This document shows, one piece after another, positions 1-64,000 of a DNA stretch of 64,000 bases; position 1 is the stretch's first letter, and each line of letters begins with the position of its first letter. The notes below the pieces were generated by a model. It did no database searches. It had not been told where the DNA came from and was given only the letters and a program-made list of their open reading frames with translations. The translations under genes were made by a program, and so were the position numbers. The stretch spans positions 8,309,875-8,373,874 of the forward strand of contig OZ316891.1 of the NCBI GenBank assembly GCA_973895155.1, read 5' to 3'. Source of the DNA: Marsupella aquatica (lineage: Eukaryota; Plantae; Marchantiophyta).

Positions 1-941
1 CAACATATCGCATGTTGGCACTGGACCATTTGTCGGGTTGCTTTCCACTCTCCAACATCAACTGAAGGGTCGTGGTTTAATCAAGCCTACACAAACGGTA
101 TCAGTCCACTATCAACAGATCAACTCACAATGACAAGTGTTAACATCCGACCGACAGGGAGGGTTATTAAATATTGAGTAACCCAATATCCTCTAATGAC
201 AAAAACAAATTGCAAAGGGGAAGAGAGTTTCAGACACAGATGCAAATGGAGAGTATAAATCAAAACTCAGGAGAAAGCAATTTGGGGCATCCAAAGACAC
301 AGGGAACAAACAACTACAATCAGTAGACATTGAAATTTATCCCGAATAAGTTTTGATCTCATCAAGTCAATGATCGTTTCCAACCTATGTTTGATAATTA
401 TTCAGTGAACGACCCTTGTCGACTCTAACATTGCTGACCAAACGTTGATTTAATTACTGTAGGTTTCTGCCTTTGCTCAACAGAAAAAAAAAACTGTGTG
501 AAACGGAACCGCGATTCAGAGAAACAGGCACACTGCAAAAAGCTCGGTGAATCTTCATAAAATGCTTCTTCACTTTTGAAGCAAACGAATACATCCTTTC
601 AGTAAAAGGGGAAAACCAAAATTCATAACAAAGGGGAAAACAAAGTACAATGAAGTAAAAGCACAAGGAAACTACAGTAGGTACAAAGAGGACAAACCTC
701 TAACAAGATTAAAAAAAGCAAGTGCAACCCTGCAAGAAGAGGAAAAAGAAACGGAAAAAGCAGGTAACACTTCACTAGTGGGATGGACGTCCTAAGCTAA
801 AACAAATGTGGCAAGAGCTAATGATCCACATATAGTGTCATAACTAAATTTGCAAGAGGAACATGCATGAACTCTATAGGGTACAAAATTCTGCCGATGC
901 AAACTAGCTTCCACTATGAAGGATGGACGATAAATTGCTGC

Positions 942-1053
942 ACAGTGTCACTGATGTGTGCTGACCATTTAAGTCTGTGGGGGAGTTGATTATTACAATG
1001 TCACTGAAGTGTGCTGACCATTTAAGTCTGTGTGGACGAGTTGATTATTGCAA
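942..1053. repeat. Two-copy tandem duplication, ~55 bp unit
   Basis: TGTCACTGA(T/A)GTGTGCTGACCATTTAAGTCTGTG..GAGTTGATTATT occurs twice back to back. Confidence 0.85.
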
Positions 1054-2267
1054 AGGTCCAGTAATTCAATTCAGTACTGTTGTTCTTATGCCTTAGTGTT
1101 ACTCCTCCATTCATAGCTTTGAACATGTACTCCATGTAGAAAACAAGAGCATTAGTCTCCATAATTCCACCCATATCCAACAAACTAACTCAGCGTCGAA
1201 GCTCTCACAATCACGAAGGATAAAAGTGAGGGTGTCTGGTTACAATTGCCAATACTACTCAGGCGTGAGATTGCCTCAAAACTTCAGGCGTACGATCCTC
1301 AAGCCTAACTAAAACCATCTTTTACGGAGCCACCCACTCATTACCAGATAACAACTGGATGAGACGAAAGCAAGTCGAACAAATATGCAAATTAATCCAA
1401 AGAGATTTCGGATGTTTCGCATTCAAAACCAACTATTTCCATACATTAATGGCTTTACTTGCGAGTTCCCACAGAGCAAGCGAATAGTAGCAGTGGCACT
1501 CCCACTGAGTCAACTCCTACATTGGACATTGACATGAGTCGAGGAAGCAAAAGCTTAAAATGATTGTATGATTGAATTGTGAAGTAGGCGCGGTATTATG
1601 TTGAGACCAGTTCAGGCTCAGCTGAATGAGTTTCGCGACCGTTAGAAATGCTAGCATAGATGGAAAGAAACTGTAAGCCATCTGCCATCCGGACAATTTG
1701 ATCAAATCCGAGAAGCACGCTCGCCAGAAATTTGCGAACTTACTAGAGGAAGTCGTTTCCCTGTCATTCCCATTATCCTCGTCCTGTTTTGGGTGAAGTT
1801 CCATCTACATTTGCATGGTGGAAATGTGAGGTACAAAGAACAGACTTAGGTCGCTTTACGGGAATTTACGCTGTGACCTCACGAGAATCAAGAAATGTGG
1901 CTTCGTTTGATGACTTGTCGTAAACTTTAATGCACGAAAACTCGTTTTCGAATCCTTTTCCAAGCCCAGTCCAGATTGCAACATGAAAACTTGGAGATTT
2001 CCTCATGGATCAGGGGACTTCAGTTGCACCGTGGCAGCAAGCACTAAACTTGAAGAATTCACGGATCTCAGCGCTTTCTATTGCACCGTGGCATCAAGCT
2101 ATCCCAACCACCCTTCTCTCTCGGCTGCCATTGCATTTCACACTCGAAGCAGGAAAGTCTAATTTTACAACAGAATACTAGACACCCGGAAATTACGGCA
2201 CGATCTCCGATGTTTGCGGATGAGTACAGCGGATTCAATCAGTGCTGCTGAGCTGCAAAAGTGCAAA

Positions 2268-2859
2268 ACCGACATGGCTTCTCATCAGGTGGCGGTACAT
2301 TGCTGCATTGTTCTCCCAGTCGCCCAAACTAAGGAAGTCTAGTGCACCTGTAAAATGGAGACACGCCATCCCAAAAGCATTCAAGACAACCAGGACAAAG
2401 CAAACGACCCCCCAAGCTTCATATCTCTCCGCGTGTCCTGCTACATCCTTGCATGTATGTACACTTGTCATGGGCTGAACTGCAATCCTCGTAGTTTCCT
2501 ACGCGGCGATCGTCGTGCCGAGATTTCACAGCGACACCTGTTATTCCACCGAACCAATCCATGTGGACCGGTCGGATCGAGACCATCAGTGACTCCGCCC
2601 CAAACTGTCAAGTCGCTGAGAAGACCATTCCAACGGGGGGAGTACAATTGTTAATTAAGATTGGAGAAAGTTCAGCGGCGTTCTTGGAGAATTAATGATC
2701 TTCTAAGGATCCCAGCTGAACCTTTGATCGCCCAGATCGACCATCGGAATGGCTCTAAGGAAGATTAGGAGCTCATCTTTGAGATAAGATCGAAATTATG
2801 AGGAGAGAGTAGTCTCCAAGGTCGGTGACTGCGAGGCTGAATGTGGTATAAAGCATGCA
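2268..2859 (+). promoter_or_regulatory. Putative stress/ABA-responsive promoter of the dehydrin
   Basis: DRE/CRT core ACCGAC at 2268-2273 and on the minus strand at 2821-2826; CE3/ABRE-like CGCGTGTC at 2430-2437; TATAAA at 2847-2852; RY-like CATGCA at 2854-2859. All are short motifs that can occur by chance, but they lie upstream of a dehydrin. Confidence 0.45.
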
Positions 2860-3078
2860 GCACTCCCCCCCGCTTTTCAACATTCACTCTCCATTTCTCA
2901 ATCCATCCTCACTTATCTGCAACAACTCGCTTTTTTACATACAAAGTGGTGATCATTCTGTCTTTCCCACTTATCATTCCGACAGTTTACAGTCGACATT
3001 CTTTGGAGAGGATCGAAGTCGAAGACTTGGGAGTTGCGAGAATTGGCGTGTTAGCTTCATTGACGTTAGCGATCCAAC

Positions 3079-3696
3079 ATGGCACAGTATGAGACGAACA
3101 CCAACGTGGTGCAGAAACCCGGAATTGTCGAGAAGGTGAAGCTCAAGGCTGAGGGCCTGATGGACAAGGTAACGGGACATAGTCACACCGGCACCACGAC
3201 TGGTGTTGGAGGAGCAGGAACGACGACGCCTGGGTTGGGCGGAGCAGGATCGAACATGTCAGGCGGGGGTGCCGGTTATGGACACCAGCAGCCAGGCTAC
3301 GGAGAGTCGCAGCAGCTCGGGACCAACACCGGGTACGCGGAGCAGCAGCCCCATGGTCACCACAACCACGGCCTTGGAGGACAGCAACCAATGATGGGAA
3401 CCACCGATGCCGCCTATGGACAACCCCAACATCATAGCGTCGTGGACAAGGTGAAGGACGCCGTCGAGCCCGGTCGCCAATCTGATCATGTGGGTGCTGG
3501 ATACGGTACTGGCACTGGCACTGGCACTGGCCATCACACCGGAACTGGCACTGGCATTGGCACTGGCCATCATACCGGGACTGGCACAGCTTCGGGAACG
3601 ACAGGCATGTCTTTAACCGACAAGATCAAGAGCAAGCTACCAGGCCATCACACTACCGGTACTGGAGCTGGCTACGATAACCAGGGCAAATATTGA
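3079..3696 (+). CDS. DHN: Dehydrin (LEA group 2), Gly/Thr/His-rich, 205 aa
   Basis: K-segment-like motifs KPGIVEKVKLKAEG, HSVVDKVKDAVEPG and MSLTDKIKSKLPGHH; low-complexity GTGTG/GHHTG phi-like segments; hydrophilic, no Cys or Trp; good start context AACATGG. Confidence 0.9.
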   Translation: MAQYETNTNVVQKPGIVEKVKLKAEGLMDKVTGHSHTGTTTGVGGAGTTTPGLGGAGSNMSGGGAGYGHQQPGYGESQQLGTNTGYAEQQPHGHHNHGLGGQQPMMGTTDAAYGQPQHHSVVDKVKDAVEPGRQSDHVGAGYGTGTGTGTGHHTGTGTGIGTGHHTGTGTASGTTGMSLTDKIKSKLPGHHTTGTGAGYDNQGKY

Positions 3697-4285
3697 GCTG
3701 AGCAGGTCTTCGGAAGCCTTGACTGTGTGCGTTTGTGTCACATTGATCGAGAGTCGGCTCTAGCTAGCATCAGAAGTAGCTCGTTTCATAGATCTATCGC
3801 TAGACACTCGTCGAGTGTTAAGATCAATGACGAGTGGTCCATGCCACCATTACACTGACCTGGTGATGCATTGGAGCTTGGAGCTTGGATTATCAGTACC
3901 TAGCACCATCCTAGCATTGTCGCATTATCTAATGTGCAAGTTTGAAGATAGTTAAAATCCTTGCTGAATGGGTTGGTTTCCTCCCACGTAGGAAAGAAGG
4001 TTTCAAAGTAGGCAAATCTCTGCATGTGGAATCGAAGATGACAATAATTCTCCCACGCAGGATACCAGAAAAGTAGCCCAATGTAGGCGATATGAGCATT
4101 AGCTGAAACTAGTTGGTGTTATGAAATCGATCATGACAGTGGGCACTATGGTGCAAATGTAATCTTAACGTGTGAGTCTTTTTACTGTAAATTCCAATGA
4201 AATCGAATATGACAGAGGTACATGGTGGAGGAGGACCATTTGATTATAATGAAACTATCATTTGTATCATTGCTTGGGCTGTTTT

Positions 4286-4580
4286 GTCTCAGTTTGCAGA
4301 GTGTAGCATTGATTTCAAATCTTGAGACCATTTGATTATAGCTGTACATCTGGTTGACGGACAGCTTGGACTCCTTTGTCTCAGTTTGCACAGTGTAGCA
4401 TTGAGACCATTTGATTATAGCTGTACATCTGGTTGACCGACAACTTGGACTCCTCTGTCTTAGTTTGCACAGTGTAGCATTGATTTCAAATTTGAGACCA
4501 TTTGATTATAGCTGCACATCTGAAGTGTAGCATTGCTTTGAATACTTTGAGAGAACGACCAATGAATTGTAGCCGTATAT
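4286..4580. repeat. Tandem repeat of ~80-95 bp units inside repeat copy 1
   Basis: AGTGTAGCATTG...GAGACCATTTGATTATAGCTG(T/C)ACATCTG recurs 3-4 times; fewer units at the matching place in copy 2. Confidence 0.8.
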
Positions 4581-5041
4581 CTGGTTTAACTCTTGCATGT
4601 TGATTGACATTTTAGTCATGCGCAAGTCTGGTTGTGCAGATTAAAACAATTAGAAATTGAAATCAAGAATTTTTGTATCATCTGCATGTACAATACCAAC
4701 ATAAATTCACTGCACTAACATTTTCCATGAATTGAAACCGAAAGATTTAGCCAAAACGAAAATGGAGTGATGGAGTGATAGTGCGAAAGAGGTGGCCAAA
4801 ACCATGAATTGAAACCGAAAAAGTTAGCCAAAACCATCAATTGTAACCTATTCGGATGATTATGCTTCGGATGATTATGCTTCTTCTCTTGATTCAAATG
4901 CAATATTAAATTACCACCTGAAGAAGTTCGAAAGTAGAAAAAGTAAAAATTTGGAAAATTCTGTCATCCCCTGGAACAATGATGTCTACAACGTCCGAAA
5001 ACTAAAATACATCATGTCTGTAGAAGAATTTGGTAATAAAT

Positions 5042-5137
5042 GCGATTAATCCAGCATCTCATAGTCCAAGCAATGCGAGTGAAAAGGAGCGATTAATCCA
5101 GCATCTCATAGTCCAAGCAATGCGAGTGAAAAGGAGC
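5042..5137. repeat. Perfect ~47 bp tandem duplication
   Basis: GCGATTAATCCAGCATCTCATAGTCCAAGCAATGCGAGTGAAAAGGA occurs twice. Confidence 0.9.
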
Positions 5138-6330
5138 TGAAGTTTCTGCAAACTTCTCGTTCTCAGTGTGTTAACTGATTGGTCTTCAACAGTTACTATT
5201 GACGAACATCCATATTTCGTGGATACATTGCGTATTGTGGTTCAAAATCTGAATCCAGTCCCTACCTTTGACTGACGGCCCCAAAACTCTACCTTGAATG
5301 CCATGTAAATTTCATCAACTATGGCTTCACCCTGAACGTTTCAGATTTCTTCTGAGTACCACACCCTTGATCCCCCCACACATTCTGACCCAACTCCGAA
5401 CGTCGCTCTCGACGATGGTTATTATCAGCCTCCACACACTTCTTGATGTACATTTGGAGTTTTTCCCAATCTCGTAGACTTAGTGACCAGGCCTTTGTCT
5501 TTAGCTGCCTTGGGACTTCATAACTTGGGTGTCAGGCCTGTAGCTCAGGGTTCATAAATGAAAATTCTGCTCCCTTAAGTGTTCAAGATTCAGTTCTTCA
5601 TAGTCAGAGACGTAAGAATTGAACAAGTAACTCAAGGTTTCCCTTGGATCTCATCTTAACGTCTAGGTGCAAAGCGTGTCACAGAATATTTCCTTAAAAG
5701 CCCAAAACAAATAATCATAGGAATTGTTGATCACATGCAGAAGAAACTCAAGATTTCCATTCTCTCCCAAAGCACATAACCAGCATGGATGCGCGATGCC
5801 AACAGTAACTGTTGCATTGCAAAACTTGGCTTCGAGTAACAACAATAAGAGTGAGAGAGAGTTTTCTGAAGTAGACCACTAAGAATGTCCACAGATTGTT
5901 ATGAATTCTATATACACCTTAAGTGGTAAGTTCATTGCTAGTGAGATGATTCACTTCCATTTGTTGTAATCTCACTTGGTCAACATTTGGTTGCATGGGC
6001 AAGACCATAGATGTTGACTGGATAGTTTGTTAAATTGAGCATATCAAATGTCCGCCTTTGAGGGGTGAAAGAGTCTGCGAGGGCCATAGACCAAAAGTCT
6101 CTTGCTCCACCAAAAATCCAGCTGGTTAGTCCCAACAACGTTTTCTTAAATGTTCACATCCTCCAAAACCCAAATACCCTCCTAGTTCACCATATAGTCC
6201 TCTAGCTTCGAAATGTTTTTAGAGCTAAGAACATCGCTGGGTCCAACCATGAATGATTGTTGTCATATGAACAATGTAGTTGCTACCTATGATTCCGAAT
6301 GTTCTGATCCAAATTATTTGATCTCTTCAG

Positions 6331-6847
6331 GTGGAAGTGCCTATTCATGAAGTTCATGGGCTTCCAAACTATCCTCTTGATTTGGAGAGACGCTGCTTGG
6401 ATGTGAAGGAGAGGCTTGCTGGTGGAGCTCTTCTTGGAATTTTGGCATGGGTGGGATTGACAAGACCACTCTTGCAATGCAAGCATTTAACATTCTTTCC
6501 AAAGACTTTGAATAATAAACTTTGTGGATAATGTAAAAGGCATCCCATTACACGAATTGCAGGATCGGGTTCTCAATCACTTTTATCACAATGGGAAGAA
6601 ACCAGATAAAGGTGTAATTGAGTGGCAGCATTTGCAGAGCAAGAAAGCTTTAATTGCCATGGATGACGTAGATGCGCAGGATCAGCTCATCATTCTACCA
6701 AGATTGGAGCACAGGTTGAGAGAAGCACAAGCCATAACTGCGGAGAAACGGGACAGGGTCAGGGCTTCCTTGAGGATAAGCTATGATGCCCAGTTACCAG
6801 AGGAACAGGGGATCGATGTTCATCGAGGCTGCGTCGATTTTCTTTGA
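6331..6847 (+). pseudogene. Degenerate NB-ARC (NLR resistance-gene) fragment
   Basis: Frameshifted pieces give a P-loop GMGGIDKTTLA (6444-6476, canonical G replaced by D, stop at 6513), kinase-2 KKALIAMDDVDAQDQL and a LRISYDAQLPEEQ segment resembling the region before RNBS-D. The GLPL region appears deleted. Possible splice acceptor TTCAG at 6326-6330. Confidence 0.8.
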
Positions 6848-7177
6848 ACAGCCATTGGAGCCAGTCTAATGCAGTTCAACCCATCTTCTTCGCAACGGCC
6901 CAAAGCATTCCCGTATATCATCTGTCTTGTATTCGTGCATTGAAAACCCCGGAGGTTGCCATTGCTGGAGGGGCCTTCGGGAGCTCCACCTGGGACCTGC
7001 GTCGAGCCATTCACCTTTATTGAGAAGTTGAAGGGATCCGAAATATCTGGAATGTTAGCAAGGTAAGGAAATAGATTTGGAAGGAATGGAATCCAATGCA
7101 CGAAAGGGAAGCTGTGTGGTATAAATTCAAACTGCCAAATCTTACTGTAAAAGCGCAAACTCAAGCCTACTATTAAA

Positions 7178-7515
7178 GGCCTAGGTCTAGAGTGAAGACT
7201 CTAGACCTTAACTCTTTACCAATAGAGACAAAAATTGATCTGTTTACCTTACTATAAAAATAAAAGTGCCAACTGAAATCTACTTTTAAAGGCCTAGGTG
7301 TAAAGTGAAGACTCTAGACTTACTATAAAAGTGTCAATGCTTTTAAAGGCTTAGGTCTAGAGTGAAGACTCTAGACAATAACTCCCAGGTCTAGAGTGAA
7401 GACTGTAGACTTACTATCAAAGTGCCAACTCTATAGTAGATTTACTATGATATGAAAAGTGTCAATTGAAGTCTATTTTTAAGGGCCTAGGTCTAGAGCG
7501 AAGACTCTAGACTGC
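7178..7515. repeat. Array of five short hairpin units, GTCTAGAGT-GAAG-ACTCTAGAC
   Basis: Copies start at ~7183, 7296, 7353, 7387 and 7489; 9-11 bp stem with GAAG loop; related spacers (TTACTATAAAAGTG(C/T)CAA). Confidence 0.85.
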
Positions 7516-7629
7516 AACTCCCAATAGAGAACAATGATCTTGAAATTCAATAAGGTCAAAATTTTAAACAAGGATGAACAAAAATAACATTAACTCTAAA
7601 AAGACAACTAAAAAGCGCAGGAAGACAAG

Positions 7630-7720
7630 ATCCCTCAGGCGGCAAAAGACCCAATCAAAAGGGGTAACCAAATCATCCCTCAGGCAAAAGACCCAATGAA
7701 AGGGGGACAACCAAAGGACC
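7630..7720. repeat. Two copies of a dispersed A-rich repeat (GGCAAAAGACCCAAT..AAGGGG), possibly a retroelement end
   Basis: Similar segments at ~24941, ~41872 and ~42165, and inverted at ~63810. Confidence 0.55.
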
Positions 7721-8192
7721 TAGAAAGGCCATGAGTCCATGACGCAAAGAAAGTCGTTCACGTATGACGTATGACGAGGTCTCACTTGGTCGCACCCTAC
7801 AGTCGTGTACCTACCAACGGTGTTCCCAAAATCTTGCAGAAGGCGCAGCGAGCCTACCAAAACATCTACTGTACAGTTAGTAGGAGCCCCGCACTTCAAG
7901 ACTCTCGGCCGTATCTCACAACCTTCACGTGAATTTATAAGCTCGCTGATTTTCGCATCTCAGAAAGCTTCACTTGGAATTCGCATCCCAGTAGCTTCAG
8001 AAAAACTCTCTCTTCAGGGGGGTGTGTCTCTCATGCTCGACGAAAACGGTCACCTTCCTTGTGTCATCTCACCAGCCTTCATCGCAGAGAATTCTCTCCG
8101 GTCGTTCTTTCCTCCTCACAAAAAACTGGAATGCTGGTTGTATGCTATAGCTCACCAATCTCACGTCCTTAGATCAGCTTCACCAACCCACA

Positions 8193-9437
8193 ATGGCCTC
8201 GCCAATCTACCCACTCCCACCAGGCGTCTACGCCGTCCCCTCTCACCTCCTTGATCTGCGGGCGGATTCTGAAGTGGATTATGACCTCCTTCATCCCAAG
8301 CCCGTGTCCGATGAGAAGAACATTTGGTTCTTCTGGCACTCTGGCTACACGCAGATGCACCCCTACACGAAGAGAAATATTAGAGCATGGCATCGGCGCA
8401 TCTCCAAGCAAGGGTGGACGATTCGCGTCCTCGACCGCCTCTCCTCCTCGCCCCTGAACGTCGCAAACTTCCTTGACATCTCTGACCCGGGCACTTTTCC
8501 CGTTGCGTTCGTGGATGGGACCATCGGCGGTGACTACGCGCCCCAGCATACCTCCGACCTCGTCCGGTTTCCACTTCTGCTCAAGTACGGGGGTGTGTAC
8601 GCCGATGTAGGGTTGATGCAAATCGGCGACTTGAATCGACTATGGAGCGAGACTGTTGGCAACCCTGCCTCGCGGTTCGATGTCCTCACTTACAACGCTG
8701 GCGGCGTCGAGGTGCGCAGTCTGACGAACTACTTCCTTTGCTCTGGACGGAACAATCCGTTCTTTGCACGCTGTCACAAGCTTCTGCTGGAGTTGTGGGC
8801 CGCCGACGGCGGCAAGACGAGCACTGACGGAATGCACAGCAGTCCATTGCTAACGGGGGTTGAGCTGTTGGGGGAAGGATTATATACAATTGAGGAGGGC
8901 GAGAAGAAGATTGGGCCGGAAGAAGTCAGTAGGATGTTAACGGATTACATTATTCAGGCTCAGGTGATGACGCTTGTCATGGGTCTCATCGATGAAGAAG
9001 ATGGCTGGGACGGACCAAAGTATGTCGCAGAGCACTTGTACGCCATCGAGTACATGGTGGGCTCGCAGCTCATTAACCAGATGACTGAATGGGACGGGAA
9101 GAAGGCCTTCACTCTAATGTCGCTTCCGCTTCCGAAAGAAGGTGAAGTGGAGACCGCAGAGCAGAAACAGGCCAGGGAGATCGTCGAGGAATGCTTGCAA
9201 AAGAGCTTCGGATTTAAGCTCGCTCATGGGCTGATTCTGAGAGTCTTCGGAGACACCTTGGGGTCGCTGTGGAGGAAGCATGAGGGCTCGGATAATGTAC
9301 CAGGGACCTACGCGCATTATTTGAGGCACGGGACAACGTATTGGAATCAGGACGGTGTTCCACCTGGGCTGGAATTCAAGGTTATCGAGCCGATTAAGAG
9401 GGGCCCGTTGTTGAGGTCCACGCCATCATTACACTGA
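8193..9437 (+). CDS. Fungal-type 'capsule polysaccharide synthesis' (Caps_synth/GT32-like, DxD-type) glycosyltransferase, 414 aa, intronless; probable HGT
   Basis: Uninterrupted 414-codon ORF. Motifs KNIWFFWHSG, RNIRAWHRR, HTSDLVRFPLLLKYGGVYADVG and LTNYFL match my recollection of ascomycete Caps_synth proteins. No signal peptide or TM segment is evident, and it is GC-richer than its flanks. Confidence 0.85.
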   Translation: MASPIYPLPPGVYAVPSHLLDLRADSEVDYDLLHPKPVSDEKNIWFFWHSGYTQMHPYTKRNIRAWHRRISKQGWTIRVLDRLSSSPLNVANFLDISDPGTFPVAFVDGTIGGDYAPQHTSDLVRFPLLLKYGGVYADVGLMQIGDLNRLWSETVGNPASRFDVLTYNAGGVEVRSLTNYFLCSGRNNPFFARCHKLLLELWAADGGKTSTDGMHSSPLLTGVELLGEGLYTIEEGEKKIGPEEVSRMLTDYIIQAQVMTLVMGLIDEEDGWDGPKYVAEHLYAIEYMVGSQLINQMTEWDGKKAFTLMSLPLPKEGEVETAEQKQAREIVEECLQKSFGFKLAHGLILRVFGDTLGSLWRKHEGSDNVPGTYAHYLRHGTTYWNQDGVPPGLEFKVIEPIKRGPLLRSTPSLH

Positions 9438-11250
9438 TCTGGTGATGCATTGGAGCTTGGAGCTTGGATTACCAGTACCTAGCACCATCCTAGCATTGTC
9501 GCATTATCTAATGTGCAATTTGACGATAGTTAAAATCCTTGTTGAATGAGTTGGTTTCCTCCCACGTAGGAAAGAAGGTTTTCAAAGTAGGCAAACCTCT
9601 GCGTGTGAAATCGAAGATGACAATAATTCTCCCACGTAGGAAAGCAGAAAAGTAGCCCAATCTAGACGATATGATCATGAGCTGCCTGAAAGGAATCTAG
9701 TTGGAGTTATGAAATTGATCACCACAGTGGGCACAATTGTGCAAAAGTAGTCTTGTCGTGTGAGTTTTGTTACTGTAAATTTGCAATGAATTCGAACATG
9801 ACAGTGAGGTACACGGTGACGGACGACCATTTCATTGTAAAGGAATTGGAGTTATGAAATTGATCACGACAGTGGGCACAATTGTGCAAAAGTAGTCTTG
9901 ACGTGTGAGTTTTGTTTACTGTAAATTTGCAATGAACTCGAACATGACAGTGAGGTACATGGTGAAGGACGACCATCTGATTGTGAAGGAATGAGTTTCA
10001 GTTGTATCATTGCTTGGATTGCTTTGTCTCAGTTTGCAGAATGTAGCATTGATTTAAGTTTTTAGAGAACAACTGATTATAGCTGTCCGTCTGTTTGACG
10101 AAAAACCGGAATGTAGTATTGATTTGAGTACTTTGAGAGAATGATTAACTGATCGTAGCTGTACATCTGGTTGGTTGACAATCAACTCGAACTTCTCTCA
10201 TATTAATGGGATGTTGTCATGCGGAAGGAAATTTACACAAACTTCTTTCGTTGTGGAGAATGAAATCTAGAAGTTTTGCATCATTATATGCACAATACTA
10301 ACAATTTCCTGAAAATGGAGTGAGTGCGAAAGAGTATGATGATGATGATGACTATGTTACTTCTACTGTGCATGACAGATTGCGGATTTGGAACACTCTT
10401 GATTCAAATGCAATATTGAGTTACCACTGTGTGACAAGCAAACAATTTGTTCGATTTTGTTACCACTGAATTCTGTCCCCATCCACTCCGAACAATAATT
10501 TCTACAAAGTTCGAAAGTTAGCCAGCAAAATAGTTTTAACACTTCGGAAACCAAAATACAAATAGTCTGTAGGAAAATTTGGAAGCAAACGCGATTAATC
10601 CAGCATTTCAGAGTCCAAATTGTGGAATTTTGCACCCATACAGTATTAGTTAAAAGAGCGGAAGTTTCTGATATTTCCTCGTTTATATTCCGACTTGTGG
10701 AATTTTCACCCTTACTGTAAGAGTGAAAAGAGCGGCAATTTCTGGTAACTCCTCGTTCTCAGTGTGTAAAACCAACTGTTCGTCAACAGTTGCAATTGAC
10801 GAACATCCATATTTCGTGCATCCACCGCGCAATGTTGATTTAAGATCGGAATCCAACCCCTACCTTTGACTGAAGACCCCAACATGCTACCGTTAATGCC
10901 ATGAAGTTTTCATCAAGAACTATGGCTTCACCCTGAACCTTTCAAATTTCTTCTAACTACCACACCCTTGATCCTCCACAGATCCTAACCCAACCCCGAA
11001 CGTCGCTCTCGACGATGATTATTACCAGCCTCCACGCACTTCTTGATATGCATTTGGAGCTTTTCCCAATCTCGTAGGCTTAGTTACCAGGCCTTTGCCT
11101 TCAGCTGCCTTGGGACTTCGTAACTTGGGTGTCGGGCCTGCGGCTCAGGATTCATAAATGAAAGTTCTGCTCCCTGAAGTGTTCAAGATTCAGTTTTTCA
11201 TCGTCACAGGTGTGAGAATTAAATAAGTAACTCAAGGTTTCCCTTGGATC
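9415..11250 (+). repeat. Segmental direct repeat, copy 2 (~1.8 kb); overlaps the last codons of the glycosyltransferase
   Basis: Homologous to 3836-5650; contains its own ~145 bp internal tandem duplication (~9701-9992). Confidence 0.95.
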
Positions 11251-11934
11251 CCAAGACTTGAGAGGCCGCGATTTCCTCGGAATGCTAATGGCAGGGGAAA
11301 CATGCGAATGTGAAATCCTCTTTCATCCACAAACGTCGTCAAGTGACTTAGAGACCAGGTTGGAACATTTAGACCACTTGACGGATGCTCAGAGACTGCA
11401 GGTCCAACAAGAGAATCAAAAGGTAATTAAGAAATTGGGCTTGATGAACCAATTCTTTAAGGTTCTTACAATGAGTAAGACAGCTGTCCAGTGAGCCAAA
11501 ATACAACTTTCAGATGCGGAGGAGCTTCTACATAAGACTGTGTTTTCTAAATCTGAACACAGGAAAGCATTCTCACTCCAAGTGTCACAAGCATCGAACC
11601 TAAAAGCCATTCTGGTCCCCAAAGAATGCTTATATAAATGATTAAACGAGAACAATGCAGAACACACCGAAGGCGAAACAATACTGTACGTGGCCGTGTT
11701 AGTGACCGGGAGAATGGATTTCAATATTTCAAATACGAAAAGCGGCATGAACCTGACAAACTTCGGTAGACATGAACTGTATAGAACTTCAGTGACACCA
11801 GATATGGACCGGTAACAGCAAAGAGAGGCTGAGATTTTCAACACCCTTCGCATCAGTAGTCCAATAGGTAGACACAGGCAAAGCTTGTGACTTTTACTAA
11901 ACTAAATGACTCAACTTTTACTAGAATAAATGAC

Positions 11935-15170
<3,236 letters not shown>

Positions 15171-15605
15171 CTAAAAGGAGAACCCCCAACCACGATGACG
15201 AGCGGTGGCGGCGTCCGACGGACCGGCGCGATTCGGATTGCGCACTTTTCTCCCTCGAGGCCCGCCGAGTGGAACGGAGGTCGACAAATCCACGTAGTAG
15301 AGTCGAGAACCCGCTCGCTCGCTTCTCGACATCGCTGTCGAGCAGCGGCAAAAGAGGCGATCGATCGTTCTGCGTCCTCACTCGATCAATCACTTCCAAA
15401 CAAAGCGTCACCGAATCGGGGAGCGACGAAGCAGCTCATGTGATTTTTGCCATCGATCGTCTCTTCGCTGTTTTGCCTCTCCTTCCATGATGGAGGGCGA
15501 GATTTCCAACAAGTCGCTCGCCTCTTCACTCTTACGCCGCTTTGGATTGGACGGGCATAATCGGTAGATCATACGCCACCTACGGTTCATTCTCCTCATC
15601 AGCAG

Positions 15606-15645
15606 TACACTACACTACACTACGCTACGCTACGCTACAGTACAG
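15606..15645. repeat. Pentanucleotide microsatellite (TACAC/TACGC)n upstream of SRPK
   Basis: TACAC x3, TACGC x3, TACAG x2. Confidence 0.8.
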
Positions 15646-18524
15646 TGTCGCACTACTGTACGTATGGAGAATTGATGATGTGGAGCGTTTGCCATTTTTG
15701 GCCAACATTAACTTTTAATTATATTGTCATTAAAGATATTTTAATTTATGATACTATTTTTTTAATTTATAAACATGTATATAGCTCTTGGTTACCTTGG
15801 TAAACTTATCATCCATATATAAAAGAGTGACATTTTTATAAATACTAAAAATAGTGGCAATATTACCAATTAGCATATCTTTAGTGACAAACTATTTAAA
15901 AACTGTTTATTTTGGCGCCCAGCACCTTAAGTAAGTGACATTCCTGGAAGGCTGGCTGGAAAAACCTGCTGGTCGTTTTGAGAAATTGAGAGGAAACTGA
16001 ATTTGAGGTGCAACAGCCTGAAATTTTGCTGAAATTTTGATATGCACAGAGTGCTCATGACTGGTTCAATTAACTCCCTCCAACCATACCTTCACCTTGG
16101 ACCAGGTTCTCCTATAAGACACTTCCAAGAAGCAAATGGTGACTACTATCTATAAGCAGAAACTGTTACCCGTTGGTCTCCCTCATTTCTCCCACTTTTA
16201 CAGTTGGAAGGAGTTAGCTTGGACAAATTATGGGCTTTCATGTGCCACCTCAGGTTAGTCAGCTTCACATACAAAACTGGAGGAAAACCTGACATTAAAT
16301 TTATTTTGGAGGAAGGATACCATTTTGACTATTTTGGGACAGGAAAATAAAAAACTATAATTCTATTATGTTTCAACTGCCAAATCCATTCTCTGCCAAA
16401 ATCCATTTCCACAGTAAGTTGTTGATTATCTCGGATCGGATGGATAATGGATTGTCACGTTTGACCTGAGGACTCCATTGACCGCCACCTGTTATGTTGA
16501 CACCAAAAATTGGGGAATATTTAATATGTAGAAACATGAAAGCTACACTCTGATACACACAAAAGTTTGACAAGCTGCTCTGATGGACCCATGCAACATA
16601 GATGAGGAGCAGTCGTATTTTTGGTATTTTCCAAATCCTTTCTCAAGTATCTTTCCATCAAGTTGATGTTCTCGGATACCATGGAGAATGCATTGTCACG
16701 TTTGTCCTGAGACTCAATAGACCACCCATTTTTTGACACCCAAAAACTTGAATATATGTATGTAATAAACCAGCCCCAATGACAAGGCAATTCACGCTTA
16801 GCAAGGGGATGCACAGATAGGAAGTGTGAGGCCAAGGCACAGGTGGAGAGGTGGAGGGCAGGCCGGGAAATGTTTCTTGGCTAATGAAAAAGCAAATGAC
16901 CAAGATTTCCACCCACCTGGATGACATTTTGTAAACAGACAATGGTCCAATTCTAGGCAGGGTCGGATATTACAGTGTTTGATGATTGTTAACTCTATCC
17001 AAACAATGGACTTTGATGGGATGCCAAAATACTATAGATACTATTAAACCTATCAGTAAACCTCCTTAACCTTGAAGACGCTAATATGCTTGATTTGGAA
17101 AAAAGGAAGCACCAAACCGGAAACCACACACCAAATTTCTTTAGTATGCAAAGATGCACAAAAATGGACCAAAAAACGTCTGACCTGATCAGATTTTACC
17201 CATTGGTTGTTTACTCGGGTCAAATGTTGAGTTTTTAGGCTTCAACTCCCTTGTTCCCCAGTCCTCCAGTTCTCCAGGTCCACAATGATTCTGCTCAGCA
17301 AGGTGTAACTAACAGCAAGAGGCTGACTGCTTAATTAAAGCACCACTGTTCCAAAGCAAAACCTGGTTGATCCAGGCTACTAAAATAAACCAAAAATGTG
17401 CTCAAAACAGCTAAAAAGTGCTCTATTTGTCCTCCCCGCACCTGGTGGACAGTGGTGGTTTAACAGAAGAAGACTCACTTGCATACCCATCTTCCTGTAT
17501 TTTCTGGCCATCAAGTAAGACTAGCCACTCTAGTGGAATCAGAAGTAACAATTCAGGGTGAAGACAGACTATGTCACTAGCTCCAGAGTGACATCTAATC
17601 CAATTAAAGCACAACTGCCCTTCAAAAGTTACGGGTTACCCGTAGTTACCATTAAAAGGAGATTTTTCCTGAAATTGTGGAGCAAACTAGCATGCTAGAG
17701 GAGAACACTGATTGAAATATGGAAAATGAGGGAGGTCTTGGACACTTCCCCTTATATAGGGGAAGTTGTGGTTTAACTTTCTGAGACTTTTTCTATGCTG
17801 GCTTTAAACTAGATCTCAGAGGGTAAAGAGTTTAATTTAATTAGTAATCTGTTTGAGTCCAAATAAATTGCTTGGTGAGTGAAACATTGCCTTTGTGGTT
17901 CTAATGTTATTTTGCCAAAGGAAAAAACATTGCCTTGCTGATTCGAATGTTACGTTGCAAAATGAATGTTCTGGTTTCATGCAGCACAACAAACTTTTGT
18001 TTTGTGGTCATTACAGTAGGAGGCGACCAACCTTGTCAACTCTTAATATGGTCCATGGAAATTTTGGTCCCAGTCAAGGGCAAATGATGCAAACTTAAGG
18101 GGATTGTAGCAGAATTTCTTGCCCAATTAACTTGTCAAATCTGTCCCTCCAACAAGGGTCTATCAACCAGACCAGATGGTTCTCCTTGACATCCAGAAAT
18201 TCCTAAGGTGCCTATGTGTTTGTCAGGTGTGTATTGACAGAAACACCTCCCAACCCAAGCATTACCAGCTTCAGATGGATATCAAGAGAGATGTTGAAGG
18301 TCAACTTTTGGTGTTATAAACATTTCCAAATTAAACAAGAAGGTTTTCAATGAATGAAGGCATAAAGGGTATCACTGTCCATAGAGGTATAATGGTCCCT
18401 GTGCTCAGTTTATCCGGGGTTCGACTTCATGAGCCTTATATCAATATAAGGATATAAGCAGTTCAGAGTGTCCCTTATATCGAACAAAGTGGAAGCTTCA
18501 TCAACATCGTGCATCCATGCTATG

Positions 18525-18547
18525 AACCCTAAACCCTAAGCCCTAAA
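18525..18547. repeat. Short telomere-like (CCCTAAA)n / telo-box
   Basis: AACCCTAAACCCTAAGCCCTAAA. Confidence 0.6.
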
Positions 18548-21500
18548 GATATTTCCAAGCCACTCCTAATGAGCACAGAAAATACCAGGTTCAGTTGAAT
18601 GTCAAGAGAAATATTGGAGGTCAACTTTTGCTGTTGAGAGCTTTCAGAATCAAGAAGGGTGTCAATGAGTGGTGTAAAGGATGTGATGGTCCATGGGGGT
18701 ATGATAGGACTTCTCAAACCAGATCATTCTCGGACGTTTCTTGTGACCAAAATGTTGCAGGCTGGGTCATAGACCAGAAGTCTGTGGTTCTTGCAAAACG
18801 TGACCATCAGCAACTCATGCGGTCAGTGCACTGGTGTCCTCACCAAATTTTGTTCCATGTAATAACACTCAGCGACCTTCAAGAATCATCAGCACCCATT
18901 CCAAAATGATCAGCGCCAAGCTGATCCGTGAGAGCTTGTTAAAGTTGTTTCAAACCTGAGACCCTCTAGATGAAGTTTGCTCAAAAGTTTGGGTTTTGGT
19001 AGTGGACATAGATTTCTCAAATAGGGTGACTGAAAAAATAAAAAGGGAAACAGCAAGTTTGAGATACCCTAACCATTCATGGGCTCGGTCATCCGGCCCT
19101 CAACTTTGCCAGGGTCAATGACGTGGCAGCGACTGTCTCAGGTGTCCCTTGTAAACAAAGTGAAAGCTTCATATATTATACTGATTCATGCATTCGTGCA
19201 CTAAAACTTAAGCTTCACTAGGCTGTTGCCGAGAGGGTGATGGTAGCTGTGCTCCTTCTTCTGGATGGTAACACGAGGAATGCTTGACTCTATCCACCTC
19301 AGCTCGGCAAGAGTCTGGGGGACAGCACTTTAGGAGTTCCCGACCTCCAACATTCTCAAGAGTCTAGTGTATAGGTGTTCCATTCGAGCTGCAGGCTCTG
19401 AGAGTCTGTAAGGGTGTGAGATTTTGGAAATATCTGGTCTACAATATTTGTAAGAGCGTCCTCAGTTCTAGTTTGGGTGTAGTGACGAAATAAATCTCTC
19501 TCTTGGAGGCTAGTTCGAGTTTCAGGGCTGAATATTGAGGTAGTTTAGCGAGGGAGGAAATGAGTTGTGGAGCTGTCGACTTGGTCGGTTAGGTTACGTT
19601 TTGAGGAAGTTGAATGATCTTATTCCTGTGGATTTGAGGAATTATCGCCATACGGTGTTTCTCCCTTGATTTCTCTTCTTTACTGGGTCTCCTACCTTAG
19701 GGATCATGTCTCCCGGTTTGGCGTTCGACTGACTGACTGAGTTCTGAATTTCTGATGTCACTTCGAATAAAATATTGCAGATTGTTGTCGTCAGGTGTTT
19801 AATCTATTGCACTGTGTCCTGCAAGATATCTAGAGACCATGACTTATCTGGTCAGAGGTCAGAAATCTCTTCGGTAAACATGGACTATGTGATGCAGTTT
19901 ATTGGAAGTGAGCTGGTAGTTCGATTTCATTTGGACGGACTCACGAACCTGCAGCCCAAAGGAAGCTGATTTAATTGCCATTGCAGAACTTGGTGTGTTC
20001 TCGATCAGTATTGCAAGCGGTGAGAACAGAGTCCATGAAATTTCCCTGCACAGTTTGTCCGATTCGTTTTGTCACAACTTCGTCTAATCCTGACCCCTAT
20101 TCCTCCAAGAAAGTTCATTTGTCGAGTCTCTACTCTGTTTCGCTGCCTCTACTGGTTAGTGTATTTGATTCCTAGAATTCCAATCTTGAAAGAGCCATTG
20201 CGGCTAGGCAAACCAAGTTCTGTTAATCCTCTTTGCTTGTTTATTTCCTGTGATGTTGTCTTCCTGCTCACTTGGGAAGCAGCAGTCCTAGCACATAAAT
20301 TTACCGAAGGGCCCTTCTTCTTGGAGAAACCCTACTGAAGAACTGTGAAACAAAGTTGAATGAGGGTTCTAGGACCGACCAGATATAGAAGTTATCTGAA
20401 ACAGAAGTTGGAACACAAACGTATTGCAGTGTATTGCGTTGAATTGCGTTGAATTGCGTTGTTTTAAGATCCCTTTACATTTCCCGTAATTGTGATTATT
20501 GCAAAGGATCAGACGATCTTCGGGGAAGTAGTGGCTTATGTACAAACGCTAGTCTTGACTAAGGATTCGGAACAGTTAGGAACAGCCATGTTGTACTATT
20601 TATCAATTTACGAGCTCTAGAAAGCGATTAGAAAGTTATTTTGTTCTGAGACCCTATGTATTGGTGTCTAGGACGGGGTAGGAAAGTTCTACTTGCATCT
20701 TCTAACAAGACCGTTATCACGTGGAACCCTAGTTCAGGCTGAAGAGTCTCTTGCAAAAGTGCTCAACTGGTGGCGATGAATATACCGAAAGAGCGGTTAT
20801 CTGGAGAAAATTCGTAAGCCGCTTTTCTGCTTGACCTGCAAATCGAGCGATTGAAGTCTTGAATCAATCGCCGACATGAATCTACCGCTATCCTTCCTCC
20901 GCTCAAGTCTCTACGCTCTTCGCTACACATCCTATGAGTCAGGTTGCCAGTTCGGGATGAAAACTGGGATATTTTAGGACAGAGCACCTTTTGTTAAAAT
21001 TATTCTTCCTTTCAACGCAAGGGTAGTTTGAAAGTAGACTTACATTTGGCATGAGAGCCACAATCTTGATGTCTAATTGCAAACAGAAAGGAGTGGATCA
21101 CGAGCTTACTTCCCCACTGACTCAGAATGCTAGGCCATGCGTCCACATCTATAGCAATGTCGTCAACCCTATATGTGCTGGAAATTCTCGACACACGCAG
21201 AGACTGGCAGCACATGAAGGCAAACCCTGCTCAAAGAGAATATAATTGAACCATATGATTGATCAAGAGAGGAACGCAGTTTGACCAGCCATGCTTACAA
21301 TTCGGAATGCACTTCTGCTATTATTGTAGACCATTCTTGGGCAATGTGTCTCTAAGCTTTACTGGACGAAATCATAAACTAATTGAGACGGATGTTCACC
21401 TAAATGTGAGGCTCGTAAATGGTCACAGAACAGTCGAGCAAATTTCAGATCTGGGCGAAGTCCAATTCATCCTCGTTAGGCAATGTAACCTTCAAGTGGC

Positions 21501-22747
21501 CCGTGAACAGATTGTTATCCACATTAGCCTGAGCTCAGAAACAGAGCCTACGGCAGTCCGTCACGGAGGAGAAGCACAGAATAACGAAAAAGAATGAAAA
21601 GCTGAGGCTATGACAGTTCGAGCAGTCTTCAAAATGGACAACTATCCCAGCAAAATTACTCCCGGCGGCTGTGAAAATTGTTACAACTGCCTACCTTTGA
21701 TAAAGTGAAAGAAAACAAGTGGACTACACTTCTGTCCTAATTTCGAGGTGAGTCTTCAGAATAATGCAGGCGCCTGTATCAAGAAAGTTGTTCGTAAAGA
21801 ATATCGTGTGTTGCACAGTTCGAATCTACTGACATTCAGTTCCGTTATTGAGTCATTCCGAAATCAGTAGCCTACACGAGGATTAGTCGAGAATTCTTCC
21901 CTTTACTCGAGTTACAAAGAATGTACTCCTAGCGACCACCTTTACCTTGAATGATTGTATCCCTTCGGAAAGCTGACTATTGCTTGGCGGTCTCCGAGAT
22001 TGATTTGCATGGTGGCTCATCATCTTCGACTTGTTGTGAAGATTGATTGCTTATTTTCACGTTCCGGGTCTGACATGCACGAGACATGACTGACAAAATG
22101 TCGGTTCTGAGTTCTCACGATGCAATTGTTCAAAGTAACACAAAAAAAATGTCGGTTCATATCACTATTTGCTTCCCACCCAACCGTTTCACGTCAAGTA
22201 CATCTTTAATCCTTGCAAACTTAAACCTATAAAACGTATCAAGTCAACGGCAGAGCTCTCTAATGGAAACAGAACTGTTGATGTGAGAACAGAATTCCGC
22301 TCTAGTAAAGTCTTACGATTGTATCATTTGATTGGGGCTTTAGCTCATAATTGTGTACCGTGCGCTTGATTGGACTCCGGTCGAGAAACCCCCCGTGGCA
22401 TTCACCTCTCCCATCATTCCGATTCGAGCTATGATTCGAGTCAAACAAAGACGGAGACAAAACCTCTCAAATTACAACTGCATGACGTCTGTTTTCAGGA
22501 CGATGAAGAAAACCTGCGGAACACAGGTCTTTTGTCAAAGCTGAATGCAACGGTTACCGTACAAAGGCATACATTTGGTGATCACGAGGAAATGATCAGA
22601 CAGAGCGGACCGCCATATCCTGAGAACCAAATGTCCACGGCTTTCCTCACTTCCTAAATGTACGCTGGAATATGTTGCTGATATTTGGACAACTACTTTT
22701 TTGGTTGGGACAGTGGAGGGTAACCCATGCAGCCTGGGGGTAATCTG

Positions 22748-22933
22748 CAACTATAATAAGGGATCTCATTCCCTTATTTTTTGGCATCTTTCTTCCCAAC
22801 ATAAAAAAGTTCTTGGGCGGGAAAGATACACAATAGTTGGATTCCAACTATAATAAGGTATCTTCTTTTTTTTCATCCTTCATCCCAATATAAAAAAGTT
22901 ATTGGATGGGAAAAATCCACAGTAATTGGATTC
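22748..22933. repeat. Diverged two-copy tandem duplication, ~90-97 bp
   Basis: CAACTATAATAAGG...CCCAA(C/T)ATAAAAAAGTT...TTGGATTC occurs twice. Confidence 0.8.
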
Positions 22934-25016
22934 TATTAACTGTTTTCTGACCATTGACTGAAGAAATGTATGTGCACCCCTGGCACATATGTGCTTCTAG
23001 CTGCCCCATAAATGCCTCAGCCCTCCTTGCACAATGCAATGCACTCACATAGGGCTAGTGGGATCATGAAATACCCCAGCCTGAGGGGGTTGTAGCCCTG
23101 CACCCATGGTTCCCAAGTGACCATGGATTAACTAATGTTAACTCCCAATGTAATTTTACTCTATTTTGGCCTGAAAATTGTGCTTGAAAAACTGGATGAC
23201 CCTTAAACTACCACTGTCCGTACAAAATGAGAAGTGTCCAAAATTTTTCCCTTTTTCACATTCCTTTCCTCTAGGGTGAGACTTCGCTCCACAACTTGAA
23301 GAAAATGGTACTAAAAATGGTGAAATCTAGTGGGATCCAGATTTTGTCAAGGACACAAGCTAGCCACAAGGGGCAATCTCATTAGCCCAGGGCCAGGCTA
23401 GTATAGGGATTATGGTATAGAAATACAAAGAGAAAACTGAAGGAGCGGATTACAGAAATGGAGGTTCCTTTCTTATAACCCACCCAAGCACTGAACCGTA
23501 AACCTTGGTAGCAACGGTTTTTGTCCATACCCCCATCCATCCCACCCAAACTTAAAGCTCAGTTTTAAGCTACAGGAATATATATAAATTCATATGAGTA
23601 TTATATCTAATCGTAAAGGTTATGAAGCCTTTAGTATAATTGTGTAAAAGTTTAAGAAAACAATTACGGGAAGCTTCTTTACCAAGCATGAGTGGTGCCT
23701 GTTTGTAATTTTTAATGCACAAGACCTACTGGACAGCTCATGAGTGTTTTCGTGCTGTTTTTACGAAAAATAAAAAATAATCGATCAGCAAAGTTGCTTA
23801 ATTAACTAGGCAAGACCAGTGACACTAAATGAAGAAAGTAGCATGAACGAAAAGATTTGCATGAGAACATTTCTGGCAACCGTTTTGACATAAAAACATT
23901 TCCTTAAAAGTTCAAAAACAAGCACCAACACATACAGAGGTCATTAGTTCACGGACATGTATGTAAGCATGAAAAGTCTTTCTGAAAAGGTCTTTACCCT
24001 CAACATCCACACTCCAAATTATTTCAACTTTTCCAAAAACGTGCACTTGGAGTTTATGACTAGGTCTATTATTGACAACTCCAAATGAATATGGCTATTA
24101 TGATTACTCAGAGTTGATGAATAGGTCTATTATTGACAACTTACAGTGGTCAATCATGCCCCATATGATACAGTAGTTATGAGGGACTTTGTGCAAGTAA
24201 CTCAATTAACACAGAGAGATTGGTACACAGATGGCAGCCTGTCAATCTGGTGACAAAAAGATCAAACATTTTCTGCATTGAGACAAATTTGACACTTTGA
24301 GTCATTTCCTATGATGTCACTCCAAATAATAACGTCTGGGCTTGATGTTTGCAGAAGAAGGGACTCCAAGAAACCCCTTGCCAAAGTAGTAAGAAACTAG
24401 GGTCCAAAGCCATATGGTGTCCAGTTCAAGGATAGATAGACCTTGCACCAGTTAGTCTCTAACTAGTTCTTACAAAGGAATGAATAATACAACTTTAGTA
24501 GACAAGACCAAGTGCTAACCATTTTCTTATTAATCAACAAGACATAATTATGATGACCTTGGCTGGGGAGAGTTTATTTGTGGGTTTGATTTCCCTCTTA
24601 TGAATGGAAAAAAACCAATTGCTCACCATGTGGCTCCTCTATAGTAGTGGACATAAACTAATATAGAACTGGGTCATTAAGGGAAAGGTAAAAGACTCTT
24701 GATGAGTTTTGGGAGTTCTTTGTGACCAAAATTTTGCGTGAATATGTATGTTTCCTTAATGGGTGAGGTCATGGCACCCCTACCTATATTAATTTACCTT
24801 TAAAAAGTCACTAAAAGAAATTAAGGTGAGGGTATCAAGCCCAAGGAATTAAGAAAGGATGTTGAAACCAGAAACTCAAGGAGTAAAATCTATATCTGCC
24901 AAAAGAACAAAAGGCTTCTAAGGGTGGACATAATTCCAAAGGCAAGAGACCCAATAAAAGGAAGAAAGCAAGGAAAAAACTCAAGAAGACCAAAGACTCC
25001 AAAAGCCAACCAACTA

Positions 25017-25334
25017 GCTTGGGTCACTCAGTTGGCCAGGGGTTTAGCCTAGAACCGAGAGGTCCCAGGTTGAACCCTCTCCACATCCCTTGCGTGACTG
25101 TGGAGTGTATGTGTGTGAGTAGGGTGTATTGGTGGGAGTACTTGGTGGGAGTACTGCTTTCTCCTGAGCCCCTGGCTGGTTTAGAGCCCTGATTTAACCA
25201 TCTCTCCCTCCTGGTCCCAGTCGGATCCTGGGTATGACCCTGTTGTGCGCCCCCTACAGAGGCGCATGCTCCGGAGTAAATTGTCTATACTGTGATGCAT
25301 GGGTCTGCTTTTGGTTTCAAGGCAAATAAGAAAG
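25017..25334 (+). mobile_element. tRNA-derived SINE-like element
   Basis: A-box-like TCACTCAGTTGG (25024-25035) and B-box-like GGTTGAACCC (25068-25077) at tRNA-like spacing, followed by a GC-richer body and an A-rich end; boundaries approximate. Confidence 0.6.
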
Positions 25335-27503
25335 AGAGTCAAAAAGCCCCCGAGTCCTCAACAAGGACAAAACAACACAAGCCCTAATTAGCGCCAAACA
25401 GAAAAGTCTGGTAGAGCTCTCAAGTAAATTGCATAGGTAGGTCACTAAGAAGTAGTTGACTAGAGAAAAGATGTGAGCCGAAACTACAGTAGATGCTGAA
25501 GGCGATAGGGACGAACGAGGGACCACAACCCCAAAAAGAATCTGGAAGATTGCATCAACCTGAAAGGCCTGAAAAGATGGGACGTCCATTACAAGCCAAG
25601 TTGTTGCATACTACAACTTTTTTTTCCAGTTGGAAATCTCTTGACCAAACCTTTGTCCTGAAGCGAAGGGTACTTTTGAGAGGTTGGAAAATTTTCAAAC
25701 GACCAAGCATAATTTAATTATGTTCCCTCCTATTCTCTTCTCCACTCTCACTCTCTCTGTGTCCATGGATTCTATAACGGGCCCACGTGAACTAATCTAC
25801 CTACAGTCCAAGTTAGTCTGGAAAAAACGTCCTTTGCTCTTCTTCGTCATCCATGCTTCCACAGGTACAGTCACGCGACCAAAATTCTTCTATTTTGGAA
25901 CCGTTGGGAAAGTCCTCTGAGTGGGGACCAGTGTATTTTTTAAGAGTTGTGATGAGTGCACATCAAAAAGAAGTTTCATACCTAAAAGGAAAACACTAAG
26001 TGATATACAAAAAAACAAGGGGCTTATCATGGTATGGACAATCCTTTCAACCAATAGTACCTTGTCACGTAACATACTCTACTGTATGCTACTGCTTTTC
26101 AAAAAGAAATTGTCTTTTAATCAAAATTTCCATGTTACAGTAAGTTTTCAACATGCACCAGATTGTTTCTTACAACGACCTGTCACAGGTCGTTCATTGA
26201 CATTCTTCTCATTTCCCAAAAAAACTCCACAAGAAATTTTGGTCTGCATCTATCCGTGAAGGCAGTGACTGTTTTAGTTCATGTTTTACAAAAACTTTTC
26301 AATATAGAAACTGTAGGCAGACTTGCTTTAACCATGACGGCTGACTCTTCCTTGACATAAAGTGACACCACATGACAAAAGCAACATGAAAGAAAATATT
26401 TACATGTAATTTTTTTTGCAACCAAATCTTGGAACCCCTTTTTCTTTCCTCTCTTGTACTTTGTTTTTCCCGGATTTATAAAAAATTTGGTGAAAGTTCA
26501 CACTCTGCTTAGAAAAACAAAAACAAAATGTATGAAAGTATTTCATTTTTCAAAAGGAGCATCGACACATAGGAAAGATGATTTTAGACGGGATTTTACA
26601 GCTAGGTGTAGTTCATTAGAATCAAATCCTTGATATCCAAGATAAATGGCTATTCTTGGGCTCATTAGAAGCAGTTTTGAAAAGTTAGCTCACAAGTTTT
26701 TGAGCTGCTAACTATGACATTCAGCATCTCCCCCACACCTGATGGAATCTGATGTTTTCAGCCAGTTTGAAACGGCTTGGAATTATCTTTCAATCAGCCT
26801 GCTATTGTCAAATTTTAGTGAATTGAGAGACCTACAATTTTCAAAAAATAAAAATAATGTCATTTTCTTGCCAGATTTCAATCATCAGAATCCAACATGT
26901 ATTTTATGAGCAGAAAGTAGGGTTGCTGCATCCATCCGAGTTGAAAATGTCTATCCTGACGTCTAATTTGGCAACTGTGGAGGTCCATCTGGGATGTACA
27001 ATTATTGACTGATCTTTAATATGGACTGTTACATCTTGTCCAGTCAGATCTTGACCTTTAGATCTAGCAAAAAGAATCTAAGGGACTAAATTGCTCACAG
27101 AAATTCCTCTACTCTCTTCACAGGCCCTTATTTGCTCGCTTATTTGGCCAACATACTGGCAAAATATGCCAAAACTGTGACAGCTGGTGTGGACCTGTCC
27201 ACCAGGCCACCTTGCAAACATAGATATGGCAGTGGACTTTCGAAGGGAATTTCCATTAGAATGGGTCCCCTCAAATTCCTCTAAGTGGTTGCTTTAGAAG
27301 AGCTTCAGTGGCTACCCACAACATGCACCATGATTCCTTGATGTGGTGGTCCCTGTCATAATATTGTGGTTGCTTTATAAGGGCTTCACTATCTACCTCC
27401 AACCTCCACCATTCCTTCATATGGGAACAAATTGGCAAGAGAGAGAACTAAGGACAATAATGGAGTAGTGTTCATTCTCACTAATGACACTATCAATGAA
27501 TAG

Positions 27504-28100
27504 TTCGGGAGGGGTCTGGTTACATCTGTAGAATGAGACATCAAGTGCGACAAAGTATTGGGTCATTTTAATTATTTTGAGAAATATTTATAAAGATGCT
27601 AGTGAAAATACTCGGGGGGGTCACTATATGGAGGGTCATACATCGCGTGCGACGTTTTAGGGTTTGACCCCCCTAACTTTAAAGTGAAAAATATTTTTTT
27701 GCAAAGCCCTTTCTTTCTTAAAATTTTGTCATTTTTTATTAAAAAACCCCTAAAAACTTTATAGAAAATATTTTTTGCAATTAAATAGGCCTATGTGTTC
27801 TTTAAAGTCGACCAATCAATAAAACATGCCCTATGTGTTCTTCCACCAAACTTTGGAAGTCTTCCGCCACACCCATTTAAATGGGCCTATACTTTGTCGC
27901 ACGTGATGTGTCACTTCCGTGGAAGTGACCCCCCCGAGTGAAAATATAGGGTTTTCTCATGTAAAAATGTCACCTGTCATCATATCATTGGTGTCATACA
28001 ACTTTGTTTAAAGTGATTATGGGGTCATCAATATATAACTCGAACCGTCAAATATGATGTATGGTCCCAGTATGGCCCTCTATATAGTGACCACCCCAAG
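27504..28100. mobile_element. Older, diverged copy of the CTCGGGG-TIR MITE family, interrupted by a younger copy
   Basis: The left part (CATCAAGTGCGACAAAGTATTGGGTCATTTTA) and right end (TATGGCCCTCTATATAGTGACCACCCCAAG) match the reverse complement of the ends of 27611-27938. Confidence 0.6.
27611..27938. mobile_element. MITE with perfect 15 bp TIR and 8 bp TSD
   Basis: TIR CTCGGGGGGGTCACT / AGTGACCCCCCCGAG, extending imperfectly to ~45 bp; TSD TGAAAATA at 27603-27610 and 27939-27946. Confidence 0.9.
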
Positions 28101-30658
28101 ATGATTAGATCAGTCTACAGGTGTAACCAGACCTCACATTTCATGGAAAAGGGCAGTGGTTTTTTTAGTCTGGATCCACATTTTATTCACAATGAAAGAC
28201 AACTTTGAGGCTCATAATGAGGTCCCAAACTCTTTTTGCCACCCACACCCGCTCCCCGTCTTTTTTCATACTCACTTTTCTAAGTGTGACTAGAGGATGA
28301 ATGATCCCACTTTTGGGTGGGGTGAATGACAAAAGCATCCATCATGGCTAGCAAGATTCAAACCTCGGACCTGCCTCATCCCAATGAGCTCCTCTACGAC
28401 CTAGCCTGGGGGCAGCTGGTGTCCAGACTTATTCGCTCTAGGTATTTAACCTCGTACCAAAGTCAAAATTATTGGGCAGGGCAGCCAGCTACGGGGCAAA
28501 TCAATGCTAAACCCATGGATTAGCCTTGATCTTGAGTAACCTCAAAATCATTTGTATTGGTAGCCAGCCCATATCTTGGGTGATAGTTGGCAAAGATATT
28601 GCGTCAATATATATACAACGGTTTGAATTGACAGATGCTCTTGTCAGAAACTGCTTCCGATTTCCACATCTAAATCCATATGCAAGCTCCCCCACCTCAA
28701 TGTAGCAATCCAATAGCCTCAGTGACCATTTGTAAGATACTTGGCTTGGTGTTGTGGCTGTCTATTCCCTCTTCTATTGGTGTTTTCTACAACGCGATCC
28801 TCAATTCATTTCTCCTTGAGCTGTTCTGGTTTTCCTTGCACTACATGCACTTAGTGGTGAACCTAGCCAACGCCCCCACCAATCCCAACACTCTTGCCTA
28901 ATGCCTGAACGCCTACATGGAACTCCTCAAGCAAACAACTTGGTACCTCTAGTCCCTCCGGCGGCCACTCCTATACGAAGCCGCACTTGCTCCCTAACTC
29001 AACCGTCGCTCAACAGTCCTCACTGTCTGCACAAGCAACCAAACACCTAGGTAAGTAACCCTCCAGGATCTAGGAACTCCAAGATTAGTGTCTCAACTCA
29101 AGCTCAATACACATTGGTAAGTAGGTCAGCAAATAGAACCTCAAGGGCCCGCATGGCATTGCCATAAGCCAAAGCCAAAGCCAACTTACACCCCGGCCAA
29201 CACCCACTCTTTGTCCATAACATCCCCTCTATGGGTGTTGCCTGTGCTTCCCCACCTCCTATTTGTCACTAGCTGACTGCCCCGCCCCCAAGACATGCTC
29301 ATGCCCCAAATAAGCTAGCTTGTCCTAAACGCCACAACCATTTTGGCCCCAACTCTAGCAACTATCTCCAAAGTTCCAACCCAATGAGAGTCTAGGGGCC
29401 AAATGCACTTGGACCTTGGACACACCCATGCCTACTTTGCATTGTCTCCCCAACGCAAGTTCACATGGGAAACTAAATGCGGTTTGGCTGCTGTTTTGGG
29501 AGGATTTGGCAAGTGGGCAAGATAGCCCTCACAAACCCCCAAGAATTCATGGCACCCCCAGACCTAGTTAAGCTCAGTAGTATGTAGTCTTCTTCAAGAG
29601 CTTTCCAATGCATCCAAGAAGTTTGTTCCCATTAAGAAATCATCATTGTTTTCGTTTGGCGTTTCTCCTTAGTGTCACGATCGCCACGGCTCACAACTTG
29701 GGCTTGCCCTTGGCCCCAAGGGAGACACCACTCCCCTCATATATACTTTTGGAGACCTGTAACCCTCGGACCAACTTTGGTCCTCTATATTTGGCCCTCA
29801 CCCTGGACTCCAACCCGTACACATAACCACACAACTAAGTAACTTACTATGCCCATAACTTTCTAGCTAGGCCTCCAATCATTGCACATGATGTAAACTT
29901 TGTCAGCCTTGGGTCCAAGAGGAGTTCTCACTCTAAAAGCCTTCAGAACTCAAAGTCATTCTGGGGTCCGGACGGTCCACCCTGAGCCCAGCCATTCCCA
30001 TGACCCGACCAGCTTCATGCTAGCGGGCATGCTAGTCTAAGTCCTTAGTGTGCGTCACTAGCTTAGCACATTGCCCTTGCTTAGTCCCCCATCGGATAGC
30101 TGTTCCAGAGGCCTAGATCATAAAGGAGCTCGGTGTCGGAGTCAGCGACGCCAATGAAAGCTAAGTGTCAGGGTAGTCGAGTTCTGTGACTCACTTCTAC
30201 TTCACTTGTTGGTTTTAAAAGCAATCAAGGCTTTGGTTGTGACAAGAACTGATACATGTAGGCTTCCATCTTGTTGGATTCTAGTGGAAAGTTATTTGAC
30301 ATATCATATACGGGATCATATAAAGAGTCATGTTTCTTGTTTTTTGCCAACTCTAGTGACTAGGTGATAAAGATTGAGACCGGGATTGAGACTCAATCAT
30401 GTTTGTCTATAATAAATCTGATGAAACAAGACTCAAAGAACACTCTTTGATTAGTTTGCAATTCATTACAAAAGGTCAGGATATATGAGGTGAATATATC
30501 TTACTAATGTGATCTCTCCAGGGATCTCTCAAAGGACCGAGGTTGATGTCTTGAACATTTGAGTTTGTTGGAACAGGCAACATTGGAGTATTTCAAGGAG
30601 AGAAAGTTCAGTTACAATAGCAAGATGTTCCATTTAAAGCATCTTCATTGCTTTGGCC

Positions 30659-30889
30659 ATAGATGACTGGTAAAGCCATTGATAGTCTGATTGTACCAAT
30701 TTAAGATTGGGAAATAGTTGGCCTTTTTCCTCCCAGTACATAGTCATGGTACTTGTATTTTTGGTCACTATCCATATAGATGACTGCTAAAGCCATTGAT
30801 AGTCTCATGTACCAATTTAAGATTGGGAAATAGTTGGCCTTTGTCCTCCCAATAGTCTCCAAGGTACTACTATTTTTGGTCTCTATCCA
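30659..30889. repeat. Two-copy tandem duplication, ~115 bp
   Basis: ATAGATGACTG(G/C)TAAAGCCATTGATAGTCT...TATTTTTGGTC(A/T)CTATCCAT occurs twice. Confidence 0.9.
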
Positions 30890-31069
30890 TTATTTAACCC
30901 TGGTTGAAACTGTTGCAGACCCAGTTCAAACTAATATATTTCCCTTCCTCTTAGTCCCCTTCAGTTGTACTTGTTAAACATCTACTCTTAGGTCTCTTTG
31001 CCCATTATCTACTTAGGGATTAATTGTAAGACATAAAGGAAGCCATGGCAGATTTGTATTCATGAGCTC

Positions 31070-31367
31070 CTGGGGGTTTCATTTCCCAAAAAATGGCATA
31101 TCACGTGTGACGAAGTATAGGGTCATTTTATTGGTTTGAAGGGATGACTTAAGAATTTTTTGAGAAGAACACTAGGGTCTTTTAAATCCAATTTTGAGAC
31201 TTATAAGAACATTAGGGTCCTTATAACCAAAATTTTGGAATATTCCAAGAATATTCCAACAACTTATAGGGGTTGAAAAAAATAAAAAATTTCTTACATT
31301 TTAGGGGGTCCGAGGCCTAAAAACGTCGCAGGTGATGGGGAGGCATCCATGTAGTGAGACCCCCGAG
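31070..31367. mobile_element. MITE of the same family as 27611-27938
   Basis: TIR CTGGGGGTTTCATT / AGTGAGACCCCCGAG; TSD ATGAGCTC at 31062-31069 and 31368-31375; shared subterminal ATCACGTGTGACGAAGTATAGGGTCATTTT. Confidence 0.85.
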
Positions 31368-34300
31368 ATGAGCTCCTGCTTTGTGTAATGTTTTCCACAA
31401 ATTGTTGCCATTTGTTGGGAATTAACTCTTAGGTCTAGAGTTACTATGTAACCACAGGTTAGTCAAACCGCAGTCAAGTGTTTGGCTACAATGAGATGTG
31501 CTGCTAGCTACTATAGTCACTAGCATGACTTAGTTAGGGAGTGAAACTTATGTCACTCATTGTTACATAGCCAGTTGGGAGATAGGAAATCTAGAGTTAC
31601 TATGTGTCCCGCTATCCAGAGACACAATATGGCCGACGGGCTTAGTTAGAGCTGAATAAAACTCTGGCTTGTGTCTTTGGTGGATGTTGAATATGTGCAT
31701 GCTCTATTATGAGTAGAGGTCATTTACTCATCTAATGCGCAATGGAGGAGAGACGCAGTGGCACTGCAATATGAAGTGTGTGAAAATACATAGCACAAAT
31801 ATCTCATGACTTTCATGAGCAATCCGTCAAGGGACTTTCACGGATCACAATGGTGGGGATTGTCACCTCCATCACTGCTAATATAAGTTTTGGACTTTAC
31901 GGGTAAATAATGCTCTTATGCTCAGGTTCCATTGTACGACTAAGAAGACCTGGAGGATTTTAGAGAGGATTTTTCCAGTCCATGGACACTTAATTCATTT
32001 GAGCCCAAAATGCCTTTTCTCTCAAATTCCACTGATTCTCAAATATCAAAGGGTATAGTAAGAGGGAATAACCACATCCTTTGGAGTGTGAAGCAGTGCT
32101 GGATTTTAATTTTTGATCCTTTGGAGAGGATCATAAGTGAGTTCAATACACTCATTTGATGGTGAAATTGCACTGAAATAGGCAATGAATCTCATTCAGT
32201 TTTCCATAATTTTCTCTTCTCACTGATCTTAAGATCTGATTGGCTTGCATACCATGTTAAACTTAATAAAATCTGTGCATGAACGAGCTCATTCAATGTG
32301 AACAATCAAGAGAATTCTTTGTGTGTGACTGCATTGCTGCAATTAAAGTCTGACAACTAACCGGAGTTCTATGAGAGGTATGTAGACTCAGTGGGCTTGC
32401 TTTCAGCCGCAACATTTCCCATTGTTGTCTGGCAGATTGGAGGACAAGATGCATGAAATCTCTCAAGAGTGGGTTACTAATGAGGCAACACAGCTTGAGT
32501 ATTTGAACTCAAGGATATAGGGAATGACCTCTATCCAACATATTGGTTGGCCACCATTGAGTGAAGGCTCCTGTGAGTTGTGGGGACTTTGCTCAAGTTT
32601 TGATACATGGAAGGACCCTCGGAAGGACCAGGCCAAAGAAGCAGCAAAGAACTAAGGTGTAACTGGACATTCTCCACAGTCATTCAACACAAGGTAATGG
32701 ATGAGTTAGGGAGTGTGTTCCTTCAATATTTGATGGGAGCAGGCTGCAACCTGCCTGCTCTTCCCTGTGCATGACACAGTCATTGAGAGATTATACTGAC
32801 TCCATACCCAAGTTGGTGACTCATGTTGTTGAAGGGGACAGTGTCACCAGGCCGGTAAAAATGCCTGGCTGACGTGCAATGCTGCTAACTTGGTTTAATT
32901 TCTTTACAATGCTTTTTTGCATCCCCTACATCAACAAAACCCTACTTACTTGCCTCTGTAACACTTCCTTCTTCCTTACCTTCATGACACTTCCATGCCT
33001 CATAGCTTTCCCCAGACTTTCTTGCCTCAGGGACACAGCTTGCATTGATCACAGTCACATATATAAGATGTCTCAACAGCCCCATGGGTCAACAGAGTTT
33101 TGGGCCTCGATCCACAACGTACACATCTTTGCCCGGCCTGCATTATTTTGCTCGCCTAGCTTGACATATTTTCATGGCTGCAATGACAATTGTCCAATGC
33201 ATGGACACTGGGCTATTGATGTTACTATTACTTAAATGGGAATGCACAGAAGCAACAAGTCCTATAGTATCCTGTGATAGGGTTCATCTTGCCTCCAAAA
33301 TTTGGGCTTTCAAACCTGGATTCAAGCTTGTGTGGATTTGAGTTCACTTTATTATCATGTTTGGGACTGCCAACCTTATGGATTGACGTTGACTGGAAGT
33401 GGAGGACTGAAAGTATATTTGGGTGGGTGTGGAGGGACTCTGCTTGCCGCAGGTCCTTGAATTGTGCAGGAATGTCTTTGCTTACATAAGTGCAAAAGCA
33501 GGTTCTAATCAGGTAATAATACAGTGCATGAATGTCTTCTCTTATGTAAGTGCAGGAACCGGTGTTATTTGGGTGAAATGCATGCCTAGTTGTCTACTTG
33601 ACATGCTTTACATTCGCCAAACCCATTTGCTGGACATTTTCCCAGTTTGCCTCCTTACTCCCTTAGTTTTGCTGAAGTTTATTTGCCCAAACTTACCCCT
33701 ATGTCCCAATGGGACTTTCCCAACTCTGAAGGTCCATTGTCACATACTAGAAAACAACAACTCTTGCTTGTGGTCGAAAACGGTAACAAGTGCCCCCACT
33801 TCTGATAAAACTCCTCATTGTCCAGCATCAGGCCTGGATCCACCAGATTTCACTGTTAACACTATTTTCCTGAAATGTGGAGGAGATTGGCATAATAGAC
33901 CAAGGATCCAGGTTTCACCGTTATCAGCATTTTTTCGTGAAATCATGGAGGACTGGAGTAGAGTAGCAGAGTAGACTAATGGAGTCTCGGGAGTGCCGAG
34001 TCTTGGACAGTTCGCCTTATATATAGCAATTGTGGCTTGAGGGAGTGAAATAAATGACTTCGCCACATGGCCTAGTCTGAGCCAAATTTGGACCAGACGG
34101 AACTAAAGAAAGGAGAATGAAAAGAGCCAACTGGGATTGCAATGGGGAATTCAGTCAGTGGCCCCCAGAATTGGAGCACGAAGGCAAGTAGTAGGTAGAG
34201 TTGGGCAAGTGCTACAGCACACTAGCCCAGGCAAGGAGTAATTCAGAAAGGCATTTATAATTGGGTAGTAGGCAAGACACCTACTTGCTATCCCTCCCGA

Positions 34301-35201
34301 AATAAATGCGTCAGACAGCATTAACGCCTGGGAAATGGTAACGGTAGAGGTGGCGGGCTCCGGTTGATGCGAGGCTCGATTCTGAGTTCTGACTGTCAGC
34401 TTCGTCTGATTAATGAGCCTTTGAGCACCCGGCTAAAAATGTTGTACGTCGGGATGCGATGCTGCACGATGAGAACTTGAGAAAAGAGGTCGAAGGGCGG
34501 TACTGTCTTTAGTAATCAGTCCATTGGGCATTGATTGGTGTGTGGAGATGGTCGGGATGATGCTTTTAATCGAAGCAAAAGGACAAACGACCAAAGTTAC
34601 AAAGTAGGATGGATTCCAACTTCGCATCAAAGTAGAGTCCATGACTGAAGAAGCGTTTTGTGGCGTGCTCAATCCTCATCAGACAGTACTGTACGAAATC
34701 AACGACGAGACCTCGCAGTACGAGCATGAGCTCAAGCCGCAAGCCAAGGTTTCCAAAGCACGGGAGGACCTCCTACGTTGCGTTCCACTTTGTCTCAGCG
34801 TGGAGACAACTTGGTCCTGGGGGAATTTCTCCCTCTCCAAGCTACTCAAGGAGGTCCTGGGTCCAGTGTGTTTTGTCTCCCACGACAATCTATCCACGGG
34901 ACCACGGCGATGCGGACTGTGTTGTTTAGTATTTTGGGCAGGTACAAAACAGTAGTTGTTGTGAGGACAGCCAATTGGATTTCTTCAGGAGGGGTGGCAA
35001 CATCATGAATCCGTCACTCTGAAGGGGTGGCGACCCAGCTCCAACCCAGGGCTGATATGATCAGTCTTGGGTGAGGACTGGGCAGGTCACTGGTTAGACA
35101 ATGGGCACTATAGACAGTGGTGGTGAGTCCCCTCCATATCCTAAGAGGATGGTGGTGCATGGGGCAGGGGTAGTATGGGAGGAGTTGGCGACCTGGTAAT
35201 A

Positions 35202-35231
35202 GTGTGTGTGTGTTTGTGTGTGTATGTGTGT

Positions 35232-35262
<31 letters not shown>

Positions 35263-35263
35263 G
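35202..35263. repeat. (TG)n microsatellite followed by a poly-G run
   Basis: Read directly from the sequence. Confidence 0.95.
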
Positions 35264-37374
35264 ATGTCTTTTGGCAGTTGATGACCTTTGGGGCCGTCTT
35301 GCATGTGGAAGGTCCTCGTCCTAAAAAATTGACCTTTCAATGAACTGATGGCAGCATATGAATGAGTGAGACTTTGATGTTACAACCCTCCCCAGGCAGT
35401 CCAGACAGCAATCATTGAGGGCTTCCAAGGGCAAGGGCCGGAAATTTTCCAACCCTTGACGTCCCAACCTTTGATTTGAGAACGAGACAAAAAGTGACAC
35501 AGATTGTGTGGACAAGCAAAATTTGCTTTTAGGCGGCATATTTGGGAATGTTGAGGGGGCCGCAACCTCAAGGACTTTCACATGCAATACAGTCCTTTAG
35601 CGCTGAATTTTTTCTTTGTCAAGGTAGCACTGGGAAATATAGATTTGGAAAATTTTGCCCAGAAAAGGAAAAAGAAATGCTTTTAGATCACAGGACATAA
35701 GGGTTTTGTCTCCCTCCTCAAACCACCCGACCCCAGTAACTTATTATCCTCGCCTCCCTCCACAAGTTTCCCACGGAACTCATGATCCTCGTTTCCTCCC
35801 TTCACAAGCTACTGTATCCAACCCAAGACGCAACCCAAGGAGCGCATGAACTGAGCAGAAGTTTTAAAGGAAAGACAAGAGAATTGGCGTGTACTCATGG
35901 GTGGACCTCCTTTCCATCTCAAGCCACAAAATATAATAATAGTCTAGTATTAATAGGCTGCGTGGGCTGCCCCCTTTATCCAACGGGTCTGGTCTTATCT
36001 CTATGTCTCAACAAATTCCTTTCCAGCATAATAATGGAGAACCAAAAATTCTAGTAGCCAGCTGAATTGGTCCTACTGCCCCGCTTTATACTTTGTGCCT
36101 GAAAGGCTTCTGAGATTCATCATGGCAACCCAGGCGAAACGAAAGACAGGTGCAGTCATACCCGATGACAGCTGCACCTCGTCGGCAACCAGCCTTTTCG
36201 TTTACCAAGACTGTTGCCCTGTTCTGTCAGCACTGGTCCGTTTAGCCATCTTTCCCCTTCAGCTGGTGCTCTAGAGCGGACCCAATTTGTGCATGTCCTC
36301 CGAAATTGACCAGCGGTCCCCATATGACGGAGAGGTTGCCCTGGACAGCGAGTCTTCCCACCCTCAGGGCGTTCTTCAACGATCTCTAACGGAAAGAATT
36401 TGTCGCTCAACGTAGAAGAGCATCTTCCATTGAGCTCTCCCTCTCTCTGACAGATCGACTGATGATGCAAACCTCTTCAAAACATCAACGATCGACTCAA
36501 AACGGTGGAGCATTTAAGCGTCCTTGGAATCGACCAACGACTCGCCCTTTCAACAGATGATACAAACCGCAAGGAAAACAAATTAAGGATCGACCCACAG
36601 ACGATGGACCACCGTACGCGTTCTCAGGGTGAGGGGAGAAACAACGTACTTGGACGTTACAACGTTACCAGACACAATCATGTACGACGAATTTCAGTTG
36701 AGAAAGCCCTGTATCCAGCCCTGTATCCACTACAATCGTTTTCACACCCATTCAAATTGAGAAGTTGAGTTTCCCTCGACCTTCGGAGGATATTTACGCA
36801 GAAGAATGCGCATCTTATTAATTATCGTGAAGATATAAATTGAATGATAGCTTGACAGCCTCGATTTTTCACAATTCCGCTTAAAACAGTCCCCCATGCC
36901 TAGCTCTACTAGGAGTGAAGAGCGGGACTAGTGCAGCTAGTTCCTGGTTCCGGCAACCCACCCTGAGCTTGTATACCTAAGCTTTTGCTCCATATTAAAG
37001 CTGTGGAACCACAGAACCGTCCCAATCTCTGACGTCTGTTGAAGACGATCTTCGGTCATAAGCTATGGGTTGTCATGGCATCGTTATCATATCTGCTTGT
37101 AATTTCAAATTCTGGTCCCCCAAATTCTTAGTAGAGGAATCAGGGGACTGCTATCAGTCGGTCACTACTGACTACCGTTTGACGGGAATATAAATGGGAA
37201 CCTAAATCTTTTGTACATTAGCGCAGCTGCTGTTCTTGGTACTGTCTGTAACCAATTTACAGTTCAGTTCCGACTACGGCGGCTAGCTTGTTCCTGTGGT
37301 GAGGGTCAGGCGTAATGTGTTATTCAAGCCAATCATCCCTCTTGAACGAGCATTACAAAAAAATCTCCTAAACT

Positions 37375-38925
37375 CTAATCTACAAGGCAACTGCGCTTAA
37401 ACGGCACCCAGCATTTATAATTCGCCGGAGCTAACTCCTTCCTCGCAGCAGCAATTCTCCCTAGAACCCTCTCCAAGCTGATCTCATATGCATCTTTGCT
37501 GACGCTGGACGGATCATTCTCGTAGCCATTGTAAATCAAGTTAGGGATAATAGAGACGATATTCTTCCGCATTTGGCTGATTTGCTGCGGAGAGTATGAC
37601 ATCAAAATATCCTGGATTGATACTCCTCTCTTGAGGTCCTTCTCTGATATGTACACGGAGTAGCTCTCGAGATCCTGAGGAAGATGCCACGGATACTGAG
37701 TATAAGCGGTATCGTTGTGGAAGAACACGGGGATGGCCCCAGAAATGAGACAATCGAACGTAGATCTCCTCGTGGCGGTGTCACCTTTCGGCTGCAAGCA
37801 AAAATTGGCTGACAAGAATGATTTGTAGATGGCGACGGGGTCGTGGCTGCACCGCACGACTGAACAGTTCACCAGATTGCAAACCGACTGCCCAGCGTTT
37901 ATGCATGCATTTCCAATGAGACCCCTAACGCTCCAGCTATCAGGCCTCGGTGCCCCTACATAGGAGAATAGATACTTCCTTCTCGATCCCTCGACTTTGT
38001 GGATCCATGCCTGCAGCTCCTGAGGCGTTTCGGGATGGAACGCTGTTGGGTAGGGAATTCCTATCTCGTGCTTCGCGGTCGGACGTCGTTCTAGCAGCAA
38101 ACTGGTCATGTTAGAAGCGTAGGGAAGCTCACTGAGCCCGGTCCCCCACGTCGAATGGAGATAGAAATCCCAACTTGTCCTACCCTTTATCATGAAATGA
38201 TCTCGTCCACCGAACTTGCTCCAATATTCGCCGCCGTTCTGTTCCAGATAGTCGAAAAGCTCCTGGCCGAAGTTCTTCCTTTTCTCGATCGTGAGTGCAG
38301 TATCAGTCTGATCATACAAAAGATCAAGCGCTAGTAGGCCCGTGTAATAAGGGACGAAGAAGGCGTCAGCTTGGGATGCGTCTTGAGTTAAACAGCGATA
38401 TTTCTGCAGACGAGTGTGGAATATCATTTCCAGCATGTAAGAATCGGTATCATGCCAGTTATGTATATCAAAATCATGACGAGCGCTCTTCATTTGCGCG
38501 GTGTCATTCTTTCTCTCCAGCTTCGCTCCATAGCCACCGTTTGAAAAACGAGGGCACAGATCAATCCATTTCATGAGAGACTTGTTACACCTACTCTCGT
38601 CGTGGACGGCGATGTTGAACTCGGGAGGAAGGTCGTACATGAAAATCCGCTTGCCTTTACAACTATCGAAAGTTTCCCTTTCGAAGGATGTGGCATATCT
38701 CAAAGTCTCATATTTCCCCTCGAGTGGGTCTAGACCTGGACAAGCGAGGATGATAAATAGTACCGAAAATATCGATATCCAGCAGCATAGCCTCGGCGAA
38801 GCTTTTCGGTTAATCTTCTTCACCTTTACTTTCACCAGCAGCTTCTCTTTCTCGGACCCTAGAGACTTGCTCGCTGCCTTCTCCATGTTCAGCACACTCC
38901 CATCTGTTTTGTTTAAGGAGAACAT
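37375..38925 (-). CDS. GT47 exostosin-family glycosyltransferase, MUR3/XLT2/XUT1-like (xyloglucan side-chain galactosyl/galacturonosyl transferase clade), 516 aa
   Basis: Type II membrane topology (basic tail, then hydrophobic CCWISIFSVLFIILAC). Motifs CKGKRIFMYDLPPEFN, ADAFFVPYYTGL, GGRDHFMIKGRTSWDF, IPYPTAFHP and FCLQPKGDTATRRSTFDCLISGAIPVFF. Single coding exon; the start could be the second Met. Confidence 0.93.
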   Translation of the reverse strand: MFSLNKTDGSVLNMEKAASKSLGSEKEKLLVKVKVKKINRKASPRLCCWISIFSVLFIILACPGLDPLEGKYETLRYATSFERETFDSCKGKRIFMYDLPPEFNIAVHDESRCNKSLMKWIDLCPRFSNGGYGAKLERKNDTAQMKSARHDFDIHNWHDTDSYMLEMIFHTRLQKYRCLTQDASQADAFFVPYYTGLLALDLLYDQTDTALTIEKRKNFGQELFDYLEQNGGEYWSKFGGRDHFMIKGRTSWDFYLHSTWGTGLSELPYASNMTSLLLERRPTAKHEIGIPYPTAFHPETPQELQAWIHKVEGSRRKYLFSYVGAPRPDSWSVRGLIGNACINAGQSVCNLVNCSVVRCSHDPVAIYKSFLSANFCLQPKGDTATRRSTFDCLISGAIPVFFHNDTAYTQYPWHLPQDLESYSVYISEKDLKRGVSIQDILMSYSPQQISQMRKNIVSIIPNLIYNGYENDPSSVSKDAYEISLERVLGRIAAARKELAPANYKCWVPFKRSCLVD

Positions 38926-41900
38926 ACGGCCCTCCTAAACAGAAGCGCTAGGCGCTGTTCTGCTCTGCTCCTTTCAACGTAAACAATGTGAAAGGAGATC
39001 TGCCAAACTGACCAAAAGCCTAACCCTTGATCACGAGCTTTTTGTTCACATTATTGTTCTCCGCAATCTGCACAAGTCGCAACAATTCGGAAGTCCTGTT
39101 AAACACAACATCAACATCTCCGGTTTCGACGTTCAATTCCGATTTCTTCAGTGGTGCTAGAAACCGGTGATAGAGTCACCTGCACGTTGGAAACATTCCT
39201 GACAAATTTCGGTTGCGACGGGACGAGCTGTGGGATAACAACCAAAAGGCGAAATGGCTACTATAGGCACGACAAGTTCGTGCTATGACATGCATTCAGA
39301 GTCCTTGGTAGAAGCCGTGTACCTGCGCATCTTCTAGAGAGTAGATGGCAATCCCCAAACGTGTACCAATCTTTACCAGTGCTCAAACGACCAAACGAAC
39401 ACCACTGACAACGAACACGATGCCTCCTACAAACACTCCGGTAAACTCATTCCTGACGAGAAGGAATTTTTTCCCGGGAGACTTCAGCTGACCAGCTGGC
39501 CCAGAGACGTCATGCGTTCACCACTAAATACAACAGCTACAGGCAGACTACCATGCTCCAGAGCTTGGTGAGCTCCTATACTCCTCCTTCCTTCGACGGC
39601 CGGCTGAAGAGCTCCCGATGCAAAAAATCCCGAGACTTAAAACCGAAGGCTCGTACATTTTCCTCCGAGACGTTCAACTTTTCTGCCTCGTTTGTATACC
39701 TTTTTATTTTCTAAACGATTGCCCCAGCTCTTCCAACAACCCTCCGTCATGAATCCTGCAAAATTTCACTCGTAGTCCAGCTCTAACGAGATCCCAAACC
39801 AGGATCTCGCTCCTTGATTACAGTTTCTGGCTCCTATCCCCTAGTATGGGACCAGCCCCACTCCGAAGCTGCCCTTATAGCTGTACACTTCCTGCAAAGG
39901 AATTACAAGGAGCCCAACGCAATCCCGCCAGGGATATGACCTGATGCGAGCCGTGCCTGCTGATGCACATCAGGGTTTTATTTAATAAAACATTCGATCA
40001 TGCTCGATCACTTCGCTGATAGGCAAGTCGATCACCAGCAATCTCTGGTGTCCCGTCGCCCAGTCTCGCATGCGCCACTGAGAGACCGTACCGCAGGGGC
40101 TGCTGCACACTTTCGTCACAGCTTCAGACTGTCGGGTGGGCCTCGCGGAGAGAGGAGAGGGGAGAGAGCTAGACGTAGTAGATTGCGTTTACTGCGGCCC
40201 CGATCAGTGCGCTAAATTTACGACTCAAGACCAACCCGTTCCAACAATAAATTGCTATCCTAGCCGGTGAGACATCGGCAGCAGCACGCGGCTTTTCTTC
40301 TTCCTTCCTTTTCGCGGGCACTGCCTGCGCAGCTGCTGCTGCTGCGTCACGAGCAGTAAGCTCATCAATCCATTATCCCACCGTACATTGAAGCTAAGTC
40401 CTTCCCTCATAAGACTTTTCCCAGTTTCCGTTCCCTACTCAGCTCGTGCGTACAAACACGAACGCTCAACGATATATGCGAGCTGTTACCCTCTAATCAC
40501 ACTCAATCACTCATTCCTCCTCGAATCCTCGACCACTCACCAGTACGAGTATGCTCTAGCTAGAGCTGTAGGTAAACAGCCCTGCTCGAGGGCAAACAAA
40601 AAAAACTCTCGACTTGACCTGGCCTTGCCTGACCTGACGTTCCCTTCCAGCTCGGCCAACCGCCTACAACCCAATAGCTGATCGGTAACTTTCGCTAGAC
40701 TGAATCCCTGAATCCCTGAATCCCTGCACTGCCCTAGCTGTCCACAGATGCCCAGTGTCCGTCGTGCAGGCCGGCTGTCCCTGCCTTGACTGCCCCGCTA
40801 CCCTTTTCCAGGAAAGCTTTTTGGCACGCAGGCAAGCAGGCAGGTAGGCAATAAGGCAAATGAAAGGTCCGCGAGCTTCAGACGCAGCAGACAAACCGAA
40901 AATCTCAAGAGATCCAAAAGAGCGTAGGCGCATAGCGCTGTTCTCACATGAGTGCTCTCTGCTCATGAATCTCTGTTGCTCAGCTCGGCTCGGCTCTCCT
41001 CTGCTTCACCATAGCCTACTACTCTACGTTGCCCAAAGCAATTTCTCCTCCTGGAGGACAATTGGACAAAAGCTTGCAGGACCCAGCTCTGCTCTGCTAC
41101 TACTGTAGATTCTCCAATCACACGCACATGTGGAGACACACTCGGATCTGTACAGTAGACGTAAAGACAATTTTGGGGTCTTGGATCTATCGATGACTCT
41201 TTCGGAACCCCAAATTTCTGGTAGGCTGGGGATTGCGAATTAAAACTTTTTAAAAATAAGCGTTGATCGTTTAACACTTAACAGGGATCAGGAACGAGAT
41301 TCCCGTTGCAGGCCACCTTAGAGCCGAACCATGTGGAGTTCATCCTCTCTCACTTACTTTTATTGCCACCTCTTGCTGGATTGTAAAAAGCCCACCCTAG
41401 ATCAAGCCTGATGAGGAGCCAACTTGAGCTCCATTCCTCCACCGTCAATGTTTCTGAGATTCTAATATTACCATACCACTACTCTATCACATCAAATGTC
41501 ACATATATCTCAAAACAAAAAGCTCCAAACAGGGAGACACATTATGATGTACACATATATGACATTGCCAAAAACAAAAATGACCATCTCAAAGACAAAA
41601 GGCCAATAATGAGGAGAAGGAAAGGGAGAAACTCAGAAATGCTAACGAGTCAAATAGCAGGAGTCCCATACCATAAGAAAAACCTTGCCTATATTATGAT
41701 TCATGATATGATTCATGATGGTCTACCTTTTATGACCTGCTCATAGAGTGAAACCATAGGCCATAATTTATCTCCCAAGTGACAATTTTGGTATTTTCTT
41801 GTGAGTAGGGATATGCAGTGGGAGTCTACAAATGCCACAGAGTTAAAGCATTGAACATAGAGAATCTTAGAGGCAAAGATCCAATAAAGGGGAGAAAACA

Positions 41901-44900
41901 AGGGAGAAACCCAGGAAGACTACCCTGAAGACTAAAGAGTCAAAACGTTAGAGAGTCCCTTACTATAGCATATTGAAAAAACTCTTATATATAGAGAGAG
42001 ATATAATTTGCACTAGTTTACCTTTCATGACCTACTCTATAAAGTGAACCCAAGGCCATCATTTCTCTGGGTAACAGCAATTTTTTTATTTGCCTGTGAG
42101 TACGGATGGGAAGTGTATGCAAACAATAAAAAGTGTTGAACCCACTCAAAGACTGGATTTTAAAGGCAAACGACCCAATTGAGGGGAGAAAACAAAGGAG
42201 AACCCCCGAAAGACTGAAGAGTCAAAAAGCCCCGAGGTCACCTACTAGTGCAAACGAAGAAACAATCATCCGTAATTATCTAATCACAATGGAGCTACTC
42301 TCACGTTTATTGTGTACAGTGAAGCCTCTAGGTTGTCCCTAGGGCATAACTGAAAGTGGGGGTGCAAAAAGAAAAGAGGATTGGGGGCAGGGCATTGAGT
42401 GAACCTAAACAATAGGGAATCTCTTGTTCTGCAAAAGCCTTTTTGCTCCTCACACCTGTTTGGCTCTGCAAAGTCTTTTGGTCCTCCTTAGGCTGAAAGA
42501 AGGAGTAGTCACGCTAGTTTATTTTTATTATACTTGACCATAGTCTACCCAGTTGAGTGGAACAATAGGCCTTCATTTCTCTTGTGAGTAGGATGGACAG
42601 TGGGAGCCTGGGTATACCCAAAGAACCATCCATGTGTGCTTATGCTAGTAGACACAAAGGTTGTTTCTAGAGAGCAGGATGGACATGCTCAAACTTTAGT
42701 GTAACAAAAGAGGAGAGAAACACCATGAAAGGTACAATTCAGGTATGAAGTAGTTATTTTACATGCAGTACATCATAGTTTAGGGAATTTTTTTGAATCA
42801 ATGCATCCCTTTACTTCACCAGAAAGGGGCCATCTACAGCCCAAAATGTGATCTCACTGAATCTACTTTCCACCAAAAACATTCCACCAAAACCCATGTA
42901 ATAATGGTTCAATAATGTTTTTAGGAATCACCAGCAAATTTTTAGGGTACAAGGGTCCTACGATGCGAAGTGAGTGTGAGAGCATGCATGGCAGGTTCAC
43001 TATTCACCTAGGCAAATGACCATTGGCCAGTTAAGGCTAGGGCCCTTATAGAGGCAGCTATTACACTCATTGACACCTGCTGGGACCAAATGTAAATGGA
43101 ACAACAGATCTTATTCAACAATGGAGCACCATATCAAAGGATAGCCAGCCCACATCCTCGTCTACCTAAGTCAGATGCACCCTCACTATTATTGGATCTA
43201 CCTTACGTTTCCCATAGTTGAGCTGGGCTCAAAGCAAGATAGAGTGGTCTAAGTTGAGAAAATTTAATACCCACCTCAATACCTATTTGTAATACCATTT
43301 TGAAGCCTAGAGTAGTACCTTAAAGAAGAGAAGTGAGTCTGAAAAAATTCAAGCAGCTGCTGGCAAAGTTGCGCTTATCTACTAAGTGCCTTGCAGAGCA
43401 AAGGTCAGGCTTGATGTGAATGGCTCCTTTTCTGAAGAAGGCAAGGTTGGCTAACAAGGGTGAAGTTTGGGCATTTCTGGTTCATCCTGGGTAGCCATTG
43501 ACAAGGACCTTTGCAGTCCAATATTGTCCATTGGTGTATTTACATTTGGCCTCGGTTGCGTGCAGGTGCAATTCATGGCATGGTATTCGATTTTTTGGTG
43601 TTCACGCTGGGCAAACTCCACTAGCTTCAATGGCAACAGAGTAAGTGTTAATTAGCCACCATTCCTTTCTCAAATACTGAGATTTACTAGATTGTCACTC
43701 TTTTTTTACATAATACATACCTTGCCAATGATGTTTTTCTATTCATCACAAAGCCAGTTTTTGTTTACGTGGGTTAAGAAAATTAACATGGGTTACCTCC
43801 TTCACATCCAATGGCTGTCATTGCAGCCAGTCCTGCAATCGACAGCTCCAGTTTCCATCAAGGTGACTTTGACCACCCTCTGCAGGACAGAAGTAGAGGC
43901 TATGCCCGGGGACAGGCTGGCCCTTGACAAAGTCCACGGGTATAATGGGAGGACAGCTCCACCCGACCGCCCCTCAGTCAATTGAGCCAAGGATGGTCGG
44001 AGCACAACCAAGTCCAAGACTGGTGCACGCCATGCACAGTCCCGGTGTGGAGCACAACCAACATACAACTCGGTGCCATGCCCTAGTCAAGGCACAGAGC
44101 CTGGACTACTTAGGTGTTTTGCCTCAAATTAAGGTCCTCAATTTCAGAGTATCAGAAACGGAGATGACTGTAGCCTGTTGAAGATGTGCCCTAGCTAGTT
44201 ATGATCTGGTCCATGCGATGCTTACCTCTAGGATATGGGTGTGCCTTTAGACCTAGTTCTTGACATCGTGATTTTCCATACCTTGTTTCTTGGGTAGGGA
44301 GTAGTCACAAGATGCGTATGTGACAAATTAATTGGGAAATCAGTAATTCCACTAGTATCAACTACACATAGTACAAATGTCTACAAGTATGCAAGTATAG
44401 AAAACCATGATCCAAGGAGTTTTGGGGACCCAGTGAACTTTTCTTTGCAAAAATTCTATAAACTTGACATTGAGAAAAGACCAGCCAATATCACAAATGG
44501 CAAAAATGACGAGAAAATGGACAACATTCCATTCACCCACATATCTCTTGAGGATCCAATGCATGGTCTTCCTAAGATCTGGGAATGTCTTCATCTCTTA
44601 TCAGTTCTAACGACAACAAGGCTAAGTGATAACCAAGTCAAAGTTCAAAATTTACCCCTCTGCCGGCTCGGTTCTCCATTTGGAGAACTCTTGACCAAGA
44701 ATTTAGGCTAAAAGGTGGCTTACCTAGACTGCTCCAACAAGTCACTCTTTTGGGGAAATCAGTATATCTATCAAGGGAAATGATCACAATTTGCCTTACA
44801 AGAACTTGGGAGCCCACCTTTAGGTATGGTGCCCACCAACCCTAGACAGTTGTCAAAAGATATGCTCGGTAAAGCTCTTTCATGCATGAGCAGATTTTGT

Positions 44901-46162
44901 CTAGAATAAACCTCTAGAGGGCACATTGGCAGCCTAAGGTGTTTTTCTCGGGACAAAGCCTTTATAGAAGGGGTTAACCTACTACTGGCCCTACATAAGT
45001 GGGAACATGTGTCCAAGACCACCCCCCTTTTTACATTCCAGTGACTCGCTGGGCTTCTACTATGCTTGTTTCCCACAACCTTTCAGGAAAAACTTACTAT
45101 TAATGATGAAATTGGAAGGTTCAGGTCTGGTGATGGCCAGTTGCCATCTTTGTGCTGGAGGTCAAGCAAAGTAATTGTAGTTAACTTAAAACAATCCAAT
45201 AGCCAACATCTGGCCAGGTTTCACCACAAGATAGTCATCCATGGTCTTTACCCTAACCACAACATGCTTTCCAACCAACCCTTCACAGTAGGCTGGGTCT
45301 CTTACTTTGATCACACTCAAACTCGCTCTACCTCCTCTTGGTTGGCTGCCTCTACACCCCCCCTTGAGAGTGGGCCAGGGCTTTGAGTTTAAATTGAGGA
45401 TGGTGAAAAACTAAGGGAAAAGCCCCCCATTTAATCCGCCCACGAATCCAGGGTGGGGCAGGGTTTGCAAGAAAGAATTGTACAACTCCCTTGAAGTTCA
45501 ATACAATTATACAACTGACAATCAGCACTGAATAACTATCTAAATACCTTTCCGTCTTGTACAATCCCTGCCCTCCTTCTAGAGCTAGTCGCCAGCTCGA
45601 CAATTTCTGAAAAACCAAGAAAAAATTGGCTGGTGACAAATAATGGAGTGATGATGAAAACTGACAGGCTGTTGACAGCATATGCTGGGACTGAAGGCAA
45701 GACCAATTGGCAAAGCATAATTATATACTCTCTCCAGGGGAAGTAGGTAAGTATATCAGAATTCATTGTGTTCCATTTCTCTTTCTGTAAGGGGAGAATC
45801 TGCACAGACTGGAAAATGTTCCTTCGTGGTTGTATCCTGTTGCTTGCTATAATAAAATTAATGATACAGCAGTTGTATTCATTGTGGTAGCTGAGGGGGT
45901 TGCTTTCTACGCAGAACCTGCAATTATGTTGAAGGCATGCATTCATGATGTATTTCCAAACAAAAGTGTCGAATGCTCAGAAAGGGAATAAATTGAGTGC
46001 TACTAAGGGGGGCTATAGAAGGACAAGAGGTCAAAAATTGAGAGGTCAGTTGTGTTTACTACCTGATTGACGGGCCCATTTAGAGTGTATCATGACCAAG
46101 AAAGGTGGTCAGGTAATGCATCTTTCAAAAAGGTCCTTTAAACATCAAGAGGTAGTCTAAAT

Positions 46163-46517
46163 GTTGTCTTGCATGTAATCTGCCCTCAATGTTGCGGCCC
46201 TCAATTTTTGCGGCCCTCAATTATCCGAAACTGCTCAAGGAGTGCACCTCAACACATTATGGTTCTGCCACGTGTCACTTGGCCAGGTGCCTGGAATGGA
46301 ATGTGTGAAAGTGAGTAATTTGTTTTATTCAAGTGTTACAGGTCGGGGCCTCAAGAGGTTTGGGAAAGTTTTAGGCCTTTGCTCTCCAAGTCTCGACATG
46401 AACTGCCGTGGAGCCTGGATAATGAAGGGGTCCAGGCATGAAATTCTCTATGTATGATAGAATGTACACATGCAGTTGAGGCCCACAAAACTGAGATCCC
46501 ACTTAATGCAAGACAAC
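46163..46517. mobile_element. MITE-like element with imperfect ~45 bp TIR
   Basis: Termini GTTGTCTTGCAT / ATGCAAGACAAC; flanking direct repeat TCTAAAT at 46156-46162 and 46518-46524. Confidence 0.75.
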
Positions 46518-47169
46518 TCTAAATTTTGGCCAGAACTGCACTATCACATAAACATTTTAGGGGACCCACTCGAGTCCATGTAGGATTGGGAGATTGCTTG
46601 TACAAGTGAACCCTCAATTCAATTCCATTTAAAGCCAAGTGAAAGGTTGTGTTGAAATCTAAAAGTAAAATCTTGGAAGTGACCTGTCAATTCTTGTCCT
46701 CTAATTCGTGTAAAGCCTCCATCATTAAATTTCAATCAAATCAGTATATGTTGTTTGTCACAAGTGCAGTACTTACGTTGTGCTCTACCTAGCCTCATTT
46801 GAATGGAGGAACTAAATCTACCAAACAACAAAGATTGCCACTCTTGCTCCGCCTTTGTGTGACCATTGTACTTTGCTTTCTGTGTGTTGTAAATTGATGG
46901 GTTTTTCCTTGCCAAAGACATGCATCCCCTTGCAAGGCTGCTTTTCGCCTTTATGAAAGGCGGGATGAAAGGGCTTGCACAGTTCTGAAAAATCTTTCTC
47001 ATCCTCCCCTCTTGCCAGGCCGCCACATAACATTGCTTTATAGATAAGTCAAACGTTTGGGTGCTTTGTAAATCTTTGGAAACACTGGTGAATTTCTTTC
47101 ATTCTTTGTGACCAACTCCTTTCTACGTCACTGATAGTGCACACTTCCTTTTGTATGATCCTTTGGACT

Positions 47170-47700
47170 TCATTGGATCTATTGGCACATAGAATTTGCA
47201 TGTTGAGCACAATCCTACAGTATTTTCTGAATTTTGTTGTTTGCTGCATTTTCCTTCTTGTGAGCAGGTCAATGTGAATGATGGCTGTGAGCTGTCCACT
47301 TCAATGTAACTTGTATCTCAGAGTTCCCTTTGTGTGATCCTTTGTATGTCAGTAGATATATTGGCACATTAGTTTGCATGTTGAGCACAATCAATCCTGT
47401 ATATTCTGAATTTGTTCTTGCTGCATTTTTCTTTCTAGCGAGCAGGTCAATATGATTGATAGCTCACGCTTTCTGAGCTGTTCACTTCAATGTGACTCAT
47501 AGTTTGGAGTTCCTTTTCTGTGCTTTTTTGGATGTCAGTGGATCGATTGGCACATTAGTTTGCATGTTGAGCACAATCATGTATACTCTCAATTTTGCTT
47601 TTTGCTGCATATTCCTTCTAGTGAACAGTCTTGTGGAATCCTGTGGTTTTGTAGCTATTGGCACATTAGTTTGCTTGTTGAGTGCTATCCTATAGCTTCC
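47170..47700. repeat. Diverged tandem repeat, four units
   Basis: ATTGGCACAT(T)AG(AA)TTTGC(A/T)TGTTGAG recurs at ~47181, 47360, 47546 and 47656. Confidence 0.8.
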
Positions 47701-49056
47701 AATTTTGTCTTTTGCTGGGCATTTCCCTTTAGAGTCAGGCGTGAGTAAGTGCTCCTTGGAAGAAAGCCCCAACATGCACTTGTACCGGATATGTATTATG
47801 GTATAAGTGCTAAATGGCCCTTATTGATGTCTGAATCTTGCACTTGACTAGTAAGTGCTACTATGTATTTACTACTACTAAAGGAACACTGCACTTCCAA
47901 GTAGAAGCAAAATGAACTTCATGTAAATAATTTGCATTATAGCATGCCCATCCAGGAACATACATGCTTGAGTTTTTGTCTTGTAGTGTTTTGAAAGTAA
48001 ATGTAATATGAGAACATAACTAGAAGGATTGGTGCACAGTGACCAATGAAAAGTACAATCAAGGATGCTACTATGTCTGCACTTAATTTAATGTACTCAT
48101 GAATGATACTCATTTCAATAAAAACTATAAACTTAGGAAAGAAAGACATAAGGAGAACTTAAGACGCAATCATAACCATTTCTCTCACTCATGAGAATAC
48201 TTTGTTCAAGTGGTGGAGCCTTTCATTCATCTTTGATAAATCACAAACATCAAAATTTACATGGGGGCTGCCAAAATAAGTTCAAAATATTCTAGAATCC
48301 TAAAATTAAAGGGGTCTATGAATTAAATAAAAATGTATATTATACACAGGTTGCCTCTTGATAAGGCACATTGAAATAAAAATATATGACACCAAAACTT
48401 TGAGTAAGACAAAATCTGAAAGGTGTATTCACCATAGCAGTTTGCTCAATGAATGTAGTTCAACTTTTGTGATGTATTTCTCTATCTCCACTTTAGTCCA
48501 ATGAAGTACTCCTCAAAATGCTCAAGTGCAAGTATTGCAGGAGATCTACTATGTGGGGTATCCAAAGCTGAATTGTTACTGTAAAAGAACTGCAGGACAT
48601 CCTATGTAGATTGAGCATGCGTTTATCAATAAAGGAAACCAAGTGCATTCCTTGATAAGTGTTTATGCGCTCTTACAGATGCTTAGCACTTAGAGATTTT
48701 TTGTTTGGTGAAGCCAATATGCACGTACAGAAACTGCAATTTTCTGCATTTTACATGGGAAAGTTTTGGGAAGAAGCTCTCATATTGCATTTATTCACAT
48801 TGTGCACTAATAGAATTTGGACTCTAGTGAGGTGCTCGATGCCATCGCTGACATTATGGGCAGTACGATTGTTTGCTTGCTGTAAGTCAATCAATAAATG
48901 AAATTGAATGTTTATTCCAAAAAGGTTTAAATTGTTTGCATCTGTGAGCGATAAGTTGTAAGCTTTGTTTGGATAGGATTCCAAAATTTCCATGGGATAT
49001 AGGGGAATGTGCATTTTGACAACGATAGTATGAAAGGTGTGTAAAAAACGCTAATG

Positions 49057-49547
49057 ATCAACCTGTCCCCTAAACTTATTTAATTCCTAAGTTGACCTCA
49101 TTTTTTAATATTGGTTATGTTAACTCCTCTATTTAACCAAGGTCTTCCCGCATTGGTCGCCTGCCACATGGCAAGGTGCTATATGCCATGCTATCCTAAC
49201 CTGGGCTGATTCATGCCCAATTTTATGATTTAGGGAGTACCAGGCTGGCTCTGCCGCTTTGCGCCCCGACCTGGCTTCCTCCCCGCCAGACTTACCTGCA
49301 AAGGCAGGCCTGACAACAGGGCCACCCCTTCCTTCCCTTTGCCGACCAGGTACTCCCTAAGTTGTCGTAACAGGAGTGAGTCGGCCTAGGCTAGGGTAGA
49401 ACCGGCCGGGGTTCAGCATGGTGAATAGCGCTTGTCACACAGAACGCAATCAAAGCGGAAAAACCTCAGGTTAAGTACAAGAATTGGAGCAACCTATATT
49501 TGAAAAGGGGGTCAACCAAATTAAAATAGTTTGGGGAACAGGTTGAT
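49057..49547. mobile_element. Foldback / long-TIR non-autonomous element (Mutator-like architecture)
   Basis: Outer arms ATCAACCTGTCCCCTAAACT / AGTTTGGGGAACAGGTTGAT; inner arms TTAGGGAGTACC (49230-49241) / GGTACTCCCTAA (49349-49360); patchy complementarity in between. Confidence 0.7.
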
Positions 49548-50167
49548 ACTTACTGTCACTTTGGGGAATAGGTTAGTAAAAAGTTCATTTTTGCTATCAC
49601 TCTATTGTCAGTCAAAGAATGTGCATTCAGGCTCATATAGATCTATAATCAGGAAAGAGAGCTTTTAGTGTCTAGTAGCCAGAGCAAAAGTCTCTAGAGG
49701 GTGACTCCAGACTCCTCATGGAACCTAATTGAAACTGAGGGTGCCAGTGGAAACTGATTGGGGGTGAAGCTCAGGTCTAAAATATGGGTGGCACAGCTGG
49801 CTTGAATGTGGCTCTGAGGCTAGTTCCTTCCTATAACCCAGCCCAATAACCTTGGGCAATTGTCTGCGTAGGTGGACACCCTGCCCAGCCTAGCTTCCAT
49901 CATGAAAGTATGTTCCCCTCAACGTTTTATATTCTCTTCAGGACGACGGCAAACGTGCGAAAATTGGCAAGCTAGAGTTTATGCAGACTGCCGATTATGG
50001 CGGGACCGGTCTGTTTAATGCGTATCTCGTTTCTCCAGACAGACCCCTGTCACTCATTGCACGCCATTTGGTTTTGTCTCGAAGGTCTCGTTATATATTC
50101 TCTTCAGGAACAGAGCAAACGTGCCAAAACTGGAAGTTACAGTCTACACAACCTTGAACCTCCAGTT

Positions 50168-50487
50168 CAGTGTATTTTTTAAGGTTTTTATTTTTTCGCT
50201 CCTTTGTGTAGTGTTATGTCTGTGAAGGAGAAGATGCTCGAAATATTTCTTATTTGATTATTTTCCTGATGGTTAGATTTCCCTAGATTTAAGGATGGCT
50301 TATTTTCCTGACTGTTAGATTTCCCTAAATTTAAGGATGATTGTTAGATTCTGGCTAAGAGGGCAGTGATTAGATGGAATATTGGCTAATGACCAAAAAA
50401 AGACTACAGTAGCTAATTTTGGTCAACAATGGAGAGCTTTTTGGGGAGATGGAATTTGACTAATTTTGTCCAATTAAAAAAACGCTG
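50168..50487. mobile_element. hAT-type MITE
   Basis: Ends CAGTGTATTTTTTAA / TTAAAAAAACGCTG; 8 bp TSD CTCCAGTT / CTCAAGTT (one mismatch); interior similar to 62893-63142. Confidence 0.75.
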
Positions 50488-50610
50488 CTCAAGTTAGCTC
50501 TCACAAGCCATTGCATGCCTTTCTATCTTTACCAGCATAGGTGGACGTCGTCGAGTCACAAATCAGGAACGTCCAGGAGGCATCGTAAACTGTGCATTCC
50601 CTTCCCCTCC

Positions 50611-50885
50611 TTGATTCCTGTGTAATGTGCATAAGCTGCCAGTATCAAAGTACCACATATATAAAATAACTATAAACATATAGAGGACTACTGTATCTAG
50701 GATTATATAATCACGATAAAAAGCTGCTCCGCTTCTGTGCCTATGGCAGTATGGCTTGATTCCTGTGTAATGTGCATAAGCTGCCAGTATCAAAGTACCA
50801 TAAAGATTATAAATATAAACATATAAAGGACTATCTAGGATTATAAAATCATGATAAAAAGTTGCTCCTCTGTTGTGCCTATGGT
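50611..50885. repeat. Tandem duplication, ~145 bp unit
   Basis: TTGATTCCTGTGTAATGTGCATAAGCTGCCAGTATCAAAGTACCA at 50611 and 50756. Confidence 0.9.
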
Positions 50886-51212
50886 CGAGAGTGAAATCTC
50901 TAGACCCTGGCTCTAGGAATGTAACTGAACTTGAGATGCGAGTGAAAGCAAATATATATATCACTATAAAACTACTGTAATGTGCTCCTTTTCTGTGCCT
51001 AAAGTAACTATGGTCTAGAGTGAAACTACTAGACTTAGCTCTAGAAATGTAACTGAACTTGAGGGACGGTGGAAAAGGAGAGATTGGGGGCAAAGTGAGT
51101 CCCTGAAAACGAAGCACTGAGCGTGAATGTCATCACCTTTATTTATATTCTAAAATCAGCAATAAGGCTATTATTTAATGAAGATCTAATAAAGATGCAA
51201 TTGCAAGTTAGA

Positions 51213-51744
51213 GAGAGATATATTTAGTGGACCTCCAAATCAAACTTTTTCTCTTAATTTACCAAAAGATGTAAATTCTCTCCCAATGGACCCAAAGTTT
51301 CAGATTCAGTTCGAGCATACGGCCCACTCAGTACATCAATGTTCTTCTGAAATGGCTCACCCCGCATTTCAAACTGACTATGCAGCCTGATAATATTGTA
51401 GTCGGTCAAGTATAGTAACATCAAAAGGTAAATGTGTACTGTGTGGATAACACAAGGGCCATAGCGCAACTGCCTCAGTCTGAGGTCTCCCTGCTTGGTT
51501 GAATACATTATTACTGTTGTATACATTGCGATTGTAGCTGGACCCATTTGGCAACGCGGTCATCACCTGTAGAACATCCTGTGTTTACAATAACTTTCTT
51601 ACATTATATGGACTGAAAATTGTGTGATAAGAACTTCTAACACAAAATTGTACCTTTAGTGGGCCCGGAGGTCCACTGGGACAAAATATGCTTCGGTCGG
51701 TTACAAAAATATTTGTATTTGGAGGTCCATTAAATGTATCTCTC
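51213..51744. mobile_element. TIR-bounded non-autonomous element (Mutator-like GAGA ends)
   Basis: GAGAGATATATTTAGTGGACCTCCAAAT versus ATTTGGAGGTCCATTAAATGTATCTCTC (near-perfect 28 bp inverted repeat); TSD degenerate. Confidence 0.7.
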
Positions 51745-52932
51745 CAAAGCTAGGACGGCCTCCGGTCAAGAGTGAAGCCTTTAGACCTTAATTTGGGAGC
51801 AAGTCTATGTTGCGGTGGAGCTGGAAACAGGAACATGCTACTCACCATCTATTTACTAGCAAAGCTCAATGGGCATTCACCCCAGGCTCATATCTAATGA
51901 TGTGTGATAAATTGAAAGGCAGAAAAAGGGACTCCTGTGTGGAGTGAAGCCTCTACACGATAACTATAAAGGCACAAGTATGGTTTGGGGGGACTAGGAA
52001 TGGGCACCATCGTACTCAACATCTATTTACTAACAAAACTCAAGTATTCAAGCTAGTGCATATAGTACCAGATTCGTGCCTATATAGGGATGGTAAAGTT
52101 TGCACATGCATTGCATGAAAAGCAATTATTTTATTTTGTTCTTTTCAAATTATAGCACAATGTCGTGAATGAGAAATTGAATCTCAGATGGGTCTCCATG
52201 TTTCAAAAAATGCTGTTATGTACTTTTGCAAGCTGAATGGACTGGAGCAAAATACTCCTTTGTGCTCATTTAGTACATACGACAATGATGAGTCAAATTT
52301 GGTCACAAATTGAAACATTCATCTTTGTTTGTAGGTCTTTCTATTCTTAATGAGACTTTTGGATATTAGGTTCACTGGAAAGATCTTTCCAAGAAATTTC
52401 TAGCAAATGCAAAAACATCACAGTTGATGAGTGGTTCATGGATTGAGCTCAGTCCATGGGAGCATCATTTCCATTTGTAATTTCTCTACAATTGATTTTG
52501 ACTTAGAAACAATGTAAGTCTTGCTTTAGAATGTTTCAGAATGTTCCTAAAATATGCATTGTAAAGATTGTCTGCGAGACTTAAATTTGAACATGAGTTT
52601 TTTTGTGTGCAACCTGAATGTCCCTAATGTAGCCTCCACCCAGCTACATTTCTTCTATTCAAATTTTAGGGCAAGGTCACAAACTAATCTCTCTAGATAT
52701 TTTGACATCCATAAACTATGTAAATACTGATAAATGTGTCACATCAAGATGCTTAGAATATCGCTAAATCTGCTTTTAAAATGTGTTTTCTATGTTTCAC
52801 AAACACAATCGAAAAGTTGGTCCCAGTTTACACTCAAAATTCCCATAATTATTTCTTTTTTGCAGGAAATTGATTGTCACTCATGTAGTGTCTGCCCGGC
52901 CAAAACGAAGAAGAAGAGAGTTTCTGCCCCGG

Positions 52933-53057
52933 CAGAATGATAAGAGCAGGTCCTCTAGAAGTAGCTGGACCAGAATGATCAGAACCAGCTCCTCTAAAAG
53001 CAGCTGGGAGCAGAATGATCAGAGCAGGTCCTCTACCTGAGTACAGTAGCTGGACCA
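52933..53057. repeat. Three ~40 bp tandem units
   Basis: CAGAATGAT(A/C)AGA(G/A)C..G.TCCTCTA...GTAGCTGG. Confidence 0.75.
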
Positions 53058-54573
53058 GTGGGCGAGAATACCAGATCCAACCCCCCTCTCCCCCTCTCGC
53101 CCTCTCGAATCTCTCTTTCCAATTCCTCCAAAAAGCTCGAGGTACCAAATATCCCGTTTTCGCTGTACCCAAGGTCTATTCATTGCTAAACACGAATGTG
53201 CTTTCGTGCAAAACGGCACACCTCAGTCGCTGGAATTTGGCGTGTATTTTTGTATTTTTTTAATCTCTAAAGACTGCTGACAGGTGTAATCTTTCATTGC
53301 TGAGAAACAATTATATGAACTATGAAGGGATTCCTCCAGGGAAAAATAATAACTTAACTTAGGCGTGGGGACAAAAACATAGTTTGGTAACCCGAAAAAT
53401 TGGACGAATATTATCTCCTTTTCCTGATAAATCTTTCGTCTTCATTTCTCTGGACCCACTATTTTTATGAGAGACATATGCCTGATGGTTCGCCTGGCTG
53501 GAAAACCTAGCATGATGGCCCATGGAACTTTCCTTAGATTTTGGAGGTTGACCCTCTCCCACTGATGTTCTTGTAATAGTTCTTGTGTTAAGGTGTAGCT
53601 CTCCATTGTACACCTGGAACCCAACACATTGCAAACTATGAGTAACTATGGTGGAATGTTACCTAGGGCACTAATGATGAACTATGCCCTTTCTCGAACA
53701 AGATGATGATCAAGAAATCTAGGAGCCCCCAAATTGTGCTAAGTGGATCATGTGAAAACAACATGGATGCTGTCTTCCAAACAGCTCCACTTTTGGCCAG
53801 TTAGCCACCTCTAGCTTTGCCTAGGGGGACTTTGCAAGAGGGGGCTGCCATTCAGTGTGTTTTCATCCAAATCAAAGGGGGGATTGCATGCAGTAAAGTT
53901 GACCTACCTCAGCCAAAAGGTCAATAATGCAAGACCCTCAATAGAAATGGCCTCTTGGTCCATTTGTTAAGTCCACCTCTTTTGGGTGGTCCTAGATTCT
54001 GACAAAAAAGGATGTATACATTATTCAGCAAAAATAAAGAGATCCAGAGGGGCCCACTAGCAGGTAACCAGGATTGGTATTGATTTACATAGAAAAAAAG
54101 CGAACTGCTGCTGAGTTATTGTAATGCAACAATCAGTCTGCCTTGTGAATGTTTACTCCCCCGCTTTGTCCACAGTCCATCCACCTTGCACACTATCATA
54201 CCCCGCCTCCACCTTTGCATCTCGCGAGAAATTAGCAAGTCCCAATGTGCATGTCTTGTCCAATCCCAATACCTATACCCCCCCTAAGCCCTGAAGTTCA
54301 AAAACCATCTGAAGACAATCTTGTATGTGTGCATTATGTCTTCACAAGAAAACATTAAGTGACTGTACACCGCATCTTGTGGTAGGCTCAGCCCCGGCCT
54401 CAGCATTGGAGAGCACAATCAAACCTGGTAAGCCTTACTATGTCCGTGCCTTAAGCGACATGGTATCGATGGCTGAAATGGTGAACTTGACAGTAACTAA
54501 GGTACCACAAAACAACCAGACATGGGGAATTTGGGATGCCTGGTGCCCAAACTGCAACAGATGAAATGTTGGG

Positions 54574-54621
54574 AGGGTTTAGGGTTTGCACATAGGGTTT
54601 AGGATTTGGGGTTTAGGGTTT
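54574..54621. repeat. Interstitial telomere-like (TTTAGGG)n
   Basis: AGGGTTT AGGGTTT ... AGGGTTT AGGATTT GGGGTTT AGGGTTT. Confidence 0.7.
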
Positions 54622-55774
54622 ACAGGTCTCACATCACTCAGGTTTTCCATCAAGGGGGTCCATCAACTATGTGTCCAGCCATGTTGTAAGCTTGATCATA
54701 GGATAGTTCCTAGAATATTCCAAGAAAACAGGGGTTTAAACATCAATTAATTTTTGTTCGGATTTTGAAGGGTCTTTATATGCCCACAAATGTTGAGAGC
54801 CTCCAAGCCCAATGCCCTTGTGTTGCACAATATTGTAAGTTGATAAAATCATGTGATGTCTCATAGAAGTGTTATCATGGTCAGGCAGTACGCCAGTTGC
54901 CAAGTGAACGATTTCAAGGAGTGTTTGAGCTAGGGGGGAGTGACAGGCTGGGCACAACAAATATGCGCAATGACACCTTTAGGCCCATCTCATGGTTAGG
55001 AAAAAAATGTCACCTGGCCTTCCCTCTGCACAACCAACCCTCCATAAAAGCTGATCCTTCTCCTCTGCACCTGCCATGCAAGTCCTGCCCCTCGCTCTTT
55101 GCATGCCATGTATTATCCCATCAAGATTTGAGAATTCTCTGCACCCCAACCTGTCATGGAGAGGGTAAGGCAGGAGGAATGTGGGCAGGTGGGCGAGCAA
55201 CAGGGTCATGAGGAACACTCAGAGGAGGTCTTTAAGAAGATCTTGTGGCAGTGAAAAATCAGTATGCACATCAGACAGCCAATAAAAGTTCCAGTAAACG
55301 CATTTCATAACGAGACCACGGAAAAGAAAGAGCTGGCTGAGATATTGTTAGAATGTAGTGCTTAAGAATAAGAAGGTTAGTGTCACAAGGAAGTACTTCT
55401 TCCACAATTCGTCCAGAATGGAAATTTCGCACATGTACATTTACAGTTCTGTGTCTTGGTGATGGTGCTGTATCGCATAATTTGGCATGAATCTGTTCTC
55501 CACCTCGTTGGTAGATTTGCCAATTGAGCTGCAGACCTTCCCTAGTACTCCCCAGATCTTAATTAATGGTGTCGACGAAACGGCCTTGACATTTAGTTGA
55601 CACATGCCTTGACCGGCACAGACGCACAGTGCAGCTCTTCCTCAGTAAGTAGCCCACCATTCTGCAGCTAGGTTTCCACCGATTGTGTGGACAAAACGCA
55701 GGGCAAAACGCTGAGTGACCGGAATTGAAGGCACAGATTGCTCTTTCCTACACTGACCACTGTTTCGAAGTATT

Positions 55775-55877
55775 CGTTAGAGTACTTGAACTGACAGTGG
55801 TAGACTGGTAGTTAGTACGAGAGTTCTATAATAATTTGTGTGCTGTAAATCATTCTGTCAGTTCAAGTACTCTAACG
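55775..55877. other. Perfect 23 bp inverted repeat with a 57 nt loop
   Basis: CGTTAGAGTACTTGAACTGACAG (55775-55797) / CTGTCAGTTCAAGTACTCTAACG (55855-55877). Confidence 0.85.
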
Positions 55878-58800
55878 GCAAACTAGAGTTTCCTAACGAT
55901 GGGCCTCGGAATTTTCATAGCTATATATGACTCGGATCGCAGGACAGCCCCTGTGGTTTGAGGATTAAAGAAGGTTTGCTTCATGTATGCTGCACGGTTT
56001 TAGTCCCTTGTGATAAACTGAAGTTTAGCAGGCACAAGTTTCTACATGTCCAGAAGTTCCGCAGGCACATGTTTCTGCATGTCCTGTCTGGCTTCTGAAT
56101 GGTTCACGAGCTGTGGGTTTGGGATTAGAGAAAGTTTGTTTCACATGCTGCACTGTTTGCATTTTCCTTGAAACTGGCATTTTCCTTGAAACTGAAGTTC
56201 AGCATGCACAAGTTCCTATTCGTCCTGTCCTGGTTCCGAATGATTTGTGAGGTTGAATGAACGTACGAGCAATTGACAGCTACAGAAATGAGTTGTACAA
56301 TAATTGCTGTGCTGTGAATCAGTCTGAGTTGACTTCGACTATGATTCAGTGGCGAGAAGTCGTTTACACAAGTCCACTTAAAAAGGACAATCATGCCCCT
56401 TTAATTAGTTCCTTTTTATTAAAATCTTTCGAGAGGATTGAGCTTCTTAAAACAGTCCGTTCTGATCGAAGAAGTTCAAATTCTACACGCCGGAGCAATT
56501 CTAGAGCAAGTCCCAGTTTCTTTTGACAGGTGCTACTTATATGTTTTTAAATTCCCGCACTTGCAACGGAGGAGGATTAAATTCTTCGGGCGCTCTACAC
56601 GCTTTCAATCAATGAGCATACGGTGTGGCTTGACTCATTCTCTCTCTCTAAAACTCACATGAAATTTCCTCCGATTTGAATTAGCAACGAGGATGTCCGT
56701 GTCCATTCCCAATGCTGATAAATAGATCCAAAGATCAGAGTGAGACTTGCAATAACTAACGAGGATGTCACTTCCTATTTTGAAGGCGATTGTTTAGCTT
56801 CCATACAGCGATCCATTGTCATAAACTACGGAATCCCATTTAATTCTGAAAGCTAGTCCAAGGATGTCAAAGATCACCACGAGACGTAATCTTGTTTTGC
56901 AGTCCACACTTTTCCCCTCAAGTATTCTAGTGAAGAGACGTGAGAAAGTCTTTCTTCCAGATTGCACACAATGCTCCTCCTCTTTCACAGCATTTGAGAG
57001 AAATTCATTTCATGGATTCTAGTTCAGTGAAATTTTTCTTCTCCACTCATCTGCTAACTGTCGACGAGAAACGGAGGTTGCCTGGGTTGACCTGGTTATA
57101 ATGGTCAGTTCGGTTATTTCAGTTTGGAGTAGGTCAGCTCAGTGAATGCTCGTATTTGGCTGGTATGTGGCCGATCTGGTGCAAGGTGCACTATTTTGGT
57201 GTTGGGTTACTGATGGATCTGTATTAGTTGTTCAACTAGAAAGAGAAAAAACTAGGAGAATTGTGCATTTATCACGATTTGAGTGATTGATCAATTGACG
57301 ATTCGGGTGATGAATGATGATTGATGAATTCAGAGTGATTCATGATTGTCATGGTGCTATTTGAATGGAATTCATTTGGTTGTTTCGAGGTAAAAAAAAA
57401 TCGATTGGTAGCAGCTACACGGAGTTCCAAACCGGAACTATAGTTAGGTTTACTCAACAGAGGAAAGTCTGGGATGTCCTCAAACGAGCTGGAGACCACC
57501 ATAAGTGAGACACAAATTGATACTACAGAGAAATAAACAATACCAATACCAAATAGGTTAAATTATTCGTTCGGATATATGCTCAACTTCAATTTGGTGG
57601 GTGATTAGAATTGTCGCAGGTCGAGAGTGCTTTCAAACCGGTGGAGCTGCTGCCAAGAGAAGGTAACAGCCTACGAAGTGCAGTAAAGCGGATTGCTGCC
57701 TCTTTGATGATTCGTCGATGTTCAAGAACCCGCAAAAATCCTGTTTTATGGATGGAATCATGTGGTACAAACGTACAGATCCATCCAGTATACCTTCTGA
57801 CGTGATGCTGCTGAATTCTATTTGCGATCTAGCAAGAACTAACTGAAGAGACAATGAGTCTATGCTCAAGCAGTTCCATACGACTCTGCTGTTTCCCAGC
57901 CCGAACCTTGTCCATTGCTATTGTGGCAAGGATAGTGTTTCCAGCTTACATTTCGTAAACGATGCAAGTTAGGGACCTTTCTGGTACCCACTCCAGACTT
58001 TGTTCGCAATAGGGCAGGAGATGATACACTGTTCAACGTCCTCTCTCTGGTGTACCTTGCATCTCGGACTTCAAGAAAATTTGTAATGTCTGGAAAGTTC
58101 AGGGTGTCGCCATATATTTGTCGCCGGGACCTCAGCTATAGATCCATTGCCATGAAAAGCAATTTGGCTCAATTGCTCTGTATTAGTGTCAGAAAAGAAG
58201 CGGCCATCCTTCCATCGATCCTGCAAAAAAATTGCTACAGTAGTATGCATTGTATCTTTGTGGTACAAGCTCTCGTTCCCAATAAAATTCGCTGCAAATT
58301 GATATTTAGGGAAATGGGTTGGGTGCTGCTTTCGGAGAGCGTGCCATCGCTGACCGGGTACTGTTTTGTTGAGTGAGGTGCAAAGACTGTTGCCTCGAAT
58401 TAGAAGAATTTGGTTCCTGTGTACAGTGAATTCCCAAACTGTAGGAGCCGGAACTAAAATGGTGGACTGCTCGTGCTCCCCATTCAATTAAATCTCATGT
58501 TGGAGGTCAGTCCTCCACCTTGTAAACTCTAGCATTCCTCATTGTTCTCTGCCGGGCATTTGGTCAGAGCATAGCTTTTGCGGTTTATGTGCCCCCTCTA
58601 GAGGAGGGTGAGACCGCCACGTACATATCCAGATTCGCTAAACTGGCCAGGCGAAGATGATTTTTGAGATCCCTCTGTCAGCCAAGGTACGGTGTTGCCG
58701 TTAGGTTTCCAGTTCATTATTTTGCAGTGGAGGAAGATATGAATAGAAAGACGCGATGCTCAATCGCAAGTGGTCAGCTCCCATTCGCATTCATTACACT

Positions 58801-61800
58801 CTGCATGAAAGCACGATCTGAGCATAATTTTGTCTCTCATCCCCACAAGAGTAGCTTAATTTAGTCTTTCGTGGAATGGGTATACGTAGTATCACCTCAT
58901 AGCAACATTGAAATTGCCGTTTCCCACTAGAAAAATGATTAAGTCGACGTTTAATTAGGCTGGTGATCAACTGGACATGTTGAAAATCCGACAATTACAC
59001 TTAGTGTAGTCATCGATCACTTTAATTCCTCGTGGGCTGACTATCCAGTGAGATTGAAACTGACCTGTTCTCAGCTCAGCTCTCATAATGTCAGAGTTCC
59101 TTGCAGAAATAATACGGAATGCAGGGTTTTGCTTGAAACGTCCAAACCTAACATGCGTCATTGATGGTAGGCCGTTGAAACTCCAATCTCTAAATCGGTC
59201 TGACTTTGGGCTCAAATCTGGCTTCCGCACCCTGAGAGTTATGTTGGCATCCGTGCTACCGTAATTCCTCTGCTTGCATGACTGTCATCTGACGACATGT
59301 AAGCCAACGTGCTTGCTGTCTATTCTTGAGATCTGTCCGTCACATTTGCAACTTGAATCCCTATGTCCTGATTGCAGGTAATGATTGGGGCGTTTCATGT
59401 TCCACAAGTCACTGTTAGCACCATGACAATCATCAATTACTCTGAACCCACATAAATACATAATCGTGTTTCAGTGAATGTTATTAGTACATGACAGTAA
59501 TCGATCTCTAAGAGCACAATTTCCATTACAATCAGTACATTCGGTACTTGCAAAACTCGACAACTCAACGTGATGCTCTGAATGCAGCACACACCAGCAG
59601 TGAAGGGTAATGTAAAAGAAGTATTCAGGTCAGGTCAGCTACAACAACTGTACCCAACTCAGAGACAGTACCCAACTCACAGACAGCAAACGGAGTTGGG
59701 GCTCAGATGATTCCCGTTTTAGTCGCACAAGCTTTCTCAATATAACAAGTAGTCCTAATTGTAAGGGGTCCTTTCAAAGTAGGTTACTTTTTGTAGGGCT
59801 CTAGCTACTGTGTGATTGTGAGTCATATAAGGTCTACAACGTTGCTGATTCCCTAGAGAGTGGCAGTGTGGCACACTTAATGTCTAAGAGTGACAGATTG
59901 TACTTATGTGCTTGGCCGCAGTGAATCATGCTTCGTACACAGGGTATGGACGAACCAGGTGGAACATTAATTAAATGCCTTCAGAGGAGCACGCAAAACA
60001 TTTCAGTACCTTTATCATTATCAGAGGGATCTACCACTGTCTAGAAAGTGTCATACGAATACACCTAAGGCCAATTCTGTCCACAGAATGGTTTGTACTG
60101 CATATGTGATTGATGACACAGAGGCGAGGGGATATCAAGGATACGAATTTTTGGAGGTACGTTAGATTTCTTCTACTTACGTTTGAGACCTTTGGAGACA
60201 TTATTTTGTTCTACCCCAGTGACGATCAGCTTGGTGCAGGCCTGCGTGAAACGCTAATATTTCCACCTCTCAAAGCTCGAAGTACAGCAAAAGGGCCTAA
60301 ATCATTTCTTATTCCTGCAATTTGCACTGAATTGTTTTTTTTTTTGACATCCCAAAATTCAGCACTGAATTGTTTTTCCAATTTTGTCTCAAGCAAATTT
60401 CTTTTCGCAAACCTGATTGTGGCTACAGGACCTTTGAACCAGTCAATTGGCTAATGAGAAGAGAGTTTATTGCGGTGTGGTCAAGACTGACCTTTGAGAC
60501 AACCTTATTGGAGCGTCCTCGTAACAAAGTTGAACCAGAGAACCATATATAAGCTATGGAGATTCAAGCTGTCCAAGAGTCCCAAATTGCAGATGTGTCA
60601 CCAATTACTACTCTATTCATTTCCCCCAAATGAATTCTATTAAGTACAACATAGTTTTCCTTTGAAGAAGAAGGGTGAGGTACAACACATAGCCTATTTG
60701 CGTCATAATTGGGAGTCAACACCAAAGGAGAGATTCCATGTGTGGCTGTGATGGAGATGGTCACATCAGTGGTGAGATACTTTGCAATTGAGACGACGGT
60801 GGACACTGCAGTGTTAAACAGTCTGCGTTTGGCTCTGCCCATAGTGTTACAAAAACTTACAGTGATTTAGGTCTATGTTACATTAGTCCTCAAACTAGAC
60901 CCTTGTTTTTGAAATCCAGCTGCCCTCAACCCTGCAAAATAATCTAAGGAGACCTAATTCAAGTACGCAGAGGACCGGTTGTGTGTTTGCTTCAATCGAA
61001 CTGAACACTTAAGGATGGCAAAATGGATGCCAAAGCTTACAGAACAGTGTGCATCTCAATCGGTCCAAATTACCCGCACCAGTTCTTGGCCAGAAATATT
61101 TTCTCACCTGGATCGATAGACGCAATACCTGAAGAAAACAAACAGAAAAACTAGAAGTATTCCCAGATAGCTTATCAAGTAAAGAGAGATGTGCTAATTT
61201 AGAACTTTCTTGCCCGATTTTTCGTCATGAACTGACTCCGGGAAGCTAAGCAATTGTACATCTATCAGCACGAAGGAAAACAAATGTGTCCTTAGGACAT
61301 CGAATGATTGACATCTTGTGGACGTTCATGATTTTTTCGACTGTGATTCGTAGATTGATGCCTTGCATGTCCACAGAGAGCAGTTCTCCAGCTCGAGCCA
61401 CCTGGTCTGGCACGGAAGTTTAGGGTTTATCTCACCTGCTCTAAGGATCGACAGTGATTCATTTGCTGAGTGTGGGCATTTGCCACTATTCAAGAGTTTG
61501 CGGCAGTTGAAGGCATGAAGTTTGATTTGCACCACCAGTAGATTACTTATTGCGAACATTTACAGGTTGGGCAACAGATTTTAAGGACTCCATTCTTGTC
61601 GCGAGAGACCAATCAAATCTTCCCAAGGTCGAAGAGACCGAATCGCAATTGAAGCAATTTGAATAACAATTAGCGCAACTCACATACCTTGATGACCAAA
61701 GCAAGCGACAGTCAAGTAAAAAATTCAATGCAGGATGCTTCCATTGGATTCTCGGAAACTCACCCAGAGCCTATTCACGATGTTCGAGATCAATTGACTC

Positions 61801-61999
61801 CAACAGAGCATGGATCAATGGATCTCGAGTGAAATAATGAGGACGTCTTTGACAGCAACTGTCCTCCATATCGAATTCGACAGAGAAATGGATGGAAAAT
61901 GGCGCTAGCGCTGCAATTCCTTGCATTCGATTGGGGCACTCACAATGTCATCAGACTGTGAAAGTTTGTTCCGAGAGGGACTTTACAAGACTGTGGGGC

Positions 62000-62237
62000 C
62001 ATTCCGTGTCTCTCAACCAAAGCAAAGCTGATGGCCGCTTCCATAGCCAAAATGTGTGTCTAGGAAAAAGAAATGCAATAAATGCTCCATTTTTTGAGAC
62101 CACCTCAAAACCTTAAGATTTTGAACATTCGGTGTCTCTCAACTAAAGCAAAGATGATGGCCACTTCCATAGCCAAAATGTGTGTCTAGGAGTATGAAAT
62201 AAATGCTCCGTTCTTTAGACCACCTCAAAACCTTAAG
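62000..62237. repeat. Two-copy tandem duplication, ~125 bp
   Basis: GTGTCTCTCAAC.AAAGCAAAG.TGATGGCC.CTTCCATAGCCAAAATGTGTGTCTAGGA...GACCACCTCAAAACCTTAAG occurs twice. Confidence 0.9.
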
Positions 62238-62658
62238 TTAAAAAAAAAAAAGTGCACACAGAGCAAAAAAAAAGTACCCACAAAGGGCCACAAATGACCA
62301 GGTTTGGGTAATGGTTTTGTTTGATTGCGCATGTAAAGTGAAGTCTGGTCTGTTCCTACATTTGAGTGACTAAGATTGCATCTCACATGTGGAAAACTAA
62401 GAACTGCTACCACCAAGTTCTTGTAACCCTGAATAGTGGCAGACACCCAAACCAGCTATCCAAAGATTAAAGTCTCCATGTTGCATCAGTAACCTTGAGG
62501 GCTGCCAACGCAGACTGGAAGACCCCGCATCCCTTTCACTCTGCTTTTTGACTAGAGGGTCACCCTGAAGCAACGAGCGCCTGAGATTGTCTTCACAGTT
62601 TCTGGAGATCACAGTGAAACCCTTGACACAGTCCTTTGTTTGAAGGCCTAATGGTATC

Positions 62659-63190
62659 CACACCTTATTAGCCGTTGCAATTTAAGAGGGACAAAAAGTA
62701 GTTTCACCATGGAACACACACCTTATTAGCCCTTAGAATTTCAGGAGGGACACAAAGTAGTTTCACCATGAAATAAGCACCTTAGCCAGTTGCACACTTC
62801 AGGAGGGACAAAAAGGAGTTTCACTGTGAAATACACACCTTAGCCTGTTGCACTTCAGGAGGGACAAAAAGGAGTTTCACCATGGAATACACCAGCATAT
62901 TTCAGCCACTCTAGGGATGAGATTCTAGGAATATTCCTTATCATTTTTCCTGGACTACATCCTGACCGTCAGATATCCCTAGATTGACTGATGACGGTTA
63001 GATTCTGGCGAATGTGGTCCATGATTTGGTAGGAAAGTGGCAAAAATGACATGCAAAGAATCTAGCAAAATTTAAGCCAAAAGTGACTAACACTTTTGGG
63101 GGAGGTGGAATTTGGCAAAATTCACACCTAAAAAATAAGCTGGAATACACACCTTAGCCACTTGCAAACTTCAGGAGGGACAAACTGAGT
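62659..63190. repeat. Minisatellite, ~55-60 bp units, interrupted by a MITE
   Basis: CACACCTTA(TTA)GCC..TTGCA..TTCAGGAGGGACAAAAAG.AGTTTCACCATG(G/A)AA x4, plus one more unit after 63150. Confidence 0.85.
62893..63142. mobile_element. hAT-type MITE
   Basis: Ends CAGCATATTT / AAATAAGCTG; perfect 8 bp TSD GAATACAC at 62885-62892 and 63143-63150. Confidence 0.85.
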
Positions 63191-64000
63191 TTCTCTGTCT
63201 ATTTCATGTCTGAGTAGCTTCTCGGAGGCTCAAAAGGTATCTCGCCCCTCACTCGCTATTTAACTGGCCAACTCACCTCCGATTCTATCATTTATAGTTA
63301 GCTCTAATTGAGGAAACAATTATAGCCTGTGTTTTCAAAGATTTTTCCTGCTATTTTCCTCCCCTGTTGTATGTAGTTATTAATTAACATTTGCCTAGTA
63401 AATTGGTCTTCCTCTTTCCCTGGAAGATGCATAGTGTCTGAGGGATTCTCTCAACACGGATATGGCAAAGGAAAAGATTTCAGCGAGTCAACTGATTTAG
63501 TTTCCTAAGGGATTGGCTGAGCCTTCTGCCCAGGCAAGAACCAAGCCTATTACACATATGGTCTTTCCTGCGGGAGCCTCCAAATGTGTGAGGGCTACTC
63601 CACCCATAGCTACAAAGAAAATCCTGAAAGATAGAAGGAAACAAGCCCTCTCCCCTCTTTTCCTTCCCTTCATTGGGTTGCTTCGGTTCCAGCTTTTTGC
63701 CCAAACAAGATCTACTTTATCAAAATAAACCTAAATGGAACTTTGTGGTCCATCAATCAGCAAGAGGGCCCCCTTAAATCCTTCCAAGGCAACTATGGTT
63801 TTACTCCTTTCCTCCCCCTGATTGGGTCTTTGGCTTGTGGGATGGTGTCTCTAGGCTGGGAGCCTTTTGTTTTCTGGCAGATTCAAATATATCTGTTCAA
63901 GTCTACTCAGCATTCTTCACTCTGAGCTGCATTCGTACAGTTTAGCAGAATACATTTTGCAAAATATCTTCGTTTGACATTTCATTCAATAAAAAGATTC

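Follow-up and report, generated by a model that had tools for sequence, protein, structure and literature searches.

A fungal-derived glycosyltransferase gene completed by a duplicated host flank: a likely scar of gene entry into a liverwort chromosome

The window, a stretch of 64,000 nucleotides of the leafy liverwort Marsupella aquatica analysed here, contains a dehydrin-like gene and a convergent SRPK kinase gene. Between them lie two direct copies, R1 and R2, of a 1.8 kb sequence, and between these copies lies inserted DNA, here called the cargo. The features, in positions of the window, are the following.

3079..3696, forward strand: dehydrin-like host gene, an open reading frame (ORF) of 205 amino acids, rich in Gly, His and Thr, with three K-segment-like motifs
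3836..5650, no strand: R1, the left one of the two 1.8 kb copies, non-coding (local alignment; single-copy depth in run X1)
5651..5830, no strand: start of the cargo at the R1/cargo junction, short and single-copy (run X1 contig 5108–5833, 0 differences, depth 13.8)
6280..6860, forward strand: broken remnant of an NB-ARC-LRR gene of host type, from a multi-copy family (protein matches, tblastn)
7140..7530, no strand: five stem-loops in AT-rich units, part of a host repeat with very many copies (depth, shuffles)
7540..7800, no strand: more high-copy host repeat, ending near 7800 (summed depth 485 in run X1; unique contig from 7770)
7800..8060, forward strand: putative promoter, single-copy, proposed from a G-box and a TATA-like sequence
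8061..9416, forward strand: fungal-derived DNA, a non-coding leader of ~130 nt followed by the coding sequence without its last two fungal codons and stop (nhmmer, blastn)
8193..9437, forward strand: intact, intronless ORF of 414 amino acids for a Caps_synth (PF05704) / GT32-like glycosyltransferase (Pfam, alignments)
9415..11250, no strand: R2, right copy of the duplication, supplying the glycosyltransferase stop and a likely 3′ UTR (alignment, bridging contig)
11251..11934, no strand: single-copy DNA separating R2 from the SRPK stop (run X1 contig 9871–14500)
11935..15170 (5′ limit approximate), reverse strand: SRPK kinase gene of the host, running towards the dehydrin-like gene (stop at 11935–11937)

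An earlier note on this DNA had given the order dehydrin, R1, cargo, R2, SRPK, and this order and the repeat structure are borne out: the repeat alignment, the NLR remnant, the hairpins, the fungal-like ORF and the SRPK stop were all located. The cargo does lie between R1 and R2, but the last 23 nt of the fungal ORF, its stop included, already belong to R2. R2 does precede the 3′ end of SRPK, but 684 nt of single-copy DNA, in which no coding remnant was found, separate it from the SRPK stop. The best match of SRPK is from Calypogeia fissa (78%), with other named plants at ~50–55% at full coverage. The other flanking gene is a putative dehydrin, named for three K-segment-like motifs spotted by eye; a Pfam search of its ORF gave no family at E up to 1. 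Nor is the cargo one foreign block. It is a mosaic of host and fungal pieces, of at least three origins, and the note had missed that R2 completes the fungal reading frame. This completion is the most informative feature of the locus; the local duplication with the host debris inside it is an ordinary part.

What is the origin of the glycosyltransferase gene? The best 120 of 831 protein matches hold 25 from named organisms, all of them fungal (25/25), at 73–87% identity, the nearest relative being 87% identical. No plant-named protein occurs among these 120, though the collection includes proteins of C. fissa and Marchantia, and no C. fissa glycosyltransferase was found either there or in the 8 clusters examined; older plant homologues may lie among the 711 weaker matches. 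The protein has an Atlas score of 0.99 to fungal clusters, and in the tree it is nested among fungal proteins, grouping with two unnamed environmental proteins (SH-aLRT 93). At the DNA level, blastn of the segment against 26 glycosyltransferase loci gave up to 82.7% identity over 1235 nt. The likeness begins upstream of the coding sequence, where a fungal-type upstream profile matches the non-coding leader (8061–8195, nhmmer E 1.2e-8), and the ends of the fungal fragment are thereby mapped to about ten bases (5′) and to within a few bases (3′). These comparisons show that 8061–9416 is fungal in origin and reached the plant genome by horizontal transfer.

The encoded protein scores 50.4 bits with PF05704 (cut-off 24.5) and 25.6 with PF04488 (cut-off 23). 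It retains 157 of 159 highly conserved columns and shares the motifs H-T-S-D-L-V-R and Y-G-G-V-Y-A-D-V-G with its fungal relatives, which are annotated in databases as ‘putative glycosyl transferase FCK3’ or ‘O-glycosyltransferase’. The predicted structure has a pLDDT of 93; its structural matches, Och1 and other GT-A domains, are distant (E about 1e-5, TM about 0.3). The function is the least certain part of our account: the protein may transfer sugar from UDP-sugars, in the cytosol, to small molecules such as terpenoid-like or toxic microbial compounds.

Of the other pieces of the cargo, the stretch 5651–5830 matches neither the 26 glycosyltransferase loci nor any other part of the window. 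The segment 6280–6860 has 19 protein matches (best E 9e-21; tblastn best E 2e-27). All nine relatives scanned are NB-ARC+LRR proteins, some with an N-terminal hydrolase domain, and all eight looked up are from C. fissa. The fragment itself matches no LRR or N-terminal domain, has frameshifts near 6441 and 6514 and has lost ~95 codons at 6712/6713; its summed depth in run X1 is 50–150 against 15, that of a multi-copy family. It is a pseudogene fragment of a host-type NB-ARC-LRR gene. The five hairpins at 7185–7512 (stems of 8–11 bp, loops of 4 nt, z −3.4) belong to a repeat with a summed depth of 811 against 15 in run X1 and many loose ends. Two degenerate copies lie in the window, at 50884 and 51765, and none of 100 shuffles reached its 7 window matches. 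This repeat is likely a non-autonomous transposon. A Pfam scan of 7100–8193 gave nothing above the cut-off. The host repeat holds two ACGT cores (7760 and 7767), and the adjoining 7800–8060, which the fungal upstream profile does not match, holds a G-box (7926–7931) and a TATA-like sequence (7934–7940).

In local alignment, R1 (3836–5653) and R2 (9415–11253) are identical in 1370 of 1643 aligned columns (83%), with ends 82–96% identical and a middle rich in indels. The two largest blocks (blastn E 3e-171 and 2e-148) are far beyond chance. Since R1 starts 139 nt past the stop of the dehydrin-like gene, it is the 3′ flank of that gene; a six-frame Pfam scan of 3836–5337 gave nothing above the cut-off. 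The divergence is roughly 7–17%, with K2P distances in clean blocks of 0.067 (left 268 nt), 0.17 (next 145 nt) and 0.148 (right 525 nt). The first 268 nt are thus less diverged than the right block (17/268 versus 70/525, p 0.003), the pattern that constraint on a 3′ UTR would give. For R2 this argument is weaker, because its left part tolerates deletions of 7, 10 and 177 nt in other haplotypes.

Several points had been raised earlier. One was that R might be a transposon of high copy number, and it is not: depth fits two copies in runs X1 and X5 (a check that covers copies of at least 80% identity), at 12–18 over each copy against 15–17 in the flanks in run X1, and at 5.5 and 6.2 for two types of the left part of R against 5–7 over most of the gene in run X5. 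The copies are 88% alike in run X1, and their left parts 80% alike in run X5. The local duplication with insertion that the note proposed is supported. The note had also offered a tandem dehydrin duplicate with a replaced coding sequence, which is not supported, the cargo scoring 41 against 1–3835 where shuffles have a mean of 37 and a maximum of 45. It had taken the tandem duplications inside R as proof of age. They are present, in R1 at 4322–4483 (79 nt × 2.1) and 5042–5137 (47 nt × 2, identical) and in R2 at 9701–9992 (146 nt × 2). However, the 79-nt tandem is polymorphic, a joint skipping 154 nt occurring in two of four runs, so the age of the event is to be read from the R1/R2 divergence and not from the tandems by themselves. 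Finally, excision by recombination between R1 and R2, with presence/absence variation, finds no support: the longest perfect tract is 46 nt, the gene is present in all three runs of two other studies, and no joint among 15 of 34 skips the cargo. In five runs, no empty allele with one R was seen.

Where does the fungal DNA end? In 17 of 26 loci homology stops at 9412–9416, and in none does it extend further. This is exactly the start of R2, with a 2-nt microhomology (GG) at 9415–9416 that has a chance of ~1 in 16. The last two fungal codons and the stop are absent, and R2 supplies six codons and a stop. Of 116 relatives, 102 end three residues after a G-P-L-L motif, whereas the window protein ends seven residues after it, the extra residues being read from R2. 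In a second haplotype, with the 177-nt deletion in R2, the frame still reaches a stop. The canonical AATAAA is absent from either 3′ flank.

The fusion is physically part of the chromosome. Contigs of run X1, probably the source sample, bridge both 5650 and 9415 without a single difference; their depth is 13.6–13.8, against 15–17 in the flanks. One of them, of 7770–9468, spans the fungal/R2 junction, with 0 differences. As the note had held, the structure is not an assembly artefact. Runs X3, X4 and X5, from two other studies, contain the gene with R2-type flanks.

Comparison of haplotypes allows selection to be examined. Between them there are 14 synonymous and 12 non-synonymous changes (298 and 935 sites), a dN/dS of 0.27 (binomial p 0.001), and 25 of the 26 differences recur in run X5. 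In the run X3 contig, which may be the majority path over several haplotypes, no frameshift or stop occurs and the alignment of 1238 nt is free of gaps, whereas indels are present, in the same runs, in the leader and in R2. An ORF that had evolved neutrally since the duplication would still be open ~0.1–0.2% of the time (3.5–8% stop-free × 2% frameshift-free). Selection may nevertheless be relaxing, because the haplotype value exceeds that between the window and the nearest fungal-type locus (0.088/0.72), the window allele has the less common residue at six of the 11 positions that vary, and it changes one tryptophan invariant in 116/116 relatives. We consider the gene likely to be kept by selection and putatively expressed.

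We favour, at a probability of roughly 0.6, the reading that the fungal gene, lying between two flank copies and taking its stop from R2, entered during a break repair that duplicated the flank, and that it is expressed and selected. A broken end would have joined foreign DNA; repair synthesis would then have re-entered the chromosome 1.8 kb upstream at the 2-nt microhomology and copied R again. R2 would have given the 3′-truncated fungal gene a stop and the 3′ end signals of the dehydrin-like gene, and host sequence at 7540–8060 may have become its promoter. The NLR fragment and the hairpin repeat would be filler, or later insertions. A more elaborate version strikes us as doubtful. In it, a drought-stress gene of the host had its 3′ end copied by the repair to serve as stop and terminator, the adjacent host repeat lent ABA-type promoter boxes, and the result is an enzyme, induced by stress, that adds sugars to oil-body terpenoids or to fungal toxins.

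Could the duplication have come first? R, or a somewhat longer unit, may have been duplicated head to tail, with fungal and host pieces inserted later and a deletion fusing the gene to R2. The gene would be equally real and selected, but the duplication would be no scar of its entry. Local tandem duplications are indeed frequent across the window (29 listed) and the cargo is a mosaic. A deletion, too, would make the fungal end coincide with the beginning of R2, because repeat boundaries are by definition the ends of homology. Yet the other duplications measure ~40–300 nt, not 1.8 kb, more events are required, and no remnant of a longer duplicated unit was found; we judge this history unlikely.

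A further alternative takes R1 and R2 for the long terminal repeats (LTRs) of an ancient retroelement, today without other copies, in which captured fragments have taken the place of the interior; its 3′ LTR would serve the fungal gene as polyadenylation signal. Their length and direct orientation fit, both cargo genes share one orientation, R1 with a 3-nt extension reads TG...CA and R2 ends in CA; transferred genes of bryophytes are reported from LTR-dense regions (PMC12513842). However, R2 starts with AG, no target-site duplication of 4–8 nt was found, and there is no primer-binding site in either orientation. The sole purine run before R2 (8 nt) is fungal coding sequence, no gag/pol remnant was found, and depth indicates two copies only, for copies of at least 80% identity. 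Such an element is quite improbable here.

Less probable again is that transfer and fusion are real and the gene is a young, silent, decaying passenger, its constraint inherited or due to past use. The rare derived residues on the window's branch and the loss of the native fungal promoter beyond 130 nt and of the terminator would suit it, but the synonymous excess arose between plant haplotypes, that is, after the transfer, and the frame stayed open in run X3 beside leader and R2 sequences with indels. Fungi are present in liverwort samples, at the DNA level the gene has ~83% identity to fungal-type loci from the environment and its GC3 is 0.68 against 0.47–0.60 in three host genes, but a chimera with a co-sequenced endophyte is already largely refuted and almost certainly wrong: the bridging contigs have nuclear single-copy depth, the same fusion in different haplotypes of two other studies argues against contamination, plant DNA continues the cut reading frame, and no copy with the native fungal end occurs among 14 of 17 loose ends.

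Entry by break repair, our preferred reading, would make the locus a likely scar, still readable, of a fungal gene's arrival in a plant chromosome. Bryophytes are known to collect fungal genes, and time usually wipes out the traces of how such DNA was integrated and became expressible. Here we know which host DNA completes the gene, and selection after transfer can be measured on haplotypes of three studies. How transferred eukaryotic genes acquire a stop, a terminator and a promoter is thus directly testable at this locus, which possibly also adds a new enzyme activity to liverwort chemistry.

How does the locus compare with known systems? The protein resembles fungal Caps_synth (PF05704) / GT32-like enzymes in identity, motifs and GT-A-like fold, and differs in its plant genomic setting, in the changed invariant Trp and in the replacement of two C-terminal residues by six from plant DNA. 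BraB, a probable member of this family, is a model for a small-molecule GlcNAc transferase, an activity that would suit terpenoid-rich liverworts. It is a promiscuous N-acetylglucosamine transferase of brasilane sesquiterpene glycosides (PMC8403587, PMC7732752). The bra clusters described there include a terpene cyclase and a P450, neither of which was seen beside the 11 of 26 relative loci scanned (no terpene cyclase among 20 long neighbouring ORFs).

The hairpin array shares terminal hairpins and high copy number with the Helitron and Replitron-type rolling-circle elements reported from liverworts (PMC10288648), but shows neither a transposase nor defined termini, its five hairpins stand in tandem, and its position is off the R boundaries. 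In maize p2/p1, break-repair rearrangements with filler DNA create chimeric genes (PMC2686159). The mosaic inserted DNA, the joining of unrelated sequences into one gene and the repeats around it are similar; the maize filler is 1–131 nt and local, whereas here 3.8 kb with DNA of another kingdom was inserted and 1.8 kb of flank duplicated.

The closest parallel is with genes transferred from fungi to bryophytes, such as FB lectin, YANB, EUPF, RDS1 and the microbial terpene synthases (PMC12513842, whose section 8 names no Caps_synth gene). Like those described there, the present gene is intronless, lies among genuine plant genes, is possibly lineage-restricted and has a plausible role in secondary metabolism or defence. 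Unlike them, it retains a legible fungal leader and 3′ integration junction, and takes its stop from a duplicated host flank.

What lies between the dehydrin-like gene and the SRPK kinase gene, and how did it come to be there? The earlier note had described a cargo block enclosed by direct repeats, and the order that it gave stands:

3079-3696 (+), dehydrin-like gene
3836-5650, R1, left copy of the repeat R
5651-9414, cargo
6280-6860, fragment of a host-type NB-ARC-LRR (NLR) gene
7140-7800, five stem-loops
from about 8061, non-coding fungal leader
8193-9437 (+), Caps_synth (PF05704)/GT32-like glycosyltransferase ORF
9415-11250, R2, right copy of R
11935-15170 (-), SRPK kinase gene

The repeats are indeed a pair. 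A local alignment of 3836-5653 with 9415-11253 has 1370 of 1643 columns identical. In the clean blocks, substitutions per site amount to 0.067 over the left 268 nt, 0.17 over the next 145 nt and 0.148 over the right 525 nt, with 9 indels in 938 nt; the middle of R is interrupted by tandem duplications specific to each copy. Because R1 starts 139 nt past the stop codon of the dehydrin-like gene, the sequence copied in R2 is the 3' flank of that gene. The end of R2 lies 684 nt from the SRPK stop (11935-11937), and the best match of the SRPK exon is in Calypogeia fissa (78%; other named plants, about 50-55% at full coverage). No coding remnant was detected in R, and an Rfam search of 2500-13000 gave no match. 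An LRR remnant suspected by eye in the right part of R and 11251-11900 found no support in searches. Short adjacent duplications of 40-300 nt are numerous across the window (e.g. at 22748, 30659, 47145, 50610 and 62000); this genome duplicates locally very often.

Might the arrangement be an artefact of assembly? To address this question we examined five sequencing runs (X1-X5) from three studies that contain the stretch; X1 is probably the source sample, and X2, in which most of the gene is without cover but of which only about 57% was read, was excluded. X1 contigs 5108-5833 and 7770-9468 span the two junctions of the cargo without a single difference, at a depth of 13.6-13.8 (flanks 15-17, R 12-18). 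X3 and X4, of the second study, and X5, of the third, contain the gene in other haplotypes and with R2-type flanks, one having a 177-nt deletion right after the junction and one having 7- and 10-nt deletions. The structure is thus real, as the earlier note had held. Depths in X5 are alike (gene mostly 5-7, R1-type 6.2, R2-type 5.5). From these and the X1 depths we conclude that, down to 80-88% likeness, R occurs in two copies and is not the high-copy transposon that the earlier note had named among its refuting outcomes; genome-wide copy number is here judged from contig depth only, a crude measure with some records filtered out.

Several features of these runs deserve record. Three leader variants in X3 sum to a depth of 111, as against 61-63 for SRPK and R1, a weak hint of extra copies. 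An X4 contig of depth 97 joins the right part of R at 10974 back to its left part at 4072, with 28 letters between, a weak hint that the block is partly amplified or that one R copy is duplicated internally. At 9439-9577 the X4 records shown are of a single R-left type, with R1-type letters and high depth; R1 and R2 may have undergone gene conversion, or some records may have been filtered out. Across the stretch, X3 and X4 contain window-identical pieces alongside pieces 2-5% diverged, which suggests an allopolyploid or a mixture of plants.

The cargo is a mosaic, and each of the three components attributed to it by the earlier note (NLR remnant, hairpin array, fungal-like gene) is present. 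The NLR fragment has 19 matches. NB-ARC and LRR are both present in all nine relatives scanned, and the eight looked up are all Calypogeia fissa proteins; together with the SRPK match, this makes the host a leafy liverwort, though its genus may be another. Initial direct searches found nothing or a weak signal (Pfam NB-ARC, E 0.1); in tblastn the frame of the fragment shifts twice, and about 95 codons are missing at 6712/6713. In X1 contigs, undeleted paralogues appear as loose ends at 6713 with depth raised several-fold. The stem-loop region is part of a host repeat of very high copy number (summed depth 811 and 485 versus about 15 in X1). It looks like a non-autonomous transposon, and it was compared with the rolling-circle Helitron/Replitron-type elements treated in the accessible part of PMC10288648. 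Degenerate copies of the hairpin occur at 50884-51040 and 51765, two of them in tandem units near 50.9-51.0 kb. The segments 5651-5830 and 7800-8060 are single-copy, and 8061-9416 is fungal. Upstream of the fungal gene, 7760-7940 holds three ACGT cores (one a full G-box; about 0.55 expected in 310 nt), two of them at the edge of the high-copy repeat, and a TATA-like box.

The product of the fungal ORF is 414 aa long, and its Caps_synth and Gly_transf_sug domains both exceed the Pfam cut-off. The best 120 of its 831 protein matches are 73-87% identical; all 25 organism-named rows among them are fungi, both asco- and basidiomycetes, and no plant is named among these 120. The transferred gene is probably lineage-restricted. 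In a tree of 121 rows, with 58 of 118 inner branches open, the ORF groups with two unnamed environmental proteins inside the fungal set (SH-aLRT 93, not starred). At the DNA level, 26 related metagenome loci match the gene at up to 82.7% over 1235 nt; the rest of 3000-12400 has no match to them. A profile built from five upstream regions matches 8061-8195 (E 1.2e-8), and thus the non-coding leader was transferred along with the gene. A possible leader intron spans 8022-8150 (GT-type donor near 8022, TAG at 8148-8150); in the X3/X5 haplotype CAG replaces the TAG and the branch-site motif is better, and one X3 leader variant differs between 8041 and 8133.

Copies of the gene 84% identical occur in both asco- and basidiomycetes. 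The fungal-type loci differ in their neighbours, one having a fungal zinc-cluster gene; five (L001, L002, L005, L011 and L023) have about 150 nt of leader in common, then diverge into different neighbours. These differing neighbours suggest that the gene probably moves among fungi too, and nearly the same unit, gene plus short leader, looks to have reached the plant.

The PDB holds no sequence relative of the glycosyltransferase. A fold predicted from 117 sequences (pLDDT 93; from 26 sequences, 48) gives distant GT-A matches at 10-16% identity, the fungal mannosyltransferase Och1 and domains of bacterial effectors among them. The protein is without a delivery domain and is not taken for a toxin. 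At 37378-38934 (-) lies an ordinary plant gene, an exostosin GT47 ORF that looks intronless and encodes about 500 aa.

How does the fungal frame end? In 102 of 116 relatives the protein ends three residues past a G-P-L-L motif. In the window the fungal DNA stops within the first of these three codons, where fungal end and R2 start have two bases (GG) in common, and the frame continues six codons into R2 to a stop at 9435-9437. The DNA matches agree: 12 of 26 end at 9416, five more at 9412-9415 and none beyond, and fungal downstream DNA has no match past 9415. Since R2 is a copied 3' flank, the fungal gene relies on the duplication for its stop codon and, by inference, for a putative terminator. 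We conclude that the fungus-to-liverwort transfer is real, with a legible integration junction and a frame completed by duplicated host flank.

Has the gene been maintained? The X3 contig differs from the window over 8190-9427 at 26 positions, without gaps; 25 recur in X5. Fourteen are synonymous (298 sites) and 12 non-synonymous (935 sites), giving dS 0.049, dN 0.013 and a ratio of 0.27 (p 0.001). If the gene dates from the duplication (about 0.05-0.07 per lineage), a neutral frame of that age would stay stop-free in 3.5-8% of cases and frameshift-free in about 2%. Even in the 177-nt deletion haplotype the frame reaches a stop, with a tail of 21 residues, not 6. Against selection, the haplotype ratio exceeds that versus the nearest fungal-type locus (0.088/0.72), and at 6 of 11 variable sites the rarer residue is the one in the window allele, which also changes 2 of 159 highly conserved columns. 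The event is left undated in years, because no liverwort nuclear substitution rate was found in the literature.

We propose that an ancestral dehydrin-like-R-SRPK interval would have broken where R ends on the right. Foreign DNA would have been joined to the broken end, and synthesis would have restarted at the left end of R via the 2-nt microhomology, copying R a second time; host fragments may be filler from the event or later arrivals. Integration of an R-carrying circle, which would yield an identical structure, is included in this explanation. The whole account, including a transferred, fused and maintained gene, has a probability of about 0.62. Transfer, fusion and maintenance together are very probable in themselves; that there was a single event is somewhat favoured. 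One repair event is the simplest account, and a stepwise history in its place is unlikely. That the paired repeats are LTRs is still less probable; target-site duplication, primer-binding site and copy number all speak against this reading. A dehydrin duplicate with replaced coding sequence, proposed in the earlier note, left no trace: the cargo is without homology to 1-3835, and the promoter-promoter score of 32 is no higher than shuffled sequences reach (mean 24, max 38). In principle, recombination between R1 and R2 could excise the block. The presence/absence variation predicted from such excision did not appear, no empty allele being seen in the runs, and the longest perfect R1/R2 tract is 46 nt; divergence at this level suppresses homologous recombination in plants.

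The glycosyltransferase family may be linked to BraB. BraB is described as a promiscuous terpenoid N-acetylglucosamine transferase, its Pfam family not being given in the sections available (PMC8403587, PMC7732752). Database labels on matches among the best 120 of 831 point to FCK3, in the accessible text of PMC9861600 a probable glycosyltransferase of a fungal cytokinin cluster; this link too is a putative one. No report of the gene or architecture in liverworts was found in the literature searched, most subscription papers and the PMC12513842 data tables lying outside it. Fungus-to-liverwort gene transfers are known and frequent, to go by the portion of PMC12513842 at hand, one supplement of which makes no mention of the glycosyltransferase family. 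In maize, chimeric genes are known to arise when breaks are repaired with filler DNA, although the filler described in the part of PMC2686159 available is far smaller than that here.

What the first reader, a model, noticed from the sequence alone, without database searches (positions are those of the whole stretch)
8193..9437. Intact fungal-type DxD glycosyltransferase embedded between two plant genes: candidate fungus-to-plant HGT
Seen: a 414-codon intronless ORF, GC-richer than its flanks, between a plant dehydrin and a spliced plant SRPK, with no evident signal peptide or TM helix. Knowledge (recalled, not searched): its motifs (NIWFFWHSG, RAWHRR, SDLVRFPLLLKYGGVYADVG) are those of ascomycete Caps_synth/GT32-like proteins. 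As I recall, that group includes small-molecule glycosyltransferases of fungal secondary-metabolite clusters (afumC, PaGT, FCK3 types). I do not know this subfamily from seed plants. Inference: a horizontally acquired, probably cytosolic enzyme that may glycosylate terpenoids, hormones or fungal toxins. The ORF stayed open while the neighbouring NLR fragment and repeats decayed, which suggests purifying selection.
Basis: partly seen in the sequence, partly recalled or inferred. Interest (0 to 1): 0.9.

Follow-up and report, generated by a model that had tools for sequence, protein, structure and literature searches.

The report
Fungal sugar-transfer gene in a liverwort
A leafy liverwort chromosome carries an intact fungal gene that ends in liverwort DNA and is conserved by selection; it likely came from a fungus fairly recently and is predicted to attach sugars to small molecules such as terpenoids, an enzyme type so far characterised in fungi.

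Summary
The ORF (8193-9437, 414 aa, no intron) is real and fungal: 84% identical to named fungal proteins, 87% to an unnamed one; every named hit is fungal. The host is a leafy liverwort. Fungal DNA spans about 8051/8102-9416 and includes the 5' UTR. The last codons and the stop come from a 1.8-kb host segment duplicated on both sides of the insert; the copies are about 12% diverged, which an assembly chimera would not produce. Runs from two further studies carry diverged alleles beside host-like flanks. dN/dS between alleles is 0.26, like close fungal pairs, and the frame stayed open where about 8 disabling changes were expected. The motif is D-V-G, not DxD, as in the whole fungal family. The protein is 30% identical along its length to a near-copy of CtyD, a diterpene glucosyltransferase, but lies in an uncharacterised subfamily. 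Likely role: cytosolic UDP-sugar O-glycosylation of terpenoids or fungal metabolites. Expression, substrate and donor are not shown, and one air-sample copy may be fungal. Fungus-to-bryophyte transfer is a known kind; I found no report of this family in a plant, and the scan had no look-alike.

The parts
3079..3696 (+). Host dehydrin-like gene (left neighbour)
   Evidence: ORF; K-segment-like repeats by eye; no Pfam family
3836..5653 (.). Host segment, copy A (downstream of the dehydrin); duplicated at 9415-11253
   Evidence: 110 mismatches in 941 columns of the two longest aligned blocks, 10 indels
6240..6850 (+). Decayed NB-ARC (NLR)-like fragment inside the insert
   Evidence: P-loop-like and kinase-2-like motifs broken by stops and frame changes, by eye; no Pfam hit for its longest ORF
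7136..7520 (.). Short host repeat array, high copy in host runs, likely transposon-derived
   Evidence: repeat families D4 and D8; summed contig depth 1,200-6,100 in X2/X3
7660..8010 (+). Host multi-copy segment holding the putative promoter: ACGT cores at 7760 and 7767, G-box at 7926, TATA-like box at 7934
   Evidence: depth; homology of an air-run contig ends at 8010; motifs (picked after looking; weak)
8051..8192 (+). Fungal-derived 5' UTR; includes a relic in-frame ATG (8142) closed by a stop two codons later
   Evidence: aligns to fungal loci L002, L011, L023 from 8102-8110 by blastn and to L002 from 8051 by local alignment
8193..9416 (+). Fungal-derived coding region, GT-A glycosyltransferase (PF05704 + PF04488), D138-V-G motif
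9415..9437 (+). Host-derived last codons and stop; replaces the fungal end (..LLREK*); 2-nt GG overlap at the junction
   Evidence: fungal homology ends at 9416; copy A' starts at 9415; protein alignment
9415..11253 (.). Host segment, copy A'; supplies the stop and likely the 3' UTR
11935..15161 (-). Host spliced SRPK-type kinase (right neighbour)
   Evidence: same exons in X2, X3, X5
37375..38925 (-). Host GT47/MUR3-like gene used to place the host among leafy liverworts
   Evidence: 75-76% to Calypogeia fissa proteins, 52% to Marchantia

Best explanation
An intronless fungal glycosyltransferase gene lies in a leafy liverwort chromosome with its stop codon supplied by host DNA; it likely arrived by horizontal transfer from an ascomycete and is predicted to encode a cytosolic enzyme that attaches a sugar to hydroxyl groups of small hydrophobic molecules. 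Shown: fungal tract 8051/8102-9416 including the 5' UTR; an insert (5654-9414, which also holds an NLR fragment and repeats) between two diverged copies of a 1.8-kb host segment; alleles in other samples; purifying selection; family-invariant residues kept. Inferred: (a) the present locus arose by break repair that duplicated the host segment, joined through a 2-nt overlap, well before the sampled alleles split (copies 12% apart, alleles about 4.5% in non-coding DNA); (b) transcription from a host-derived promoter at about 7750-7940; (c) a metal-dependent GT-A reaction using a UDP-sugar, most likely UDP-glucose as for CtyD, probably retaining as in the GT32/GT44 relatives (recalled); (d) the acceptor is a terpenoid or similar metabolite of the plant or its fungal colonists, and glycosylation solubilises or detoxifies it. 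Odds: real integrated transfer about 0.93; kept as a selected protein about 0.85; small-molecule O-glycosyltransferase about 0.75 of that.
For: Origin: 25 of the 120 listed hits (of 831) carry an organism name and all 25 are fungi, best 84%; 34 of 66 hits of a distant relative are named, all fungi. Trees nest the gene among fungal sequences: with unnamed P0002/P0004 at 99/96, inside a 20-row clade at 97/94 whose named members are 6 Leotiomycetes and 2 Lecanoromycetes. dS to the nearest fungal locus is 0.78, not saturated. Integration: copy A' begins inside the ORF and the copies differ at 110 of 941 columns. X3 (study P2) holds the ORF as one contig (8190-9427, 26 differences) that runs 11-12 letters into host DNA, with two different host continuations. 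X5 (study P3) holds 8052-8848 with 33 differences in 782, like its host neighbours (23/515, 55/1210) and at similar depth. Selection: 14 synonymous and 12 non-synonymous differences window vs X3, dN/dS 0.26, p = 0.001 against neutral; close fungal pairs give 0.24-0.34. About 5.2 frameshifts and 3.2 stops were expected since the duplication and none occurred, P about 2e-4. CpG is not depleted (0.93) and 1 of 16 window-derived changes is at a CpG. Function: 118/393 identities, E 3e-53, to P0561, whose start matches the CtyD gene in the supplement of PMC11622859; CtyD is a Mg2+-dependent GT-A diterpene glucosyltransferase. Distant members are fused to squalene synthase, methyltransferase and sulfotransferase domains. 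Model pLDDT 96.7; best folds Och1, YGT, YeGT, Z 12.8-13.2, rmsd 3.6-4.1 over 193-216 residues.
Against: No listed contig bridges the 3' junction by 31 letters on both sides (X3: 11-12 and 16-17 on the short side; X5 pieces stop at 9411 and restart at 9424; 44 pieces not shown), and none spans the gene plus a host exon. Expression is untested. The ten differences on the X3/X5 side are 3 synonymous and 7 non-synonymous, close to neutral; the signal comes from the window side (11 and 5). Broken copies exist: an X5 contig leaves the gene at 8848, and X6/X7 hold a copy with a 155-nt deletion cut at 8587, so the gene may be dispensable. No member of this subfamily is characterised; the CtyD-like and Fusarium proteins lie in other clades. 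0 of 109 neighbour ORFs from 18 of 26 fungal loci is a terpene synthase, PKS or NRPS, so the close relatives do not look like pathway genes. The donor is unnamed, and a tree holding the gene with Hyaloscypha is not rejected (p-AU 0.139). 711 hits were not listed and 95 listed ones are unnamed, so plant members elsewhere are not excluded. The neutrality test assumes the duplicated segment evolved neutrally.
Confidence: 0.6

Rival explanations
1. Real transfer, but the gene is now silent or nearly neutral and on its way to loss; the selection signal is left over from an earlier phase.
For: X3/X5-side changes 3 synonymous, 7 non-synonymous; broken copies in X5, X6, X7 and a different C-terminal tail in one X3 allele; a few changes at residues conserved in close relatives (I70, T166, E224, I401).
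Against: Window-side changes 11 synonymous, 5 non-synonymous; overall p = 0.001; open frame despite about 8 expected disabling changes; W48, D122, R125, D138, D251, Y252, K342 all kept; no CpG decay.
Confidence: 0.15
2. Real and expressed, but the acceptor is a glycan, lipid or protein (an Och1/GT32- or GT44-like role), not a free small molecule.
For: Closest solved folds are Och1 and protein-modifying GT domains; the Pfam names refer to polysaccharide synthesis; close fungal relatives stand outside biosynthetic clusters, two of them next to rhamnogalacturonan lyase-like genes.
Against: Those folds share only 11-16% identity, against 30% full-length identity to the CtyD-like protein; no membrane anchor or signal-like segment; tailoring-enzyme fusions in the family.
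Confidence: 0.17
3. The transfer is older and wider: a family already present in several leafy liverworts, and this locus is only a later relocation of a plant copy.
For: Air runs X6/X7 hold a copy 94.5-97% identical that keeps the fungal end and fungal-type 3' UTR but has a different 5' flank from 8166, plus a broken sister copy; X6 also holds liverwort-like dehydrin-flank and SRPK pieces at similar depth, about 10. This is compatible with the best explanation and changes only the date and breadth.
Against: The organism behind the air copy is not shown and could be a fungus close to the donor; no Calypogeia, Marchantia, Riccia or moss name appears among the 25 named close hits.
Confidence: 0.5
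4. Assembly chimera with DNA of a fungal endophyte.
For: Leafy liverworts often host ascomycetes (PMC7062687); high identity to fungi; no formal 31+31 bridge of the 3' junction; X2 showed little or no cover over most of the ORF, but only 57% of it was read.
Against: The junction lies inside the ORF at the start of a 12%-diverged host duplicate; the same junction letters occur in X3, another study, with two derived host continuations; alleles diverge like host DNA; no fungal gene or flank beyond the UTR is present in the window.
Confidence: 0.04

Closest known systems
CtyD (cotylenin) and Pa-orf6/PaGT (fusicoccin) diterpene O-glucosyltransferases (PMC11622859)
   Same: Same Pfam family, length and GT-A fold; 30% identity over 393 residues to the CtyD near-copy P0561; shared W-H-x-G, D-L-x-R, D-V-G, D-Y and K-L-x-H-G motifs.
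   Different: Different subfamily; those genes sit in terpene clusters, while close relatives of this gene do not; this one is in a plant.
AfumC (fumihopaside), BraB (brasilane GlcNAc transferase), FCK3 (Fusarium cytokinin cluster)
   Same: Fungal small-molecule glycosyltransferases (PMC11051388, PMC8403587, PMC9861600, PMC12667342); one 74% hit is auto-named 'putative glycosyl transferase FCK3' and one 77-79% hit 'O-glycosyltransferase'. That they belong to PF05704 is recalled.
   Different: Their own sequences were not retrieved, so identity was not measured; the names on close hits are automatic transfers.
Uncharacterised stand-alone PF05704 subfamily of soil, root and lichen fungi (Cenococcum, Amorphotheca, Hyaloscypha, Xylographa, Piloderma, Sphaerobolus)
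   Same: 73-87% identity, intronless, homologous 5' UTR.
   Different: Host-derived C-terminal tail, stop and upstream region; plant chromosomal context.
Fungus-to-bryophyte gene transfers (RDS1, YANB, EUPF, fruit-body lectin, microbial terpene synthases, GH88; PMC12513842, PMC12890914)
   Same: Fungal gene kept in a liverwort, metabolism or defence related; such transfers are described as continuous in bryophytes.
   Different: Different gene family; recent enough to keep the fungal UTR and a readable junction; glycosyltransferases are not mentioned in the main text of either paper.
GT32 Och1 and GT44-type GT-A domains
   Same: Best structural matches, Z 12-13; local motif match.
   Different: 11-16% identity, canonical DxD, act on glycans or proteins; Och1 is a Golgi membrane protein (recalled).

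Membership tests
PF05704 Caps_synth / PF04488 (GT32-like GT-A) | Profile score above the curated cut-off | tested here: met
   50.4 bits vs 24.5 and 25.6 vs 23
PF05704 Caps_synth / PF04488 (GT32-like GT-A) | GT-A fold | tested here: met
   AlphaFold2 pLDDT 96.7; Och1 Z 13.2, rmsd 4.1, 216 aligned
Canonical DxD glycosyltransferases | Asp-x-Asp metal-binding motif | tested here: not met
   D138-V-G; Gly in 65 of 65 close relatives, Gly or Ser in 31 of 31 distant ones
Fungal CtyD/PaGT/AfumC-type small-molecule GTs | Full-length homology with a characterised member | tested here: met
   118/393 identities, E 3e-53, to P0561, which matches the start of the published CtyD gene read by eye
Fungal CtyD/PaGT/AfumC-type small-molecule GTs | Family-invariant residues including the DxG/S motif | tested here: met
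   W48, D122, R125, G133, G134, D138, D251, Y252, K342, R378 kept
Fungal CtyD/PaGT/AfumC-type small-molecule GTs | Orthology with a characterised enzyme (same subfamily) | tested here: not met
   CtyD-like clade is separate; the window's subfamily has SH support 0.95-0.998 on its own stem. AfumC, BraB and FCK3 themselves were not retrieved
Fungal CtyD/PaGT/AfumC-type small-molecule GTs | Location in a secondary-metabolite cluster | tested here: not met
   No cluster in the window; 0 of 109 neighbour ORFs at 18 fungal loci is a backbone enzyme, one P450; ORFs under 110 aa not scanned
Fungal CtyD/PaGT/AfumC-type small-molecule GTs | Metal- and UDP-sugar-dependent O-glycosylation of a small molecule | not testable with these tools
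   needs an enzyme assay
Fungus-to-plant horizontal transfer | Nested among fungal sequences, no vertical plant homologues | tested here: met
   unnamed and unlisted hits leave other plant copies open
Fungus-to-plant horizontal transfer | Physical linkage to host DNA in independent data | tested here: inconclusive
   Junction letters and host-like alleles in X3 and X5, but no listed contig bridges the 3' junction by 31+31 letters; the diverged duplication argues for linkage
Fungus-to-plant horizontal transfer | Purifying selection in the recipient | tested here: met
   dN/dS 0.26, p = 0.001; open-frame test P about 2e-4; one lineage near neutral
Fungus-to-plant horizontal transfer | Expression in the recipient | not tested
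   no RNA data could be laid

The most novel reading that the evidence does not exclude
A glycosyltransferase gene that already jumps between fungal phyla entered a leafy liverwort recently, was re-plumbed with a host stress-type promoter and a host stop codon, and gives the plant a terpenoid-glycosylating or antifungal-detoxifying chemistry from a GT-A family not reported in plants and unrelated to the usual plant UGTs. With an intact, a broken and a relocated copy in living relatives, the whole path of domestication could be followed.
Probability: 0.35. Interest if true: 0.8.

Novelty: new member of a known kind. Interest (0 to 1): 0.6.

Why it matters
Plant small-molecule glycosylation is normally done by GT-B fold UGTs (established knowledge). 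A working fungal GT-A enzyme of the CtyD/PaGT type in a terpenoid-rich liverwort would be a second, borrowed route. Most published bryophyte transfers I read about are old or given only as lists. Here the fungal UTR, the junction, a datable host duplication and several alleles are all readable, so how a foreign gene gains a promoter and a terminator in a plant can be tested directly. The enzyme also stands for an unstudied, widely spread fungal subfamily. The kind of event is common in bryophytes, which caps the surprise.

Tried and rejected
No whole genome is held for this window, so paralogues and other copies of the upstream repeat could not be searched. No RNA holder listed; this says nothing about expression. 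X2 had little or no cover over most of the ORF, but only 57% of it was read. A single-sequence PDB search found nothing; the profile search gave only weak motif matches. The sigma-70 promoter scan is not suited to a plant and was ignored. The decayed NLR fragment could not be scanned as an open frame beyond the ORF. The first paper search took PaGT for a paxilline gene; it is the fusicoccin-pathway gene. Sequences of AfumC, BraB and FCK3 were not retrieved. A basidiomycete donor, suggested by the top named hits, is not favoured: Sphaerobolus and Piloderma fall outside the window's 20-row clade; no AU test was run for it. Hyaloscypha as donor is not the best tree but is not rejected. LTR or target-site readings of the flanking duplicate were dropped: the segment continues into ordinary dehydrin-downstream DNA, also in a relative. 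Structure search in the Atlas was not possible. No complex prediction was run because no binding claim is made. Earlier scan notes: no look-alike by sequence, none by place.

Full report
Observation. The ORF at 8193-9437(+) is open for 414 codons. It scores above the cut-offs for Pfam Caps_synth and Gly_transf_sug. Its GC is 0.55 and GC3 0.68; three host ORFs have GC3 0.47-0.60, and the dehydrin-like ORF is itself 0.59 GC, so GC alone proves little. There is no membrane- or signal-like segment (highest 19-residue hydropathy 1.43). The neighbours are a dehydrin-like ORF (by eye; no Pfam hit) and a spliced SRPK-type kinase. A GT47 gene in the same window is 75-76% identical to Calypogeia fissa proteins and 52% to Marchantia, so the host is inferred to be a leafy liverwort.

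Origin. The search gave 831 hits and listed 120; 25 of these name an organism and all are fungi (22 ascomycetes, 3 basidiomycetes). The best named are Sphaerobolus and Piloderma at 84%, the best unnamed 87%. Cluster look-ups added only fungal names, and 34 of 66 hits of a distant family member are named, all fungal. The Atlas clusters are mostly Ascomycota. A 135-row FastTree and a 41-row IQ-TREE place the gene with unnamed P0002 and P0004 (99/96), inside a 20-row clade (97/94) whose named members are six Leotiomycetes and two Lecanoromycetes (the bootstrap had not fully settled). Hyaloscypha hepaticicola, a liverwort associate (PMC6976342, abstract start; PMC7062687, passages), has a homologue but is not the sister; holding them together is not rejected (p-AU 0.139). 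The donor is therefore unnamed and likely an ascomycete. dS to the nearest fungal locus is 0.78.

Anatomy of the insertion. DNA homology with fungal loci runs from 8102 (blastn) or 8051 (local alignment) to 9416, so the fungal 5' UTR came along. Fungal proteins end in LLREK; this one ends in LLRSTPSLH. The reason is that a host segment, 3836-5653, is repeated at 9415-11253, and the second copy starts inside the ORF with a 2-nt overlap. The copies differ at 110 of 941 columns with 10 indels in the two longest blocks. Between them lie a decayed NLR-like fragment, a high-copy repeat array, and a multi-copy host segment ending near 8010 that holds ACGT cores, a G-box and a TATA-like box. The simplest history, inferred, is dehydrin-A-SRPK turning into dehydrin-A-insert-A'-SRPK by break repair, with the gene taking its stop from A' and likely its promoter from the host segment. 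The promoter motifs were picked after looking and are weak evidence: 6 of 1,276 overlapping 200-nt windows hold three ACGT cores.

Independent data. Nine runs from four studies hold part of 7600-9800; five were laid. X3 holds the ORF as one contig with 26 differences. It runs 11-12 letters into host DNA and continues in two ways, one with a 177-nt deletion that removes the present stop (by hand, the frame would run about 15 codons further). X5 holds 8052-8848 with 33 differences in 782, the same level as its host neighbours (23/515, 55/1210), at similar depth. Against this, no listed contig bridges the 3' junction by 31 letters on both sides, none joins the gene to a host exon, 44 pieces were not shown, and X2 (57% read) had little or no cover over most of the ORF. 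Air runs X6 and X7 hold a copy 94.5-97% identical that keeps the fungal end and a fungal-type 3' UTR but has another 5' flank, plus a broken sister copy. Liverwort-like pieces of similar depth are in X6, but the carrier is not shown; it is either a related liverwort or a fungus near the donor.

Selection. All 26 window/X3 differences were classed: 14 synonymous, 12 non-synonymous, dN/dS 0.26, p = 0.001 against neutral. Close fungal pairs give 0.24-0.34. Using the host duplicate as a neutral clock, about 5.2 frameshifts and 3.2 stops were expected and none is present (P about 2e-4). CpG is not depleted and only 1 of 16 window-derived changes is at a CpG. Against: the X3/X5-side changes are 3 synonymous and 7 non-synonymous, and broken copies exist in X5, X6 and X7. 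Only 13 air-only differences were shown (8 synonymous, 5 non-synonymous), of a table with 114 rows hidden.

What the protein does. The model is confident (pLDDT 96.7, 104 sequences) and is GT-A; the best matches are Och1, YGT and YeGT at Z 12.8-13.2 with 11-14% identity. The motif is D138-V-G, not DxD, and Gly or Ser stands there in all 96 relatives counted. The family has a close tier (60-87%) and a distant tier near 30%. P0561 from Talaromyces verruculosus matches the start of the CtyD gene printed in the supplement of PMC11622859 (read by eye) and is 30% identical to this protein over 393 residues, E 3e-53. CtyD glucosylates a diterpene with Mg2+ and is GT-A (passages); the assay used UDP-glucose (supplement). 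Distant members are fused to squalene synthase, methyltransferase or sulfotransferase domains. AfumC, BraB and FCK3 are described as small-molecule glycosyltransferases (passages of PMC11051388, PMC8403587, PMC9861600, PMC12667342); their membership of this family is recalled, not tested. The window's subfamily holds no characterised member, and 0 of 109 neighbour ORFs at 18 of 26 fungal loci is a terpene synthase, PKS or NRPS. I therefore commit to a stand-alone cytosolic UDP-sugar O-glycosyltransferase for hydrophobic small molecules, used for solubilisation or detoxification, at about 0.6 overall. The acceptor is inferred, not shown.

Comparison and novelty. Fungus-to-bryophyte transfer is known and described as continuous (PMC12513842, passages; PMC12890914, passages). 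Neither main text mentions a glycosyltransferase. Four searches (listings only) showed no report of this family in a plant. The HGT tables of PMC12513842 were too large to read, so the transfer may already be listed there, and most subscription papers are not searched. The scan had no look-alike by sequence; its notes on other fungal genes in mosses were not checked and are context only. Verdict: a well-supported, fairly recent transfer with an unusually readable junction; a new member of a known kind; interest 0.6.

Noticed in passing
P0005, P0007, P0089 vs P0019, P0146, P0153; L001/L002/L005: Basidiomycete copies (Sphaerobolus, Piloderma) group with ascomycete copies on very short branches, and the 5' UTR aligns across distant copies, so the gene itself likely moves between fungal phyla. 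Neighbours include TPR-rich NLR-like and HET genes.
   Followed up: partly
window 8190-9427 in run X3: Two different 5' flanks and two different 3' flanks (depth 33-41 each) converge on one ORF sequence (depth 77). One flank set is identical to the window while the ORF differs at 26 sites. This may be a hybrid or polyploid with gene conversion over the ORF.
   Followed up: partly
window 8166-9410 in air runs X6, X7: An intact copy with the ancestral fungal end and a broken copy (155-nt deletion, cut at 8587) share a 5' flank unlike both the window and the fungal loci; carrier unknown.
   Followed up: partly
window 8848 in run X5: One contig leaves the gene here into at least 255 unrelated letters, a possible insertion in one copy.
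   Followed up: no
P0425, P0533, P0488: Distant family members fused to squalene/phytoene synthase, methyltransferase and sulfotransferase domains.
   Followed up: no
window 37375-38925 (-): Intronless GT47/MUR3-like gene of a subfamily with at least six clusters in Calypogeia fissa.
   Followed up: no
window 16000-33000 and 42000-54000: Long CpG-depleted stretches (o/e often 0.2-0.4) against 0.9-1.1 around 8-10 kb, 14-16 kb and 38-40 kb, suggesting methylated and unmethylated domains.
   Followed up: no
window 47121-47628, 50610-51063, 30659-30890, 62000-62892: Further short tandem duplications of 100-300 nt at 78-88% identity.
   Followed up: no

Follow-up and report, generated by a model that had tools for sequence, protein, structure and literature searches.

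In the stretch of DNA analysed here (the window, 64,000 nucleotides), the gene for a fungus-type glycosyltransferase ends in host-derived sequence. The favoured reading, given a probability of about 0.7, is that a fungus-derived PF05704 gene lost the last 9 nt of its native sequence and was fused there with a 1.8-kb copy of the region downstream of a nearby dehydrin-like gene, likely by error-prone break repair; the copy gives six codons and a stop and would form the 3'UTR. The features concerned were as follows.

3079..3696, forward strand: dehydrin-like open reading frame, 205 aa, rich in Gly and Thr
3697..3835, forward strand: unique 139 nt straight after the dehydrin-like stop, not duplicated in the self-alignment
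3836..5650, forward strand: D1, the host copy of the duplicated block (block D); its first ~245 nt are likely the dehydrin 3'UTR or poly(A) region
7780..8041, forward strand: likely host promoter-like stretch of putative function, with CACGTG at 7925 and TTTATAA at 7934, then a CT-rich tract
8070..8192, forward strand: fungal 5' leader carried in with the gene, its left border fuzzy at about 8050-8100
8193..9437, forward strand: glycosyltransferase open reading frame, 414 aa
8193..9416, forward strand: fungus-derived glycosyltransferase coding sequence, codons 1-408, ending in KRGPLLR
9415..9416, forward strand: junction, a 2-nt overlap (GG) that belongs both to the fungal Arg codon and to the first bases of the duplicate (GG at 3836-3837 in D1)
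9417..9437, forward strand: host-derived six codons (STPSLH) and TGA stop, in place of two native codons and the native stop, from the alignments
9415..11250, forward strand: D2, the copy of D1; 3'UTR and terminator region of the glycosyltransferase by position, if transcribed
12030..15161, reverse strand: next host gene, a protein kinase (Pkinase match)

Fungal relatives of the glycosyltransferase

The 414-aa product matched PF05704 (E = 2.8e-13; 50.4 bits against a curated cut-off of 24.5) and PF04488. Foldseek returned weak GT-A matches (TM 0.2-0.3), Och1 among them, and by the profile score and these fold matches the protein was placed with the PF05704 Caps_synth/GT32-like glycosyltransferases; a PDB sequence search gave no match. 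Mean pLDDT of the structure model was 92.9, with 89 for residues 401-410 and 49 for the last four residues. A homologue search gave 831 matches, the best 120 of which were 73-87% identical to the window protein, and every organism-named match among those 120 was a fungus. The best match, P0001 (87% identical), is an environmental, fungal-type sequence. In a tree of 56 rows from a quick maximum-likelihood search (the window protein, the top 35 matches, further named matches and 6 loci), the protein was nested among fungal-type sequences, nearest to P0001 and P0003 (SH-aLRT 95), both environmental proteins without an organism name. Fungal relatives and nesting, over the best 120 of 831 matches, are those of a horizontally acquired fungal gene. 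In the same tree, three basidiomycete homologues (P0004, P0006 and P0088; Sphaerobolus, Piloderma and Hebeloma) stood among ascomycete ones with low support, hinting at fungus-to-fungus transfer of the family.

The window protein retained 170 of the 172 columns that were conserved in at least 95% of homologues (median departures among the homologues themselves, 3). Its two departures, P224E and W376Y, fall at near-invariant residues and may have changed enzyme activity. It shares with the fungal PF05704/PF04488 (GT32-like) enzymes, some of them auto-named FCK3 or 'O-glycosyltransferase', 73-87% identity (best 120 of 831) and a GT-A/Och1-like core, whereas it differs in having STPSLH for their C-terminal EK-type dipeptide, in addition to the two substitutions. 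The predicted acceptor of the enzyme is a small molecule or a glycan. It may be linked to the BraB/PaGT-type terpene glycosyltransferases. The Pfam family of BraB/PaGT is not given in the passages of PMC8403587 that were covered; passages of PMC9861600 describe FCK3 as a 'probable glycosyltransferase' in fungal cytokinin synthesis. Fungal neighbourhoods (51 open reading frames from 12 loci) were inconsistent, with no conserved gene cluster, one P450 and no terpene cyclase.

The junction and the duplicated block

A sequence-only reading of this DNA had proposed that homology to the dehydrin downstream region begins inside the glycosyltransferase frame, with 9415 corresponding to 3836. Self-BLAST and pairwise alignment both started exactly there (87.6% identity over the first 427 columns, E = 2e-148), and the coordinates were right. 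The terminal STPSLH-stop had been matched to non-coding DNA about 140 nt beyond the dehydrin stop; position 3836 indeed lies 140 nt past the stop at 3696, and the 21-mer at 9417-9437, which encodes STPSLH-stop, was identical to 3838-3858 at 19 of 21 bases. As also noted there, the reading frame crosses the junction, being open from fungal into host-derived sequence.

That the foreign coding sequence was cut near its native C-terminus agreed with the homologues, since in 109 of the 120 retrieved (of 831 found) the tail after the GPLL-type motif was exactly 3 residues, mostly REK or REE; among the same best 120 of 831, six had other tail lengths and five had no GPLL motif. The contrary case raised with that proposal, a native ending like STPSLH, occurred in none of the best 120 of 831. 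Similarity had been expected to end at KRGPLLR, and in BLASTN against 33 environmental loci none aligned beyond 9416, while 16 of the 33 stopped exactly at that base. The Arg codon was AGG in 15 of 26 printed loci. By the homologue tails and the locus alignments, only two codons and the stop (9 nt) were lost and the fungal Arg codon was kept. The 2-nt GG overlap is within chance and is not diagnostic of a repair pathway. When fungal-type 3' flanks were compared with 9417-9700, 0 of 8 beat all 200 shuffles. With a frame open across the junction and donors that lack the tail, the gene is a chimera with a host-derived C-terminus and stop.

The duplication ran with indels to about 5650/11250, a length of 1.8 kb, and the starts of D1 and D2 were 5.6 kb apart. 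The block thus reaches far beyond 9580, where the span first given for the capture (9411..9580) had ended. Upstream of 3836 and upstream of 9415 no similarity was found (local score 24), and replacement of a duplicated dehydrin gene by the fungal gene was rejected on this ground. A simple tandem duplication was likewise rejected, as the DNA bordering one copy is unrelated, on either side, to that bordering the other. A reading frame that crosses 5650 in decayed form matched no Pfam family, had 0 homology matches and gave no pointer to the ancestral end of the block. Right after D2, at 11250-11800, a plus-strand frame was poor in stops and is possibly a decayed gene.

D1 and D2 mismatched at 5.3% of sites in the first 245 nt (13/244) and at 13.0% in the distal block (64/494; Fisher p = 0.001), the latter corresponding to about 14% divergence when corrected. 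Under constraint on the dehydrin copy alone, 15.8 mismatches were expected in the first block against the 13 observed (p = 0.6), and the similarity of these 245 nt would be explained by such constraint, itself in keeping with a dehydrin 3'UTR; gene conversion would be another account. An Rfam search of the block gave no match, RNA folding showed nothing unusual (z = 0.07), and AATAAA was absent from both 3' regions, where variants only were present.

Variants, surroundings and rival explanations

All or part of the stretch was present in five sequencing runs (X1-X5) from three studies, X3 and X4 coming from one study. A single X4 contig ran from 9179 through the junction to 9427, continued with 4 other letters and resumed at 9605, and the same joint was found in X3. 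In this variant the 177 nt of 9428-9604 are replaced, with loss of the window's stop and most of the conserved block; the tail would be about 21 residues long, ending at 9653-9655, if the letters there equal those of the window. Deletions of 7 and 10 nt in D2 were present in other runs. A homologue of 429 aa, P0159, was considered as a plant deletion variant by its length and was rejected, being an N-terminally extended form that ends in REK. Judging from depth and from a pair of variants upstream, at 8062-8218, X3 may carry the glycosyltransferase gene in two copies or haplotypes. A contig of X5 left the gene at 8848 and continued for at least 255 letters absent from the window, which is possibly a truncated copy, an insertion or a low-depth chimera.

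The description of the host sequence as a 'rescue' of the foreign gene was not upheld. The loss amounted to no more than two residues and the stop, a frame entering block D at any of 700 points reached a stop within six codons in 37% of cases (median ten), longer tails are present in some homologues and therefore tolerated, and the X3/X4 variant does without this stop. The STPSLH tail is likely incidental, and likely neutral because the structure model leaves it disordered and another variant has a different ending in its place; the break itself was tolerated because the cut falls just past the last conserved motif (GPLL-R).

In the plant the gene itself seems to evolve under purifying selection. 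An X3 contig covering 8190-9427 had 26 differences from the window, 14 at 280 synonymous sites and 12 at 941 non-synonymous sites, giving a dN/dS of 0.25 (p = 0.0006) from one contig comparison in which the X3 contig may merge two copies. In neutral simulations at half the D1/D2 divergence, which take the junction to date from the duplication itself (14% divergence distally after correction), the frame stayed open in 5 of 5000 with substitutions and indels, and in 4.5% with substitutions alone. This one comparison and the 5/5000 neutral survival point to maintenance by selection in the host.

Apparent purifying selection, the ACGT cores upstream of the gene, CACGTG included, and the greater likeness of the first 245 nt of the duplicate over its distal block would fit an adaptive capture, in which the foreign gene needs the dehydrin-derived 3' end and gains from it a dehydrin-like, stress-linked control of its mRNA. 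This is unlikely. The first-block mismatches are in line with those expected with constraint on the dehydrin copy only, no unusual RNA structure or Rfam match was found, and the X3 and X4 variant lacks 9428-9604. Furthermore, a D2-like contig of X5 differed from the window's D2 at 13 of 278 sites with 17 gap letters, which is about the synonymous rate, and a D1-like contig of X5 had 17 differences from D2 against 15 for the window's D1 (a net figure, and a lower bound on change in D1). These comparisons suggest that the block matters behind the dehydrin-like gene and may drift behind the glycosyltransferase. The wider proposal, in which the liverwort took a fungal small-molecule glycosyltransferase into its own use by setting it between a host promoter (G-box/TATA) and the copied 3' end of a dehydrin gene, is likewise held only tentatively, at low odds.

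Under the favoured reading of a break repaired with copied host DNA, the fungal-type segment, which spans about 8070-9416 (the leader and codons 1-408), would have undergone end-joining with a templated copy of DNA from 5.6 kb away, during integration or later. Transcription would start from the host-like promoter at 7780-8041, polyadenylation would take place early in the duplicate, within a few hundred nt of its start and at signals likely used by the dehydrin-like gene, and selection would have kept the product, the cut lying just after the last conserved motif. By position D2 would be the 3'UTR, if the gene is transcribed. The junction may have been formed by a later local rearrangement and not at transfer.

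Two independent insertions of a mobile element, one downstream of the dehydrin-like gene and one in the final glycosyltransferase codons, would account for the sharp left border in both copies and for the further rearranged copies of D-like pieces in X3 and X4. This is distinctly improbable, as inspection of the four borders by eye showed neither a terminal inverted repeat nor a target-site duplication and depth in X1 over the block was near single-copy (11-18), which argues against classing block D as a transposable element; among the loose ends listed in front of 9415 (X2 and X3), only the dehydrin-side sequence of 3697..3835 was found.

In X1 a contig was identical to the window over 7770-9468 (0 differences), spanning both borders and reaching 54 nt into the duplicate. 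Its depth was 13.6, against 15.2 for the dehydrin contig and 16.9 for the kinase contig. An unbroken bridge of the window's own junction with at least 31 letters on both sides came from X1 only, which may be the window's own source sample, and support in X3/X4 came via the deletion variant or short overlaps. In a contig of X2, 8256 was connected with 55056 on the reverse strand by GATC-GATC, which we take to be the mark of a proximity-ligation-type product; read in this way, the one joint places the glycosyltransferase near host DNA 46.8 kb away. A disrupted allele at 8256 was rejected, as the loose end matches 55027-55056 in reverse at that joint. Almost no cover was present over 8270-9400 in the 57% of X2 that was read, and this was not used as evidence. 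X5 covered most of the gene at low depth, with no listed piece bridging the junction.

Mis-assembly of a fungal contaminant to plant DNA, for which the 87% protein identity to environmental fungal-type sequences and a GC3 of 0.68 (fungal-type loci, 0.70-0.76; host genes, 0.45-0.60) might speak, is very unlikely given the same junction with allelic differences in contigs of a second study, the host-level depth in X1, the proximity-type joint and the missing native fungal tail. The earlier argument against simple contamination was supported, and the junction, which by that proposal needed read support, was present in contigs of two studies; the gene is linked to genuine plant genes.

The 5' border was less sharp. 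For five of 7 fungal-type loci, similarity over 8100-8192 exceeded that of every one of 200 shuffles; global extension reached 8051-8070 in those five, and fungal similarity faded at about 8050-8070. The stretch of 7780-8041 had no fungal similarity above shuffles, and related copies of it with other continuations were found in other runs (loose ends 7862, 7873, 7914 and 8041); it is likely host DNA. Loss of similarity upstream of ~8050 may instead reflect fast divergence of fungal promoters, given that even the nearest locus shares no more than 83% identity over the coding sequence. Within 8142-8192, upstream of the gene and in its frame, an ATG soon meets a stop, and the codons after it resemble the N-terminal extensions predicted in some fungal-type homologues; this is a possible short uORF in the leader. 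Just upstream of the gene, 7140-7770 is a short high-copy repeat cluster (X1 summed depth >1000 at 7101-7500), and 6330-7050 holds a decayed NB-ARC-like fragment (P-loop-like stretch, Pfam E = 0.056) that is multi-copy by X1 depth.

Among the host genes, the neighbour first called a dehydrin is better called dehydrin-like. Its closest homologue, P0121 (59% identical), matched PF00257 below the curated cut-off (E = 1.1e-4; the one such match among four homologues), and the first ESM Atlas match was a dehydrin cluster (0.83, a lead only), but the window protein had no Pfam match at E<=1. A motif near its C-terminus is presumably K-segment-like. The kinase at 12030-15161 is taken to be SRPK-like. 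A GT47 gene in the window had its best match in Calypogeia fissa (75% identical), and the host looks like a leafy liverwort.

Relation to known transfers

The locus adds a clear case to the known transfers from fungi to bryophytes, here with capture of a host flank. Such transfers are described as frequent, continuing and often species-specific, and include fungal genes in liverworts (passages of Dong et al., PMC12513842). As in those cases, a microbial gene without introns lies in the window among plant genes that are genuine parts of a liverwort-like genome; a difference is that those passages give no junction anatomy. The main text of PMC12513842 contained neither 'glycosyltransferase' nor 'capsul', and one supplementary file, separate from the HGT data tables, had no family match; PF05704 may already be listed in those tables.

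As in the organelle genes activated by gaining nuclear transcription and polyadenylation motifs (passages of PMC4079196), a foreign coding sequence lies beside host-type expression signals. Here, in contrast, the donor was a eukaryote, the event was natural and the 3' flank was copied from another gene's downstream DNA and enters the frame; use of the signals would be expected from their position. Integration junctions of T-DNA and organelle DNA in plants commonly show end deletions, filler DNA and microhomology (PMC8395108). Like these, the present junction has lost a little foreign DNA at the end, overlaps by a few bases and carries copied host DNA, whereas its copied host piece is 1.8 kb long and ~14% diverged distally, which indicates that the event is old. 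The passages covered from a review of plant HGT mechanisms (PMC12448838) had one promoter passage and no UTR or polyadenylation terms. In a literature search that set subscription papers and most supplements outside its scope, no title on this gene or junction was found, nor was a source on liverwort 3'UTR length.

Reports of fungus-to-plant transfer mostly stop at phylogeny. This locus combines a 3' border known to the base and a 5' border known to within ~50 nt with a host source of the 3' flank at a distance of 5.6 kb, apparent purifying selection on the gene, and natural variants with and without the captured block. The evidence so far favours an incidental tail, which lessens the surprise. 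If the domestication proposal were true, a fungal enzyme would stand under desiccation/ABA control, and the segregating 3'-end variants would make the contribution of the captured terminator testable. The locus offers a usable test of whether a transferred eukaryotic gene needs host 3' signals.
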